Source: Raja brachyura (taxonomy: Eukaryota). Taken from it: DNA of 64,000 nucleotides. This document shows, piece by piece, positions 1 through 64,000 of this stretch. The notes below the pieces were generated by a model. It saw only the letters and a list, made by a program, of their open reading frames with translations, made no database searches and was not told where the DNA came from. Location: assembly GCA_963514005.1 (NCBI GenBank), contig OY740813.1:13950001-14014000 (forward strand), given 5' to 3'. The position numbers were made by a program, and so were the translations under genes. Positions within the stretch are counted from its first letter, which is position 1, and the number at the start of each line of letters is the position of its first letter.

Positions 1-795
1 TGGCACCCCTTCATCCATTTTACTTGTCACATCCTCAAGAAATTTCAGAAGATTAGTCAAGCATGATTTCCCTTTCATAAATCCATGTTGACTTGGACTA
101 ATCCTTTTACTGCTATCCAAATGCCCCATTATTACCTCTTTAATAATTGACTCCAGCATCTTTCCCACCACCGAAGTGAGGCTAACTGGTCTGTAATTCC
201 CCATTTTCTCTCTCGCTCCTTTCTTGAAAAGTGGGATAACATTAGCTATCCTCCAATCCACAGGAACTGATCCTGAATCTATTGAACATTGGAAAATGAT
301 CACCAATGCGTCCACTATTTCTAGAGCCACCTCCCTGAGGACCCTGGGATGCAGACCATCAGGCCCAGGGGATTTATCATCCTTCAGTCTCATTAGCCTA
401 CCCAGTACTATTTCTCGCCTAATGAAAATTTCTTTCAGTTCCGCTACCCCCTTAGATCATCTGTCCTCCAGTACATCTGGGAGATTGTTTGTGTCTTCCT
501 TAGTGAAGACAGATCCGAAGTACCTATTCAACTCTTCTGCCATTTCCTTGTTGCTCATAATAATTTCACCCGTGTCTGCCTTCAAAGGACCCACATTTGA
601 CTTTGCTACTCTTTTTCCCTTAAGAAGCTTTTTAAGATATCTAAGGAAGCTTTTACTGTCCTTCTTTGTATTCCTGGCCAGCTTCCCTTCGTACTTCATC
701 TTTTCAGCCCGTATTGCTCGTTTTGTTTCCTTCTGTTGTCCTATGAAAGTTTCCCAATCCTCTGGCTTCCGGCTCCTCTTTGCTGTGTTATACGT
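1..795 (-). mobile_element. CR1 LINE ORF2 fragment (linker to RT)
   Basis: Minus ORF 457-864 reads KMKYEGKLARNTKKDSKSF...NVGPLKADTGEIIMSNKEMAEELNRYFGSVFTKED. Downstream minus-strand sequence encodes NYRPVSLTSVVGKMLESII and QHGFMKGKSCLTNL, which are CR1 RT motifs. Confidence 0.9.
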
Positions 796-797
796 CT

Positions 798-933
798 GGG
801 GAAAACCCTGGGGAAAACCCATGCAAGTTACTGGGAGAACGTACAAACTCCGTACAGACCGCACCCCTGGTCAGGATCGAACCCGGGTCTCTGGCGCTGT
901 AAGGGGGCAACTCTACCGCTGCGCCACCGTGCC
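798..933 (-). mobile_element. HE1-like tRNA-derived V-SINE, 5' part
   Basis: Reverse complement GGCACGGTGGCGCAGCGGTAGAGTTG...GGGTTCGATCCTGAC contains A and B boxes, followed by V-domain GTACGGAGTTTGTACGTTCTCCC. Confidence 0.85.
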
Positions 934-2167
934 TAGCCAATATTCCAAAAGAGAACATTAGGCTGTTTGCAGCAGGTCATGTGTGGAAAATATTCTGTTT
1001 ATGGAGGGAGATCCAAGAATTACTCCGGGATGGTGAGGAGTGCTGTGACTGACAGTCAGGGTGCTAAAGAAGACACTTGGTATTACGGCCTGTAATCCCA
1101 CCTGGAGGCTGATCGGCAAGGTGTGTGCCAACCACCCAGTGCTGTGTGGCAGTCAGGTCCAGACCAAGGCACAAAACAGATGCTCTTTTTGTTTAATCCT
1201 GTAATTCATGTAGAGGCTGGAGCTTGAGTTAAAGGTGTTTGAAGAGGAGCAGGGAACTCTCCGGATGTCCAGAGAAATATATTAGCAACAGGCCTAGCAC
1301 AGATTTGCAGATGATCAAAGAAGCTCCTGGGTACAGAGCCACTGAAGGTTGAAGCTCAGCTCTCTACCCCTTTCCTGAAAGAGTCGGTATTCTTGGGCAA
1401 TGTCTTGTGCGGAAGCAGTGGTTAAACTCTGAATCACTACCTGCACTGTAGGATATTCCGTCTGCTTCCCCTTGCTCGGTGGGATGGTGAACGTTGACTA
1501 AGTTCCCAGTCTGTGGCAAGGAGGAGAATTTACATGGGCTCAATTCAGGATGGCAGCTTGGCATTTCCCCTCTTCTACACCTGGCAATGAGGGGTTTGTT
1601 GGAGACTACTTCTGTTCCACGTCAGCAGCCCTGGCTGAAGGTTGGCACTGAGTTATTCCGGCACTCTGCGCTTTATGCTATAAATGGGAAAGGTTTAGTC
1701 TCTACTCATCTCTACTCCCAAACCTTTCTTGATGTCCTCTGAGCGAGGGTTATATGTATGTAGTTGTATTTAATCTATGAACCACTGCTGTTTGTTATAC
1801 TATTCTTATACCAATCTAAAGCACTTTGGCCAAAGAGAGTTGTTTTTTAAATGTGCTATATAAATAAAAGTGACTTGACATGACTTGAGAGTGATGTGGG
1901 ACTAGCCCAATATGCCAACTTGGTTGGCACGGACAAGGTGGGCTGAAGGGCCTGTTGTCGGAGACCAATCCTGTTCCACGTCTTCAGTCATAACTAAAGG
2001 TTGGCACTGTACCCCTGGGCATCACCAGTGTAGGGAGAATCCTGTCACAACTGGGCTGTGAGGGGTTGGTGTAGGGGCATCTCTCAGAACCGGCCACTCA
2101 TCACCTTGAACCTGCCCCACTGTTTAATGAGATCTTGCCCATATTGTACCTAGATTCCCTTCATGCC

Positions 2168-2533
2168 AGATGTTAATAAGGTGGAACGGGTGCAGAAGAG
2201 ATTTCCCAGAATGTTACCTGGACTTGCGGTTTAGGCAGAGGTTGGATAGGGTAGAACATTATACTTTTGAGCATTGGAGGCTGAGGTGTGAATTTATTGA
2301 TGTGTACAAGGCAGTGTGGGGCATGGATCGAGTCAACACTGTCTTTTTCTCAGAGTAGAGAATTCTAAAACAAGAGAACATTAGCTTAAGGTGAGAGGGA
2401 GAGATTTAACAGGGTCTTCAGTGCAATTATTTCACTCCGAGGGTAGTCTGCATCTGGAATGAGCTGCCACAGGAACCTATAGAAGATGGATGCAATTATA
2501 ATGTTTAAAAGGCATTTGGGTTGATGCATGGAT
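2168..2533 (+). mobile_element. CR1 LINE 3' fragment
   Basis: Degenerate ERVQKRF/LRGDLIEVYK/RGHSLK-type coding remnants and TGGAATGAGCTGCCA. Confidence 0.75.
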
Positions 2534-2539
2534 AGGAAG

Positions 2540-2900
2540 GAGACACAAGGAACTGCAGGTGCTGGAATCCTGAGCAAAACGCATAAAGTGCTGGAGTAAT
2601 TGAGTGGGTGAGGCAACATCCCTGGAGAGCAGGGATAGGTGATGATTTAGGTTGGGGTCCTACTCCAGGCTGATTGTTGGGGGGAGGGGGGAGATCCAGC
2701 AAGTGATAGGTGGATACAGGTGAAGGATGAGGGGTGGTTTGATGGGCAGATGGACAATGGACAAAGGCCAGAGATGGGAAGAAGACAAAAAGGCGGTGAG
2801 ACGAGGAGGGGAGAAGAGGCTGGAAACTTGGTCAGAAGAGAGATTCAGGTGGAAGTGGGGGGTGGTGGTGGTGGGGGGGGAAGGGATGTTGTTAGTCTGC
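2540..2900 (-). mobile_element. Penelope-like element terminal (pLTR) fragment
   Basis: GGAACTGCAG-GCTGG...GTGCTGGAGTAA motif shared with the terminus of the PLE at 61002-62962. Confidence 0.65.
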
Positions 2901-3949
2901 TGGAGGTATGGAGCTCGATACTGTGGCTGGCTGGTGACTCACTCCTTGTTTTGGCTATTACTGCAGCCTAAACGCCAGCGGTGTAATTACCATCATTACC
3001 AAAGCTGTAACTGGCAGCTTCCTGCGTGTCAGAATTACCTCTCTGGTAATTTCTCCCCCGACAGCTGTCACCCTCCCAGGGTGATTTGAGCTGAAATTGC
3101 TGCTTGCCGGTATGTGGGACGAAGGCTGCTATTTCAGGCCTTCACGATAGTTCTCCTCACAGCACTGTCAGCGAGAATTGTTTTAATTCTTATTTTAAAT
3201 CTATATTTTGTCCTTTGAAGGCTCTGACAATCCTGTTGTGATTTGACCTCGCGTTGAATAGAGATTGTATCAAAGCAACTGTGTTTCTGTCTCATTCTTT
3301 CCCCACTGCCCGAACCGTTGATGCACGTTCCATAAAATAGTACCTTCACAGTACCTGACAATAGCTTGTTAGAAGATCGTCAAACTGTCTTCAAAGTATT
3401 TCTTAAGTGCACACGCACAGAGCAGAGCCTGGTTTCCAGATTCATGTGGAGACATAGGGCCATACAGCATAAAAACAGAATCTTCGGCCCAACTTGTAAG
3501 AGATGCCCCATCTAAGCTGGTCCCATTTATTCCATGTCCCTCTGAACATTTCCTGAGGGAAGAGCCTGAGAATAAAGAGACTTCGAATGGAGATGAGATG
3601 GAATTTTTTTAACTTACAAGTTAATTCTTGGAACCATTTCCTTAGGCAGAGGGTGGTGAATCTGTGGGATTCATTGGCACAGATGGTGGCATTGGGTATT
3701 TTTAAGCATGTTAAATTGTTAGGTTAGCGTGTCAAAGGTTGAGGGGAGAAGGCAGGAGAATGGGGTTGAGAGGGAAAAATAAATCAGACCTGATCAAATG
3801 GTGGAATAGACTGAAGAAGGGTCAACGTCACCCATTCCTTCTCTCCAGAGGTGCTGCCTGTCCCAGCCGAGTTACTCCAGCATATCGGCAGAATAGTCGA
3901 CGGGTTGATTCGCCTAATTCTGCTCCTATGTCCTCTGGTCTTATCCCAC

Positions 3950-4390
3950 GGAAAGCTTTGACAGCTTTCGTAACAGTCCACGACCCCAGCAACCCTGGTG
4001 TCATGTACAAACTTACGACAAAGTCATTAATATATATTAAAGTGGTCACAGCACAGATCCATTCTGAACCCCACTGGTCACGGACCTGTAGCCTGAATAT
4101 TCCACACCTATCCCTCCTATCTTCTCTCCTCTGTCTTCCACCAGTAGGCCTGCTCAGAATCCATACGATCAAGTCACTGTTAATCCCGTGCACCTTAATC
4201 TTCTGGAGCAGCCTACCATTGGGAACTTTATCAAACGCCCTACTAACTCCCATGTCGACAGCATCCACTGCCCTACCCTCAGCAATCGCCCTGGTCACAT
4301 CCTCAGAAAACCCGATCACGTTACTAAGACATGAACTGCCATGTCCAAAGCCCTTCTCTGCCAAATGGGAGTAAATCCTATCCCAAAAAA
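3950..4390 (-). mobile_element. CR1 RT fragment
   Basis: ORF 3828-4415 contains SSCLSNVIGFSEDVTRAIAEGRAVDAVDMGVSRAFDKVPNGRLLQKIK, a CR1 RT motif. Confidence 0.85.
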
Positions 4391-5060
4391 TCCTCTCCGA
4401 CCAAAGGGGAACCAAATTGAAGAACTAACTACCATGGTGTACCTAGTCCAGAGGGTTCAGTGTAGTGACTTACACAAATGGAAGTTATCTGTTATTATAG
4501 TGCATTTCACAATGCCCCTGTGTCTTCCAGCCTGTGCTCTCTTTATGACAGTGTGCGCAGGTAGTGTATGAGCACCTCCATCAAATTGGAAGATCGATTT
4601 TTTTTACTTTCTGGAGTTTTACTTCTTTTGTTACAAAAGGATTATTGATGTTTAAAAAAAAATTTTTTTTTAAGTATCAAGTGAATTAGGTGGTCAGGCC
4701 CTTAAACAGCTTAAGCAGCGTGTGGGACAAAATTGCCAGAGACACCAACAACGAGGAACAGTCAGGAGATTGTTTTTGACGACAAACTGGACAGAATGTG
4801 GAACCTTCGATCGCAGAAACTCAGTCGGGTCATTTTTTTGGAGTTGATTATTTTAATAATCTGTTTCATTTTTAACATGTGTCGATCTGATGCTTTTTAG
4901 TTATTAGTTAATTCAAGTAGAAGTTGATTTATCACAATATCAAGCCAGAAGAGGCGGGGTATACTGATGGGAAAAAATGTTGATAAATGCAGCTTAATGT
5001 TTAATATATGTGTACTGGCATTTTATTGGCAAAAAAAAAAAGAAGCACTGGTTACAGCCA

Positions 5061-5556
5061 AGATCGACAGAAAATGCTGGAGTAACTCAGCGGCACAGGC
5101 AGCATCCCTGGAGAGAAGGAATAGGTGATGTTTTGGGATGAAACCCTTCTACAGACTGAGAGTCGGTCGATGGGGGGGGGGGGGGGGGGGGGGGGGTGTA
5201 GGAGGGAAACTAGAGGTATGAAAAGGTTCAGAACAAATCAGAGCCGGCACCAATGACTAAGGCAAGGTGGAGCCCACAAAGGTCCATTGCTGAAGAGGTG
5301 ATAACGAAGGGATATATGGATGCGAACAGTGGACCTGGCAGGATGACTAGGGTGGGGGAGGGGCAGTGAGAGAGAGGGAACGCTGGGGTTCCTTCATACC
5401 TCTCGTTTCCCTGCTCCCTGGTTCTCGGTCTGAAGGAGGGTCTCGACCTGAAACATCTTCTATTCCTTTTCTCCAGAGATGCTGCCTGACCCGCTGAGTT
5501 ATTCCAGCATGTTGTGTCTATCTTCGGTGTAAATCAGCATCCGCAGTTCCTTCCTA
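5061..5556. mobile_element. Fold-back pair of PLE termini
   Basis: AATGCTGGAGTAACTCAGCGG...GGAGAGAAGGAATAGG (5072-5125) is inverted relative to TATTCCTTTTCTCCAGAGATGCTGCC...CCGCTGAGTTATTCCAGCAT (5461-5510). Confidence 0.8.
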
Positions 5557-5829
5557 CCCTGGTTACAGCCGCCTTTGTTGTACTGGGTGTGAGGTTGGAA
5601 ATCTGATAGCTGATGTATACACATCAGATGAACAACAATGTTTTGATGAGGTTGATTTTTGACGTCCAGCGACTGTAATTTTTTTAAGGAGGGTGACGTC
5701 ATTGTAGCATTTTGACGTAATTAAGATCCATCACGTGTTGAAATACATACAGGATGTCAGAGATTAAATAGCAGCGCTATGAATGGCCAGTGGTGTAACA
5801 AAGGGGGAGATGTGTTAAAGTCAATGCTG

Positions 5830-6160
5830 TATGTTGTTCCCGATGTTGGGAAAGTCCAGAACAAGGGGTCACAGTTTAAGGATAAGGGGGAAGTCTTGTG
5901 GGATCGAGATGAGAAAAACATTTTTCACACAGAGAGTGGTGAATCTGCGGAATTCTCTGGCACAGAAGGTAGTTGAGGCCAGTTCATTGGCTATATTTAA
6001 GAGGGAGTTAGATGTGGCACTTGTGGCTAAAGGGGATCAGGGGGTATCAAGAGAAGGCTGGTATGGGATACTGAGTTGGATGATCAGCCATGACGGTGCA
6101 GGCTCGAAGGGCCGAATGGCCTACTCCTGCACCTATTTTCTATGTTTCTATGTTTCTATG
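5830..6160 (+). mobile_element. CR1 3' end with (TATGTTTC)n tail
   Basis: MFPMLGKSRTRGHSLRI...FFTQRVVNL; 3' UTR GGCCGAATGGCCTACTCCTGCACCTATTTTCTATGTTTCTATG. Confidence 0.9.
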
Positions 6161-6535
6161 TATGTTTGCAGGCACATATGTGTTTGTGTGTGGTTTTGTG
6201 TTTACATGTGTTTGCGAGACTGCATGTGCATGAATGTGTATGTGTGTGTGTGTGGATATGAGAGTACATGTGAAGGTGTGTTTGTATGTTTGCGTGCGTT
6301 TGTATGTTTTAATGCGTCTGCGAATGTACGTGAGATTATGAGTTTGTGTGGGCGTGAAAGTGTGTGTTCCTCTTTAACTGTGCGTGAATGTGTGCATGAG
6401 GGTGAATGTGTGCACATGTTTGCATCTGAATGTTTGTGTGAGCGGGTGTGCGTGAATGTGTGAGTGAGTGAGTGTGTATGGATGTGTGTGTGAGTGAATA
6501 TGTGTGTGTTTGTTTTTGTGTGTGTTTGTGTGTGG
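6160..6535. repeat. Degenerate (TG)n low-complexity tract
   Basis: Alternating TG/TA/CG dinucleotides. Confidence 0.9.
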
Positions 6536-7077
6536 GGGTAAGGATTGCCGCAACCCCTCCCCGTCATTCTGTTTTGCCCAGTAAGACAAGCAAATTGTTT
6601 GCCGACACTGGGTTAAAACAAAGTCGGCTCTGCTGGGAGTTGAAAGACACCTTGGGGGGATATATTGATTGAGCTAAACAGAATGGTTGATTGGCTGGAA
6701 GGGCCACTGGGATGGTGCAGTGGTACTTAGGAACCAGGGGCTGTCTGCTTAAGGCCCTCTCGCCACTTTTTAAATATTGACTAGGATTGTCTCCGAGTTT
6801 GTTTTTAGAGAGCTGGTGAACTCATCTCCAAATGTTGATATCCCTCCAGAGGTTTGGCCAAAGTGCTAAAGTGAGGGCGATAAAAATCAGGTCCCTGCTG
6901 TTGCTTGTGACTCTTTGACCCTGTTAAGACGATGCTGGTTAAAGTACCAATAATGGAAAAACATCATTGAACGAGGAATTAAGGAGCTTCAGACTGGTCA
7001 TCAGTTGAGCACCACACACGTGAGTCTCTTATTTAATCATTATCAAGGACTGGTCACACCCCGGTCGGTCACACCCC

Positions 7078-8027
7078 TCAAGATTCAAGATTCAAGAGAG
7101 TTTATTGTCATGTGTCCCAGATAGGACAATGAAATTCTTGCTTTGAGAATATTGCAGGCCTAAATAATACAGAACAGATCAGTGTGTCCATATACCACTG
7201 AATATATATATACACACACACACACATAAATAAGCATACAAAGTGCAGTAGGCTAATTAAAGTTCAGATTTTGTTTGAGTTGAGTTTAATAGTCTGATGG
7301 CTGTGGGGAATAACTATTCCTTAACCTGGATGTTGCAGATTTCAGGCTCCTGTACCTTCTTCAACCTGAAGGCAGCGGAGAGGTGAGTGTGTGGCCAGGA
7401 TGGTGTGGGTCCTTGATGATGCTGCCAGCCTTTTTGAGGCAGCGACTGCGGTAGATCCCCTCGATGGAAGGGAGGTCATAGCCGATGATGGACTGGGCAG
7501 TGTTTACAACTTTTTGTGGTCTTTTCCGCTCCTGGGCGCACAAGTTGCCGAACCAAGCCACGATGCAACCGGTTAGCATGCTCTCTACTGTGCACCTGCA
7601 GAAGTTCGCGAGAGTCCTCCTTGACGTACCCACTCTCCGTAATCTTCTCAGGAAGTAGAGGTGCTGATGTGCTTTCTTTATAATTGCATCAGTGTTCTGG
7701 GACCAGATCTTTGGAAAAATGCACGCTGAGGAATTTGAAGCTCTTAACCCTTTCCACCATCGACCCGTTGATATAAACGGGACTGTGGGTCCCCACCCTA
7801 CCCCTTCCAAAGTCCACAATCAGTTCCTTGGTTTTGCTGGTGTTGAGAGCCAGGTTATTGTGCTGGCACCATTTGGTCAGTCGGTCGATCTCACTTCTAT
7901 ACTATGACTCGTCTCCATCAGTGATGCGTCCCACAACAGTGGTGTCATCGGCGAACTTGATGATGGAGTTTCCCCTATGACCGGCTACGCAGTCATAAGT
8001 ATAGAGTACAGCAGGGGGTGAGCACGC
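7078..8027 (-). mobile_element. Rex1/Babar LINE, 5'-truncated
   Basis: Minus ORF KKAHQHLYFLRRLRR...NFCRCTVESMLTGCIVAWFG...IIKDPHHPGH. The IIKFADDT motif lies near 7940-7965. (TCTTGAA)n tail at 7078-7097. Confidence 0.85.
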
Positions 8028-8807
8028 TCCCCTCTCCTCCCCTCTCCCATCGGGCAGAAAGTACTAAAGCTTGAAAGCGCATTATCATCAGATTTAGGAA
8101 TAGCTTCTTCCCCTGTTATCAGTCTTCTGAAGAGCTTCTCTTATCTCGGATGCCGAGCATGTATTCAAAATCTTCCAATCTGCCTCATCCTGGCTCTCGC
8201 TCTTTTTCCACATCTGCACTTTCTCAGTAGCTATAACACTTATACTCTGCAATCTGTTTAGTTTCTCTTTTTTACTACCTATTGTACTCCTGTATGTTAT
8301 GATTAGGCTGGATAACACAGCAAAACAACGTCTGTCACTAATGAACAAACACCAATAATCAAATATTCTGACTTTCCACATTCAAGGAGATCATGATCAT
8401 GAAACACTGCCAAAGACCAGGACAGGGGGGGCGTTAAACGTTGGTGCTTCACAGATCCAGGGGGTGCCCGGCATTGATGCTGCCCATGGCTGCTGTCTGT
8501 GTGGAGTTTGCAGGGTCCCCCAGTCTCCCATTGCTCTGGTCTCTCTGGCTTCCCCAGGGTGGCTGAATGCTGTAGAGTAGCCCTTTCTGTCAGCTAAAGG
8601 CAAAACAGAAATCAGCTTCTACCTAGGAGCTGCCGGTCAGGTGCAGGTGGACTGAGAAACATGAAGATTGGCAATAGGACCCAGGAGATTACTTAACCGG
8701 GAGACAGCAGGGACTCGAATGACCAAATGGCACCCACCTGAGTTCATAGACCCTAACCCTCATGCTGCCCCAGCTAAGAGCTGTGTTGTTCCATTGTCAG
8801 TACACGT

Positions 8808-9025
8808 AGAAACATAGAAAATAGGTGCAGGAGTAGGACAATTGGCCCTTCGAGCCAGCACCACCATTCAATGTGATCATGGCTGATCATCTAAAACCAG
8901 TGCCCCGTTCCCCCTTTCTCCCCACATCCCTTGATTCCGTTAGCCCTAATTGCTATATCTAACTCTCTCTTGAAATATTCCAGTTAATTGGCCTCCACTG
9001 TCCTCTGTGGCAGATAATTCCACTG
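8808..9025 (-). mobile_element. CR1 3' end
   Basis: AGAAACATAGAAAATAGGTGCAGGAGTAGG is the reverse complement of the tail at 6120-6150. Confidence 0.85.
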
Positions 9026-9132
9026 CAATATGGCAATTAAACACTCTTGACTTGACGCTCCTGACTAATGTCTCTTGAATCATAGAGAAACATTAAACAG
9101 GCCCTTCGGCCCAACCAATATGCCCCATCTAA

Positions 9133-9987
9133 CAGTGACGTGCGGTGAGGTCAATGACTGGGGAGGCACTGGCTTCTACCCCACCCTAACTTAGTTGTGT
9201 GTGTGTTAGTTGTCTGTGCGTGATGTATCTGGGAGGAAAGGAGAGAAGGGAGGGAGGGAGAGAAGGGAGGGAGGGAAGGAGAGAAGGGAAAAGAGAGAGA
9301 GGAAGGAGGGAAGGGAAGGAGAGAAGGGAGGGAGAGGGCTAGCGGCGGGAGTGGATGTCGGGGTCCCGAGCCGAGAGTAGATTACTCCAACGTGGGGCCC
9401 AATTGGGAGCTCTCAGCGGCCAGAGCCTCTGAATCAGCCGCCACAAATCAACGAATCAACCTACCAGTGAACCTACGTAATTGACGCTCGCTCTCCCTCC
9501 ACTGGGCTCAAGACACGCCCCCTTGTGAGGCAGACATGATCGCTGCCTCCCCTGCTGCTTTTTCATTGCAGTTTTATGAAGAGACCAGCGAGCCTAAATT
9601 TAATATATTTATACATGAAATAAGCTACCTGGACCATGGAAGGTGAGGACATGTAATGAAGGGGTCTACAAACATTACATTGGTGACATACACAGAGATA
9701 TTGCACGCGCTCCATGCAGTTTCTGAGGGGTTGCGCGATCAGAGGGGAGGCTCAGCTCGCCGCTGCCTCACCTCTCATCTTATCATGTATTTGCAGCGGA
9801 GCTGCGAAAACTTGGCAATTTTGACTATAAAAAATGATTAGATTCATATAGAAATGCCATTTATAACACAGACCAGTGGAGACATCTTTATTTTTATTTT
9901 ATTATTATTTTTATTTACTTTTCTTAACAGCTATTTTCATTGGGAGTATGCGGTTGAGGCGCTACCTCCTCTGACCGCACGTCCCTG
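9133..9987. mobile_element. Non-autonomous hAT DNA transposon (855 bp)
   Basis: TIRs CAGTGACGTGCGGT / ACCGCACGTCCCTG; exact 8-bp TSD CCATCTAA at 9125-9132 and 9988-9995; subterminal GAGGC/GCCTC repeats; no transposase ORF. Confidence 0.88.
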
Positions 9988-10254
9988 CCATCTAAGCCAA
10001 TCCTATTTGCCAGCTGTGGCCGATATCCTGCACTCTAAGGAATAGAGTTCTAGCCTGCTCAACTTCTACCCATAGTTCAGGCCCACAAGTCCTGACACCA
10101 TCCTCATAAATCTTCCCTGAACCTTTTCCAGCTTGACAACATCTTTCCTGTAACATGGTGCCCAAAACTGAACACAATACCCTAAATGTGGCCTCACCAA
10201 CATCTTATAGAACTGCAGCATCCCAACCTCTGCACTCAACACTGAGCGATGAAG

Positions 10255-10372
10255 TGTTAAAGAAGGAACTGCAGATGCTGGAGAATCGAGGGTTACACAA
10301 AAAGCTGGAGAAACTCAGCGGGTGCAGCAGCATCTAAGGAGTGAAGGAGATAGGCGACGTTTCGGGCGTTTC
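10255..10372 (-). mobile_element. Short PLE-terminus insertion with 11-bp TSD
   Basis: GAGCGATGAAG is duplicated at 10244-10254 and 10373-10383. The insert is nearly identical to 62681-62791. Confidence 0.85.
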
Positions 10373-11534
10373 GAGCGATGAAGGCCTTTTTGACCACCCC
10401 ATTTACGGCCAGTCAGAGTTCTTGTCCCAGTCGTGAGGGCTTGTCGCTGCTGAAGCACTGCGCTAGGTCGGTCGGTACACGGGAAAGCACATGAGAAGTG
10501 CTGAGCTAAAGCCCTGCTCTGCTCTCAGCTCCATTAAGTCAAGGGCAGTGACTGCTGCTTATTAAGAGACATAAGTCTGAAATACACAATTTGTACAGAG
10601 CCAAAAATGATGTGGCTCTTAAGTGGATGTGAAGAGTGTCAGGCAGACAATGGTGAAAGCACCTCAGCTTTTCCACCCAGCTGACGGTCCTGCCGTTGAG
10701 AATAAAGGGAAGCACACAGCAAACAACATTCAATGAACCCTCTCCCTCCACCATCCCCCTGCACTCAACCCCTTCCTCCCTCTGAGCTTTGAGCAACAGA
10801 TGAGCCTGCTGGCTCCACTCTCAGAACAATTGTTGCTCACAATAGTGGCAACACAATAATCTCGCTAAGGGGACTGGTACACCTTCTGCTAAATTGACAA
10901 TGGTTGGTGAAAAATGTCCTTGCTTCGGCACCCTACTCAAGGACACCACTGCTCCAATTTAAAGGCATTAATTCATTTGACAGCACAGGCCAATGAATAT
11001 ATTTGCACTCTCTGAATATTCGACACAACGCATGAGTTATGCCTTTTTGTTGCTGGATGAATGCTAAATAATGATCAAAAGCATAGTCACAAATATGTTT
11101 TAGTCTGGCAGCATATGTGTAAAACGCCACTTCACATTTTATTGGCGCAGAGTTGAATACATTTTGACTCAAAACAATCCCTTTAAGAGAGGAAGTGCGA
11201 GGGTTGTTGGGGAAAGTAAGGGGAGAAATCACAATTCCTAGACAGATATAAAGGCAGTTTGAGCACATTAACTCCCATTGAAGCTGAAAAAGTACACAAT
11301 AGAGGTGGGGGAAATCAGTCACTTAATTGAACAACTGGCCAAAGCAAAACTGCCATATTACTGGTCTGGAAGATTTCCTGTGTATGTTGTGTATTTAAGC
11401 AAGCTCTTATTAATGGCCGGGCCGGCTCTGATTTTTACCTCTGAGAGTTGCTGGGGGCAGATGGTTCCATCCATTTACAATCATTAAAACCCCTCTGAGC
11501 AATTACCAACCCACCCACCCCCACTTCACCCCTC

Positions 11535-11905
11535 TGTGTCCGAATGTGTCTAATTGTGTGTATGTATATGTGTGTAAATATGTGTGTGTTTGTATGAATG
11601 TGTGTGTAAATATGTGTGTTTATGTGTGTCTACATGTGCATGTGTTTGTATGTACTTGTGTGTATCTGTGTGAGTGTCTGTTTCAATTTGTTTATTTATA
11701 TCTATGTGTGACTACATGTGTGAGTGTGCAGGTATGTATAGGTAAATATGTGTATGTGTGCAAATATATGTGTGTTGGTGTGTGTTTGTGTGTGTGTGCG
11801 GTGCACGTATGTATGTTTGTGTGTGTGTGTTTGTCTATATGTGTGTGTGTTAGTGTGTATTTGTGTGGGAGTGTGTTTGTGTGTGTTTATGTGTGTGCGC
11901 GTGTT
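11535..11905. repeat. Degenerate (TG)n tract
   Basis: TG/TA-rich low complexity; the Cys/Val-rich ORF here is an artefact. Confidence 0.9.
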
Positions 11906-12217
11906 TTAAACCAACTTCCTCCATGAAAAAATCATCAATCAAAAATCGAATGAAATGATTAAATCAAATGTTTTAATTGTCAAAAAGAAGGTTTTAATAA
12001 CACAATGGGCTATTAAACCCTCTTTTCTACTTCAGGTCAATAGACATACAACGATGATGTCAATGGAAACCTATCAAAGCTTTATTATAAATCGGTTATG
12101 ATCTTAACAAAGTAATCTGTTTTATGGTGCAGCAGGCGGGTGAAGATTTTTAAACCCTCATCTACCTTCCTCACTTATTCCCCTGCAGCCCCTTCTGAGA
12201 CAAGATGCCCAGTGGCA

Positions 12218-13037
12218 CTTCTTCTTCTTGCGTTTGAGGCAGCAGAGGTTATGTAACGGTCTCCAGGTGCTGTAGTGTGTTCAACGTGCTGTTGTTGGGG
12301 GCCGTGAGGTCTACCCCTCCACCAGGGGGGCGGGGGACAGCGCAGTCGGAAATGCCGTGCTGCTGCGCTGCATGCTGGTCCGCTCCACACACGCAGGCTG
12401 ATGACGAACACAGCCCCCAGCGATGCACGTTGACGTTGAACCAGCCGACCCCCGTACGGAGCCGGTTCAGGGCGACCCAGTCTTTGCGGGGCAGGTCCAA
12501 GCCGCGTGGGGGTGCAGTGTTCGGTGCAACAGTGAATGGAGGAGGTCGGGAAGTCTGTTCCCAGCTGGTTCTCCATGCTCCTAGTGTGTTGAAACCAGAG
12601 CCACAGAGGGTCGCTGCGTGACCGGAAAAGAGGTGACGGAATGACAGGCGTTGAGGTCCCAGTTTCTGTGAATCCTGGGCGAGGTGGTGGCATCCGATGG
12701 GGCCTTACACACACGCCAGCGTATGAGTGATGTACTCTCTGCGAAGCTTGGCGGGTGCGATATACCTGCGAGCACCGGCAGAAGATCCGTCGGAGTAGGG
12801 CGTAGGCAGCTGGTGATGATCCGCACGGTGTCGTTGAGGATGGCGTCTAGCTTGCTAGTATGAGCGCTGCGGCACCATGCTGGGGCTGCGTACACAGCGG
12901 CGCTGTACCCGAGTGCTAGACCACTGGTTCGAAGAGTAAATGTCCTGGCGCTCCAGCCTAGCAACGCAGGGGGTTGCTCCGCGCCGAGACTTTAGCACGC
13001 AGAGCTTCAAGGTGTTGGAACTGACACTGTCTGATCA
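12218..13037 (-). mobile_element. Non-LTR retrotransposon 3' fragment, Vingi/Ingi-like
   Basis: TLRTSGLALGYSAAVYAAPAWCRSAHTSKLDAILNDTVRIITSCLRPTP and LPRKDWVALNRLRTGVG...WGLCSSSACVCG (C-terminal Cys motif); (GAA)n 3' tail at 12218-12229; CpG-rich. Confidence 0.7.
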
Positions 13038-13159
13038 CCGACCACCTAATGTGTGCCATTGGTCTTCGTGAAGCAGAGTGAAAAACAATTCCTACACCAG
13101 TGGTGGCTATAACCCTGTGAATGTACCCTTCCTCATGGGAGAAAGGGTAGGGAGGCAGT

Positions 13160-13726
13160 CAAAATTAACTGCAGATGCTGGTTTAAACCGAAGATAGACA
13201 CAAAAAGCTGGAGTAACTCAGCGGGACAGGCAGCGTCTCTGGAGAGAAGGAATGGGTGACGTTTTGGGTCGAGGCCCTTCTTCAGACTGGTTAGGGACAA
13301 GGGAAATGAGAGATATAGACGATGATGAAGGACTTTGCTGCCTTCCCCCACAGTGGGAACCATTGTGGGGGGATGTTTCTATGTTTATTGTTATATTCTT
13401 TAATGCTGTGTCTTATCTTTATTCGTGTGCTGCAATGGCAAGTCAAATTTCACTACACCATTTGGTGTATGTCCTTTGTATTGTATGTAGAGAGATAAAG
13501 AACAATGAATGACAGATATGCAAAAAAGTAACGATGATCAGAGAGCAGGAGGAATCACAGTGAGAGAGAGTGTTGGTGAACTCTCATCGGAGGGTGAAGG
13601 TGAACCTATTCAAAGTCGACATACCTTGAGGAGATTTCACAGTGGAGCGGACAAAATGTGTAGGAAGGAACTGCAGATGCTGGTTTAATCCGAAGACAGG
13701 CACAAAAAGCTGGAGTAACTCAGCGG
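13160..13726 (-). mobile_element. PLE partial-tandem termini
   Basis: Two same-orientation pLTR copies (13167-13290 and 13659-13726) separated by PLE 3' UTR-like and 5' leader-like sequence. Confidence 0.7.
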
Positions 13727-14454
13727 TGAGTCATCTGCCAGTGTTCTTCTGTGAGCAATTGCGGAGTTGGGGTGGTTAGTGTGTGGGGCTTTGGTGGGTT
13801 GCAATAATTAGAACGTGGAATGGCACAGCACGGCATTGGCCCATTATGTCTGTGTCAAACACCATGCCGAGTGAAACTAATCTCCTCTGCCTGCACGGGA
13901 TCCAATTCTCTGCATTCCCGGCTTATCCGTGTGTCTATCTGAAAGCCTCTTAAATCCCACTAACGTAGCTGCCTCCACCACCAACCCTGCCAGCACTTTC
14001 CAGGCACCCACCACCCTCTGTAAAAATATGCCCAACACATCTCTTTTGAACCTTTCCCCATCTCACTTTAAAATTAATGTCCTCTAGTCTTTGGCATTTC
14101 CTCCCTGGGAAAAAGGTTCTGATTGTCTATCCTATCTATGCCTCTCACAATTGTGCATGTATACAAGTACAAGCATATATGCTTCTATCAGGTCTGCCCC
14201 CAATCTCTGGCGATCCAGAGAAACCAATCTGGAATGGGAACATGACCCATCTATGACCCACGTTCCACCCCGAGCCCAGACCCAGGCAGGGAGCGGTGGG
14301 GTCCGCCAACTCCTCACCAGTGTGACCAACAGCAACAACTTCTGATGACGGACCACTCAGTGCTTTCACGTTTGTCAGACAGGATACGTTGGCACCTAAT
14401 CCATGCTCACCTCATTTGTTCCAACACAGAAACTACAATCCAATGTAATAAAGA

Positions 14455-14670
14455 TACTGATGCTGGTTTATACCAAACATAGTCTTGCATGTTTATACCA
14501 AAATGCTAGAGTAACTCAGCGGTTCAGGCAGCCACTCTGGAGAACATGGATAGGTGAACTTTCGGGTAGAGCCCTTCTTCAGACATCCCGACCCGAGACG
14601 TCATCTATCCATGTTCTCCAGAGATGCTGGCAGACTCGCTGAGTTACTCCAGCACTTTGGGTCTATCCAA
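14455..14670. mobile_element. Fold-back pair of PLE termini
   Basis: GAGTAACTCAGCGG...TCTGGAGAACATGGATAGGTGA is inverted with TCATCTATCCATGTTCTCCAGAGA...GCTGAGTTACTCCAGC. Confidence 0.8.
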
Positions 14671-15696
14671 AACTTCTTGCTTCATTCTTAAAAACATAGA
14701 AAATAGGTGCAGGAGTAGGCCATTCGGCCCTTCGAGCCAGCACCGCCATTCAGTATGATCGTGGCTGATCATCCAAAATCAGTGCCCCGTTCCTGCTTTC
14801 TCCCCATTTCCCTTGATGAATTTGTCAACCCTTTGGGTCAAGTCTTAGTCTGCTGGGTTCCTGCAGCAGATTGTTTGTCACCTGTGGGCTTTTTTGACAC
14901 ATTCAATATTTATCTTAAGTCCTTCAGAATTTAATGCTCTCATTCCTCCTGGACGGCAAATGAAGAATGGCAGTAAATTGGAAAGGGTGCAGAAGATATT
15001 TATCCGCATGATACCTGGGTTTACGGGCTTGAGTTTTTGGGGAGAAGTTGGATAGGCGAGGGCTTTGTTCTTTGCAGCATAGGAGACTGAGTGGTGATTT
15101 GATTAAGGTGTACAAGATCATGAGGCCCTTCGGCCCACCTTGCCCATCCGACCAAATCGGCCAGCATACTGAGCTGGTTCCCATTTGCCAGCATTTGGCC
15201 CATCGACCTCTAAATCCTTTCTACCCACATATCTGTCCAAATGTCTTTTAAAAGTTGTAATTGTCTCCGTTCTGTAGCTTTCCCTGGCAGCTCATTCCAG
15301 GTACGGACTATCATCTGAGTGAAAAGGTTGCCCTTGAGGTCACTCTTCAATCTCTCCCCTCTCATCTTAAGCCGATGCCCCCTAGTTTCAGAATCCTCTA
15401 CCCTGGGAAAATGACTGCGAGCGTTCACTTTATCCATGTCGCACATTTGTTTGGGACCTTTCCTGAACTCACAGTGGGAACAGTGTTCTCCAGGTCTCCC
15501 AATCCGAGTAACACCAGGGGTTAAAGAAGTCACATTTGGACACATGTGACATGGGTGTTGCTACACGACCGTGTGAAGGGGCTCGTTCCTGTACCTTTAA
15601 CACTGTGCAGTGATATCTCTACCCATTTATGACCTCTATGTTATCTGTGCTCTGTGTGTGCATTAGATCAGGTGAATGAATTACTGCACCACCAAA

Positions 15697-16005
15697 GGCG
15701 ACACGGTGGCCCAGCGGTAGAGTTGCTGCCATACAGCGCTTGCAGCACCGGAGACGCGGGTTCGATCCCGACTACGGGTGCTGTCTGCATGGGGTTTGTA
15801 CGTTCTCCCAGTGACCTGCGTGGGTTTTCTTCGAGATCTTCGGTTTCCTCCCACGCTCCAAAGACGTACAGGTTTGTAGGTTAATTGGCTAATTGGTATA
15901 AGTAAAAATTGTCCCAGTGAGTGTAGACAGTGCAAGTGTGCGGGGATCACTGGCCGGTACGGAGTAGGAGGGCCGAAGGGTCTGTTTCCGCGCTGTATCT
16001 CTAAA
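15697..16005 (+). mobile_element. Full-length HE1-like V-SINE
   Basis: A box TGGCCCAGCGG, B box GGTTCGATCCC, V-domain, and CR1-like tail GGGCCGAAGGGTCTGTTTCCGCGCTGTATCTCTAAA. Confidence 0.9.
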
Positions 16006-16272
16006 TGTAAAAAAAAACAAAACTAATGTTTTACTTTAAATTGGATCTGAGAGGTTCAGGGTGGAAACAGGAGAGTTGTGGCCAGATGCCAGAACCAATA
16101 CAGTAAAACCAACAGCAGCTTTTTATATGGGTATCAAACACTTTATAATATAACTGGGTTAAACACTTAAACTTAAACACTTAAACTATTAAATGGGAAA
16201 ACTTAGAGTTGCAACTTGTTGTGCTGAGGGAACCTAAACCTATCTGCCAGTTATTTTCCAAAATGCTTATTT

Positions 16273-16466
16273 TCCGAAGATGGACACAAAATGCTGGAGC
16301 AACAGCAGGACTCAACAGGCAGCATCTCTGAAGAGAAGGAATGGGTGACGCTTTTACATTCTAGCACCCATTCCTTCTCTCCAGAGATGCTGCCTGTCCT
16401 GCTGAATTACTCCAGCATTGTGTGCCTATCTTCGATTTCAACCAGCATCTGCGGTTCTTTCCTACG
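16273..16466. mobile_element. Fold-back pair of PLE termini
   Basis: AGAAGGAATGGGTG / CACCCATTCCTTCT inverted arms around 16335-16380. Confidence 0.8.
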
Positions 16467-16841
16467 CTACGTTTCCGAAATCCTTTTTCTGACTGCTTGT
16501 TACCAATTGCTGTACCACTCTGGGTCTTACTGATATAGTTACAGGTCAGTTGTTCACAACTGTTCAAATTCATCCCCAATCTCCCGTTGAAGATGTGGAT
16601 TTGATCTATTGGGAGAGACTGGGCTGCCTAGGACTTTATTCTTTGGAGCGCAGAGGGCTGAGAGGTGATCTGAAAGAGGGGCGTAGAATCATACAGCACG
16701 GAAACAGATCCCTCAGCCCAACTCATCCATGGTGACTAAGCTGACCCATCAAAGCTGGCCCCATTTGTCTGCATTTTGCCCATATCCTTATACATGGATG
16801 GGAAAGGTTTGAGAAGGATATAGGCAAGCTTAGATGGGGTA

Positions 16842-17225
16842 TAGAAACATAGAAAATAGGTGCAGGAATAGGCCATTCGGCCCTTCGAGCCTGCACCACC
16901 ATTCAATATGATCATGGCTGATCATTCAACTCAGTATCCTGTACCTGCCTTCTCTCCATACCCCCTGATCCCTTTAGCCACAAGGGCCACACATAACTCC
17001 CTCTTAAATATAGCCAATGAACTGGCCTCAACTACCTTCTGTGGCAGAGAATTCCAGAGACTCACCACTCTCTGTGTGAAAAATGTTTTCCTCATCTCGA
17101 TCCTAAAGGAATTCTGCCTTATCCTTAAACTATGACCCCTTGTTCTGGACTTCCCCAACATCGGGAACAATCTTCCTGCATCTTCTAGCCTGTCTAACCC
17201 CTTAAGAATTTTGTAAGTTTCTGTA
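16842..17225 (-). mobile_element. CR1 3' end
   Basis: Minus ORF LTETYKILKGLDRL...FFTQRVVSLWNSLPQ, with AGAAACATAGAAAATAGG tail. Confidence 0.9.
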
Positions 17226-17556
17226 AGTTTCTTGGCCAACATGCACAAGTTGGGTCGAAGGGCCTGTCTCCTTGCTGTATGACTCTAGCACTGTAAGTCA
17301 CGAGCACCAGAGATTTGTTAAACTAATTTTCGAGAATATATTGCTTCCATTTTTTATATTTACACTGACAGAAAAATATATTCAAATAAAAAGATTCAAA
17401 CCAAAGCTCGCTAAGTTGTGTCCCCAGGCTAAATGCCGAGTCTCCAATCTGTTCCCAGTGGTGTGTAAGGAACGGCGAATGCTGGTTTAAACTGAAGATA
17501 GACACAAAAAGCTGGAGTAACTCAGCGGGACAGGCAGCATGCTTGTATCAATCTCA

Positions 17557-17570
17557 CCACCAGAGGGCAG
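17557..17570 (+). promoter_or_regulatory. Candidate CTCF site
   Basis: CCACCAGAGGGCAG matches the CTCF core CCACYAGRGGGCRS and lies at the edge of non-repetitive sequence. Confidence 0.45.
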
Positions 17571-17809
17571 ATGCTCTGATGCAGGGACCACAGCTTCATT
17601 ACTTATTTTACTGAGCTCAACATGATAGCAGCTTTAAAAAGTACTAACGCCATTCTGCACACAGGAGACAGATTAATCCTTACCAAGCTGAATATTATTA
17701 ATAAACATTTATTCCAACATTTCTTTGTACTTTTGAGAAATATTCATTTATTTTAGCTCCATTCATGAACTTGGCTGTAACTAAAACATTTGTTTTACTT
17801 GTACGGACA

Positions 17810-18232
17810 GATCAAACCCTTCCTCGCCCGTATCCACCTATCACTTGTAGAAACAAAGAATTGCAGATGCTGTTTTAGAAAAAAAAGGACCAAAGTGCTG
17901 GTGTAACTCAGCGGGTCAGGGATAGGTGACATGGATAGGTGACATTTCAGGTCGGGAGTCTAAAGAAGGGTCCCGACCTGAAACATCACCAATCTATGCT
18001 CTCCGGAGAACCCGCTGAATTACTCCAGCACTTTGTGCCCACTTATCACTCACTCGGCTTCGACCCACCCCCATTCGCTCTTTTCCTGCATTCTCCCCCC
18101 TATTCCATCAGATTGAAGAAGGTTCCCAACACAATAACTCGTCTGTCCATTCCTTTCACAGATGCTGCCTGACCCACTGAGTTCCTCCAGCACTTTATGT
18201 TTTGCTCATGATTCCAGCATCTGCATTTCTTG
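17810..18232. mobile_element. Nested/inverted PLE termini
   Basis: ATAGGTGACATTTCAGGTCGGGA abuts GTCTAAAGAAGGGTCCCGACCTGAAACATCACC; a second pLTR lies at 18110-18232. Confidence 0.7.
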
Positions 18233-18244
18233 ACTCTATTTCTT

Positions 18245-18500
18245 TGTGGTTCTACACGTCACTGTTGTCCTCGGCCAAGCTGATTTTGGAGATGTCCGTG
18301 TGGTGTCTTCTCTATTTTCCTGGAAACTGCTTGGTGTGATCGAGCTCCAAGTGGAACGTCTTCTCCTGGAGTCTGGTGTCAGGCATTCAGGCAACGTGAT
18401 CCACCCGCCAAAGGGAGCTGAGCGTAATCGGAGCCTTGGTGTTGATGATGATGAGGCGTGCCCTGCTCCAGTGATGGCATGTCTCCAGCCTTCTGTCAGT
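18245..18500 (-). mobile_element. RTE LINE 3' remnant
   Basis: The minus strand encodes a degenerate QLRWVGHVARMPDTRLP...ELDHTK...DISKISL, the typical RTE C-terminal segment. Confidence 0.65.
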
Positions 18501-18546
18501 TGCCCATGGCTCTGACACACACAGGCCAGTGAAAGTCACTGGTACT

Positions 18547-18895
18547 CATAAGGTCATAAATGATAGTAACAGAATTAGGCCATTCGGCCCATCAAGCCTA
18601 CTCTGCTATCCAATCATGGCTGATCTATTTCTCCTCCCCTAAACACATTCTCCTGCCTTCTCCCCATAACCCCTGACACACATACTAATCTGGAATCCAT
18701 CTATCCCTGCCTTAAAAATATCCATTGACTTGGCCGTCTGTGGAAAATAATTCCACAAATTCACCACCCTCTGACTAAAGAAATCTTCCTAAGGGAATGT
18801 CCTTTCATTCTAAGGCTATGAGCTCTAATCCTCGACTCTCCCACTAGTGGAAACATCCTCTCCACATCCACTCTATCCAAGCCTTTCACTATTCA
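18547..18895 (-). mobile_element. CR1 3' end, (TTATGACC)-tail subfamily
   Basis: CATAAGGTCATAA tail, GAATTAGGCCATTCGGCCCATC, CCCACTAGTGGAAACATCCTCTCCACATCC. Confidence 0.85.
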
Positions 18896-19120
18896 GTAGA
18901 CTTTAAACTCTGCATCCAGATTTGAAGCCTTTGAGATGTTCCCCTCATATGGCTAATGTCTCGCAGTAGTTTCATGTTCTATGTGTCGGCCTTGGCTGCT
19001 GAGTGCTGCGTAAAGTATAAAGGGGAACGTTCTGACTGCCTCCAGCGGTGCCTGGGGATTGGAGGACGCTGTGTGCTGTTTTAAAAGGAGAGATTGAGAT
19101 AAATTATATTTACCTCTCAG

Positions 19121-19422
19121 GTCGGCATGGTGGCGCAGCGGTGGAGTTGCTGCCTTACAGCGCCAGAGACCCGGGTTCAATCCTGACAATGGATGTTGTG
19201 TGTACGGAGTTTGTACGTTCTCCCGATAACCGCATGGATTTTCTCCGTGCCATCTGGTTTCCTCCTACAAAGATGTGCAGGTTTGTAGTTTAATTGGTTG
19301 CGTTAAGTTTGTAATTTGTCCCTAGTGTGTAAGATGGTGCTAGTGTACGGGATGATCGCTGGTGGGGGTGGGCTTAGTGGGCCGAAGGGCCTGTTTCCGT
19401 GCTGTATCTCTGAAGTCTAAAG
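19121..19422 (+). mobile_element. Full-length HE1-like V-SINE
   Basis: TGGCGCAGCGG, GGTTCAATCC, V-domain and GGGCCGAAGGGCCTGTTTCC tail. Confidence 0.9.
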
Positions 19423-19480
19423 TAAATAACTGTGTGCCAGTCAGTTTAATTTTGGTGGTGTGGGGGGCAAAATTGGAATC

Positions 19481-19822
19481 CATTCCAAGCGAGCGTATGG
19501 ACATTCCAAGGGAGCGTATGGACATTCCAAGGTAGTGTATGGACATTCCAAGCGAGCATATGGACATTCCAAGCAGGTGTATGGACATTCCAAGGGAGTG
19601 TATGGACATTCCAAGCGAGCGTATGGACATTCCAAGGGAGCGTATGGACATTCCAAAGGAGCGTATGGACATTCCAAGCGGGTGTATGGACATTCCAAGC
19701 AAGCGTATGGACATTCCAAGCAAGCGTATGGACATTCCAAGCAGGCGTATGGACATTTCAAGCGGGCGTATGGACATTCCAAGCGGGTGTATGGACATTC
19801 CAAGCGAGCGTATGGACATTCC
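19481..19822. repeat. 21-bp minisatellite, 16.3 copies
   Basis: Unit CATTCCAAG-N5-GTATGGA with no indels. Confidence 0.95.
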
Positions 19823-20284
19823 TTTTGACAGGTAACATTTAGTCAGGGAGAAGAGACATGGATTTATGAAGGGAAGGTGGTTTGAGGATAACAATGATTT
19901 GTGGAAATATCAAAGAAGGTTGATGAAAACCAGAGGCTGATGTCATCTATATGGATGTAGGCAAGGCTTTTGACAAGATTCCACATGGCAAAAAAGTTCC
20001 AAAGTCGGGGAAATCCGAGAGAGAGTGACAAACTGGATGAAAACTGATCAATGTCAATTTCTAACACACAATGGTATTTTGCACATTTTCATTCAAATCT
20101 AACATTTGTAAATAAGAGAAGTGCCCTTTATGGTATTCATCAGCGGCTGAAATTTGGCTAGAAAATGCGAACATCTTATTGGAAAGGAACCTAACCTGGT
20201 CTGGCTTAAAAATGTCTCCAGTCTCAGACCCATGAAGTGACCCATTGGTAACAACAACAGCAAGTTGTTTCATAAAGCCTTTTT

Positions 20285-20510
20285 AACAGAGTCAATGTCC
20301 CCGGGCACTTCTTAAGATCATTAACAAAAGACATTTGACACCAAGTCCCGTAAGGAGATATTGGGACAGTTGGGCAAAGACCTGGTCAAAGGGACAGATT
20401 GTGACGAGCCTCGTGGAGGAGGGAGGAGAGGCCGAGGGAGATTTAGGGAGAGGATTCCGAGTTCAGGGGCAGCTGAAGGTTCAGGCTCCAGTGCTGGAAT
20501 GATGAAAACC
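20285..20510 (-). mobile_element. L2 LINE 3' remnant
   Basis: ATTTGACACC...AGGAGATATT...GGTCAAAG...TTAGGGAGAGGATTCC resembles the reverse complement of an L2 3' end. Confidence 0.5.
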
Positions 20511-21340
20511 AATGGAACTGGGCAAAAAAACAGGCACTGACCTCCCCATCATCAGAGGGTTGGAAAAGAGGTTGCTGCCTCAAAAAGACAGCCAGTCCCA
20601 TCAAGGACCCTCACCACCCTGGCCACCCGCTCATCTCGCTGCTACCATCGGCAAGAAGGTGCAGGAGACTGAATGTCGTGACCAGCAGGTTCAACAGCTT
20701 TGTCCCTGCAACCATCAGGCTCTTGAGTCACCCTGCACGACACTAATCTCAGCAAATATGATCTTCTATGGACTACGTCCTAGGCTGCACTAAGGATTCC
20801 GATTGGGGCAGAGCAGCGGTAGAATTGCTGCCTTACAGCGCCAGAGTCCCGGGTTCGATCCTGACTACTGGTGCTGCCTGTACGGAGTTTGTACATTCGC
20901 CGAGTGACCGCGTGGGTTTTCTCTGGGAAACCCAGAACAAGGCTCTAGTATCGGTATTAGTTTAGTTTAGGTTTATTAATGTCACGTGCAGCAAGACACA
21001 GTGAAAATCTTTAGTTTAGCTATCCAAACCATTCAGATAATACTACATGTCAATCTAATCAAACCAAACACAAGTATAATAGGTAAAGGGAAAAATGGCA
21101 GAGTGCAGAATATAGTTTCTCAACATTGTAGTGTAACAGTCATAGAGTCGTACAGCATGGAAACAGGCCCTTGAGCCCATCTTGCCCATGCCGACCAACA
21201 TGCCCCATCCACACTAGTCCCACTTGGCCTGTCGCACTCTAAACCCATGCTATCCATGTACCTGAACAAATGCCTTTTAAATGTTCCAGAGGAAATGGCC
21301 AATGTCCGCAATGAGTTAGATTGGAGAATCGGGAATGTAA

Positions 21341-22250
21341 ACGGTGGCGCAGCGGTAGAGTTGCTGCCTTACAGTAGGTATGTTACAAAACTTACCTTGA
21401 GCAGCGCTGCAGTTCTGCCGCTCCCCGTGTGCGCGACTTTGGCGCCTTTCAGAGAGGGGCGGGGTAAAAGTGCCGTTTTTCCACAGGCAGGGAAAACCGA
21501 TCAATGTCGGGTGATTTTGTTGCGGAAGACAAATCGCTCCGACATTTCACGAATGAAGGCATTTTTAAATGACTCTAAATTATTTATTAACTAGAGTAAT
21601 TTAAAAATCACCTTCAAAAGCCGTGAGCGCCGACAACGGGAAGGAGTTTGCGTAGGGGAGAAAAAAAAGTAAATAGTTCATTTTTATATTAAAAGTTGGT
21701 TTTTCGGGAGGCTTTAATAATATTTTCATGTTGCGTTGTGGATTATTGTGTGAATGTTATTTGGACACTTAGGCAATTTAAAAAAAGTTTATATTTTCTT
21801 AAGAAATGGATAGATGTTTAAATCTACTCATTGAATTTTGTAATTAGCTACAATTAGATAACTAACTAATTATATGCTTTAATTTCAGGTCATCCAAGTA
21901 AGATTGTTTCATATTTGTTTCAGAAAGCTTCAATCTATAATAACTGAAAATTTCATTGAGTTCTCTTAATTTTTAAGAAAGTTATGGGCTTTTAACTGTT
22001 CCAGATCACAGCTTTTGAGTTAAGTCAATTGAAAGGCAATGGGGAACAAGATGCTAATTTCCGAGTATGAAAATGGCCATAAGTTTCTTAATACTGAAGA
22101 TATGAAAGTGAATTAGGTGTCAAATTAAACTTCTTTTTATGCTTTATCTGATGGGATAAATTGCAGACTTGATTTTTAAAATCTAAAAATTTTGTAACAT
22201 TGCTACTTACAGCGCTTGCAGTGCCCGAGACCCAGGTGCTGTCTGTACGG
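21341..22250 (+). mobile_element. V-SINE head split by a DNA transposon
   Basis: ACGGTGGCGCAGCGGTAGAGTTGCTGCCTTACAG, then the insert, then CTTACAGCGCTTGCAG...GCTGTCTGTACGG. Confidence 0.85.
21375..22205 (+). mobile_element. Non-autonomous TIR DNA transposon, copy 1 (831 bp, 7-bp TSD)
   Basis: TIRs TAGGTATGTTACAAAA / TTTTGTAACATTGCTA; TSD CTTACAG at 21368-21374 and 22206-22212. Confidence 0.9.
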
Positions 22251-23369
22251 ACCATTCAGATGTCTGATATCAATGGGGAAGAAGCTGTTTAAGAGTCTTG
22301 CAGTGCTCGCATGTAAGAGCCGGTTTCATTGCTGCATATTGCAATGCCAAACATTTCTGTCCACTGCCTCTGGGGTGATGCAGGGCTCGGAGAGAGGCTG
22401 CCACACGCACCGCGCCAACAGAGTCAAGTCAAGCCGAGGTCATTGTTATGTAGACAATAGACAGTAGACAACAGGTGCAGGAGTAGGCCATTTGGCCCTT
22501 CGAGCCAGCACCACCATTCAATGTGATCATGGCTGATCATCCCCAATCAGTACCCCATTCCTGCCTTCTCCCCATATCCCCTGACTCCACTATCTTTAAG
22601 ATGTGCACAGGTACGGTGAGGTCCAGAGTGGTTGGACAGGAAAGAGTTAAACGTGTCTGCGATTTTCAATGAGAGGAAAGGATTGCAGTTGTTACTGGGA
22701 GTTGCCCATCTGTCACAGAGAGAGCTCTGTAACTACTGACTAAACCAGCGAGAGATGTTCCCTGACATTGAGACTCCATTAGAACAGCACAAAGAGGCCC
22801 GGAAAATGTCCCCTCCTGTCAAACCAGCCTCTTACTCACCAACATATGTACTTGCAAACTCTTGCTGAAGTCAGACCGAAGCCTGTACTTACCTTCAGCT
22901 CAGGACCCTGTGCTTTCAAAGTAGGATTATTATTGGCAATTCATAAAACACAGTGATTAGCTTGACATTGTATTCTCCTTCACTGTGCAAGTGTGCTGGT
23001 CACACTTTGCTGTGCGGACGTGTGTGGGTGGATGTGTGCCCCGGGATGGTCCGGAGTGTTTGGATGGGTCTTCTTTATCCCGTTGCCTTTCCCGATGATA
23101 TTGTTGCTCAACTGGAACGTAGGTGTCCGGATGTGAGAGCGCAGTGGGATTGTGCTGTTGGGATCCAGATGTCCTGCAGTGGGCTCTGACATCCTGACGT
23201 ACGGATCATTGCTGGTAGGATATGTTGTTGTGTGCTGCCAGATCTTTGGTCTCCAGGCATGTGCTGGCAACCTTCTCATGCGTGCATGTAAGCAGTATGA
23301 CCTTGTTGTCCACATACCAAACCCAGGCGAATGGATAAAATGGAACCAGCATAAGTTGGGCATCTTGGT

Positions 23370-24058
23370 CGATATAGGGTAAGAGGACTAGAATATTTCA
23401 AGAGAGCTTGTATACAAAAACAGGGATGTAATGCGATGGTCAGGCCGCATTTGGAATATTTGGGGCAATCTTGGGCCCTATATCTATGGAAGGTTGTGCT
23501 GGCTCTGGAGAGGGTCCAGAAGAGATTGACAGGAATGATCCCGAGCATGAGTGGGTTAGTACATGATGAGTGTTTGATAGCACTGCGCCTGCACTCGCTG
23601 GTGTTCAGAAGAATGAGGGGGTTATTCAAACAGTGAAAGTCTTGGATAGTGGATGTGGAGAGGATGTTTCCACTTGTGGGAGAGTCAAGGACCAGAGGTC
23701 ATAGCCTCTGAATTCAAAGACGTTCCTTTAAGAGGGCGATGAGGAGGAATTTATTAGTCAAAGGGTGGCGAATCTGTGAAATTCTTTGCCACAGAAGGCT
23801 GTGGAGGCCAAGTCAATGGATATTTTTAAGGCAGAGATATATAGATTCTTGATTAGTACGGGTGTCAGGGGTTACAGGGAGAAGGCAGGAGAATGGGGTT
23901 AGGAGGGAGAGATTGATCATCAGATCATGTGATAGGAGTAGAATTAGGCCATTAGGCCCATCAAGCCTAGTCCGCCATCCATCTCGCCTCCCTCTATGAT
24001 TGAATGACTTGATGGGCCGAACGGCCTAATTCAGCTCCTATCATTTATGACCTTATGA
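23370..24058 (+). mobile_element. CR1 3' fragment
   Basis: MVRPHLEY...ALERVQKRLTGMIP, and TTATGACCTTATGA tail. Confidence 0.85.
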
Positions 24059-24960
24059 CTGAAGGGCCTCTATCTCTGCTGTTTAACTCTATGGTTTTGA
24101 TAAAACGTGGTGACCTGCTGCATGCCATGCTCCTTGTGCTGGTGAATAACGCCGCCCACTGCCTCTGTCTCAACGGGAGCTGAACCTTCCTGGCGGGCGG
24201 GATGGAGGGAGGGAAACAAAGTGGGGGAAAGTTTTCACTACAAGTGAGGATTACATTATTAAAAATTGAACATATTCTGACTGGCTCCACCATGGCCACC
24301 ACCAAGACCCTGCAGAGAGTGATAGACACAACAATCCATTACACGTACCCATCCATCTCCCCACCACCAAAGGGATCTACAGGGGGTGGCTGACAATAGG
24401 CAATAGACAATAGGTGCAGGAGTAGGCCATTTGGCCCTTCGAGCCACCACCGCCATTCAATGTGATCATGGCTGAAAAAGGCAGCTGATATCATCAAAGA
24501 CCCACAGCTCCCTGGCCATATTTCGCAACTATCATCGGGAAGAAGGTACAGGAGCCTGAAAACTCTGACTTTCAAGAACACCTTCTTTTCCAGCAATCAT
24601 TAGGGTCTTGAACACTACACCACACTAACCTCAGTAACTCACATCTTCTGTGAACAGTTTCTTTGGTTGCCGTGGACTGTGGTTTTGCACGATTATGGTT
24701 ACCTAGTATTAGAGTGATAGAGTCACAGGGCCATACAGCACGGAAACAACCCCTTGGCCCAACTTGTCCACACCGACCAAGATGCCCCATCTGAGCTAGT
24801 GCCATTAGCCGCATTTGGTCCATATCCCTCTAAAACGTTCCCATCCGTGTCCCTGTCCAAATGTCTTTTTTTCTGGTACGAATGTATTGTACTATTGATT
24901 ATTGTATATTTTTTTCTGTGTGCTGTTGCATTTTTGGGCCTGTTAAACTGCAGCAAGTAA

Positions 24961-25291
24961 AAGCCCTGTCCCACGGTACGGGTTCATTCCAAGAGCTCTC
25001 CCGAGTTTGCCCTGAATCGAACTCGGAGATTTACGGTAATGGCCACTCGTCGGTACTCGGGGCTCTCGTGGACATTTTTCAACATGTTGAAAAATCTTCA
25101 CGAGTCTTCCCGTGCTTACCTGCCGTTAGCGAGCCTTCCCAAGTACCCGCCGTTAGCGTTACGAGCCGCTAAGAGACGTCCCCGAGCTCCGACGTACCCG
25201 CTACGTTCATTCTCCGTGCTTACCACGAGTTTGATTTTTTTTTAATCTCGGGAGAGCTCTTGGAATGAACTCGTACAGTGGGACAGGGCTT
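24961..25291. mobile_element. PIF/Harbinger-like MITE (331 bp)
   Basis: About 45-bp TIRs AAGCCCTGTCCCACGGTACGGGTTCATTCCAAGAGCTCTCCCGAG; TAA TSD at 24958-24960 and 25292-25294. Confidence 0.85.
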
Positions 25292-26044
25292 TAAGAATTA
25301 AACACTCGGCTCTTGGGATGTTCAGCTGATTCCGGTGTGAGGATCATTTAACAGAATATTCTTCAACGTGTTAGGTATTAAATTCGACACGGGATATGGG
25401 AGTCTCCACCTTCTGGTCCACACATGGAAAACCAGAAGTGCCATTAACCCATTCACTGCTGGGCTGGGAAAGGCGTTGCTGAACGTCCGGATTGAAGATG
25501 TGATCCTGGCTCCCGTCCCAGGACAGCAGGTGTTTGCATGACAAAGAAAGGTTCGGTCACGGGAGCAGAGAGAGTGTCGGAGGCCCGGGGAAATGGAATC
25601 AATGGGACGAGTTCCCTTCCCGGGGGGGGGGGGGGGGGGGGGTGCATGGTCCAGGTGAGGATGATGACCAATCCCAGCGGATATCTGAAGAAGGATCTCG
25701 ACCCAAAACGTCATCTATTCCTTTTCCCCAGAGATGCTGCCTGACCCGCAGAGTTACTCCAGCGTTTTGTGTGTATCTTAGGCGTTTTACAGACGCCACT
25801 TTGCTGCGGCAGCTGTGGGCAAACTGCAGGTTCACCCTTGGTGGAGTTGAGCAATCTCTGTCAGGGGAGGTGCTGATCTGGCAGCTCCAGCATTGTGCAG
25901 TGTTCAAGAGCTGGATGGTTGCTAGGTAGGCACTGTTCTTCAACAAGGTGGTCATGTTTCTTGGGCTCCTGTACCACCTTCCCGATGGTGGGAGTGAGAT
26001 GAGAGCAAAACCAGTCACCTCAAAACATATTTAGTTGTAGGAAC

Positions 26045-26787
26045 ACCATTTTGGTAGTAGGAATAAAGGCATAAACTATTTTCTCAATGGGGAGAGAATT
26101 CAGAAATTAGAGGTGCAAAGGGACTTGGGAGTGCTTTGTGCAGGATTCACACAAGGTTAATTTGCAGGTCGGATTGGTGGTGGGGAAGGCAAATGTAATG
26201 CTAGCATTTATTGTAAGAGGATGTGCTGCTGAGGTTTTATAAGGCGCTGGGCAGACCACATTTGGAGTATTGTGAGCAATTGAGGAAGGATGAGCTGGCG
26301 TTGGAGAGGTTCCAGAGGAGGTTTACGAGAATGATCTCAGGAATGAGCGTGTTAACATACGATGAGCGGCTAACGGCACTGGGCCTCTCCTCGCTGGAGT
26401 TGAGAAGAATGAGGGTGGACCTCATTGAAACTTACCGTGCAATAGTGAAAGGCCTGAATAGAGTGGATGTGGAGAAGATGTTTCCACTAGTGTGAGAGTC
26501 TAGAACCAGAGGTCACAGCCTCAGAAGTAAAGGACGTTTCTTTAGGAAGGAGATGAGGAGGAAGTTCTTTCGTCAGAGGATGCTGAATCTGTGGAATTCA
26601 TTGCCACACAAGGCCGTGAATGGATATTTTTAAGGCAGAGATAGATAGATTGTTGATTAGTACGGTTGTCAGGGGCTATGGGGAGAAGGCAGGAGAATGG
26701 GGTTAGGAGGGAGAGATAGATCAGCCTTGATTGAATGATGGAGTAGACGAAAGGCTGAATGGCCTAATTATGCTCATTAACTTATGA
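26045..26787 (+). mobile_element. CR1 3' fragment
   Basis: LRFYKALGRPHLEYCEQ...ERFQRRFTRMI...RRMRVDLIETY. Confidence 0.88.
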
Positions 26788-27657
26788 CAGGACAGGCAAC
26801 GCACTTGGAAGATTTTATACACCTCAATAAGATCACCCCTCATCCTCCTGCGCTCCAAGGAATAGAGTTCCAGCCTCCTCAATTGCTTGTAACTCTTAAG
26901 AAATTGTGGAGTTTTACATCCTCTCTGCCTTGGCGAATCCTCTCTATTTTTTCCACCTCTCTCCCTTTCACGTGGAAATATTAGAAGACATGATTACAGC
27001 AGGTAATAAAAGGGAACTACCCTTATGCTGACACTAAACAAAGCAATTTACCTATTACTCACTTGCCCAGGGATTCCCAGCGCAATCTTTACGGGTTTAC
27101 AAGCTTGCGGTGTCCTGTTTAGAATTAAGTTGCCATCGTCCAGGGTGAGGAAAAAAGCTCGAAAAAGAAACACCGGCAAACATCTGTGATTATCACCATG
27201 GAGATGCCTGTAATTGGGCTATTTATTTAAGAAAAAAAGAAAAATAGAGAGAAAGAAACAAGCAGCGGGCTGGCAGAGAGAAAGCCGAAACGTGAGAGAG
27301 GCAACTTGAGCTTCCACCCTCTCTCCAGTCTCAGCAGGACATGAAATCACTTTTTTTTTTAACACTGCCCTTCCTGGTTTTGATGAGCTCAATGCAATTT
27401 TTGAACAGCCAAAACTGATTTAAGATCTTTCATCTTCTCGAGCAGCCTTTTTAATAAAAATAATAATAGGATGTTTCAGGATGTGTTTAAGGGCCAGGTG
27501 TCACAGCCCCCTCCTGGGCAGGCAGCAGCTATTGGCAGGGCCACCAGCGTCCGATGCTAACCGGTGTGCATGAGGTCTGCTCTTTCTACAGCTTCTGTCT
27601 AGGGTGCTTCTGATTTGACCATTTCAGTGAGACCTCCAACGTAAGTCAGGCTAGGCC

Positions 27658-27890
27658 CTTTTAGTTTATAGTTCAGTTTGGAGATATAGCGCAGAAGCAG
27701 GCGCTTCCTCCCACCGAGTCCACGCTGACCAGCGATCCCTACACACATCCTACACTCTGGGGACAATTTCACATTTATACCAAGCCTATTAACATACAAT
27801 CTTTGGAGTGTGGGAGGAAACCGGAGATCCCAGAGAAAACCCACGCATGTCACAGGGAGAACGTGCAAACTCCGTACAGACAGCACCCGT
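27658..27890 (-). mobile_element. HE1-like V-SINE, 3' part
   Basis: TGTGGGAGGAAACCGGAG...GGAGAACGTGCAAACTCCGTACAGACAGCAC. Confidence 0.85.
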
Positions 27891-28193
27891 AATCCAATGT
27901 TTTGGGCCTGGACTCTTCTTCAGACTGATTGGATCAGGACGGCGGGAAAGCTGGGAAAGAAAGTTAGGGATGGATAGGAAAGGTTTAGAGAGGTATGGGC
28001 CAAAACGTGGGCAAATGGGACTAGTTTACACAGCCCATTTTTGCTGGCATGGACAAGCTGGGCCAAAGGGCCTGTTTCTATGACCCCATGACAGAGTATG
28101 AACACCACCAAATTGCAGACTCAGTTCCAGCGTTCAGATCCTTATGTTTGAATCCCTCCACTAATTACCTGTGCAAACTCCTCCAGTCCTGTG

Positions 28194-28475
28194 ATGCCCC
28201 TGTCCCACTTAGGAAACCTGAACGGAAACCTCTGGAGACTTTGCGCCCCACCCAAGGTTTCCGTGCGGTTCCCGGAGGTTTTTGTCAGCCTCCCTAATGG
28301 TCGAAAGTGGTTTCCGCTTCTTCTATGTTCCGGCAATTATTTCAAAAAATTAAAAACCGGCCGAGTCTAAAAATAGGTTGCCGTTTTAAAAATGGGTAAT
28401 TTTTTAGTCGAAGCTGGTTGCGATGCTAGTTGAAGGTGGTTGCCGGAGGTTGCAGGTAGTGGAAGGTAAGACCTT
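28194..28475. mobile_element. Truncated Harbinger-like MITE (one end only)
   Basis: Begins GCCCCTGTCCCAC, like the TIR of the 24961 element; no matching right TIR found. Confidence 0.55.
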
Positions 28476-28489
28476 TTTTTCACCCAGTT

Positions 28490-28850
28490 TTATTCCACCA
28501 GGGAGGTCTTATCAACTAGTGAACCAAGGAGCTGTGGAGGGAGCTGTCTCTGCAGGAAGCGGGAAGGGGCGGGGACGGGAAGATGGTAGCGGGATCACGT
28601 TGAAAATGGCGGACGTGTTGGAGAATGATGTGCTGCATGCGCAGGCTGGCGGGGTGAAGGGTGGGGACCAGGGGAACTCGACCCTTGTTCCATCTGGGGG
28701 TGGGGGGGGGGGGGGGTTGGGGAGGGGAGGGGGAGAGGGAGCAGAACTACCGGACGCAGCAGGCGAGGGATCCATCTACAACTGCAGGGGAGACCCCATG
28801 TTTACTAAAGGCAGTGGACATCTCGGATGTTCCCAGAATGGAAACGTATC
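28490..28850 (-). mobile_element. PLE internal fragment (RT to GIY-YIG linker)
   Basis: The minus strand encodes R(N/K)xRVPLVPTLHPASLRMQHIILQHVRHFQRDP, homologous to 61905-62040. Confidence 0.75.
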
Positions 28851-28952
28851 TTTGGGTCTCATTGCGTCGCTGGTTAATATCCGAACGGCGTATAATATCC
28901 AAACAAGACGTATAATATGATTCCCAAACCGCTGAAGAAGCTCACTCACTAT

Positions 28953-29240
28953 TTGTTTAAGAAGGGACAGCAGACGCAGGAAAATCGAAGGTAGACAAAA
29001 GTGCTAGAGAGACTCAGCGGGTGAGGCAGCATCTATGGAGTGAAGGAAATAGGCAACGTTTCGGGCCGAAACCCTTGGGTTTCGGCCCGAAACGTTGCCT
29101 ATTTCCTAAGCCCTCGCGTTTCGGCCCGAAACGGTGCCTATTTCCTAAGCCCTTGGGTTTCGGCCCGAAACGTTGCCAATTTCCTTCGCTCCATAGATGC
29201 TGCTGCACCCACTGAGTTTCTCCAGCACTCTTGTCTACCA
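28953..29240. repeat. PLE-terminus palindrome with a triplicated 40-bp unit
   Basis: Long inverted arms centred at GAAACCC-TT-GGGTTTC. GTTTCGGCCCGAAACG(T/G)TGCC(T/A)ATTTCCT is repeated three times. Confidence 0.9.
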
Positions 29241-29894
29241 GCTCACTCACTAGTTCTTGGTCCCTTTTAGACTGCATGCATTCCTGGGAAACACCTCTCC
29301 AGGCTTCAGGTCCATGCCGTGAAGGAATCTCAAGAAGCCAGGAAGGAGTTAACGGGCTGTAGAGGGGGAGGTTTGATATATTGCCCCAGGGTATCCCTCC
29401 GTGGAAGAAGGCATTAGACTGGCACCTGGACATTACAGCAGCTAAATAGAGCACAGCTGGCGAGAGAGCCGATAGGGTTACCTCGCCCTCAATCCCACCT
29501 TAGGTAGATGCGCACATGTTGAGTGCCTGGGTCCAACCATCCCCAAAGATGAACACTGTTTGTACACTAAGCTCTGGCCACTCTGCTCAGAGCTAAGGAG
29601 TTGATCTGTTGCAAATGTGCCTGGGATCCAGATCTTTTATGCTATCTCTTTTCCACTTGTTGACAAAACAAAATTAATGAAAACAAAATATTCCACATCC
29701 TGGGTTGTCTTGCCGAGTGGACAAGTCTATCCAGTAGTACAGATGGAAAGCGTGGTGCTTGGTCTCACCAGCAATGGGATGCTCCAATTGGCCTCAGGAC
29801 CCTGGACAAGGGTGTGGTGACTTTCCCCAAGCTCCTGCTCAATAGACACTGACCCCTGCTGGAAAGAGTGCATGCTTGCATGTTGGATCAGGAA

Positions 29895-30058
29895 CAACTC
29901 AGCCTCAGTGTCAAATTAACCTCGGCATCAAATCAGCCCCAGTAGCAAATCAACTTCAGCATCAAATCAGCCTCAGTAGTAAATCATCCACAGTATGAGC
30001 TTAACCTCAGTATCAAATCAACCTCAGCATCAAATCAACCTCAGCATCAAATCAACTC
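29895..30058. repeat. 17-bp minisatellite AACCTCAGCATCAAATC, resuming at 31873-31925
   Basis: Tandem copies lie on both sides of the Rex1 insertion. Confidence 0.8.
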
Positions 30059-31872
30059 AGGGCCAATCTGAAAAAGGGAATTAGGAATGCTAAACTCAAT
30101 CACAAACAGCGGATTGAGGAGCATTTCCGAAACAACTCCGACCCCAGGCGCATGTGGCAAGGAATTAAGTCCATTGCCGACTACCATAAAATCAACACCC
30201 CCCCCCCGGACAACGCCTCCCTTCCTAATGAGCTAAACCACTTCTATGCTCGCTTTGACCGGGACAACAAAACTCCCGCCATCAAAGTTGCTCCACCCCC
30301 GAATGAACAACCCCTCAGTCTCTCCACCTCTGCTGTACAAGACGCACTGAGCAAGGTGAATGAGCACAAAGCTGCCGGCCCCGATGGCATCCCCGGGCGG
30401 GTGCTCAGGGCATGTGCCGGACAACTATCCCTGGTCCTCACTGACATTTTCAATCTGTCACTGGCCCAGGGTGTCGTCCCCACTTGCCTCAAGACATCTA
30501 CCATTGTGCCAGTGCCCAAACAATCAGCGACAGGGAGTCTCAACGACTACCGGCCAGTGGCACTCACCCCTGTCATCGCTAAGTGCTTTGAGCGGCTGAT
30601 CCTGGCTCACCTCAAAGCCAGCCTCCCCCCCACACTGGACTCCCACCAATTTGCCTACCGGTCAAACAGGTCTACAGAGGACGCCATATCGACGGCCCTA
30701 CACTCTGCCCTGACCCACCTGGACAGCAACAACACCTACATCAGGCTGCTGTTTATTGACTTCAGCTCCACCTTTAACACTGTCATACCCGCTAGCTTGA
30801 TCACCAAATTCAGCGGTCTTGGCATCTCCACCTCCCTCTGCAATTGGACACTGGATTTCCTCACTAACAGACCACAGTCTGTTAGGGTCAACAACCTCAC
30901 CTCCTCCACTATAACACTGAACACTGGCGTGCCACAGGGCTGTGTGCTCAGCCCTCTCCTCTACTCCCTCTTCACGCATGACTGCATCCCCAAGTATGGC
31001 TCCAACGCCATCATAAAATTTGCCGATGACACCACGGTGGTAGGACTGATCAGTGATAATGACGAATCAGCCTACAGGGAGGAGGTCCAGCACCTGACTA
31101 CCTGGTGTGCCAACAATAACCTCGTCCTCAACTCCCAGAAGACGAAGGAAATAATTGTTGACTTTCGGAAGAACAGAGGGGGCAGACACACCCCCATCCA
31201 TATAAACGGGACTGAGGTGGAGCGGGTCTCCAACTACAAATTCCTCGGGGTACACATCTCAGAGGATCTGTCCTGGTCCCTCAACACCTCCAAGCTGATC
31301 AAAAAGGCGCAGCAGCGGCTTTACTTCCTGAGGAGGCTCACAAAAGCCCACCTGTCCCCCCCTAGACCCTGACCAACTTTTACCGCTGTACCATCGAAAG
31401 CAACCATACCACCTGCTTTACGGTATGGTACAGCAGTTGCACCGTAGCAGATAGGAAGGCACTACAACAGGTGGTGAAAACCGTCCAGTACATCAGTGCC
31501 CTGCTCCCTGCCATGGATGCCCTCCACCGAAAACGGTGTCTGAGGCGGGCCGGGAAGATCATCAAAGACCCCTCCTACCCTAACCATGGACTGTTTGCCC
31601 TCCTCCCATCAGGGAGGCGGTACAGGAGCCTCAGGTCCCGCACCAGTAGGACGAAGAACAGCTTCTTCAACTACACCATCCGACTGCTGAACTCGGAGCC
31701 CAGCTGATAGATTTGTCTGTACCCTGTATTTATTTATTTTCCATACTGCTACCACTGCACTCTGTATTTATTTTTCTATATCGCTATCACTAAGAATGAC
31801 GCTAAACTGCATTTCGTTGTACCTATACTTGTATTTGTGCAATTAAACTTGAATTGAATTGAATTGAATTGA
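30059..31872 (+). mobile_element. Young Rex1/Babar LINE, 5'-truncated
   Basis: RT ORF, 3' UTR and (GAATT)n tail at 31851-31872. Confidence 0.92.
30152..31707 (+). pseudogene. Rex1 reverse transcriptase; RT domain open, one frameshift near 31355
   Basis: 406-aa ORF with AGPDG, NDYRPVALT, FIDFSSTFNT, GVPQGCVLSPLL, KFADDT. It continues in the -1 frame as TLTNFYRCTIES...IIKDPSYPNH...SGRRYRS. Confidence 0.9.
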
Positions 31873-32787
31873 AACCTCCGCATCAAGTTAACCTCGGCAT
31901 CAAATCAACCTCGGCATTGAATCGAACATGGCATAGGGAAATTCTGGAGAAACTCAGCGGGTGAGGCAGCATCTATGGAGCGAAGGAAATAGGCAATATT
32001 TCAAGTCGAGACCCTTCTTCAGAGGGAAAGGTAACAACGTTATCTTTTGGACAATGCTTCATGATGCACTGATGTGACGGTCTTGGCTCAAATCTACACT
32101 CAACTCCCATCGGGTTATTTTACCTTCTGAGGGAATTCTCCTCTACCATCATGTTGGTGATCTACATACCACTCAGGCTAACGCAGAGGTGATCGTGGAT
32201 GAATTATACTGGCGCCACTTCTCCATCATCCCCGCAGCACGATCCATGAACCCACCACCGTCTTGGTGTGAAAACCTGCCCCACGCATCTCTTGGTGATT
32301 TCTCTGACAAACGCTCACTTGCTGTAGGGCGTTGGGGTAGGAACATGTTTCTTGTTACTTGTGCTAATTGGGCGCTGCAGACTCAGTCCTGTTATCAGTC
32401 CCCCCCCCTCCAGCATTCCCACCTGTCCATTCATAAAACTGCAGCGGGAGAGCCAAGGTCAGGCAGGTGGATGTAGTGGAGCATGGCTCCAGTGACAAGT
32501 GCCCAGTGACAGCCATTGGAAGCAGCGATGAGGCGGTGGGATAAAATAACAGAATGCCAGGCAGCAACAGCAGGACTCGCTACCTGCGAGAGCAGACAAT
32601 GGAAGGAATTAGAGGAAGGAATGATTTGAGAGATAGGATTTCAGGAGGGGTGGGCTGACTGGGTGTAGGCTGTCCATGCACCACTTGATGAGCATGTCTG
32701 TGTGACTAAATACCTTCCAAGTACAAGTCAACCAATGTACCTCCTGTAACCAGGAACTTCATTGAGGAGCAAGTGTGCAACAAGCAA

Positions 32788-34047
32788 TTTAGTTTAGCTT
32801 CGTTTAGGGATACAGCGCGGAAACAGGCCCATCAGCCCAACGAGTTCGCACCGACCAACGATCCCATGCATTACACTACCTTACACACGCTATGGACACT
32901 TTTTACAATTTTACCAAGCCCATTAGTAGCAATGTTACAAAATTTTGAGATTTTAAAAATCAAGTCTGCAATTTATCCCATCAGATAAAGCATAAAAAGA
33001 AGTTTAATTTGACACCTAATTCACTTTCATATCTTCAGTATTAAGAAAGTTATGGCCATTTTCATACTCGGAAATTAGCATCTTGTTCCCCATTGCCTTT
33101 CAATTGACTTAACTCAAGAGCTGTGATCTGGAACAGTTAAAAGCCCATAACATTCTTAAAAATTAGGAGAACTCAATGAAATTCTCAGTTATTATAGATT
33201 GAAGCATTCTGAAACAAATATGAAACAATCTTACTTGGATGACCTGAAATTAAAGCATATCATTAGTTAGTTATCTAATTGTAGCTAATTACAAAATTCA
33301 ATGAGTAGATCTAAACATCTATCCATTTCTTAAGAAAAGATAAACTTTTTTTTAATTGCCTAAGTGTCCAAATAACATTCACACAATAATCCACAATATA
33401 ACATAATTTTTAAATCTCATTTTCATGAATTTCTGGGCCAAATGGAAGGAATTTAGTGTTTGATTCCTGTAAATTAATGGCCATTTAAATCAACTAGCGA
33501 GTGGGTTTTAGTGGAATGCGGTGATTTGGAACGTTGTGGTTAGCGGTGAAGACGGGAGGAAAAGTACTGTTTGTTCATACATTTTTTTGGACCCCATTTC
33601 GCATCATGAAAATGTTATTAAAGCCTCCCGAAAAACCAACTTTTAATATAAAAATAAACTATTTACCTTTTTTTCTCCCCTACGCAAAATCCTTCCGGTT
33701 GTCGGCGCTCACGGCTTTTGAAGGTGATTTTTAAATTAGTCTAGTTAATAAATAATTTAGCGTAATTTAAAAATACCTTCATTCATGAAACGTCGGAGCG
33801 ATTTTTCTTCCGCAACGAAATCGCCCGACATTGATCGATTTTCCCTGCCTGTGGAAAAACGGCACTTTAAGCCTGCCCCCCTCTGAAAGGCGCCAAAGTC
33901 GCGCACACGGGGAGCGGCAGAACTGCAGCGCTGCTCAAGGTAAGTTTTGTAACATACCTACCATTAGCCTACAAACCTGCACGCCTTTGGAGTGTGGGAG
34001 GAAACCAGAGCTCCCGGAGAAAACTCATGCAGGTCACGGGGAGAACG
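32788..34047 (-). mobile_element. V-SINE split by a DNA transposon
   Basis: The SINE tail (32788-32926) and V-domain (33961-34047) flank the insert. Confidence 0.85.
32927..33960 (-). mobile_element. Non-autonomous TIR DNA transposon, copy 2 (1034 bp, 7-bp TSD)
   Basis: Reverse complement of 21375-22205 with about 200 bp extra internal sequence; TSD CCATTAG at 32920-32926 and 33961-33967. Confidence 0.9.
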
Positions 34048-34854
34048 GTCTGAACATCAGTCAAACTAAAAACGCAACCCCAGTCTAATAGCAATCGAGG
34101 GTAATCAATCACCATCAGCCTAATCCCAGTCTATCTCCAGCTAAAGACAGTCCAGTACAAGTACAACGAAAACCTTATCCACGGAACACAAAGTGCTGAA
34201 GCATCTAAGTGGCTCTGGGGCACAAGGGGAGGCAATGTTTCGGGTCAGGACCCTTCTTCAGACTCTAAGGAACTGCAGATACTGTAAACTTGTGTAAACA
34301 CAAAGTGCCGGAGTAACTTAGCATGTCAGACAGCATCTGTGGAGGACATGGGTAGGCCATGTTGCAGGTCGGGACATGTTTTCAGTCCAACTTTAATTTA
34401 ATGCATAGGCAGTGTCACACCAGTCTAACCCAATCTAAGCCCAGTTTAAACGCCGGGAAGAAGTAAAGCCCTCCCCACTAGCACAGAGCCTGCACCAGCC
34501 CCAGGCATTTCCAGCACCCAGCGTGTTGTGGATGCCAGGATGATCAGAACATGCTTAACCAGTATTGTGCTACATGCCTCTTTGTCCCTCCACGCCCCAG
34601 ATGTCTCCTGCCTCTCCAGAACCCCAGGGGAGTACAAAGATTGGGGCGGCACAGTGTAACTGCTGCCTCACAGTGTCAGTGGCCCGAGTTCGATCCAGAC
34701 TCAGCTGCCGCCTGTGTGGAGTTTGAATGTTCTCCCTGCGAATGCGTGGGTTTTGTCTCCACAAATGCTGCCTGACCTTCTGTGTTCCTCCAATAAAACC
34801 CAAAATGCTGGAGAAACCCAGCGGGACAGGCAGTGTCTGTGGAAGGAACTCTTT

Positions 34855-35323
34855 TGGTCAGTGGATCCGCCATTGCAATATACATCAATGATTTGGATGA
34901 AGGGATTCAAAGTAACATTAGCAAATTTGCAGATGACACAAAGCTGGGTGGCAGTGTGAACTGTGAGGAGGATGCTATGAGAATGCAGGGTGACTTGGAC
35001 AGGTTGGGGGAGTGGGCAGATGCATGGCAGATGAAGTTTAATGCGGATAAATGTGAGGTTATCCACTTTGGTAGCAAAAACAGGAAGGCAGATTACTATT
35101 TAAATGGCGTCATGTTGGGAAAAGGGGAAGTACAATGGGTTCTGGGAGTCCTTGTACATCAGTTTATGAAAGTAAGGATGCAGGTACAGCAGGCAGTGAA
35201 GAAAGCGAAAGGTTTACAAGGTTAATTCCCGGGATGGCGGGACTGTCATATGCTGAGAGAATGGAGCAGCTGGGCTTGTACACTCTGGAGTTTAGAAGGA
35301 TGAGAGGATCTCATTGAAACATA
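34855..35323 (+). mobile_element. CR1 RT fragment
   Basis: IYINDLDEGIQSNISKFADDTKLGG...WQMKFNADKCEVIHFG. Confidence 0.9.
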
Positions 35324-36939
35324 CAGTGGCTTGCAAAAGTATTCATACCCCTTGAACTTTTCCACATTTTGTCACGTTACAACAACAAGCGTAAATGTAT
35401 TTTATTGGGATTTTATGTGATAGACCAACACAAAGTGGCGTATAATTGTGAAATGGAAGGAAAATGATACATGGTTTTCAAATTTTTTTATAAATAAAAA
35501 ATTGAAAAGTGTGGCGTGCAAAAGTATTCAGCCCCCTTTACTCTGATACCCCTAACTAAAATCCAGTGCAACCAATTGCCTTCAGAAGTAACCTAATTAA
35601 TAAATAGAGTCCACTTGTGTGTAATCTAATCTCAGTATAAATACAGCTGTTCTGTGAAGGTCTCAGAGGTTTGTTAGAGAACATCAGTGAACAAACAGCA
35701 TCATGAAGCCCAAGGAACACACCAGACAGGTCAGGGATAAAGTTGTGGAGAAGTTTAAAGCAGGGTTAGGTGATAGAAAAATATCCCAAGCTTTGAACAT
35801 CTCATGGAGCACTGTTCAATCCATCATCCTAAAATGGAAAGAGTATGGCACAACTGCAAACCTACCAACACATGGCCGTCCACCTAAACTGACAGGCCGG
35901 GCAAGGAGAGCATTGATCAGAGAAGCAGCCAAGAGGCCCATGGAAACTCTGGAGGAGCTGCAGAGATCCACAGCTCTGGTGGGATAATCTGTCCACAGGA
36001 CAACTATTAGTCGTGCACTCCACAAATTGGGCCTTTATGAAAGAGTGGCAAGAAGAAAGCCATTGTTGAAACAAAGCCATAAGAAGTCCCGTTTGCTGTT
36101 TGCCACAAGCCATGTGGGGGACACAACAAACATGTGGAGGAAGGTGCTCTGGTCTGATGAGACCAAAATTGAATTTTTTGGCCTAAATGCAAAACACTAT
36201 GTGTGGCGGAAAACTAACACTGCACATCACCCTGAACACACCATCCCCACTGTGAAACATGGTGGCGGCAGCATCATGCTGTGGGGATGCTTTTCTTCAG
36301 CAGGGACAGGGAAGGTGGTCAGAGTTGATGGGAAGATGGATGGAGCCAAATACAGGGCAATCTTGGAAGAAAACCTGTTAGAGTCTGCAAAAGACTTGAG
36401 ACTGGGGTGGAGGTTCACCTTCCAGCAGGACAACAACCCTAAACATACAGCCAGAGCTACAATGAAATGGGTTAGATCAAAACATATTCATGTGTTAGAA
36501 TGGCCCAGTCAAAGTCCAGACCTAAATCCAATTGAGAATCTCTACCAAGACTTGAAAATTGCTGTTCACAGACGCTCTCCATCCAATCTGACTAAGCTTG
36601 AGCTATTTTGCAAAGAAGAATGGGCAAACATTTCAGTCTCTAGATGTGCAAAGCTGGTAGAGACATACCCCAAACGACTTGCAGCTGTAATTGCAGCGAA
36701 AGGTGGTTCTACAAAGTATTGATTCAGGGGGCTGAATACCTTTGCATGCCACACTTTTCAGTTTTTTATTTGTAATAACATTTGGAAGCCATGTATCATT
36801 TTCCTTCCACTTCACATTTATGCACCACTTTGTGTTGGTCTATCACATAAAATCCCAATAAAATACATTTATGTTTGTGTTTGTAACGTGACAAAATGTG
36901 GAAAATTTCAAGGGGTATGAATACTTTTGCAAGCCACTG
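35324..36939 (+). mobile_element. Full-length Tc1 transposon, Passport-like (IR/DR type)
   Basis: About 213-bp TIRs starting CAGTGGCTTGCAAAAGTATTCA (35324-35536 and 36727-36939) with an internal direct repeat; TA on the left flank. Confidence 0.95.
35703..36722 (+). pseudogene. Tc1 DD34E transposase, 339 codons, single in-frame TAA at 35985-35987
   Basis: ORFs 35703-35987 and 36027-36722 are in the same frame. Motifs [19 protein letters not shown] and [10 protein letters not shown] are present. Confidence 0.93.
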
Positions 36940-37062
36940 GAGATGTAGTGGATAATATACCAACAAAACAAAAATTAGAAATAAAAGTTATGAATTGCTA
37001 GCATCGTCTTCTTTCAACTCAATCAACACAATCTAACTTCCTCCTGACTTCTGTTGTTGAAC

Positions 37063-37392
37063 AAGGGTGGCATGGATGCACCGCAGTATAGTTGTTGCCT
37101 AAACAGAGATGGAGACCTGGGTTTGATCCTAACTATGGGTGCCGTCTGTACGGAGTTTGTACATTCCACCTCGTGACCTGCGTGCGTTTTCTCCGGGCGC
37201 TCCGGTTTCCTCCCACATTCCAAAGGCGTGCAGGTTTGTAGGCTATTTGGCTTGGTCAAATTGTAAAAATTGTCCCTGGCGCGTGTAGGGTAAATTGTTC
37301 CTAGTGTTCGTAGGATGGAGGGGTCACTGGTTGGCGCGTACTCGATGGGCCAAAGGGCCTGTTTCCGTGCTGTATCTCTAAACCGAACTAAA
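37063..37392 (+). mobile_element. HE1-like V-SINE
   Basis: V-domain GTCTGTACGGAGTTTGTAC...CCGGTTTCCTCCCACA and CR1-like tail. Confidence 0.85.
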
Positions 37393-40300
37393 CTGGTGCT
37401 GGACTATTTCTAGTGTCAGTGTAACACTCTGGATCATCCCTGTCACAGGCACTGTTCCAGCGGAGATGAAAGTTAAGTGACGCGGTTAACATCCTGTGCG
37501 AGTGGAAAGCCTTCCACGAGTGAGGGTGGGGATTGTTGTGTGGAGAGCTAATTGCACTATTTTGAAGGAAATATACATTAGTAGCACCCTGACTGAATGA
37601 TCGCGTCTATTCTCCTCCCACTAGCTCTCCAGAGGCATTGGTGTGCGCAAGGATCTTACTGGTAGAAATAGGTTTGTTCCTTCGGGGTTACGGAAGGTTA
37701 ACGAGAATAACTCAACTTCTCGTTATTGATGAATAATCTGCATGTAAATACTGACATTAGAATGGCACGGAATCAATCTGGAATTAAACAGTTTGCTCAC
37801 CATGGTGGTGAAAGCAAAGAAAAAGCTGCTATTTCCAATCTGCATGCCTCCGTGAGTGAAGTCGCCCAGGTACGCTGTGTCACATTCACCTTGCACTCTG
37901 CCGACTTACTCCGCACCTCACCACCACCTCTACTGACCCTCCACACCCCCAGGCTGGTCCTTACTGCTTACTGCTTACTTTCAATCTCCTAGCACTCAAA
38001 TCATTGGCTTTCCGTTGCCACCACATCATTGCCACACCTAAAATCAGCCTTTGATCACCTGCTCCTTATTCCCTCTCTCTCTTACCGCGGCTCCCTTGGT
38101 TCAGCCATTGACTCATAGAGTAATACAGCATGGAAACAGCACTTCGGCCCAAGTCGTCCATACTGACCAAGATGCCCCATCCAAGCTAGGGGAGTCTCCA
38201 ATGTGGGAACATTGTTACAAGATATGTAGGTGGTGAGTTATAACTGAGGTGCATAAGATCTGTTTCTCATAGAGGCTGATGAAACTCAGGAATTCCCTAC
38301 CCTAGAGGCTTGTGGAAGGTGGATCTATGGTGATATTACATGAGGAGGTGGATACATTTTTGATAGATCAGGGGATTGAGTGCTGTAGGGAGCTAGCACA
38401 GCAGAGGAGTTAAGGCTTGGGACAGATTAGCCACGATTGCATTGAGCGGCAGGACAGGCATGAGGAGCTGACTGGATAATTCATCTTCCATGAGCTTGTG
38501 TTCTCCATCAGAAGCTGTCATTTCAATGTCCTGCTGCTGCCTCCACCCACCCACCTAAGCAGTGCAAGGGAACCAAGAACTCATGGTCTTCTTTGTCACT
38601 GATATTCAGCTGCATCAACTGTCTCCCTCCCTTTCATCAGGCCAGACCCTCACTAAGATCTTTCCTCGCCTGTACTGTCCATGTCCTTGCACCGGACAGC
38701 AGTACTTCGCTTATCACCCCAGACTACGTCATTGACCTAATCTTGCCTATAAGGCTGACCTGCTGGTTCGTCCAAGTTACTGACACCTAACCACCTTTCC
38801 AGCTGCCCCCTCCCTGAACAGAAGCTGAAGTAAAAGTTCTCTCTCCTCAGACTTTTCCGTCTCCTACCTCCAGTCACCTTTTGTCTCCGAATCCCTCCCC
38901 TCGCCGTGAGGCTTCCCTTTTCTTTGTAAAGATCTTAACATTGCTGTCTACTTTCAATCCCTCCTTAAGGTGAGAGGGGCAAAGTTTAAAGGAGATGTAC
39001 AAGTTTGTTCACACAGAGGATGGTGGGTGCGCAGAACGTGGTGGAGGCAGATATGTTTGTGCCTCTGAGATATGGATCACATGCCGGGACAGGAGATTAG
39101 TTTAACTTGGCATTATGCTTGGCACAGACGTAGTGGGCCGAAGGGCCTGTCCCCATGCTGTTCTACATTCTATGTTCCCTCAATCTCATGTTTAGATCCA
39201 ACCAGCAGCAACATTAAGTTACTGCTGGTGCCATGGGATTAAATTGGCTTTCACAAGAGTTGTGCGTGAAATCCTGTGAGACTGGGGCTGTCCCTTCATT
39301 CATCTCCATCTTGACATGCCATCATCCTACAATACTTCTCTACTCTCAGATGGCTGTGGATACAGGTACATGCTCCTATTTCTTTGTATCTAGTTGCAGC
39401 CAATGTGTTAATGCTTATTGGAGCAAGATACCTTTGACACCAACACAAATACACTTTTATTGTTCACAGAATAAAATCATAGGGTTGACCTACCAACCCT
39501 AACACTAGCCCTAATCCTATGAATTAGTCAGGTATCCCCAGTGGCACCCCAGCTTCCACCATTGGTATCAGCTTAGATGTTAAGTGTCACCTTTCACTTC
39601 TTTACGGAGGAAACCCAAATTTCTGAGACAGCTCTTGCTTTTCAGGGCTAAGATCAAGACAAAAAGTAATTCGGCGGGTGCAAGCATCCATGGAGAACAT
39701 GGATAGGTGACATTTGAAAAAGGGTCCCGACCTGAAACGGTACCTATCCATGTTTTAAAGTTGTATGACAATGACATTTTTACTTGCTGCAACTTATCAG
39801 GCCTGTAAATGTAATTCACATGGATAATATATAATAACCAAAAAATCAGTACATTAATAACCCCAATACTAGTGCAAACCACCCCCCCCCCCCCCCCCAC
39901 CCCAAACCATGCAATCAAAGACATGGTCTATAGATGATCCTAGTTGTTGAGGTTAGTGATGTTCATGAGTCATAGTGTACAGTTGAAGAGACTAATGGTT
40001 GAGGGAAGAAGCTGTTTTTAAACCTGGTAGTCATGTTTTTCAGGTTCCTGTACCTTCTTTGCGAATGAGGGCATAGCAAGGCTGGTGAGGATCTTTGATG
40101 CTTTTTTCAGACAGCACCTATTGATCATTTCTATGGTGTCTGCCACACTCTGTAGTCTCATTTGTGCCTGGGCATTAACAAGAGAGAATTAAGTCTGGTG
40201 TGATGTCCTGAGGATCAGATCCCAGTGCCAGGAAATATCTAACAACTTCAAATCCAGGCAGCATCAAATTTTCCCAGCCACTCCTCCACAAGTCCACAAT

Positions 40301-40899
40301 TGATTCACGACCCCTTTAAATGGAACAGCAGGCGCACGTGCGACCACTGTCAAAATCTGCTTTCCCGCGCGTGGCCCACTGCACAATAATGACATTTTCT
40401 TAACTCGTAGCATTGCTAAATGGAAGCTGCGTTCCAGACTTGTCACATACACTGAAGTTGCCACTCAAGGATGCAATGTGAGCATTGCTATTATTTCTGC
40501 TAGTGATTGATTTTAACTCCACAAGGCTTATATGGCCCAGTTGAATTACAAGGCGATATAGCTCGGGAAATTATTCCAATTGGTTTATATTGTATCTGCT
40601 CGTTCTTTATTCTACTTCCCTGCATAACGTTTCATCCTGTTACCATCTGTTACTGTGCATTTTCTCTTGTAGTCCTCCAAACTTACTTTATTTATCTTCC
40701 TGCAGCCAACCTAATGCATTCCACAGCTTTGCAACTGCATCTGCTCATTCAGAAACCATAAAGCCAGCGCAACTCAGTAATATTTCAAAACAGATCCGTT
40801 TTTTGGATTAATTGTTTTCTTTTTATGAGTTGCCATGTTCGTAGTGTTGTTGGCGTTGTTTTCCTAAAGGTTTTTGTCTAACTCTCTTATTTAGATAAT

Positions 40900-41345
40900 C
40901 ACATGTCCCAGGCAGTATGAGACAATGAACTGGGCGATCGATTTGCTGAACACCTTCACTCAGTCTGCCTGGGCCTACATGATCTCCCGGTTGCCAAACA
41001 CTTTACTCCTCTTCACATTAGCATACAAACCTTTCTGCCCTGGGCCTCCTTCATTATCAAAGTGATGCCAAACGCAAATTGGAGGAGCAGCACCTCATAT
41101 TTCACTTGGGCAGCTTTCAACCCAGCAGTTTGATATTAATTTCTCTAACTTCAAGTAACCCTTGCATCCTCTCTCTCTCCCGCCCCCACCCTAGTCGTCA
41201 TACTAGTTTCACTGTCGTCCTGTTGAGTTTCATTGTCTATATTACACCTAGCCCACAGCCAACAATGGACTGTTTCCTTGATCATTTTTTGCATATCTTT
41301 CTTTCATCTGTTCAATATCTCTCTATAATCACCGTTTGTCTCTTG
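40900..41345 (+). mobile_element. PLE 3' fragment (GIY-YIG C-terminus and UTR)
   Basis: LGDRFAEHLHSVCLG...KLEEQHLIFHLGSFQP. Confidence 0.8.
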
Positions 41346-41636
41346 TTTGTCACACAGCAAAAGTTTTCCACTGTACAGGGGTACATGTGACAATAAACTG
41401 AAACCTCACCTAAAGTTTCCCTTTCCCCTGAAATACTGATCCCTCCCCATTCCTGACAGTGAGAACATTGCTCGCCGTTTGGGCATTAAATGTGCTCAGG
41501 AATTCAACCAGAGCTGCAAGGATTGTCAGCTGGTAGACCAAAGTGCTGGAGAAACTCAGCGGGTGCAGCAGCATCCATGGAGCGAAGGAAATAGGCAACG
41601 TTTCGGGCCGAAACCCTTCTTCAAACTCAATTGGCA

Positions 41637-41877
41637 GTTGCATTAGTGCCTTATACTCGGAGCGTCAGCTGCATTAGTACCTCATTCTCGGAGCGTCAGC
41701 TGGATTAGTGCCTTATACTCGGATTGTCAGCTGCATTAGTGCCGTGTACTCGGATCGTCATCTGGATTAGTGCCTCATACTCGGATTGCCAGCTGCATTA
41801 GTGCCTTATACTCGGATCGTCAGCTGCATTAGTGCCTTATACTCGGATTGTCAGCTGCATTAGTGCCTTATACTCGG
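41637..41877. repeat. 31-bp promoter-proximal VNTR, 7.8 copies
   Basis: Unit GCTGCATTAGTGCCTTATACTCGGATYGTCA. Confidence 0.95.
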
Positions 41878-41999
41878 CCTCTGAGCCTCATTCCATTTAA
41901 AGTCAACTATGCAAACAGAGTTAGCAAAGCCGTCTGATTAAGGGACTCGTCCTTAACCCATCCTTTCCCACCAGAGATGCAGCATTTTGTGTCAAAGTG

Positions 42000-42470
42000 G
42001 CCACCCGGAAATGGGAGCGGGCTCCGCCGCTGACGTCACGGGAAAGTGGTCTATCTGCTGCAGCGGGGCCGGGCTCTCGCGAGAGGTGCGGCGGCGACGT
42101 GACGCAGTTTCCGCTTCCCTTTCCCAGTATGCTCTCTCTAGGAGACGGCCATGGCGGAGTATGGTAGCATCCTCACCCCGGCGGCGCTCGGCCTCGGCGC
42201 CGGACACTCGCCTGGGCCCAAGGTGGAGGCTTTCGCCGACGCGTTGCAGAGGGCGCGGCAGGTAAAGGAGGGAGCCCGGCTTCCCGCGCTGGCCGGCGGC
42301 AGCTGCGCGGAGTCAGGGCCGGGGCGGGGAGAGAGGAGGGAGGGGGGGGGGGGGGGGCAGGGCCTTCGGCGGAGGCCGGGGAGGCCTGAGTGTAGCCGGG
42401 GACCGGGGCCCCGGGGCAGGCCTCATGGCGCCCACGGCTGCCCGGCGGATCACCTCCCCGAGCCGGCTCC
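42000..42470 (+). promoter_or_regulatory. CpG-island promoter and first exon region
   Basis: Sharp rise in GC and CpG. CCGGAA (ETS) at 42005-42010, TGACGTCA (CRE) at 42031-42038, TCTCGCGAGA at 42075-42084, a pyrimidine-rich initiator-like TTTCCGCTTCCCTTTCCC, and Kozak GCCATGG. Confidence 0.88.
42151..42261 (+). CDS. FUBP3: Coding exon 1 of a far-upstream-element-binding protein (FUBP family, most likely FUBP3)
   Basis: MAEYGSILTPAALGLGAGHSPGPKVEAFADALQRARQ followed by CAG|GTAAAG (phase 0). AFxDAxQRARQ is the conserved N-terminal A-box of FUBP1/KHSRP/FUBP3, whose exon 1 ends at this position. The short, non-poly-Gly N-terminus (MAE...K-x-E-A-F) and long intron favour FUBP3. The family call is firm; the paralog call is less so. 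Confidence 0.75.
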
Positions 42471-45400
42471 AACTGCAGCTTCACTCCTGAACAGATCGTG
42501 GATCTTTCCCTCCCCTCCACCCTCCCACCCAACAGACCTTCTCCCCCCACCCTCGCTTCCACTCCCCCACTTCTAGGTTGAAACTTGTGCAGTACATATC
42601 CTCACACCTCTTCTACAGCTTTTTCCCCCCGACCCAACGTAGAGTTTTAGACTACAAAATATATCTTGATTGTTACAGATGTCTTTATACCTCCAAAATA
42701 AAGTACTTGCGAGTATCTGCAGTTGCAAAAGCATGTACAACATGAGTTCAGCAAATTTTGCCTCGTATTACTTGAGATGAAAACCTTTTTCCATTTCAAT
42801 GAATGTTGTTCCACCTATGGCCAATTCCCAGTCTTTGTATTTGTGCATCCTGTGGTGTTGACAGTTTTGTACCATTCTCAATCTTGGAATCCCGATAGTA
42901 TATAGAATTCGTGCACTGTAAAGAGTTGTGCATTGATTAGAGGGTTATGAATCGTGTGTAGATACATGAGATTAGTTTATTTTGATGTGATATTTGGCAC
43001 AGACATTGTGGGCTAAAAGGCCCGTTCCCGTGCTGCACAGTTCTATGAATAAGTTATGGGAATAAAATTTAAAAGATGAAATTCAGAGTCCTATATAAGA
43101 GGTTAGATGAAGGCCACATGCGCACAATTGGTTTCTTTGAATCGTATGTTGCGATGCGGTTTTAAAAATTAAGATAGTTGAGAAGGTGATGAATAATATT
43201 TTATCTTGACATGTCATTTTCAAAGCTGGCAATTTGTGATGACCATTTCATTATTGTCACGTGTACAGAGATACAGTGAATTGCTTGTAGTATATGTTAT
43301 CCATCGAACCGCACTGTGTGTGAACAAAATAGATCTTATTCTGGGACAGCACGCAGAGTGGCCAAGTACTGGCGCCATTCTGCAGTTTCCAAGTCTCTAA
43401 AACGTCGGACTGGACTGAAGGAGATGTGCCTTACTATTTGGGTGCTGAATTATTTGTTTATTGGGCCATGTATGGTGGATATTCAGTTTTGAAACAAAGT
43501 TCTCATCAGAGTGCTTGAAATAATAGGAAAATTAAATCAGAAAACATCCAGTCAATTGTTGCCAAATTGTAGGAGCTAAATATCATGTTTGTTGTTGTTT
43601 TACAAGGGTATTAATTTTTCTACAAACCAGCTCCTTGTTTCTCAATTTCCCATGTTCCCTGAGTTCTCACATTTTAGCTCGCAAAAAAAATTGTTGAAAA
43701 CTTTAATGGGACCCTGTGAACTAATTTGGGTAACAGAATAATGCTACCATTGACAGTGTAGTGAGAAGAATAAGTAGCATGCCAGGGAGCTCTCACGTTG
43801 TCCAATCAATAGATATCACAATGTGAACGGAAACTGTGACCCAAGAAACTCCCAAAATCTTATGAGGAATCAGATTTGAAAACACAAATCAATATCTTTC
43901 AGGTAGACTCTCTTGCATCTCATGTCCTCGCCCCATATGCAACAGTGTATCAGTTATTCATTATGGATGTCACAAAAATCAATGTGCATTACATTAATGA
44001 CTAACATTTGGTTGGTTAAATGGAGACGCAAGAGACTGGAGTTGCTGGAATCTTGAGTAAAACACCAAGTGTTGGAGGAAGGAATGGACAGACGACATTT
44101 GGGGTTGGGACCCTAGTTCTGATTGATTCTGTATTCTTCATCAGTCTGAAGAAGGGCCCCGGTCTAAAATATATTTCCATCACCTCCACAGATGCTGCTT
44201 GACTCATTGAGTTCCTCCAGCAGTTTGTGTTTAGGTGCTTCATGTTTTGTGTATTTATTCGGGTACTGGGGATTGATTAGAAGGCTCTGACTTTATTTCA
44301 GATTGCTTGAATTTGATATTAGTTACAGTTAAAATTGGAAAGTTTTGAAAGCAAACATTGTGCAAAGAATTTGCAGTAAGATTTATTTTGGTACCTTTGA
44401 GCTCTCAATAGAGTTGAGATGTTTATTTTTATGTATGGAAACTTTTTTCAACTTGTGCACTCTCTCTTTTCTCTTGAAGACAGAAAATAATAAAATTGCT
44501 TCAAGACTTAATAGCTGAAAATTTATGGTGTGTCAAAATGCCATTTAACTTCTGCATTGCATTCACAAGAAATATCATCTTGTGCTATAAATGATCCATT
44601 CATCAACAACTGACTGCAGTGTAGATGCCATTTTCCTTTAGTTTATTGCCCCTGATCTTTAGGAAGTTGCCTGACAGTTGTTATGCATTGTTTTGCAGGT
44701 AATCTATTCGATTTTGAGCCTGTATTAAATGTATTTGCTACTCCAACATCTGGTTTTGATCTCTTATAGCAGATTATGGAGCAGAAAAGTCATCAGTCAC
44801 TGTAACAAATGAAATGTATACAAATTCCCAAGCTTTATTCCAATAGGAAACTTTTTTGTAGTAATTATGAACAATAATTGCCCAGAGCATCATTGACTTT
44901 TATTCACATTCATATTAGCCATTTTAGTTTATCTTGTACATATGTTGTATCGTTAGTCTTTACAAGTTGTTAAATTAGAGGATTATTTTGCTCCCGTTGG
45001 AGACAGTATTTTAAAGCATCCAATTTTCGCCAATGTTAGTGTTGTTTATTTCACTATTATATTCTAATGAGTATAAGAAAACTTGTACACATGACATTCG
45101 CATCAACAGATAGCTTGTATTAACTTTAAATTGCTCATATTATTTGTAATGGATGTACAATTACTTGCAATTTCCCTTTGTATTGTAAAATATGTTTAAG
45201 TAGACTCTGGACATTTTTTATAGGAAGACCTGTCCATAAAGTGTGGACCAATGGAAAGTTCTTGTTTTCCTGTATGCTCTACCATATGTATAATTTGCCT
45301 TTGCTGTGTGGGGTGAAATTCTGACGCTTCAAGCTGACGTGATACCAGGTACCAGCACAGCCAGGATTAACATAATTTTAAGTAATGCAGAAGTTGGAAA

Positions 45401-48400
45401 GTTCTACTTTGCTGTGTGTATATTTAACTAATCTTTCATTGAAGGGGTCTTGTATGTTAAACAATTACAGTACAAATGACGTTGGTGTTCACAGGAAAGA
45501 TACATTTTCATGCAATCACAACTTGACCTTGCATGCAACTATTGTTACCATATTTATATTTTAAAGCTTGTTTTTGTCAAATGTATTTTCTATGTATGCT
45601 TATGCAAGTATTGATTACACAACTTGAATTTAGCATTGGAATAATGGTCAGGCATTGGACAGCGTTCTGTGTGTGGTTTCTCCACATGAATGAAGCTTTT
45701 TTTTTTAAGTTGGAAAACATCTCCAGTTTGGGCATTGCCTTTCTATCCTATATTTGCCCTTCCTTTCCTCCAAAGACACAAAATATGATGTAGATTAAAT
45801 GCTGAACATTACCGTAGAACTATTCAGTTTGCACATTGGCCTCAGTAGCGTGGCCAGGTTATCACACTGTTAAGCAAATCAAAGTATGAATAAAGCAAAG
45901 CAAATCATATTATTAGGAGCATCCTATTTTCTACGGCTTCAGATTTCTCCGTTCCTAATTCCCTGTGGGCAGGGTCTTCATAGATCTATTAAAATATGTA
46001 GACATCGGGCAGTGACTAAGTGGAACACCTCATTATGATGTCTTCTCCTTGGGAATAGGGTGTAGTCGTGGCATTTAGGTTCATTCCAGTTAACTGATTG
46101 TTGATCAAACATCGGGAGGTTTAATCATAAAATAATTGACATTCTCAAGTACCTCGCAATGACCATTAATATTTGCCAACATTTTTGTCTTTTCATGTCC
46201 CATATCATCTTCAAATGAAGGCTTCGCATGGCACAAGGAGTTCTTCCTATTTACAGGTGCCTTTTTCCTGAGATGCTGCAGTTGTGAAGTAATCTAAGAT
46301 TAAAATGTACAGGGAGTGAAAAAAACACGAAGAAACAATGAGACTACAGATATTTGGTTTTGCAAAGTCTTTCTAAACTTAATCACAAAGGGAATGAACA
46401 ATACAAGACTAATTCAGGATACTGGTGGATTATGAATTGGCTACATATTAATAGTAGTTGGAATGGTAGCTATATTATTAGGAGCATCCTACTTTCAAAG
46501 GCTTCAGATTTCTCTGTCCCCAATTCCCAGTGGGCAGGGTCTCATGGATCTATGAAAATTGGGAAATTTGTCATTGCTGCCTGATAAGTGATTGTAGTTA
46601 GAAAAGCTTGGCAGTATGTTGTAGTCTCGTCCTTGGGTAGGTAACTTCTCTTGGATATTTACAAGTGGATGTATACTTAAAAGGTTAATACTCTCTTGAG
46701 CAAATAATCTAAGTGAGTTGTGCGATAATAGTAGATGGTGAAATGTGTTGAGTTTCTGCACCGAACAAGCATCCTGCTGATTGACACTGCCACTGAGAAT
46801 ACGATTGAATGCAGAAAACAATCCATATTAAATGATCCAGATGAATAGTACTGTTGTAAAAGTACAGTTCAGCACCCTTTTAATGCATAAACTGTGCTTT
46901 TCTAGATGTTTTCTGTGAGCAACTTGAGGAGCAAAACTTATTTGACTGTGTCCTATCAATGCACTAAATCTATTGCATCTGCAGATATGCCTGTTGTTTA
47001 CGCAGCCAAAGCAATATTAACTAACTTTGTCAATGTAAAGGCAGCTACTCTGTTTAACTCTGCACACTTTGAAATATATGAAGTTTTATGCCTTCAGAAG
47101 ATTTCAAAAACAGATCTCTGGGAACGCAGAGTACTGAGAAGTCATCTCATTCAGCAGATGAAAAAAAAAACATCTTTGTCGAATCCGATTTGGAATCCAA
47201 TTCACTGAATGTTTATGACCAACCTTGGAGCAATGGTGCATATACCAGCAAAGGCAGAATTAGGTATTTGTGGTATCATATATTTTCTTTGTGGTATTGG
47301 AATAATCTATTGATCTTCCTGTAATACTACACTTAGATATATGAATGCCATCAAACGTATAATCTTTTTGGTCTTCTGATTACTTCTAATGGTTTTCGTG
47401 GGTATTTTACAGCATGTGTAATTCCATCCAAATGGACTCATTTGATTGTAGCTTATGTTTCCATAAATGCTCATGTCTAAAAGGATTTGGTCAGAATGAC
47501 ATTGTACCTGGTTAAATGTCAGTAACCAGGTGAAAGAGACAATCAAAAACTTCACATACGTTTTTGTAAGATGATCTGCCCTAGAATTTGAAGGCGTCAC
47601 ATTTTATCCTCTAAGTTAATGTAGGCTATGATATCTTGGTTTAGGGAGGCACATGGTGAGAACATACAAACTTCCATTTCTTTTGTTTAGGACTCGTACC
47701 TGCAGGAAGAGCGCGTTGTGGTGTTTTCATAGGACAGGGAAAATGTCTATTTTGATTTAAGACCAGAGAAATGTCAAGGCTTCCCTTGAATAATTGCTCC
47801 TTGGGCAAGGCAGTGGAATTGTTCCTTATCGAACAGAGTCATTGGTAATGAGAAGGCAATTTGTTTTTTTCTGTAAATGTGAGTATATCATGTCAAATCA
47901 TAACTCTGTTGGCAGCTACCAGGCTGTGATCCCATTTGTTGACGTGATGGTTAGGAACTTGGAACTCATTTATGATTTCCTGATTCATTTAATTTTTGTC
48001 CGTTGTCTCCGTTATTTACAGAAAACAGGTAATTGGGTGTGATTTTATTACTGTAATGTGGCCTGCTGGTGCTGTGGATCCAAGTTTTCCCTTTATTGCT
48101 CCCAGCAGTATCACTACCTAGTCAGATGCTGAATAGACTAAGGCACTCTTTAACACTCCCAGCTTCATGCCCAGCCTTTCCTGCTTCCATATGACCTTGA
48201 AATTATGGTGGCAAGGAATCCTTGTGAGTCTTGGGTGTCTGTACATTAGAAGCTAGCTTGAGTACAAGTCAGATCAGCAGAACAAAATGGTTAATAGTAC
48301 AGATCCATACCATTGCATGAATGTCCAAGAACTTAAAACTTTTACGCTTCAGTGTTTTCATCTCCAGGCCTCAATCAGTCATTTTTAGATTTTATTTTGA

Positions 48401-48959
48401 TGAGACTGGATAAAATAGGTTTGTGGTATGCTATTTTATGTTGTCACTGCTGAAGCTTAAACAGAAGCACCTGTTAGCATGCATGTGGCTAGGTAGAACT
48501 GGATTATTGAAGATAAAATAGCTTAATCTTTCACATGGTTCCCCGGTTGATATCTGTTACATTAATGCTGCATCAGCAATTGTATTTCACCGAAGTGTAG
48601 TTTTTCACTGACACTGAAGGCGGTCATGGTGTCCTTTTTGAAATTGAAGCCTGTCTAAGACTACTCAACTTCAATATCTTCTCTGGTAATATTAGGAGGG
48701 CTTTCTTCAGCCACTGACTGAAGGAAAGTAACAATCATGGTTCTTTCATTGAACCGCTGAACAATTCAATCCTGGACATCAAGTCATCTAAGACCAGGAG
48801 AGATGGACAGCCTGGTTAGCACAAAGTCAAACGACAGTCAAGGGTGGATTTCCGGTAGGTGTGTTTTGAGCATTGAAGTGGGAATATTGCTGAGACACTT
48901 TAGTCTCTTCTGGATGGTATGCTTTTAATTATTAGTTTATAAATTTTGTCCCACCCAAA

Positions 48960-51430
48960 TTTATTTACTATCTGCCAAGGGAATTCACTGCAGCTATCCT
49001 ACCTGCAGTCTACATGCCAGCGCAGACCAATGCTAATCTTGGGGAATTACACACTGCCACCAATCACCGTGAAATGAAGTGCCCGACTTCAAGCCAACCT
49101 CTTTGGCGTGCTACCAAAATATTATCAGCATGGCTCCCGCCCAACCTGAGGCCCAAGCACCCATAAGCCCTGCTATCAAAAACTCATTCTGCTCCATTCC
49201 CATGTTGCACTTTGATAAATATGATTACCTGGCTATGCTTCTACTTCCTGCTTACAAGCAAAAACTGAAGGAGGAGGATCCAGTACAGAAAGTCATGCCG
49301 TACTTGTCTGAGGAAACAGATGACACACTGGATTCGTGATGCCTTTAGCTGAGGAACTGATCCATATTCAAGAAATCTGCAGCTAACCTAGATGAATAAT
49401 ATGCCACTTGTGTCACAGAATTGATCAAGTGCGTAGAGCACTATGTACCAATCAATGTGTTCCCTAACTGGGAACCATGGATGAACCACTCCCAGGTGAC
49501 GTCCAAGTCGACAGCATTCAGGTCAAACGATCCCAAGCTATACAATAAATCTTTGAATGTCCGCAGAACTATTAAGAAGGTCAAGAGCGAATTCTGGTCT
49601 AAACTCAAGTCCCGAGGCAATGACATGGATCCCCATAGAATGTGGCAAGACTTGCCTGTCATGGACTTCAAAGCGAAGGAAACTGTAACATTGGCAACAA
49701 TTGGTATCTCCCTGAAGAAATTAATGCTTTGTACACCCTGTTAGAATAGAGGATCATTGGTGGAATGCACCTGCCTTGCCATTCTCGGGTGCACCCGTAC
49801 CAATGGTTAGTGAGGCAGATGTAAAATCGACCTTCCTCAGATTGAATCTGTGGTAAGCAACTGGTTCACATGGATTCCTGGCATCTTTAAAACCGCTCAC
49901 TACTCCATTATCATGCCAATGAAAAGTAAAGTGACATGTCTTAATGACTATCATTCAGTGGCTCTGACATCTTCCATCATAAGTGTTTTGAGAGACTGAT
50001 GATGGTGCACATTAACTCCAGCCTCTCAGCAAGCCTTGATCCCCTGCAATTGGCTTAGCATTGCAACAGGTCCACAGCCGATGTTATCCCCATTGCCCTA
50101 TACTCATCTCTGGAACACCTAGACAACAAGGACTCCAATGTTAAACTCATTTATCAACTGCAGCTCTTCCTTCAACACCATAATTCCATCCAAACTCCTG
50201 GACTGATTAATCTGCTACACCCTCTGCCTCCGTATGCTCGACTTCCTGACCCACAGACCAAAATCAATGAGTGTGGGAGCCATTCATGTTACTTTTAGCA
50301 TATTATATTTTGTCTAGATATTTCTAGCAGTATTATTTTGAACACTTGGGGGCGGTTCTTGATGCTTTGTAGGACGTTACATATAGCGTAGCCAGGGAGT
50401 GACTAGATCAGACCAGTCACAGGAGATGGAGAGTACACAGTTCTTGCCTGAGGAGAAAAAACAAAGTTACAGCTTGTATGAGAATAAGGAGTACCTGGTG
50501 GTAACCCCTTCTCCACGATAACTCTCAACACCAATACCTCGCTAGGTTGTGTCCTCGTTCCCCTTCTATACTCCCTGTACACTCGTGACTAAACGAACAA
50601 ATTCAGCTCTAATTCCATCTCCAAGTTTATGGACGATACTGCTGTGGTCGGTTGAATCACGATCAATGGCGAGATGCAGTATAGGAAGGAAATAAAAGAA
50701 CTTTAGTGACTTGGTATCAGGGCAATAATCTTTCTTTCAAAGTCAGCAAGACAAAGGAGCTAATTATTGACATCAGGAAGCATGTTGGAGTTCATGCCCC
50801 AGTCAGCATCAATAGTGTGGATGCGGAAATAGTTGAGAACTTTTTGAGGTTGAGAACTTTTTTGGTGTTAATATCATCCATGATCTGACATGGATTAACC
50901 ACTGAAGAGACTGAGGAAATTCGATATCTCTCCCAGGACTGTTACAAACTTCTACAGAGACACCATAACAGGCATAACGTAACAAGGTTTAGGAATACCT
51001 TTGCCTAAGACCACAAAAACGGTAAAGAGTTGTGGATGTAGACATCTCACAGACTAGATTTTCCATCATTGATGGAACCACGTTGGCCATTCCTTCTCTT
51101 TGCTCCTATACTGCAGAAGGTACAGAAGCTTTAAAGTACACTACCAGACTCGGGAACTGATTTTTCCCCATTTGCTGTCAATCTTATGGATGGTCCTTCC
51201 ATAAGCTAGGGTACTGTTCTATTTGCCTGTACCTCGTGGTAAATGAGACATTTGGACTTTGTCTATGGAACTAATGTGCTGCAATGCCGAGAACAATATT
51301 TTGTACTCGTTCTATCTATTGTACTTGAGTTTGAGCATTGTATCCATACGGTATATCTGATCTATTTGACTAACATGCAGAACAAGGCTTTTCACTGTAC
51401 CTTGGTACATGACAATAAACCAAAACCTAA
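48960..51430 (+). mobile_element. Old degenerate Rex1/Babar LINE (EN to RT to 3' end)
   Basis: YLPREFTAAIL, DYLAMLLLPAYKQKLK, WEPWMN, RMWQDL, ALTSSI..KCFERL, KVSKTKELIIDIRK; many frameshifts. Confidence 0.8.
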
Positions 51431-54400
51431 ATGTTTCCACATTGGAACATAGTAATTAAACAAATGAAGGAGGAAATTACTCCACTTCTATTTGTGTTGG
51501 CATCACACATTTTGTATATTGGCAATTAGGCTGCATTTAAATGTTTATTTTTCATTAACAACGTGTCAATAATTTATGTGTTCACACTATATTTGTGGCA
51601 AATTGTTACTGACAAGAAATTTTGCCTTCATACTCTTAATTGATCCAGATAACCTTTTTAATTTTTGGTTCTGAGATTAAAAATGAGCAAGTGACAAGTG
51701 AAACAGCCAGCTTCAGACCGAACCTGGCAGCCATCTGTAAATAGATTCACGAGGCATCTTTATTTCTGAATCGGATACTGAGAAAATTGCTGATTGGGGT
51801 TGATGTCAAACAGTGACATTTGGTCTAACGAGGTGCATGTTTTTGAAGCTTTACTCCAGGTTGCATGTTAACCCACTGAGAGATTTTTATTTTCCCTGGT
51901 GCTGATGTATGTTCCTCGTGCAGGGAAGGCTTTTTTGTCACACTTTGCTGATACTAAACCAACTGTAAACTTTTTGAAATGGAAATGAAATATCGAGACT
52001 GACGAGTACTGTAATTGAGGTAACTGGATGGATGCCCCACTGATATTCTTCAACTTCAAATCGTTTTGTACGAGGGGAAAGATGAGTTTATCAGCAGAGT
52101 ATTTAAGGTTGTGATGGAAGCTGCTGCACAAAGCTGAATATTGGAAGAATCAAATGTAATTTTTGAAGTGGAGGCCAGTTGGAACCCTGTGGATGTTTAA
52201 TGCAGGATAGAAAAAACTGTTATTTCCGATGATGTTTGTGGATGACTTGAAATTTCAATTCCTTTTAGTCTTCCTATCCCGCCTAGCCTTTTCTCATCTC
52301 TTTCAGCAATCGCTCTCTCTCAAAATATTGAAGCTAGAATAATGGAAAATCCAACAAAATGATGCAGGTGAGGGGATTGAGTGACAAGGGAGCAGTTGAA
52401 CTGAGGAGTAGAAAGGATGGCGGAACCAAGTTGCCAGGATTAATGTGTAGGAAAGAACTGCAGATGCCGGTTTAAATCAAAGTAGACACAAAATGCCGGA
52501 GTAACTGAGTAACAGGCAGCATCTTTGGAGAGAAGGGAATGGATGACGTTTTGGTCGAGACCAAGAAAAGTACTCCAGCATTTTGTGTCTTGCCAGGGTT
52601 GATGCCTCACTCGATAGTACTAACTTAACAATTCCCTCTGGTCTAAAACCTTTTAAATGTTTTCAATCGCACCACCAAATCCTGCTAGCTGAGTGGTTTC
52701 TTTGGCTACTATTTATAGATGCTATATAAATGCAAGTTATTGACTTGAATCCTGTCCTTATCTCTTTAGTCTTCCTCTGACTATCTTTGGGGAAAGTATC
52801 ATATATTAAAAGTAGTTTATTTCTTGCGTGCACTGGTCTAAGCATACTTCAGTTTTGGAACACCATATTTAAGAATTCCTGATCAAGGCTATGATATTTG
52901 AAAAATCTGATGAGAAATGTTACACTGTTCAAACTGTCTGAAAATACTTTTGATAAGTTACGATAAGAAATTGCAACTGATTTTAGTTTATGAATTTTTC
53001 TGTTGTGTGTTACATGTTTGGGGTTAGGGTTACAATCCAGGGTCAAGTCATATACAGAATCAAAAATATGTTTTCCCAATGACTGCTTCAATGTCAAAGG
53101 TCCTGTTATTGCATTGCTAATTCGGAATATTCTAATGGACTTCAATAATCCCCTGACAATCTTGAGCAAGAATGTGCTGGGCAAACGGGAGTTATAGCAC
53201 TGAAAATATATTTGCTGAAAACATTTTTTTGGTGCCTGATGGAGTAAAAGTAATGGGTTTACATATGTGCTGCACATGGTTGGGTGAAGAGAGAAATGTA
53301 TTTTCAGTGTGAGCTTGGTTTAGAGGGAATTATTGTGGCACTTTCACATTGAGGTTTAATGTATCCAAGTGTTCCTTGTTTAAAGTATGTTACCAATTCC
53401 CTCGTATTTAGTGCTCTTCCTGGCTGCTGTTTAAGATGTATTGTTTCAGATAAAATTGATAATTTGTAAAATAATAGGAGAGAAGGAAAAATGTAATGCT
53501 TGGGGATACTGCTGATAGGAGAAAGTGAAAAAGGTGAATGAAATATTTTCCTGCACTGTACCACATTGTGGGTTGTACCTTGGTTTCTCTCGCAGTAAGT
53601 TGTTGAATTTCTTCCATAAAATACCCAGTGTAGGACAAACGCTTACCGGTTCATGGGGAAGGTATAGACTAAAAGGAGAGTCCATTCTAAAACAGCCTGC
53701 CACTCGGGAGCTGGCTGTGAAGAATATGTAGAAAATCTCTCAGCAAGTTCTAGTCCCATCCGCTAAGGAGAACTCGAGTGAGAAATCTGTAGGAGAAAAT
53801 ATTTTTGTGTCCAAGGCTTAAAATATTTCTTGTCCTTGTAGTTCAAAAAATTGTTTTACAATGTACATAATCTCTCTTCTCCAAGTTCTCATTGACTAAA
53901 CTTCAATAGTGTGACATCCAATTAAGTGTTTGGATTTCATAGTTAATTCCTGTTGCACTTAATTTTATTTTGCAATGGGCCGATGTTCTTATTGTTCTCT
54001 GCTACCCAAGGCAGTATTTTTCTGATTCCTTCAGTCTGGTGAAAGATTACTTAAACACTGGTTAGCAATGTTTTGATCTGGTTGCTGATCCATTGCTGCT
54101 TTTGTTCATTTGCAGAGAATGGTATAATAAAGGCAGTTTATTCATGTCTCTGCCAACTGCAGGCATTTCCTGAATGAATTATTTAATCTGCTCTGTAACA
54201 TCAAGGTTCAGAAAATCTCCACCTGCCCTGTTGCTTTTTCTCCAACAACATCAGCATGGGCTGGCAGCAAAAATTATGTACAATTTCAACCTGCAGAAAT
54301 ATTTTGCTTGCATTGCATTGTGTATTGCCCAGTTTGGCGTACAGATAAACTTCAGCTTATATTTATATCAGTCACGTGCCTTGTAAGCTGATACATTAGT

Positions 54401-55369
54401 TACGTAGTTACTCACTGGGACATGTTCCTGTTTATTACTGCTGTCTTCAAGCGACGAGTCGGGCAGATAAATTTCTGTTTGGAGAAGTGAAGACCCAGTG
54501 AGAAATGTTCTTGAAATACAACTTAGTTGTCAGTTGATCATTCATTTATTGGTTGAAGGTTGCCTGATATTCTGGTGGTCATTCAGAGGTAGTGTATCAA
54601 GTGTCTGTCTAAGATAATGAAATGTTTACTGTTGTATCGCAAACTTGTATTTTACATGCAATATAATTACATTTTAGAATTACCTTGTTTTCAGTGCAAG
54701 ATTGAGTGTAATATTGCAAGCTAATGGTTGTTGATTGGTGTATATTGATAGCTTGTGTGTTGATAGTTTGTAGATAATTATTGACTCTAATATAGTTATT
54801 TTGCCAATATGTGACTTGACAAATGCAGATTGTATCCTTAAACTGTGGTCGGGTGCTAAAGTGTAGACTGGCACCTGCTGATATTTTGTTTGATTGCTGT
54901 ACCTGTTATGACTAGGGCATATGGTCTGAAGAAGGGTCTCGACCCAAAACGTCACCCATTCCTTCTCTCCAGATATATTGCCTGTCCCGCTGAGTTAGTC
55001 CAGCTTTTGGTGTCAATCTCAGGGCATATGGTGGGTTGTGAAAAAAATCTTGTTAATTCAAGCAGCCATTTCCATTTACTCCAAACTAACTTTAACGATT
55101 TGCCTTGGGATTATAGGTTCTGTCAAATAATTTCCCTAATAGTGTATAATTATCATAATTATATAATTAAATTATGTATTTCACCAAAACTGTGCATTAG
55201 AACAATGGAGAATATTTAAGGTACGTGTAGATCTGTACACTGTGTTAGTATTATAAATGGATAACAGTGTGAAAGAATAATAAATTATCACTTTGATCTT
55301 TTAGTATCAGTGACATGAGATGTATAAAACCGACTAAACTACAGTTTATTTCCCACCTTAATTTTTGTG

Positions 55370-56100
55370 TGTGGTGGGGCAGGAACACCATGCGTTGGTG
55401 GGGAATATTACATTTTCTTTAAGGATGGTTTGAGAAGATCTATGAATTCTATCCACCAGATAATCCCTTGAAGTCAAGGAGCACAGAATAGATTGCCTGG
55501 TTTGCCAGCCTGTTGGGCATGTGAACAATGTAGCATCTTGGGAGCTGATTGAAATAGTGCTGGAGAAGCCAGTATCTCTCCAGAGCTTTGAGGTGCCTAC
55601 TTCGTTAATTCTTGTGTCGGAAGCAACGATCATTGCTGCACTATGAACCATGTTCTTTCTGTCAGGCTTAAAGTCCTGATCATTTTTCCTCGGGCAGGCA
55701 AAGTGATGATGGTTAGCTTCCTATCTTCCAGGATCTTGTTGTGGACATTTATTGACCGAGGCAATGACGGCTTGATAGAGGACCTTTTTGCACATTGTCC
55801 TGTTCTTCAGTCAATGATGTGCGACATGGCCTCCAAATGTCTGCAAATGGAGCTGTTGTCTGCTTCAGTTTGATTGCTGAGTAGGGGTGGTCTTGGTTTT
55901 GGGATAGAGACTATGTACATTAAACGGTTTCCCCGTTGTCCTATAGATTGTCTCCACTTGGTCTGCAATAACAGGACAGTATTCACTTGGGGTTGTCCAT
56001 AAGGGACTTGATGTTCCGAGTCCTGAACTTCATTTGGAGGAGTGCAAGTTGACTGGGTGTGGCATCCTTTAATCTGATATGGCCACCACCCAGCCATGCC
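55370..56100 (-). mobile_element. Ancient RTE-like remnant
   Basis: Minus strand has a KFRTRNIKSLMDNP-like EN start and a degenerate RTE 3' segment. Confidence 0.4.
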
Positions 56101-57527
56101 AGCTATATCATGATCTTGGAAAAAGCAAGATCATGATCGTGAATATGCATTGCTTCTAATAAAAATATTTATTTTTAAAAAATCATGATTTGGAGATGAG
56201 GGTGACTGGAGAGTTGTCTCTATTTCATGAGTGTTAACACCCACACATAAAATGGGCATTGTTTAATGGTGAAAATATTCCCGCTCTGTAGGTTGCCATG
56301 TTATGTACTCTCAGCTTGGAGGATTTTGCTGTAAATATCATTACACTTAACTCTTTCAAAATAGTACAAAGATCAATTTCCACCTGCTTAGAACTATTTG
56401 TATACTTAATATTCTCCTCCAGTATAGTGGCTAATAGATTATGAGGAACTGAAAGCACCATATTCCACCACACAACCTTGTTTGCGTTATGTAGTTGAAT
56501 AGGTTGGCCTCCTTGCTTTAGAATGTAAGATGCCTGACTACCTGGACCTGAAGGAGGGCCATATGCAGGAAAGGCTAAAGCCTTGCTAGGAGTGTGAATT
56601 CCTCACAATCTTTCCTGCTTTCTGTTATCCTGGTTCTACCTGAATTGTCATTGTCCTGAGAACAGTTTACTGTGCTATTTATTAAAGAGCATTATTGAAC
56701 GTGAATATCTGCTTTGGGGTGATGTTCCAAAGTGGAAAATCTGTGGCCAAACTGAAGAGCATTTGCCCCATTGCACATATGATTGGAAAATGTATGATTC
56801 TCACAGTTACCTAAGAAAGATTAGCATGCTACATTTGGCACTGTGCTGTCAGGGTATTACTGACCATTTTAAATCTGACTAATGAGATTAGTTGCATCAT
56901 TTCCAGGGTCACCTTACTGTGTACATTCCTTTGAGTCATACTATTGGAATGAACATTTGGCTCTGTGGCTGATAAGACCTCAACCAAAAATGCCACCTTG
57001 TCCTGCACCAAATTTAATTGTTGGATAGAGTTAATGATTTTGGCTTGCCAAATTTGACATTATTTGCATACTTCCATGTATGTCTGTGTGTTCAATGTTG
57101 CTCCTTCCAAGTCAAACCCCTTGCTGTCTTGGGAACATGCCAACATTTTCCTGAAAGAGGTTGCACAATTTTCTGCGAAATGGTGAAATATTGTTGAACT
57201 TTGTGGGACTAATAATACTGCAGGTTTTCAACTTGTGTACCTATGCGATGCAGGGTAGGTGTTCACAAACTCAAGTACTAGTAGGCTCCCTATGATAAAT
57301 TAGCCACTGGTGTGCATGCATTTAAAAGATCAACTTTCTAATATTAAGAATTTAGAGATAAATATTGAAGTGATTCACACATGGTACACCCAACATAGCT
57401 TGGTCCTCTCCACCAGTGAGATTGTAAAATACTTTTGGGCACAGACATTGTGGGCCAAAGGGGCTGTTCGTGTTCTGTATGTCGCAGAACTCCACCAGTG
57501 GTATCCTGGCTGAAGCTCCATGTTGTG

Positions 57528-58182
57528 GATTCAATTCAATTCAACTTTAATGTCATTGCACAGATACAAGTATGGGTACAACGAAATGCAGTTTAGCGTC
57601 AGTTCGTAGTAATAGCAATATAGAAATAAATACAGAATGCAGACAATGTGGACGGAGAGACTGGAGAAATCTATCGGTGGGACTCTGAGTTTAGCAGTGT
57701 GATGGTGTTGTTGTAGAAGCTGTTCCTCATCCTACTAGTGCGGGACCTGAGGCTCCTGTGCCTCGCTGATGGTAGGAGGGCAAACAGTCCATGGTTAGGG
57801 TGGGAAGGGTCTTTGATGATCTTCCCGGCCCGCCTCAGACACCGTTTTCGGTGGAGGGCATCCATGGCAGGGACCAGGGCACTGATGTACTGGGCGGTTT
57901 TCACCACCCGTTGTAGTGCCTTCCTATCTGCTACGGTGCAACTGCTGTACCATACCGTAAAGCAGGTGGTCAGGTTGCTTTCGATGGTACAGCAGTAAAA
58001 GTTGGTCAGGGTCTGGGGGGGGACAGGTGGACTTTTGTGAGCCTCCTCAGGAAGTAAAGCCGCTGCTGCGCCTTTTTGATCAGCTTGGAGGTGTTGAGGG
58101 ACCAGGACAGATCCTCCGAGATGTGTACCCTGAGGAATTTGTAGTTGGAGACCTGCTCCACCTCAGTCCCCTTTATATGGAT
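57528..58182 (-). mobile_element. Rex1 copy, 5'-truncated, same subfamily as 30059-31872
   Basis: Near-identical peptides (SNYKFL.VHISEDLSWSLNTSKLIKKAQQRLYFLRRLTK, MVKT.QYISAL) and (GAATT)n tail. Confidence 0.92.
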
Positions 58183-58489
58183 AACTTTCATGCATTAATC
58201 TTTCTTCCTCTCGTTGTCCCTCTGTCCTTTTAAGTTCACCTAGAAAGAATGCTGCCTTGAACAAGTTTTTTGGTTATCTGCTAACATCTCCTGGTCTGGG
58301 TTCTTCTGCGAAGTGCTAAGCAAGTTTTACAGTGTTAATGGTGGAAAATTGCAAGCTCTGCAAGACCCAGCTAATGCACTTAAAAACTGTACTTCAAACT
58401 CTTTTAACTCTATGATTATGTTGAAATGCTTAACCAATTGTAGGATCTTGCATAGAACAATGGGATTTAAAGTGCTAATATTTGCAGTG

Positions 58490-58932
58490 TATTAGCTTTG
58501 GCTCATTGTGAATACTCTGATTCTGTAGGTTGATTCTGAAGTTTCACCCAGAGTTGGGCACAATATCCAGACAGGCTCTGCTGGTGCAGTGATAGAACTG
58601 CTTTGCTATTGGAGGTGATGACGTTCATCTGTTTGATCTCTCGTATAAAGAGATCAAACAGATTCCAATGCTCATCAGGTGAATTTTTAAAATCTCATGG
58701 CATCATTATGAAGAGGATATAGGCTCATTATCCTGAATATGCTGGCCAATATTTCTTTCAATTAATTAAAATAAATTACTTAGTCGTAGATCAATGCTTA
58801 TGGATTCAAGCTGTGTTCAATGTTGCTATTTCTTACATTTGCAACAGGGACTATACTTAAGATAGCACTTCAATGATTTTTTAATTGCTTAGAAGAATCT
58901 TAAGTCCTGAGCAGCACCATGAATGCAAGTTT
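58490..58932 (+). mobile_element. Ancient Deu-domain SINE (SacSINE/AmnSINE-like)
   Basis: TCAGGTGAA..TAAAATCTCATGGCATCATTATGAAGAG...CTGGCCAATATTT...TTACATTTGCAACAGGGACTATACTT...AATGCAAGT resembles the Deu core and L2-like tail. Confidence 0.65.
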
Positions 58933-59103
58933 GAGCCTTATAAAGTGAGTTAATTTTGTATCAGCATTAAGATTTTTAAATATGTAGCGCTTGCAATGCA
59001 GTCTTAATGTCGCGTAACATTCCCCAAGTAGGAATTGATCTGGGGCAGTAGACGTTTGTAGGGATGGGGGGAGATGTCATGATTTTCAATAGACGCATCA
59101 TCT

Positions 59104-59395
59104 AGGGTGGCGCAGTGATAGAGTTGCTGCCATACAGTGGCAGGGACCCAGGTTCGATCCTGACTGCGAGTGCTGGCTGTACGGAGTTTGTACATTCTCC
59201 CCATGATCTGCATGGATTTTCTCCTGGATCTCTGGTTTTCTCCCGCAGCCCAAAGACATACAGGTTTGTAGATTAATTGGCTTAGTAGAATTATAAATTG
59301 TCCCTAGAGTGTGATTGTGTTGGTGAGCAGAGATTGCTGGTCGACATGGATTTGGTGGGCCTGTTTCCGTGCTATATCTCTAAACTAAACTAAAT
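59104..59395 (+). mobile_element. Full-length HE1-like V-SINE
   Basis: TGGCGCAGTG, GGTTCGATCC, V-domain and (CTAAA)n tail. Confidence 0.88.
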
Positions 59396-60099
59396 CTACT
59401 CGTGCATCTAGAAATGTGAGTTGAAACAGTTATTTATTTACTTTCACACAAATCCCATGAGAACATGATTTATTCTGCATGTCAATTATTGGGTGGTATT
59501 CTGTTAAGGTGAATTTCCATTGTCCAAAAGGCTGTAACCCGGGGGTTGTCTGTAACGTTGCATAGAAATCTAGAAACCTGCCCTGGGAGCGTTAGATCGG
59601 AGCTTGACTTGCCTTGACTTGATTGTTATTGCTTTATTTGGAGACTTGCCGTTAAATAGAGGATTAGAGATAGTTTAGTAACTGCCACATGTTAAGGAGC
59701 TATCATTTATTATATGCCAGAAGAATAAAATGTTTTTGTTACTGGAATAATGTGTGATTACAGTTAGTACACTGTTATTCTGTTTACAATTTGCTGTTCA
59801 ATAAATCTGACTGGTAACTTTACTGCCGTAGGCAAAGGCTATTTATTCTCCTGACTCTGCTATGATCGTATTACATGTGGTGTCTGGTACACTAAAGTAC
59901 AGCAGCCGGGGTGTTTTCCTGCACTATATGTAAGTAGTTGTTGGATGAACAGCAAGTGAAGGATCCTAAACAAATGGAATGTGTCGTTTTAAAACCATAA
60001 ATATAAAAGCTGAATGAAAAATACAAGTATTTCACCTTTTGTAGTACAGCCTCAGGGCATCTTTAAGTGCTTCAGAGTCAATAAATACCCTTTGAAGTC

Positions 60100-60625
60100 T
60101 CCAGTCATACAGCATGGAAACAGGCCCATCTTGCCCATGTTGAGAAAGATGCCCCGTCTACATTAGGCTCACTTGCCTGCATTTGGCTCGTCCATCTAAA
60201 CCTTTCCTATCCAAATATCTGTCTGTAGATTAACCCTTATTAGCCCTTATTAATAAACACTGCCAAAATATATTTTAATTGTGGTTACAGCACCTACCTC
60301 AACTACCTCCTCTTGCAGCTCGTTCCATAAACCTACCACCCTCCGAAACATAACATCCCACCCTCTGTACTCGGTACCCTGACTGATGAAGGCCAATGCA
60401 CCGAAAGCCACTTTGACCACCTGTGATCTACCTGTGATGCCACTGTACCTGTATTCCAAGATTCCTCAGCTCTACAACACTTCCCAGGGCCCTGCACTTC
60501 ACTGTGAAGCTCCTGCTCTGATATGACTTCCAAAAAAGCAAAATTAGGTACTTATCTGCACTAAACTCTATTAACCATTTCTCAACCCAATTGCCTGACT
60601 TATCAAGATCCTGCTGTAATTATTG
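60100..60625 (-). mobile_element. CR1 3' fragments
   Basis: CATACAGCATGGAAACAGGCCC tail, and the reverse complement of KVAFGALAFISQGTEYRGWDVM. Confidence 0.75.
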
Positions 60626-60926
60626 ATGAGAGAAAGTTCATTGGCCAGGATAGGCAGGAGCATGGCAGGGAACGAGGAAGCGCTGTTGGATTGAATTGCA
60701 TTTATTTAAATGCGAGAGGCCTAACGGGTTGGTGGATAAACTCAAGGCACAGTTTGGTATGTACAACTGGAATGTCGTAGCTGTTATAGAAACCTGGCTA
60801 AGAGAAGGACGGTACCCTCAGCTTCATGTGTAGGAAACAACTGCAGATGCTGGTTTAAATCAAAGGTAGACACAACATGCTGGAGTAACTCAGCGGGACA
60901 GGCAGCATCTCTGGAAATAAGGAATG

Positions 60927-60960
60927 GGTGACGTTTCGGGTCGAGACCCTTCTTCAGACT
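60927..60960 (-). ncRNA. Minimal type I hammerhead ribozyme motif in a PLE terminus
   Basis: Minus strand AGU-CUGAAGA-A-GGGUC(UC)GACCC-GAAA-CGUC^ACC: conserved core, stem II, palindromic ACGU stem III and GUC cleavage triplet. Confidence 0.7.
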
Positions 60961-61001
60961 CTTTCAGACTTACTGAAGCGCCTTCAGAGCTTAATGTTCC
61001 A

Positions 61002-62962
61002 TTAATCATTCCCCAGCCCTGCATGGCCCGTTTTTAATCAGAACTGCCCTGGCAGACCCATTGTTTCTGCTTGTTCATCCTCTCTTCCCCCCACCCCCCC
61101 CCCCCCCCCCGGGTCAAATCCCTCCCTACCTATGTCCAAGCCACCTCACACGCTCTTCGTCTCTTCAATTACTTCTGTTTTTCAGGCCCCCGCTATCTCA
61201 TCTTTACTATGGATATTAAGCCACTCTACACCTCCAACCCGCACCGGGAATGGCTTAAAGCCCTCCGTTTCTTCCTCGACCCCAGAGCCAGCCAATTTCC
61301 GTCTACTAACACGCTCCTCCACCTTGCAGAGCTGGTCCTTACCCTTAACATATCCGTCAACTCCTCTCACTTTCTCCAAAGCCAAGGCACCCCAGCTACA
61401 CCTGCCTCTTTGTAGGGCACGTCGAACAATCACTGTTCCAGGCACACACTGTCCCTATTCCCAAACTCTGCCTCCGTGACATTGACGACTGCATCGGTGC
61501 TACCTCCTGCACCCATGCCGAAGTCACTGACTTCATCAACTTCACGACTAATTTCCATCCTGCACTAATTCATTTGGACCATCTACGACATTTCCCTACC
61601 GTTTCTAGATCTCACCGTCTCCATCACAGGACACAGACTATCGACTGAAATCTATTACAAACCCACTGACTTCCGCAGCTATCTTTCCCACCCTGCTTCC
61701 TGTAAAGACTCTATCCCCCTACTCCCAATTCCTCCGTCTACGCTGCATTTGTGCCCTGGATGAGGTGTTCCATACCAGGTCCTCGGAGATGTCATTCTTT
61801 AGGGAATGGAAGTTCCCCTCTTCCATTATACATGAGGCTGTCACTAAGGTCCCCTCGATATCCCGCAGCTCCGCTCTTGCTCTCTCTGCCCCCCCCACCC
61901 CCATTCGTAACAAAGACAGTCCCCCTTGTCCTCGCCTTCCACCTCATCAGCCGTCGCATATAGCACATAATCCTCTGACATTTTCGCCATCTCCAATTGG
62001 ATCGCTCTACTAACTACATCTTCCCATCTCCACCCCTTTCCGCAGAGACCGTTCTCTCCGCAACTCTCTGGTCAACTCGTCTCTTCCCACCCAAACCACT
62101 CCCTCCCCAGGTACTTTCCCCTGCAACCTCAGGAGATGCAACGCCTGTACCTCCCACTTCGACTCCATCCAAGGACCCAACAGTCTTTTCAGGTGAGGCA
62201 GAGGTTCACTTGCTCTTCCTCCAGCGTCATCTACTGCATCTGCTGTTCCAAGTGTAGACTCCTGTATATCGGTGAGACCAAGCGCAGACTCGTTAATCAT
62301 TTCGCTGAAGACCTCTGCTCAGTCTGCCTAAACCTACCCGATCTCCCGCTTGATCAATACTTTAATTCCCCCTCACATTCCCACACTGACCTTTCTGTCC
62401 TGGGCCTCTTCCATTATCAGAGTCAGGCCCAGTGCAAATTGGAGGAACAGCACCTCATATTTCCCTTGGGTAGCTTGCACCCCCGCGGTATGAACATTAG
62501 AAATGTAGAAAATAGGTGCAGGAGGAGGTCATTCGGCCCTTTGAGCCAGCACCACCATTCATTGCGATCATGGCTGATCGTCCCCAATCAATAACCCGTG
62601 ATTGACTTCTCTAGATTCATGTAGCCCGTGCTTTCCCTCTCTCCCCATCTCCTCCCCCTTCCCAGTTCCCTTACCAGATTGTTAAAGAAGGAACTGCAGA
62701 TGCTGGAGAATCGAGGGTTACACAAAAAGCTGGAGAAACTCAGCGGGTGCAGCAGCATCTAAGGAGCGAAGGAGATAGGCGACGTTTCGGGTCGAGACCC
62801 TTCTTCAGATTTACTGTCTCCGACTACATTTTATCTCTGTACCGCCCACTCCCCTGACATCAATCGGGCTGAAGAAGGGTCTCGATCCAAAACGTCACCC
62901 ATTCCTTCTCTCCAGGGATGCTGCCGGTCCCGCTGAATTACTCCAGCATTTTTTGTCTACCT
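61002..62962 (+). mobile_element. Penelope-like retroelement (RT plus GIY-YIG), 5'-truncated and degenerate
   Basis: LPTYVQATSHALRLF, IFTMDIKPLYTS, LAELVLTLN, IDDC, and FQVRQRFTCSSSSVIYCICCSKCRLLYIGETKRRL; 11-bp TSD TTAATGTTCCA at 60991-61001 and 62963-62973. Confidence 0.9.
62778..62811 (-). ncRNA. Minimal hammerhead core, second intact copy
   Basis: CUGAAGA-A-GGGUCUCGACCC-GAAACGUC^GCC. The 5' strand of stem I is replaced by flanking sequence. Confidence 0.55.
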
Positions 62963-64000
62963 TTAATGTTCCAGCATTCTGGTGCTTCATGAGAGATAGA
63001 GGTGGTGGGGGGGGGGGGGGGGGGGGGGGGGCGAAGAGCATGTGGTGTTGGTTTATTGATCAAGGAGATTGTCATTGCGGTAGTGCGAGATGACATTATT
63101 GATAGTTTGTCCGGTGGGGCTGAGAAATTTAAAAATAAAAGCGATGGTCACCCTGTTGGGAGTGTATGATAGGCTTCCAAATAGGCAACGGGAATTAGAA
63201 GAACAAATATACCAACCAGGAGATTACAAGCAGCTGCAAGATAACTAAAGGTTGTCATTGAGGTTTTTAACTTTCCCAATACAGACTGGAACTGCCATAG
63301 TGTTAAGGTCTTAGACGGGCGAAATTTGTCAGATGTGTTCAGGAAAGTTGCCTCTGGCAATATGTAGAGCGCCCTTCAAGGGGGCAGGACAAAGCTTGAT
63401 TTTCTCTTAGGATAGCTTAAACTATGCATGCAGGAACTGATCCCACAGATTCTGGCCAGTGTAAGAATGTAATCAACCAAGCAAGTGCTTTCACTAACCC
63501 CAGAAGAAAATAGGTCTGCTCAGATTAAAAATAATTAGCAGGTTCATTCTGACCAAAATGAAACTAAATCGTTTGGTTTCAACGTGTTTGACAGATATAT
63601 GGATAGAAAAGGTTTGGAAGGCCCTAGTGGTTACTGTCACTTATTGGTATTTGTGTTGGCAGTTAGTGACGCAATGAAATCTCTCAAACTGAAAACAAAT
63701 GTATGACCAGTCATGGCTGATATTGGTTGAAATCACAATGTGAAGGATGTGCCGAGAGGCTGGTTTGAATCGTCCTTGGCAACATATGAAACAACAACTT
63801 CTTTAATGTTGCAAATGCTCAGGGCCAAGATCAAAATAAAGAAATCAAGTGTTTATTTGCCACATGCATCGGATGTGAACAGGAACAATGAAATTCTTTC
63901 TTGCTGCAGCTTCACATTTTTAGATGCAACAACAATTTTACAATAAATTATCAGTGAAATAAACTGGACCATAGTGGAAAAACCAAAGTACATAGTAGTT

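Follow-up and report, generated by a model that had tools for sequence, protein, structure and literature searches.

The 5' ends of PLE termini (pLTRs) in the 64,000-nucleotide stretch of DNA analysed here (the window) are concentrated at the leading edge of the hammerhead motif that these termini carry and not at its predicted cut. Twelve of 35 pLTR arms end at positions 1-6, the 5' edge of the motif, which lies 26-31 nt upstream of the predicted cut, where only 0.5-0.8 ends are expected. It is likely that the hammerhead marks the breakpoints by its position and not by cutting. The copies are separate pLTR insertions, and we see about an even chance that their 5' ends coincide because the RNA begins at this edge and the RT runs off its template there.

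The pattern bears on how PLEs make inverted ends and on the role of the hammerhead. It argues that integrated copies derive from uncut RNA, in agreement with the available text of one in vitro study (PMC11167929), and where antisense self-priming has been published for the inverted ends, it offers a two-primer scheme based on the sense strand instead. Genome assemblies become a test, in that 5' ends, the extra G described below and the pairing of tailed with untailed arms can be followed over thousands of copies. If both a promoter in the pLTR and twin priming are true, genomic copies would show to the exact base where transcription and the two RT reactions start.

The element and its copies

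The window consists of repeat-rich animal DNA, including LINE RT and Tc1-type remnants. A profile built from 20 window copies of the pLTR gave 39 matches in the window and none in the reversed window. Two matches were dropped (1646-1674, E 0.05; 41932-41983, degenerate) and two repeat units at 29077-29149 were merged into their arm, leaving 35 pLTR arms with the minimal hammerhead, nine head-to-head insertions among them (Table 1). In the profile numbering used throughout, the A of TCAGT is position 1, C3 of the CTGAAGA core is position 4, stem II occupies 12-23 and the predicted cut falls between 31 and 32. The scope is this one 64-kb window with its old copies, whose 5' ends were curated by eye; a control repeat family (10 partial copies, ends uncurated) was left out of the analysis. 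The copies form three broad subfamily groups whose shared sequence begins only at TCAGT, and short copies prevail, with 35 arms against three ORF remnants. Prokaryotic genomes scanned for stray pLTR copies gave 6 matches, each confined to a 20-mer.

The first-pass annotation had taken these repeats for PLE termini with a hammerhead, and this identity is supported, the hammerhead being of the minimal kind. The 2.1-kb insertion at 60829-62983, in which one arm extends ~1.7 kb into the ORF, contains what is expected of an EN+ PLE: a single, decayed ORF with RT and C-terminal GIY-YIG, a pLTR with hammerhead motif after ORF and UTR, and, as in other copies, an inverted 5'-truncated pLTR, an optional 30-40-bp tail and a TSD. 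The ORF has many stops and frameshifts. Its GIY-YIG reaches a Pfam E of 0.0065, below the curated cut-off, and no RT domain is found by Pfam, the RT-like motifs lying in broken frames; tblastn against an RT/GIY-YIG relative gives E 1e-29 and 1e-11, and the protein search returned one relative, which has no family name. The Zn-finger-like CNLRRCNAC sits just before GIY-YIG, a position that characterizes Neptune and Nematis (PMC8557442) and does not separate these two clades. Directly after the inverted pLTR, 60961-60998 consists of short re-copied snippets, all from profile positions 1-10.

Table 1. PLE-derived features in the window, with profile positions and flanking repeats
Feature	Coordinates	Strand	Remarks
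Focal fold-back, left arm	14444..14584	-	pLTR 3' part, profile 2 to ~130, with tail
Decayed minimal hammerhead, focal left arm	14554..14584	-	C3 at 14582; cut-site equivalent between 14556 and 14555
Extra junction base	14585	.	matches neither arm
Focal fold-back, right arm	14586..14666	+	profile 15 to ~95, no tail
Candidate 6-bp TSD of focal fold-back	14438..14443, second copy 14665-14670	+	by itself without significance (null p 0.23)
Head-to-head insertion	5061..5558	.	junction ~-230 / -33, outside hammerhead, in 3' UTR; only right arm tailed; 12-bp TSD (5048-5059, 5559-5570)
Head-to-head insertion	16273..16465	.	16354/16365 joins 25 and 31-32, 10-nt spacer; 12/14 TSD; tail on right arm; sole end at predicted cut site
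Head-to-head insertion	17848..18038	.	junction between 17957 and 17958 joins 15 and 1-2; 11/12 TSD; tail on left arm; host is UTR of older copy (~17820-18235)
Head-to-head insertion	28953..29239	.	junction between 29076 and 29077 joins 10 and 12; 13-bp TSD; tail on left arm
Decayed head-to-head pair	39651..39755	.	39715-39716 joins 25 and 5; right arm broken at ~45; TSD not significant
Old head-to-head pair	44028..44233	.	44125/44133 joins ~-2 and -9; tail on left arm; TSD looked for, not found
Head-to-head insertion	52446..52590	.	ambiguous junction at 52562, 13 to either 7 or 74; left arm tailed; 13/15 TSD
Inverted pLTR of long insertion	60829..60960	-	profile 1-132; 8-bp TSD at 60821-60828 and 62984-62991
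Decayed 5'-truncated PLE ORF	60999..62500	+	RT-like remnant, Cys-rich linker CNLRRCNAC, C-terminal GIY-YIG
3' pLTR core of long insertion	62866..62983	+	UTR upstream at 62600-62865, interrupted
Decayed PLE ORF or UTR remnants without hammerhead	28515-28746 and 40927-41340
Solo	3809..3887	+	starts profile 4-6; in another repeat, empty paralogues fix site
Young solo	10255..10366	-	starts profile 21, plus 6-nt re-copy; 11-bp TSD
Solo	31939..32023	-	starts profile 3-4; 9/10 TSD, null p 0.09
Solo	41532..41629	-	starts profile 1, G before; no tail; edge of satellite array
Solo	54924..55019	+	starts profile 2-4; no tail; 12-bp TSD
Young solo	62681..62809	-	starts profile 3; 6-bp TSD, 4 bases common with element end; in UTR of long copy 60829-62983
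Head-to-tail pair	34184..34386	-	downstream unit starts profile 1, G before
Partial tandem	13166..13731	-	truncated pLTR, tail, ~95 nt post-tail, UTR, second hammerhead, tail

The motif fits the minimal type I hammerhead as defined from metazoan PLEs in the available text of PMC4209133, with the core boxes, the extra base 9/10.1, the G10.1-C11.1 pair and a palindromic (15.2-16.2), loopless helix III; it departs from that description in a helix I of only 2 bp, as in D. virilis, and a helix II of 5 bp. The G10.1 pair is kept in 18 of 18 copies, helix II is 88% paired, and overall pairing amounts to 82% against 10-42% in slid controls, while the covariation score was reached by 59 of 500 shuffles. 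An Rfam scan of the window returned no hammerhead family, only sub-threshold miRNA hairpin matches. One of them places mir-722 on a fold-back centre at 29047-29104 (44.7 bits, E 8e-6, gathering score 81); this probably is a generic hairpin sharing the AACGTT palindrome, and such fold-backs could be seeds for microRNA-like hairpins. An alternative cut at an AUC or CUC triplet upstream of position 1 was rejected on inspection because it leaves only 3 nt to the core and extended copies do not conserve the pairing of the stem. In extended copies, such as at 44141-44149, the boundary itself forms an interrupted palindrome of 9 bp, TCAG-T-CTGA, and in several pLTR copies position 2 is the end of a small hairpin.

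Positions of the 5' ends

The ends of the 35 arms differ in how well they are defined: 25 are fixed by a TSD, a known target or an abutting arm, six are given by homology loss only, and four arms run on upstream. Since the subfamilies diverge upstream, ends called by homology loss are misplaced, and in a simulation 60% of 453 truly longer copies were called at -2 to 6 by homology loss alone. Because of this false peak, only the 25 fixed ends of the 35 were relied on, and the six others were also treated as censored. Ten of the twelve ends at positions 1-6 are fixed, and the excess has p values of 2e-7 to 1e-5 under a 126-fold correction, the bins having been chosen after viewing the data; twelve ends against 0.6 expected correspond to a corrected p of about 3e-6, and the strictest reading leaves 9 ends against 0.5 expected. 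Even against the remaining hammerhead positions, 1-6 stand out (p at most 1e-4). For the whole of 1 to 34 there are 19-22 ends against 1.6-3.9 expected from the outside hazard (p 1e-5 to 5e-7, 35 arms), and the cut window 29-34 holds a single end, at 16365, against 1.0-1.4 expected. The stop rate per base, 0.003 at 35-70, 0.005 at 29-34 and 0.016 at 7-28, reaches 0.09-0.11 at 1-6, and is 0.022 at 0 to -10 and 0.003 further up.

The claim of the first-pass annotation that fold-back junctions cluster at the hammerhead thus stands for positions 1-34 as a whole, but the peak is at 1-6 and the cut site is not enriched. It had also been proposed that self-cleavage or the stem II hairpin defines the RNA 5' end or an RT pause site. 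A 3' cleavage product would lack positions 1-31, yet the sequence 5' of the cut is kept in 30 of the 31 arms that reach the ribozyme, so that their templates were uncut there, and self-cleavage as the origin of the RNA 5' end is not supported. The idea of a defined RNA 5' end as such survives. A pause at stem II is possible for some inner junctions (three ends at 21-25, five at 10-15) but cannot explain the peak at 1-6, which the RT reaches only after it has passed the stem.

Eight of nine non-paired copies end at 1-6 and nine of 13 fold-back arms at 7-34 (Fisher p 0.011); conversely, nine of the ten ends at 7-34 are on fold-back arms. This inward shift fits the extra trimming that end-to-end joining predicts. 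Nine arms extend past position 0; they speak against an RNA start at position 1, in that they need read-through or 3' pLTR templates.

As to ends that had been ascribed to solo copies, 60960 belongs to the inverted arm of the 2.1-kb insertion and 34262 to one half of a tandem pair. Post-tail sequence is known in the window only from the partial tandem, at 13540-13660 (minus strand), where it is joined directly to 3' UTR; in this context there is an ORF-less unit of ~365 nt, in the retrozyme size range. Head-to-tail repeats with complete consecutive hammerheads, as in non-LTR retrozymes, are not seen in the window, which has one decayed dimer and one partial tandem. Both 17848-18038 and 62681-62809 went into older copies of this very element, within the 3' UTR, which suggests a preference for the own pLTR, as is also suggested for PLEs in the available part of PMC11167929. 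At 34754-34848 two short pLTR pieces stand tail-to-tail in a SINE-like repeat, with a TSD that is not significant.

Head-to-head insertions

In the focal fold-back (14444-14666) the junction 14584-A-14586 joins profile position 2 to position 15. The left arm has an internal 12-nt duplication (14466-14477 and 14491-14502), and its hammerhead shows a 1-nt deletion in stem II and a mutated stem III motif; the right arm is without the CTGA core and keeps the cut-site triplet (between 14602 and 14603). Neither arm holds an intact hammerhead motif.

All fold-back junctions that the first-pass annotation had listed exist, and two counter-examples, 5061-5558 and 60829-62983, were missing from its list. 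Both arms end within -10 to 34 in seven of the nine insertions, and 13 of the 17 fold-back arms that end within -230 to 70 do so inside 1 to 34. Flanking direct repeats score at least 8 in 6 of 9 pairs as compared to 15 of 400 random site pairs. Partner arms belong to the same broad subfamily group in all nine pairs (three groups), a match for which same-age activity could be an alternative source. The nine junction pairs are all different, and even the closest two, 2/15 and 15/1, differ in which of their arms is tailed. Neither of the two patterns that had been set against the earlier proposal is found: breakpoints are not uniform along the pLTR, with their peak at 1-6, and no single fold-back master with a fixed junction exists in the window, given several subfamilies and nine different structures. 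At 29077-29190 a 39-nt segment is present three times; since it spans the junction, it was duplicated after the junction had formed.

Two priming events or snap-back synthesis

How do two arms of the same terminus come to stand head-to-head? The outer ends fall into two classes, ~86-102 and ~120-132, both of which also occur in TSD-flanked solos. All seven clean pairs combine one tailed with one untailed arm (p 0.008); two pairs are unclear, and if they are counted against the rule it holds in 7 of 9 (p 0.09). In seven of nine pairs the arms are not nested; one untailed arm has 200 extra bases and one arm reaches 1.7 kb into the ORF. Simple snap-back synthesis, as previously proposed, would need later deletions to yield non-nested pairs and is disfavoured; tail pairing and non-nesting fit two priming events better. 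Later central deletions could themselves be the source of scrambled inner junctions and of the nestedness observed. Partner arms are 5-32% diverged, in most pairs an arm resembles its best non-partner at least as closely as its partner, and no private mutations common to partner arms are informative except subfamily marks.

The description of these structures as MITE-like holds for the hairpin shape, and also for their being short, non-coding and TSD-flanked. It fails for the ends, since symmetric terminal inverted repeats and a fixed TSD are replaced by outer ends that differ by ~30-40 nt in 7 of 9 insertions and by TSDs of 8-15 bp. Nor is there any re-amplified hairpin unit within this one window, where 9 of 9 structures and their junctions are unique, and no transposase link was seen.

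Two-sided priming has a counterpart in the protein of the PLE PAc Poseidon, as described in the available text of PMC11167929. In vitro this protein, which is predicted to be dimeric, nicks both strands and extends both; synthesis begins at two neighbouring internal sites that bound the tail, and the RNA used is uncut, as would be the case here. Insertion had no need of cleavage, and no RNA-seq reads began at the cut. The ORF of PAc Poseidon has its beginning at stem II, and the RT starts lie 111-118 nt inside it; the element belongs to a different clade, and head-to-head products and 5' ends are not treated in that text (PMC11167929).

What sets position 1?

In the model that we favour, with about an even chance of being right, a pLTR promoter would start the RNA at the A of TCAGT; the hammerhead would be the first 32 nt of the transcript and would remain mostly uncut. 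An RT-endonuclease, probably as a dimer, would nick both target strands and prime at two internal sites, which lie 95 and 130 nt from the RNA start. A single cDNA that runs off and is attached by microhomology would become a 95-130-bp solo starting at 1-6, and two opposite-strand cDNAs would meet 5'-to-5', be trimmed and joined. Joining of run-off cDNAs would, as we propose, place the junction within ~30 nt of the RNA end, i.e. inside the hammerhead. If priming occurred at the 3' pLTR of a long RNA, the arm would continue into UTR or ORF and give the classic inverted-pLTR structure, as at 60829-62983.

Several observations bear on the RNA start. Position -1 is a pyrimidine in 9 of 9 extended copies (62867 after allowing a short insertion), and a pyrimidine before TCAGT would fit the initiator consensus YYANWYY, which is weak evidence if taken alone: the pattern has a frequency of 1.1% per site, or of 6.7% if only the three bases free of ribozyme constraint are considered. 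A G precedes position 1 in three of four informative ends as compared to a C in all but one extended copy (p 0.037), and according to the available text of PMC9341517 the copying of a cap can leave such a G that has no template. In D. virilis Penelope an internal promoter starts 2 nt before the TSS (available text of PMC2377424), but the TSS lies ~120 nt upstream of the hammerhead with an intron in between (PMC2377424, PMC4209133), which counts against a start at the hammerhead edge; in Chlamys-3 the start lies in the pLTR and an intron crosses the pLTR boundary. The common TCAGT edge, the excess of G, the snippets from positions 1-10 and the starts in D. virilis and Chlamys-3 together favour a TSS at position 1.

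For core promoters a DPE consensus is known as well. We tentatively put forward a more detailed version, which is possible but has a clearly smaller chance than a start at position 1 with run-off as such: the hammerhead DNA would be the core promoter, with TCAGT as initiator and GTCA at +29 to +32 as a DPE-like element. The RT, as a dimer, would prime twice, once per tail end. Short solos and hairpins would then be strong-stop-like run-off cDNAs, and an inverted pLTR with a one-sided tail would reflect twin priming at the 5' and 3' start-site copies, without an antisense template.

TCAGT can also be read as a splice acceptor CAG, which is the chief alternative to a TSS. That the boundary is a 3' splice site, with copies made from spliced or intermediate RNA so that homology stops at position 3, appears unlikely to us. 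A pyrimidine tract, CAG and TCTG are in place, extended copies are C-rich with CAG directly before position 3, and a strong donor-like site lies 32 nt past the tail (between 13625 and 13624, minus strand). Exons usually end in AG, with which AG at 1-2 agrees. The D. virilis intron, moreover, ends at the same place, the 5' end of helix I (PMC4209133, available text). Against splicing, the copies have no common upstream exon, TSD-bounded solos carry only 0-2 extra bases where RT should cross the exon junction, and position -2 is A in seven of nine extended copies, which makes a poor acceptor tract.

A similarly low probability is given to RNA or cDNA structure, with a hairpin 2-14/38-52 or stem II stopping the RT and small inverted repeats guiding joining or snap-back. 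In three of seven single-copy folds (13180, 54924, 62830) the GAAGAAGG stretch is paired with CCUUCU, down to position 2-3 in two of these, and a fourth fold shows part of this pairing; the eight ends on stem II or just 3' of it point the same way, as does junction 1-2/15, which recurs in two insertions that differ in which arm is tailed. However, fold z-scores are only -2.1 to +0.5, the alignment fold keeps just three stem II pairs, and consensus folding gives no conserved alternative hairpin. If snap-back went through the hairpin, a 3/52 junction would be expected, which none of the nine insertions has, and seven of nine pairs are not nested. Also, RT stalls in front of a stem rather than after reading through it.

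Repair of palindromes by breakage at the centre involves hairpin nicking and deletion. If long palindromes had formed first and lost their centres later in this way, asymmetric junctions, 0-10-nt spacers and the one junction-spanning triplication in these old copies would be explained, but the solo peak at 1-6 and the tip near position 1 would not, and two young solos that are 99% identical (10255-10366 and 62681-62791) already differ at their 5' ends (21 versus 3). As the primary cause this order of events is improbable; central loss can occur on top of run-off.

Less probable still are short SINE- or retrozyme-like masters that begin at position 1 and are amplified with a fixed 5' end. The dominance of short copies speaks for them, as does the existence of PLE-derived non-autonomous retrozymes (available text of bioRxiv 2026.07.22.740005). 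Only one two-unit tandem is present, however, and the same edge is found in all three subfamily groups, whose upstream sequences are unrelated; each master would need the same start, which leads back to a promoter or processing site.

Self-cleavage of the hammerhead is refuted here as the main cause of the RNA 5' end and has a minimal residual chance, as a single arm begins at 31-32 (16365-16366), no more than expected, nearly all arms keep the 5' side of the cut, minimal PLE hammerheads cut poorly in the available account of PMC4209133, and cutting was dispensable in vitro.

Relation to known systems

In L1 twin priming two primers on one staggered cut lead to an inversion; there the arms come from two different RNA segments, whereas here both arms represent the same terminal segment. 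LTR strong-stop DNA arises when RT runs off the capped 5' end after a short distance; here, in contrast, there is no tRNA primer, integrase or true LTR. 

Closest are PLEs themselves. In Pen2a of Adineta vaga (PMC3846280) and in the scheme of PMC8557442, both taken from the available text, a 5'-truncated inverted pLTR stands head-to-head with the element, as in the window, and 8-10-bp TSDs, a 30-40-bp tail at one end, junction palindromes and insertion into PLE copies are likewise shared; the window differs in having mostly ORF-less pairs or solos with 90-130 bp per arm. Self-priming on an antisense template was proposed there, and the available text of these two papers does not map 5' ends to the hammerhead (PMC3846280, PMC8557442). 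For Schistosoma, opposite-strand hammerhead pairs 100-700 bp apart were noted (available text of PMC4209133), and the processing-site role proposed in the same text has left no trace in the ends of the copies studied here. Inverted pLTRs, TSDs, one-sided tails, junction palindromes, PLE hammerheads and PLE-derived retrozymes are thus already described. In a literature search that covered few subscription papers, and for which figures and supplements (e.g. Fig. S2 of PMC11167929) may have a bearing, no paper was found that maps 5' ends to the hammerhead edge or invokes twin priming for PLEs.

Other repeats in the window

A head-to-head inverted pair of a non-PLE repeat, with 36-nt arms of 89% identity, lies at 23930-24043. 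What looks like a true MITE occupies 24960-25292; its terminal inverted repeats are 49 nt long (94%), and a 20-nt palindrome lies at its centre (25065-25104). A Tc1/mariner-type transposase remnant is found at 35988-36722 (Pfam HTH_Tnp_Tc3_2, DDE_3), and a LINE RT frame of 455 aa at 30005-31372, with an ALKBH8_N match at its end and a 3' part that recurs at 57529-58182 (89%). Minisatellite arrays with 21-nt and ~31-nt units are located at 19430-19842 and 41630-41900, respectively, the second being abutted by a PLE solo.

What the first reader, a model, noticed from the sequence alone, without database searches (positions are those of the whole stretch)
60830..60987. Family of short mobile PLE-terminus elements carrying a minimal hammerhead ribozyme
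Seen in sequence: a ~130-bp unit (CTGAAGAAGGGTCTCGACCCGAAACGTC-ACCCATTCC...CCAGCATCTGCAGTTCCTT) occurs well over 15 times. Several copies sit alone between 10-11-bp TSDs: 10255-10372 (GAGCGATGAAG) and 60830-60987 (AGCTT(C/A)ATGT). The unit is the terminus of the RT/GIY-YIG element at 61002-62962. It begins with CUGAAGA-stem II-GAAA-CGUC, intact at 60927-60960 and 62778-62811 and mostly decayed by CpG mutation (CGAAA to CAAAA/TGAAA) elsewhere. Established: PLEs encode minimal type I hammerheads with a palindromic stem III that favours dimer cleavage. Inference: these behave as SINE/retrozyme-like non-autonomous elements mobilised by the PLE. Sense copies inside intron 1 (44144, 54926, 62869) appear decayed, while the intact copies are antisense.
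Basis: partly seen in the sequence, partly recalled or inferred. Interest (0 to 1): 0.75.

Follow-up and report, generated by a model that had tools for sequence, protein, structure and literature searches.

The report
Solo ribozyme ends of Penelope-like retrotransposon
These short repeats, in what is likely a skate or ray genome, are the hammerhead-motif end of a known class of jumping gene (Penelope-like elements), and because many start at almost the same base they are likely run-off copies of the start of that element's own RNA, not a separate mobile family.

Summary
The observation mostly holds. The ~130-bp unit has 36 hits in the window (0 in 10 controls). It is the terminus of a Neptune/Nematis-type Penelope-like element (PLE), and 8 of 19 insertions tested have target-site duplications (null 3%). 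Its minimal hammerhead motif is a known PLE feature, and large numbers of single copies are already described. Three of 20 cores are intact, helix I is only about 2 bp, there is no covariation, and the claimed intron strand bias is unsupported (p=0.43).

The SINE/retrozyme reading is weak. There are no Pol III boxes, ends do not fall at the cleavage site, and solos mix with PLE-attached copies in a tree.

The ends are fixed. 3' ends cluster at two sites about 35 nt apart, the known PLE tail. 13 of 36 5' ends fall within about 5 nt of the ribozyme's first base, at an initiator-like TCAGT (p<1e-6); public runs show the same edge.

Best reading: the PLE enzyme likely primes internally near the 5' end of its own mRNA, runs off, and inserts a short dead-end copy. 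I found no such account in print. It is untested.

The parts
60820..60829 (+). left TSD of the solo unit (9/10 match to 60988-60997)
60830..60960 (-). solo unit with tail: starts at AGT before the CUGA box, ends at the distal 3' site (49 nt after the CTCCAGC anchor)
60927..60960 (-). minimal type I hammerhead motif: intact core, 4-bp helix II, palindromic ACGU in place of helix III, 2-bp helix I; predicted cleavage after 60930
   Evidence: feature list from PMC4209133
60961..60987 (-). 27 extra nt at the 5' junction, made of re-copied pieces of the unit's first bases and a short fold-back
   Evidence: sequence
60988..61001 (+). two overlapping target copies: right TSD of the solo (60988-60997) and left TSD of the PLE (60991-61001)
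61002..62962 (+). 5'-truncated, frameshifted PLE: RT part (about 61209-61718), linker, GIY-YIG, 3' UTR, terminal unit without tail
   Evidence: tblastn with natural relatives
62122..62148 (+). CX4CxxC linker motif, a mark of Neptune/Nematis-type rather than Penelope/Poseidon PLEs
   Evidence: PMC8557442 passages
62187..62498 (+). GIY-YIG endonuclease coding part
   Evidence: Pfam PF01541 E=0.006, below the curated cut-off; 49-70% identity to 20 relatives, named ones from rays, skates and sharks
62680..62809 (-). young solo unit of a second subfamily, inserted into the PLE 3' UTR; intact core, 1-bp helix I, tail present, 5-6-bp TSD
   Evidence: empty-site joints in all 4 runs; about 99% identical to 10255-10366
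62866..62962 (+). terminal unit of the PLE, attached to its 3' UTR; core decayed (G12 to A); ends at the proximal 3' site
62963..62973 (+). right TSD of the PLE (11/11)
10255..10372 (-). young copy with 11-bp TSD and tail, 5'-truncated inside stem II
54924..55020 (+). cleanest solo: starts at the CUGA edge, no tail, 12-bp TSD
5060..5558 (.). head-to-head compound insertion of two UTR-attached termini, 12-bp TSD, tail on one arm only
17846..18038 (.). head-to-head pair with 11/12 TSD and tail on one arm, apparently landed in the 3' UTR of another PLE copy
28952..29239 (.). head-to-head compound with repeated fold-backs at the palindromic junction, 13-bp TSD, tail on one arm
52446..52589 (.). 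head-to-head pair with 13/15 TSD, tail on one arm
34185..34387 (-). head-to-tail dimer: the tail end of one unit is joined directly to the AGT start of the next; no TSD found

Best explanation
The unit is the hammerhead-motif terminus (pseudo-LTR end) of several Neptune/Nematis-type PLE subfamilies, and the solo copies are likely short run-off cDNAs that the PLE's own RT-endonuclease made from the 5' end of PLE RNA. SHOWN: 3' ends cluster at two sites about 35 nt apart; 5' ends pile up at -3 to +1 of the CUGA box; TSDs of 10-15 bp; inverted pairs with one tail; solos in more than one subfamily. INFERRED: (1) PLE transcription starts at the A of an initiator-like TCAGT just before the ribozyme. 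(2) The protein primes reverse transcription internally about 95 or 130 nt downstream, as the anole PLE protein does in vitro. (3) On the mRNA's 5' repeat this copies only start-to-priming-site, like a retroviral strong-stop cDNA, which is then joined to the target. (4) Longer copies need upstream-started or tandem RNA, or a template jump. (5) The ribozyme rides along and does not set the ends; most solos are probably dead ends, since the anole enzyme needs RNA beyond the priming site.
For: 5' ends (my classes): 13 of 36 at the edge, 8 extend upstream, 15 internal; 0.6-0.9 expected at the edge under a uniform stop rate, P<=3e-13, or P<=2e-6 counting only the 8 best-defined junctions. All 7 upstream-extending copies scored have C at -4; none of the 4 edge copies that keep AGT does, and all 4 have G there. 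An extra G marks capped mRNA ends in L1 (PMC11702581 passages). Public runs: the largest listed loose-end pile in each of 4 runs is at the 5' edge (62869), ending in TCAGT with agreement of only 0.35-0.39; depth jumps 13- to 25-fold between adjacent bins there; 7 of 8 listed X18 joints from 62809 continue by the two bases to -3 and then leave. 3' ends: of 16 printed, 6 at +9 to +16 and 6 at +49 to +51 after the anchor, 2 more consistent with the distal site, 2 elsewhere. This matches the two RT start sites and 30-40-nt tail in PMC11167929. The head-to-tail dimer and the re-copied starts at 60961-60987 fit an enzyme reaching the end of its template. Solos are not one clade (0 of 200 bootstraps; 6 changes versus 6.3 shuffled). 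In the anole PLE, ribozyme mutants insert normally and no RNA reads end at the cut site.
Against: No transcription start site was measured, and raw RNA reads show no pile-up of ends anywhere (table 6; a poly(A) library from an unnamed organism, 6% read). In D. virilis Penelope the start lies 46 nt before a 75-nt intron whose 3' end abuts helix I, so the start is about 120 nt upstream of the ribozyme, not at it. The anole protein is Poseidon-clade; this element has the Neptune/Nematis linker. The depth jump is inflated by subfamilies with other UTRs and by a 4-nt insertion in the reference. The extra G is post hoc, n=4, and in 2 cases can come from the flank or the partner arm. One well-supported subfamily (6 copies) has no UTR-attached copy in the window, and starred branches alone do not exclude a single origin of solos. 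No full-length PLE was available to show that the unit sits at the 5' end of the ORF. The 5' classes were assigned by eye.
Confidence: 0.5

Rival explanations
1. One reading: solos are a true non-autonomous family (SINE- or retrozyme-like). Solo or dimer master loci are transcribed and re-copied in trans by the PLE protein.
For: Defined 5' and 3' ends and TSDs are what a short family shows. The subfamily with the young pair (about 99% identical) has 0 of 6 UTR-attached copies in the window. A pLTR alone sufficed for trans-mobilisation in a rotifer (PMC3846280 passages). Non-LTR retrozymes are described as pLTR derivatives, with many monomers (bioRxiv 10.64898/2026.07.22.740005). Tail-bearing solos might support priming at the proximal site.
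Against: No Pol III boxes or tRNA. One dimer, no array; 1 of 36 5' ends at the cleavage site. Solos are interleaved with attached copies in the tree. The same edge appears in at least three sequence types, which would need several independent origins. RNA reads cover both strands about equally. The anole enzyme needs RNA to +172, beyond its start at +111 to +118.
Confidence: 0.2
2. The template is PLE RNA, but its fixed 5' edge is not a transcription start. It is either a 3' splice site (pyrimidine tract plus CAG) or the edge of a protein-protected ribozyme fold left after 5'-to-3' decay of longer RNA.
For: In D. virilis the intron ends at helix I. Many PLE ribozymes in the published alignment have YAG shortly upstream. 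The edge coincides with the 5' strand of helix I. The anole ribozyme folds only with protein.
Against: A spliced template would leave a shared upstream exon between TSD and unit; none is seen at 54924, 32023, 62810 or 3809, and edge flanks do not resemble each other except through inverted partner arms. Several solos keep the AG that splicing would remove. The PLE sense strand is pyrimidine-rich throughout (0.64-0.78), so the tract is not specific. Protection does not predict an extra G.
Confidence: 0.2
3. Solos are ordinary, randomly 5'-truncated PLE insertions. The edge peak comes from ascertainment (the unit is conserved, UTRs differ between subfamilies) plus microhomology joining.
For: This is the default account in print ('probably related to truncated PLEs'). 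15 of 36 copies do start internally. The profile starts at the edge by construction. GT/TCTG microhomology with the target is seen at 54924 and 62810.
Against: At 8 junctions the base next to the edge belongs to a TSD, a partner arm, a tandem unit or an empty site seen in reads, so a missed UTR cannot explain them; P<=2e-6 under uniform truncation.
Confidence: 0.1

Closest known systems
Minimal type I hammerheads in pLTRs of metazoan PLEs (Cervera and de la Pena 2014, PMC4209133; read: main text parts 1-2 of 4, supplement parts 1-2 of 3)
   Same: Same architecture: CUGANGA, an extra base before helix II, G10.1-C11.1, GAAA, palindromic 15.2-16.2, no loop 3; sits in the PLE terminus; thousands of single copies per genome in fishes, coelacanth and Xenopus.
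   Different: Helix I is only 2 bp, the short end of the published 2-6 bp range. No shark or skate term was found in the supplement searched (one file not searchable). The parts read do not map the ends of single copies.
Poseidon PAc of Anolis carolinensis (Frangieh et al. 2024, PMC11167929; read: parts 1-2 of 4; supplementary figures as text only)
   Same: Two internal RT start sites that define a 30-40-nt tail; AC-rich start; both DNA strands nicked and extended; ribozyme dispensable for insertion.
   Different: Different clade (no CX2-5CxxC linker). Its ORF starts in stem II, while this unit has CUGAAGA with no AUG there. A fixed 5' edge of solo copies is not reported in the text read; Fig. 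S2 could not be seen.
Neptune/Nematis-type EN+ PLEs (PMC8557442, passages)
   Same: RT, then CX2-5CxxC linker, then C-terminal GIY-YIG; 5' truncation, inverted copies, tail at one end.
   Different: No RT tree was built, so Neptune versus Nematis is not resolved.
Non-LTR retrozymes (PMC7229834, passages; bioRxiv 10.64898/2026.07.22.740005, parts 1-3 of 5)
   Same: Non-coding, type I hammerhead, related to the PLE pLTR; monomers dispersed; present in the one chondrichthyan sampled.
   Different: Defined as tandem repeats with a ribozyme in at least two consecutive units, processed to circles. Here there is one decayed dimer, and ends do not follow the cleavage site.
SINEs (definition in PMC8969392, passages)
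   Same: Short, non-coding, high copy number, TSDs, dependent on a partner's RT.
   Different: No Pol III promoter or tRNA/5S head; the whole unit is PLE sequence.

Membership tests
EN+ Penelope-like element (61002-62962) | RT followed by C-terminal GIY-YIG endonuclease | tested here: met
   (broken frame; Pfam hit below cut-off; relatives 49-70% identical over the EN part)
EN+ Penelope-like element | optional 30-40-nt tail and inverted 5'-truncated partners | tested here: met
   two 3'-end clusters about 35 nt apart; tail on one arm in 5 of 5 TSD-bounded inverted pairs
Neptune/Nematis-type PLE | CX2-5CxxC linker before GIY-YIG | tested here: met
   62122-62148; the same pattern was found in 7 of 20 relatives by a strict search; definition
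Neptune/Nematis-type PLE | placement in the RT phylogeny | not tested
   no reference set of PLE RTs at hand
Penelope/Poseidon clade | absence of the CX2-5CxxC linker | tested here: not met
minimal type I hammerhead of PLEs | conserved core, extra base before helix II, G10.1-C11.1, palindromic 15.2-16.2 | tested here: met
   complete in 3 of 20 copies (one with a G-U at 10.1-11.1); majority letters in public runs match the core
minimal type I hammerhead of PLEs | helix I | tested here: inconclusive
   0-3 bp per copy, 2 bp in the majority form; published range 2-6 bp
minimal type I hammerhead of PLEs | covariation in helices I and II | tested here: inconclusive
   84% of cells paired versus 8-52% when slid, but covariation score 0.285 versus 0.275 shuffled, 177 of 500 shuffles as high (18 mostly decayed copies)
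minimal type I hammerhead of PLEs | self-cleavage as dimer or with protein | not testable with these tools
   predicted minimum-energy folds of monomer and dimer do not show the full ribozyme fold; no Rfam hammerhead match at E<=1
non-LTR retrozyme | tandem units with a complete ribozyme in at least two consecutive units | tested here: not met
   one head-to-tail dimer in 64 kb, with neither core fully intact; window only
non-LTR retrozyme | RNA ends at the cleavage site, circular RNA | tested here: inconclusive
   no read-end pile-up, but a poly(A) library cannot show a 130-nt circle; 1 of 36 DNA 5' ends at that site
SINE | Pol III A/B boxes, tRNA- or 5S-derived head | tested here: not met
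   4 full units scanned, one weak B-like word only; 0 tRNAs
SINE | own lineage distinct from the partner element | tested here: inconclusive
   solos interleave with attached copies, but only 3 of 25 branches are well supported

The most novel reading that the evidence does not exclude
The masses of lone PLE hammerheads in animal genomes are integrated 'strong-stop' cDNAs. The PLE protein primes internally on the 5' repeat of its own capped mRNA and runs off at a start site one to three bases before the ribozyme, so the genome records both the start site and the two priming sites. As a dimer it would prime one DNA strand at each site, giving inverted pairs with exactly one tail. Full-length transposition would then need a template jump or tandem read-through, which would explain why PLEs need tandems and why solos so outnumber full elements.
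Probability: 0.35. Interest if true: 0.7.

Novelty: new member of a known kind. Interest (0 to 1): 0.4.

Why it matters
The ribozyme-in-PLE link and the abundance of single copies are known, so the family as such is a new member, not a new kind. What matters is the end geometry. How PLEs transpose, why they form tandems, and what their minimal hammerheads do are open questions. If solos are run-off cDNAs, a very abundant repeat becomes a ready-made record of the PLE start site, priming sites and strand pairing, testable from one assembly plus CAGE. It would also warn annotators against calling these repeats SINEs or retrozymes.

Tried and rejected
No whole genome is held, so there is no genome-wide tally. 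An exact motif from the unit found 0 loci in viral, metagenome and prokaryote collections. Rfam gave no hammerhead, only chance microRNA matches on inverted pairs. Sequence after the unit at 28952 first looked like an ORF start; it is the TSD, so no copy here shows the unit leading into the ORF. I first took the element for Poseidon; the linker motif rejects that. The pyrimidine tract as evidence for a splice acceptor is rejected as unspecific. Strand bias of intact cores in the gene is rejected. The ESM Atlas did not identify the exon at 42151-42261, nor did Pfam on a frame that was off by one base. The TSD test for 62680-62809 used a left end 10 nt off and counts as a miss among the 19; by eye it has 5-6 bp, not significant alone. 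The sigma-70 scan is irrelevant to an animal. Look-ups in earlier findings gave nothing bearing on this locus.

Full report
Setting. The endonuclease part at 62187-62498 has 20 relatives among 45 candidates; the named ones are from rays, skates and sharks, so the host is likely a batoid. No whole genome is held. The evidence is therefore the 64-kb window, one lay of four public runs and papers.

The repeat is real. A profile from 7 window copies finds 36 hits and none in 10 Markov controls. Of 19 insertions tested, 8 have a flanking direct repeat scoring at least 8 (null 3.2%) and 10 at least 7 (null 6.4%). But 10255-10372 starts inside stem II and lacks the CUGA box. 60830-60987 abuts the PLE at 61002-62962: the two TSDs overlap at 60988-61001, and the flanks on both sides read as one endonuclease-like frame of an older LINE (the CR1 label is recalled). 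Two successive insertions or one coupled event both fit.

The parent element. Natural relatives align across RT, linker and GIY-YIG at 61209-62501 in several frames. The linker has CX4CxxC, which marks Neptune/Nematis-type and not Penelope/Poseidon elements (PMC8557442, passages). The element ends in the first ~94 nt of the unit. A second, young unit sits antisense in its 3' UTR at 62680-62809; joints skipping it are seen in all four runs.

The ribozyme motif. It has the features of the published minimal type I hammerhead of PLEs (PMC4209133). Of 20 copies scored, 3 have a complete core and 4-bp helix II: 60959, 62810 and 32023. Helix I is 2 bp in the majority form, the short end of the published range, and 1 bp at 62810. 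Helices pair in 84% of cells against 8-52% when slid, but covariation does not exceed shuffles (177 of 500). Predicted minimum-energy folds do not show the full ribozyme, and Rfam does not detect it. Decay is mostly at CpG. The intron strand bias is 2 of 4 versus 0 of 4, p=0.43, and two of those copies belong to one compound locus. Cleavage is untested. Published minimal hammerheads cleave poorly even as dimers, and the anole one only with protein.

3' ends. Of 16 ends fixed by TSDs, 6 lie 9-16 nt and 6 lie 49-51 nt after a conserved anchor. Two more fit the distal site (one had a mis-set coordinate, one an anchor outside the print), and 2 lie elsewhere. This is the optional 30-40-nt PLE tail, shown in the anole element to lie between two internal RT start sites (PMC11167929). 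Five of 8 head-to-head pairs have an outer TSD, and in all 5 one arm has the tail and the other does not.

5' ends. By eye, 8 of 36 copies extend upstream. Two pairs of these share UTR sequence, with scores 29 and 32 against a null 95th percentile of 21. 15 start inside the unit, often at the palindromic junction of an inverted pair. 13 start at -3 to +1 of the CUGA box. A uniform stop rate predicts 0.6-0.9 there; P is below 1e-12, or below 2e-6 for the 8 junctions fixed by a TSD, partner arm, tandem unit or empty site. Only 1 copy (16365) starts at the predicted cleavage site. All 7 upstream-extending copies scored have C at -4; the 4 edge copies that keep AGT all have G, 2 of them ambiguously. 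In one search the largest listed loose-end pile in every run is at this edge, with low agreement beyond TCAGT, and depth jumps 13- to 25-fold between adjacent bins. That jump is inflated by other subfamilies and by an insertion in the reference, and the tables shown are only the best-supported rows. Raw RNA reads cover both strands about equally and show no pile-up of ends.

Are solos their own family? There are no Pol III boxes or tRNA. There is one head-to-tail dimer and no array. In a tree of 28 copies, edge solos lie on both sides of the best-supported split and interleave with attached copies (6 changes, shuffled mean 6.3, 0 of 200 bootstraps with one change). Resolution is poor, and one subfamily has no attached copy in the window. 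A SINE- or retrozyme-like master cannot be excluded but is not needed.

Mechanism. The simplest account of a fixed 5' edge in several subfamilies is a fixed RNA 5' end. TCAGT fits the initiator consensus (recalled); a rotifer pLTR has an initiator-like TCACT (PMC3846280, passages), and Penelope's promoter lies in the pLTR (PMC2377424, passages and Discussion). In a pLTR-ORF-pLTR mRNA only the 5' repeat is followed by ORF sequence, which the anole enzyme needs (to +172). Priming there would copy about 95 or 130 nt and run off. The re-copied starts at 60961-60987, the tail-to-start dimer at 34185-34387 and the extra G (a cap mark in L1, PMC11702581, passages) fit this. Against it: no start site is measured, the D. 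virilis start lies about 120 nt upstream with an intron ending at helix I, and the biochemistry comes from another clade. I give it 0.5; an independent family 0.2; a splice-site or nuclease-protected edge 0.2; random truncation 0.1.

What is known. Minimal hammerheads in PLE termini and thousands of single copies, ascribed to truncated PLEs, are in print, as is the derivation of retrozymes from pLTRs (bioRxiv 10.64898/2026.07.22.740005, parts 1-3 of 5; PMC7229834, passages). Searches returned no paper, among the listings and texts I saw, that describes this batoid family or a fixed 5' edge of solo copies; no listed paper combined pLTR, Penelope and strong-stop. Repbase, Dfam, subscription journals, bioRxiv supplements and the anole paper's Fig. 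S2 and sequence file could not be seen and may hold either. PMC8969392 and PMC8848866 were seen as passages only.

Verdict. A real, known kind of feature, correctly spotted but over-read as a SINE-like family. The fixed ends are the part worth following up. New member of a known kind; interest 0.4.

Noticed in passing
window 5060-5558, 16269-16471, 17846-18038, 28952-29239, 52446-52589: All 5 TSD-bounded inverted pairs have the tail on exactly one arm, as if each nicked strand were primed at a different one of the two RT start sites.
   Followed up: partly
window 60988-61001: Two TSDs overlap (a target triplication) between a solo unit and a long PLE copy of the same sequence type; may be one coupled event.
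   Followed up: partly
window 62680-62809 and 17846-18038: Units have landed inside the 3' UTR of other PLE copies, which recalls cleavage of the element's own ORF-pLTR junction in vitro.
   Followed up: no
window 29040-29170: Repeated fold-back copies of stem II and the bases after it make near-perfect palindromes; these give the chance microRNA matches in Rfam.
   Followed up: partly
window 42020-42262: GC-rich island with a probable first coding exon (ATG at 42151, donor after 42261) ending in a motif that recalls FUBP-family proteins (recalled, not confirmed); no second exon found to 64000.
   Followed up: partly
window 62499-62600: About 100-bp high-copy fragment, probably a CR1-type LINE 3' end (recalled), inserted antisense at the end of the PLE ORF; similar copies at 8807, 14688, 16842, 22454, 24404.
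   Followed up: no
window 28519-28830 (-) and 40927-41133 (+): Further PLE coding fragments.
   Followed up: no
window 35988-36722 (+): 244-aa frame that looks like a Tc1/mariner transposase (label recalled).
   Followed up: no
window 30005-31372 (+) and 57671-58162 (-): 455-aa reverse transcriptase frame of a LINE, apparently young, and a related 3' piece.
   Followed up: no
window 19430-19842: 21-bp tandem repeat, open in several frames.
   Followed up: no
protein P0009, C-terminal end: A shark gene model reads through the PLE 3' UTR and appears to end inside a similar hammerhead unit, suggesting the same layout in sharks.
   Followed up: no
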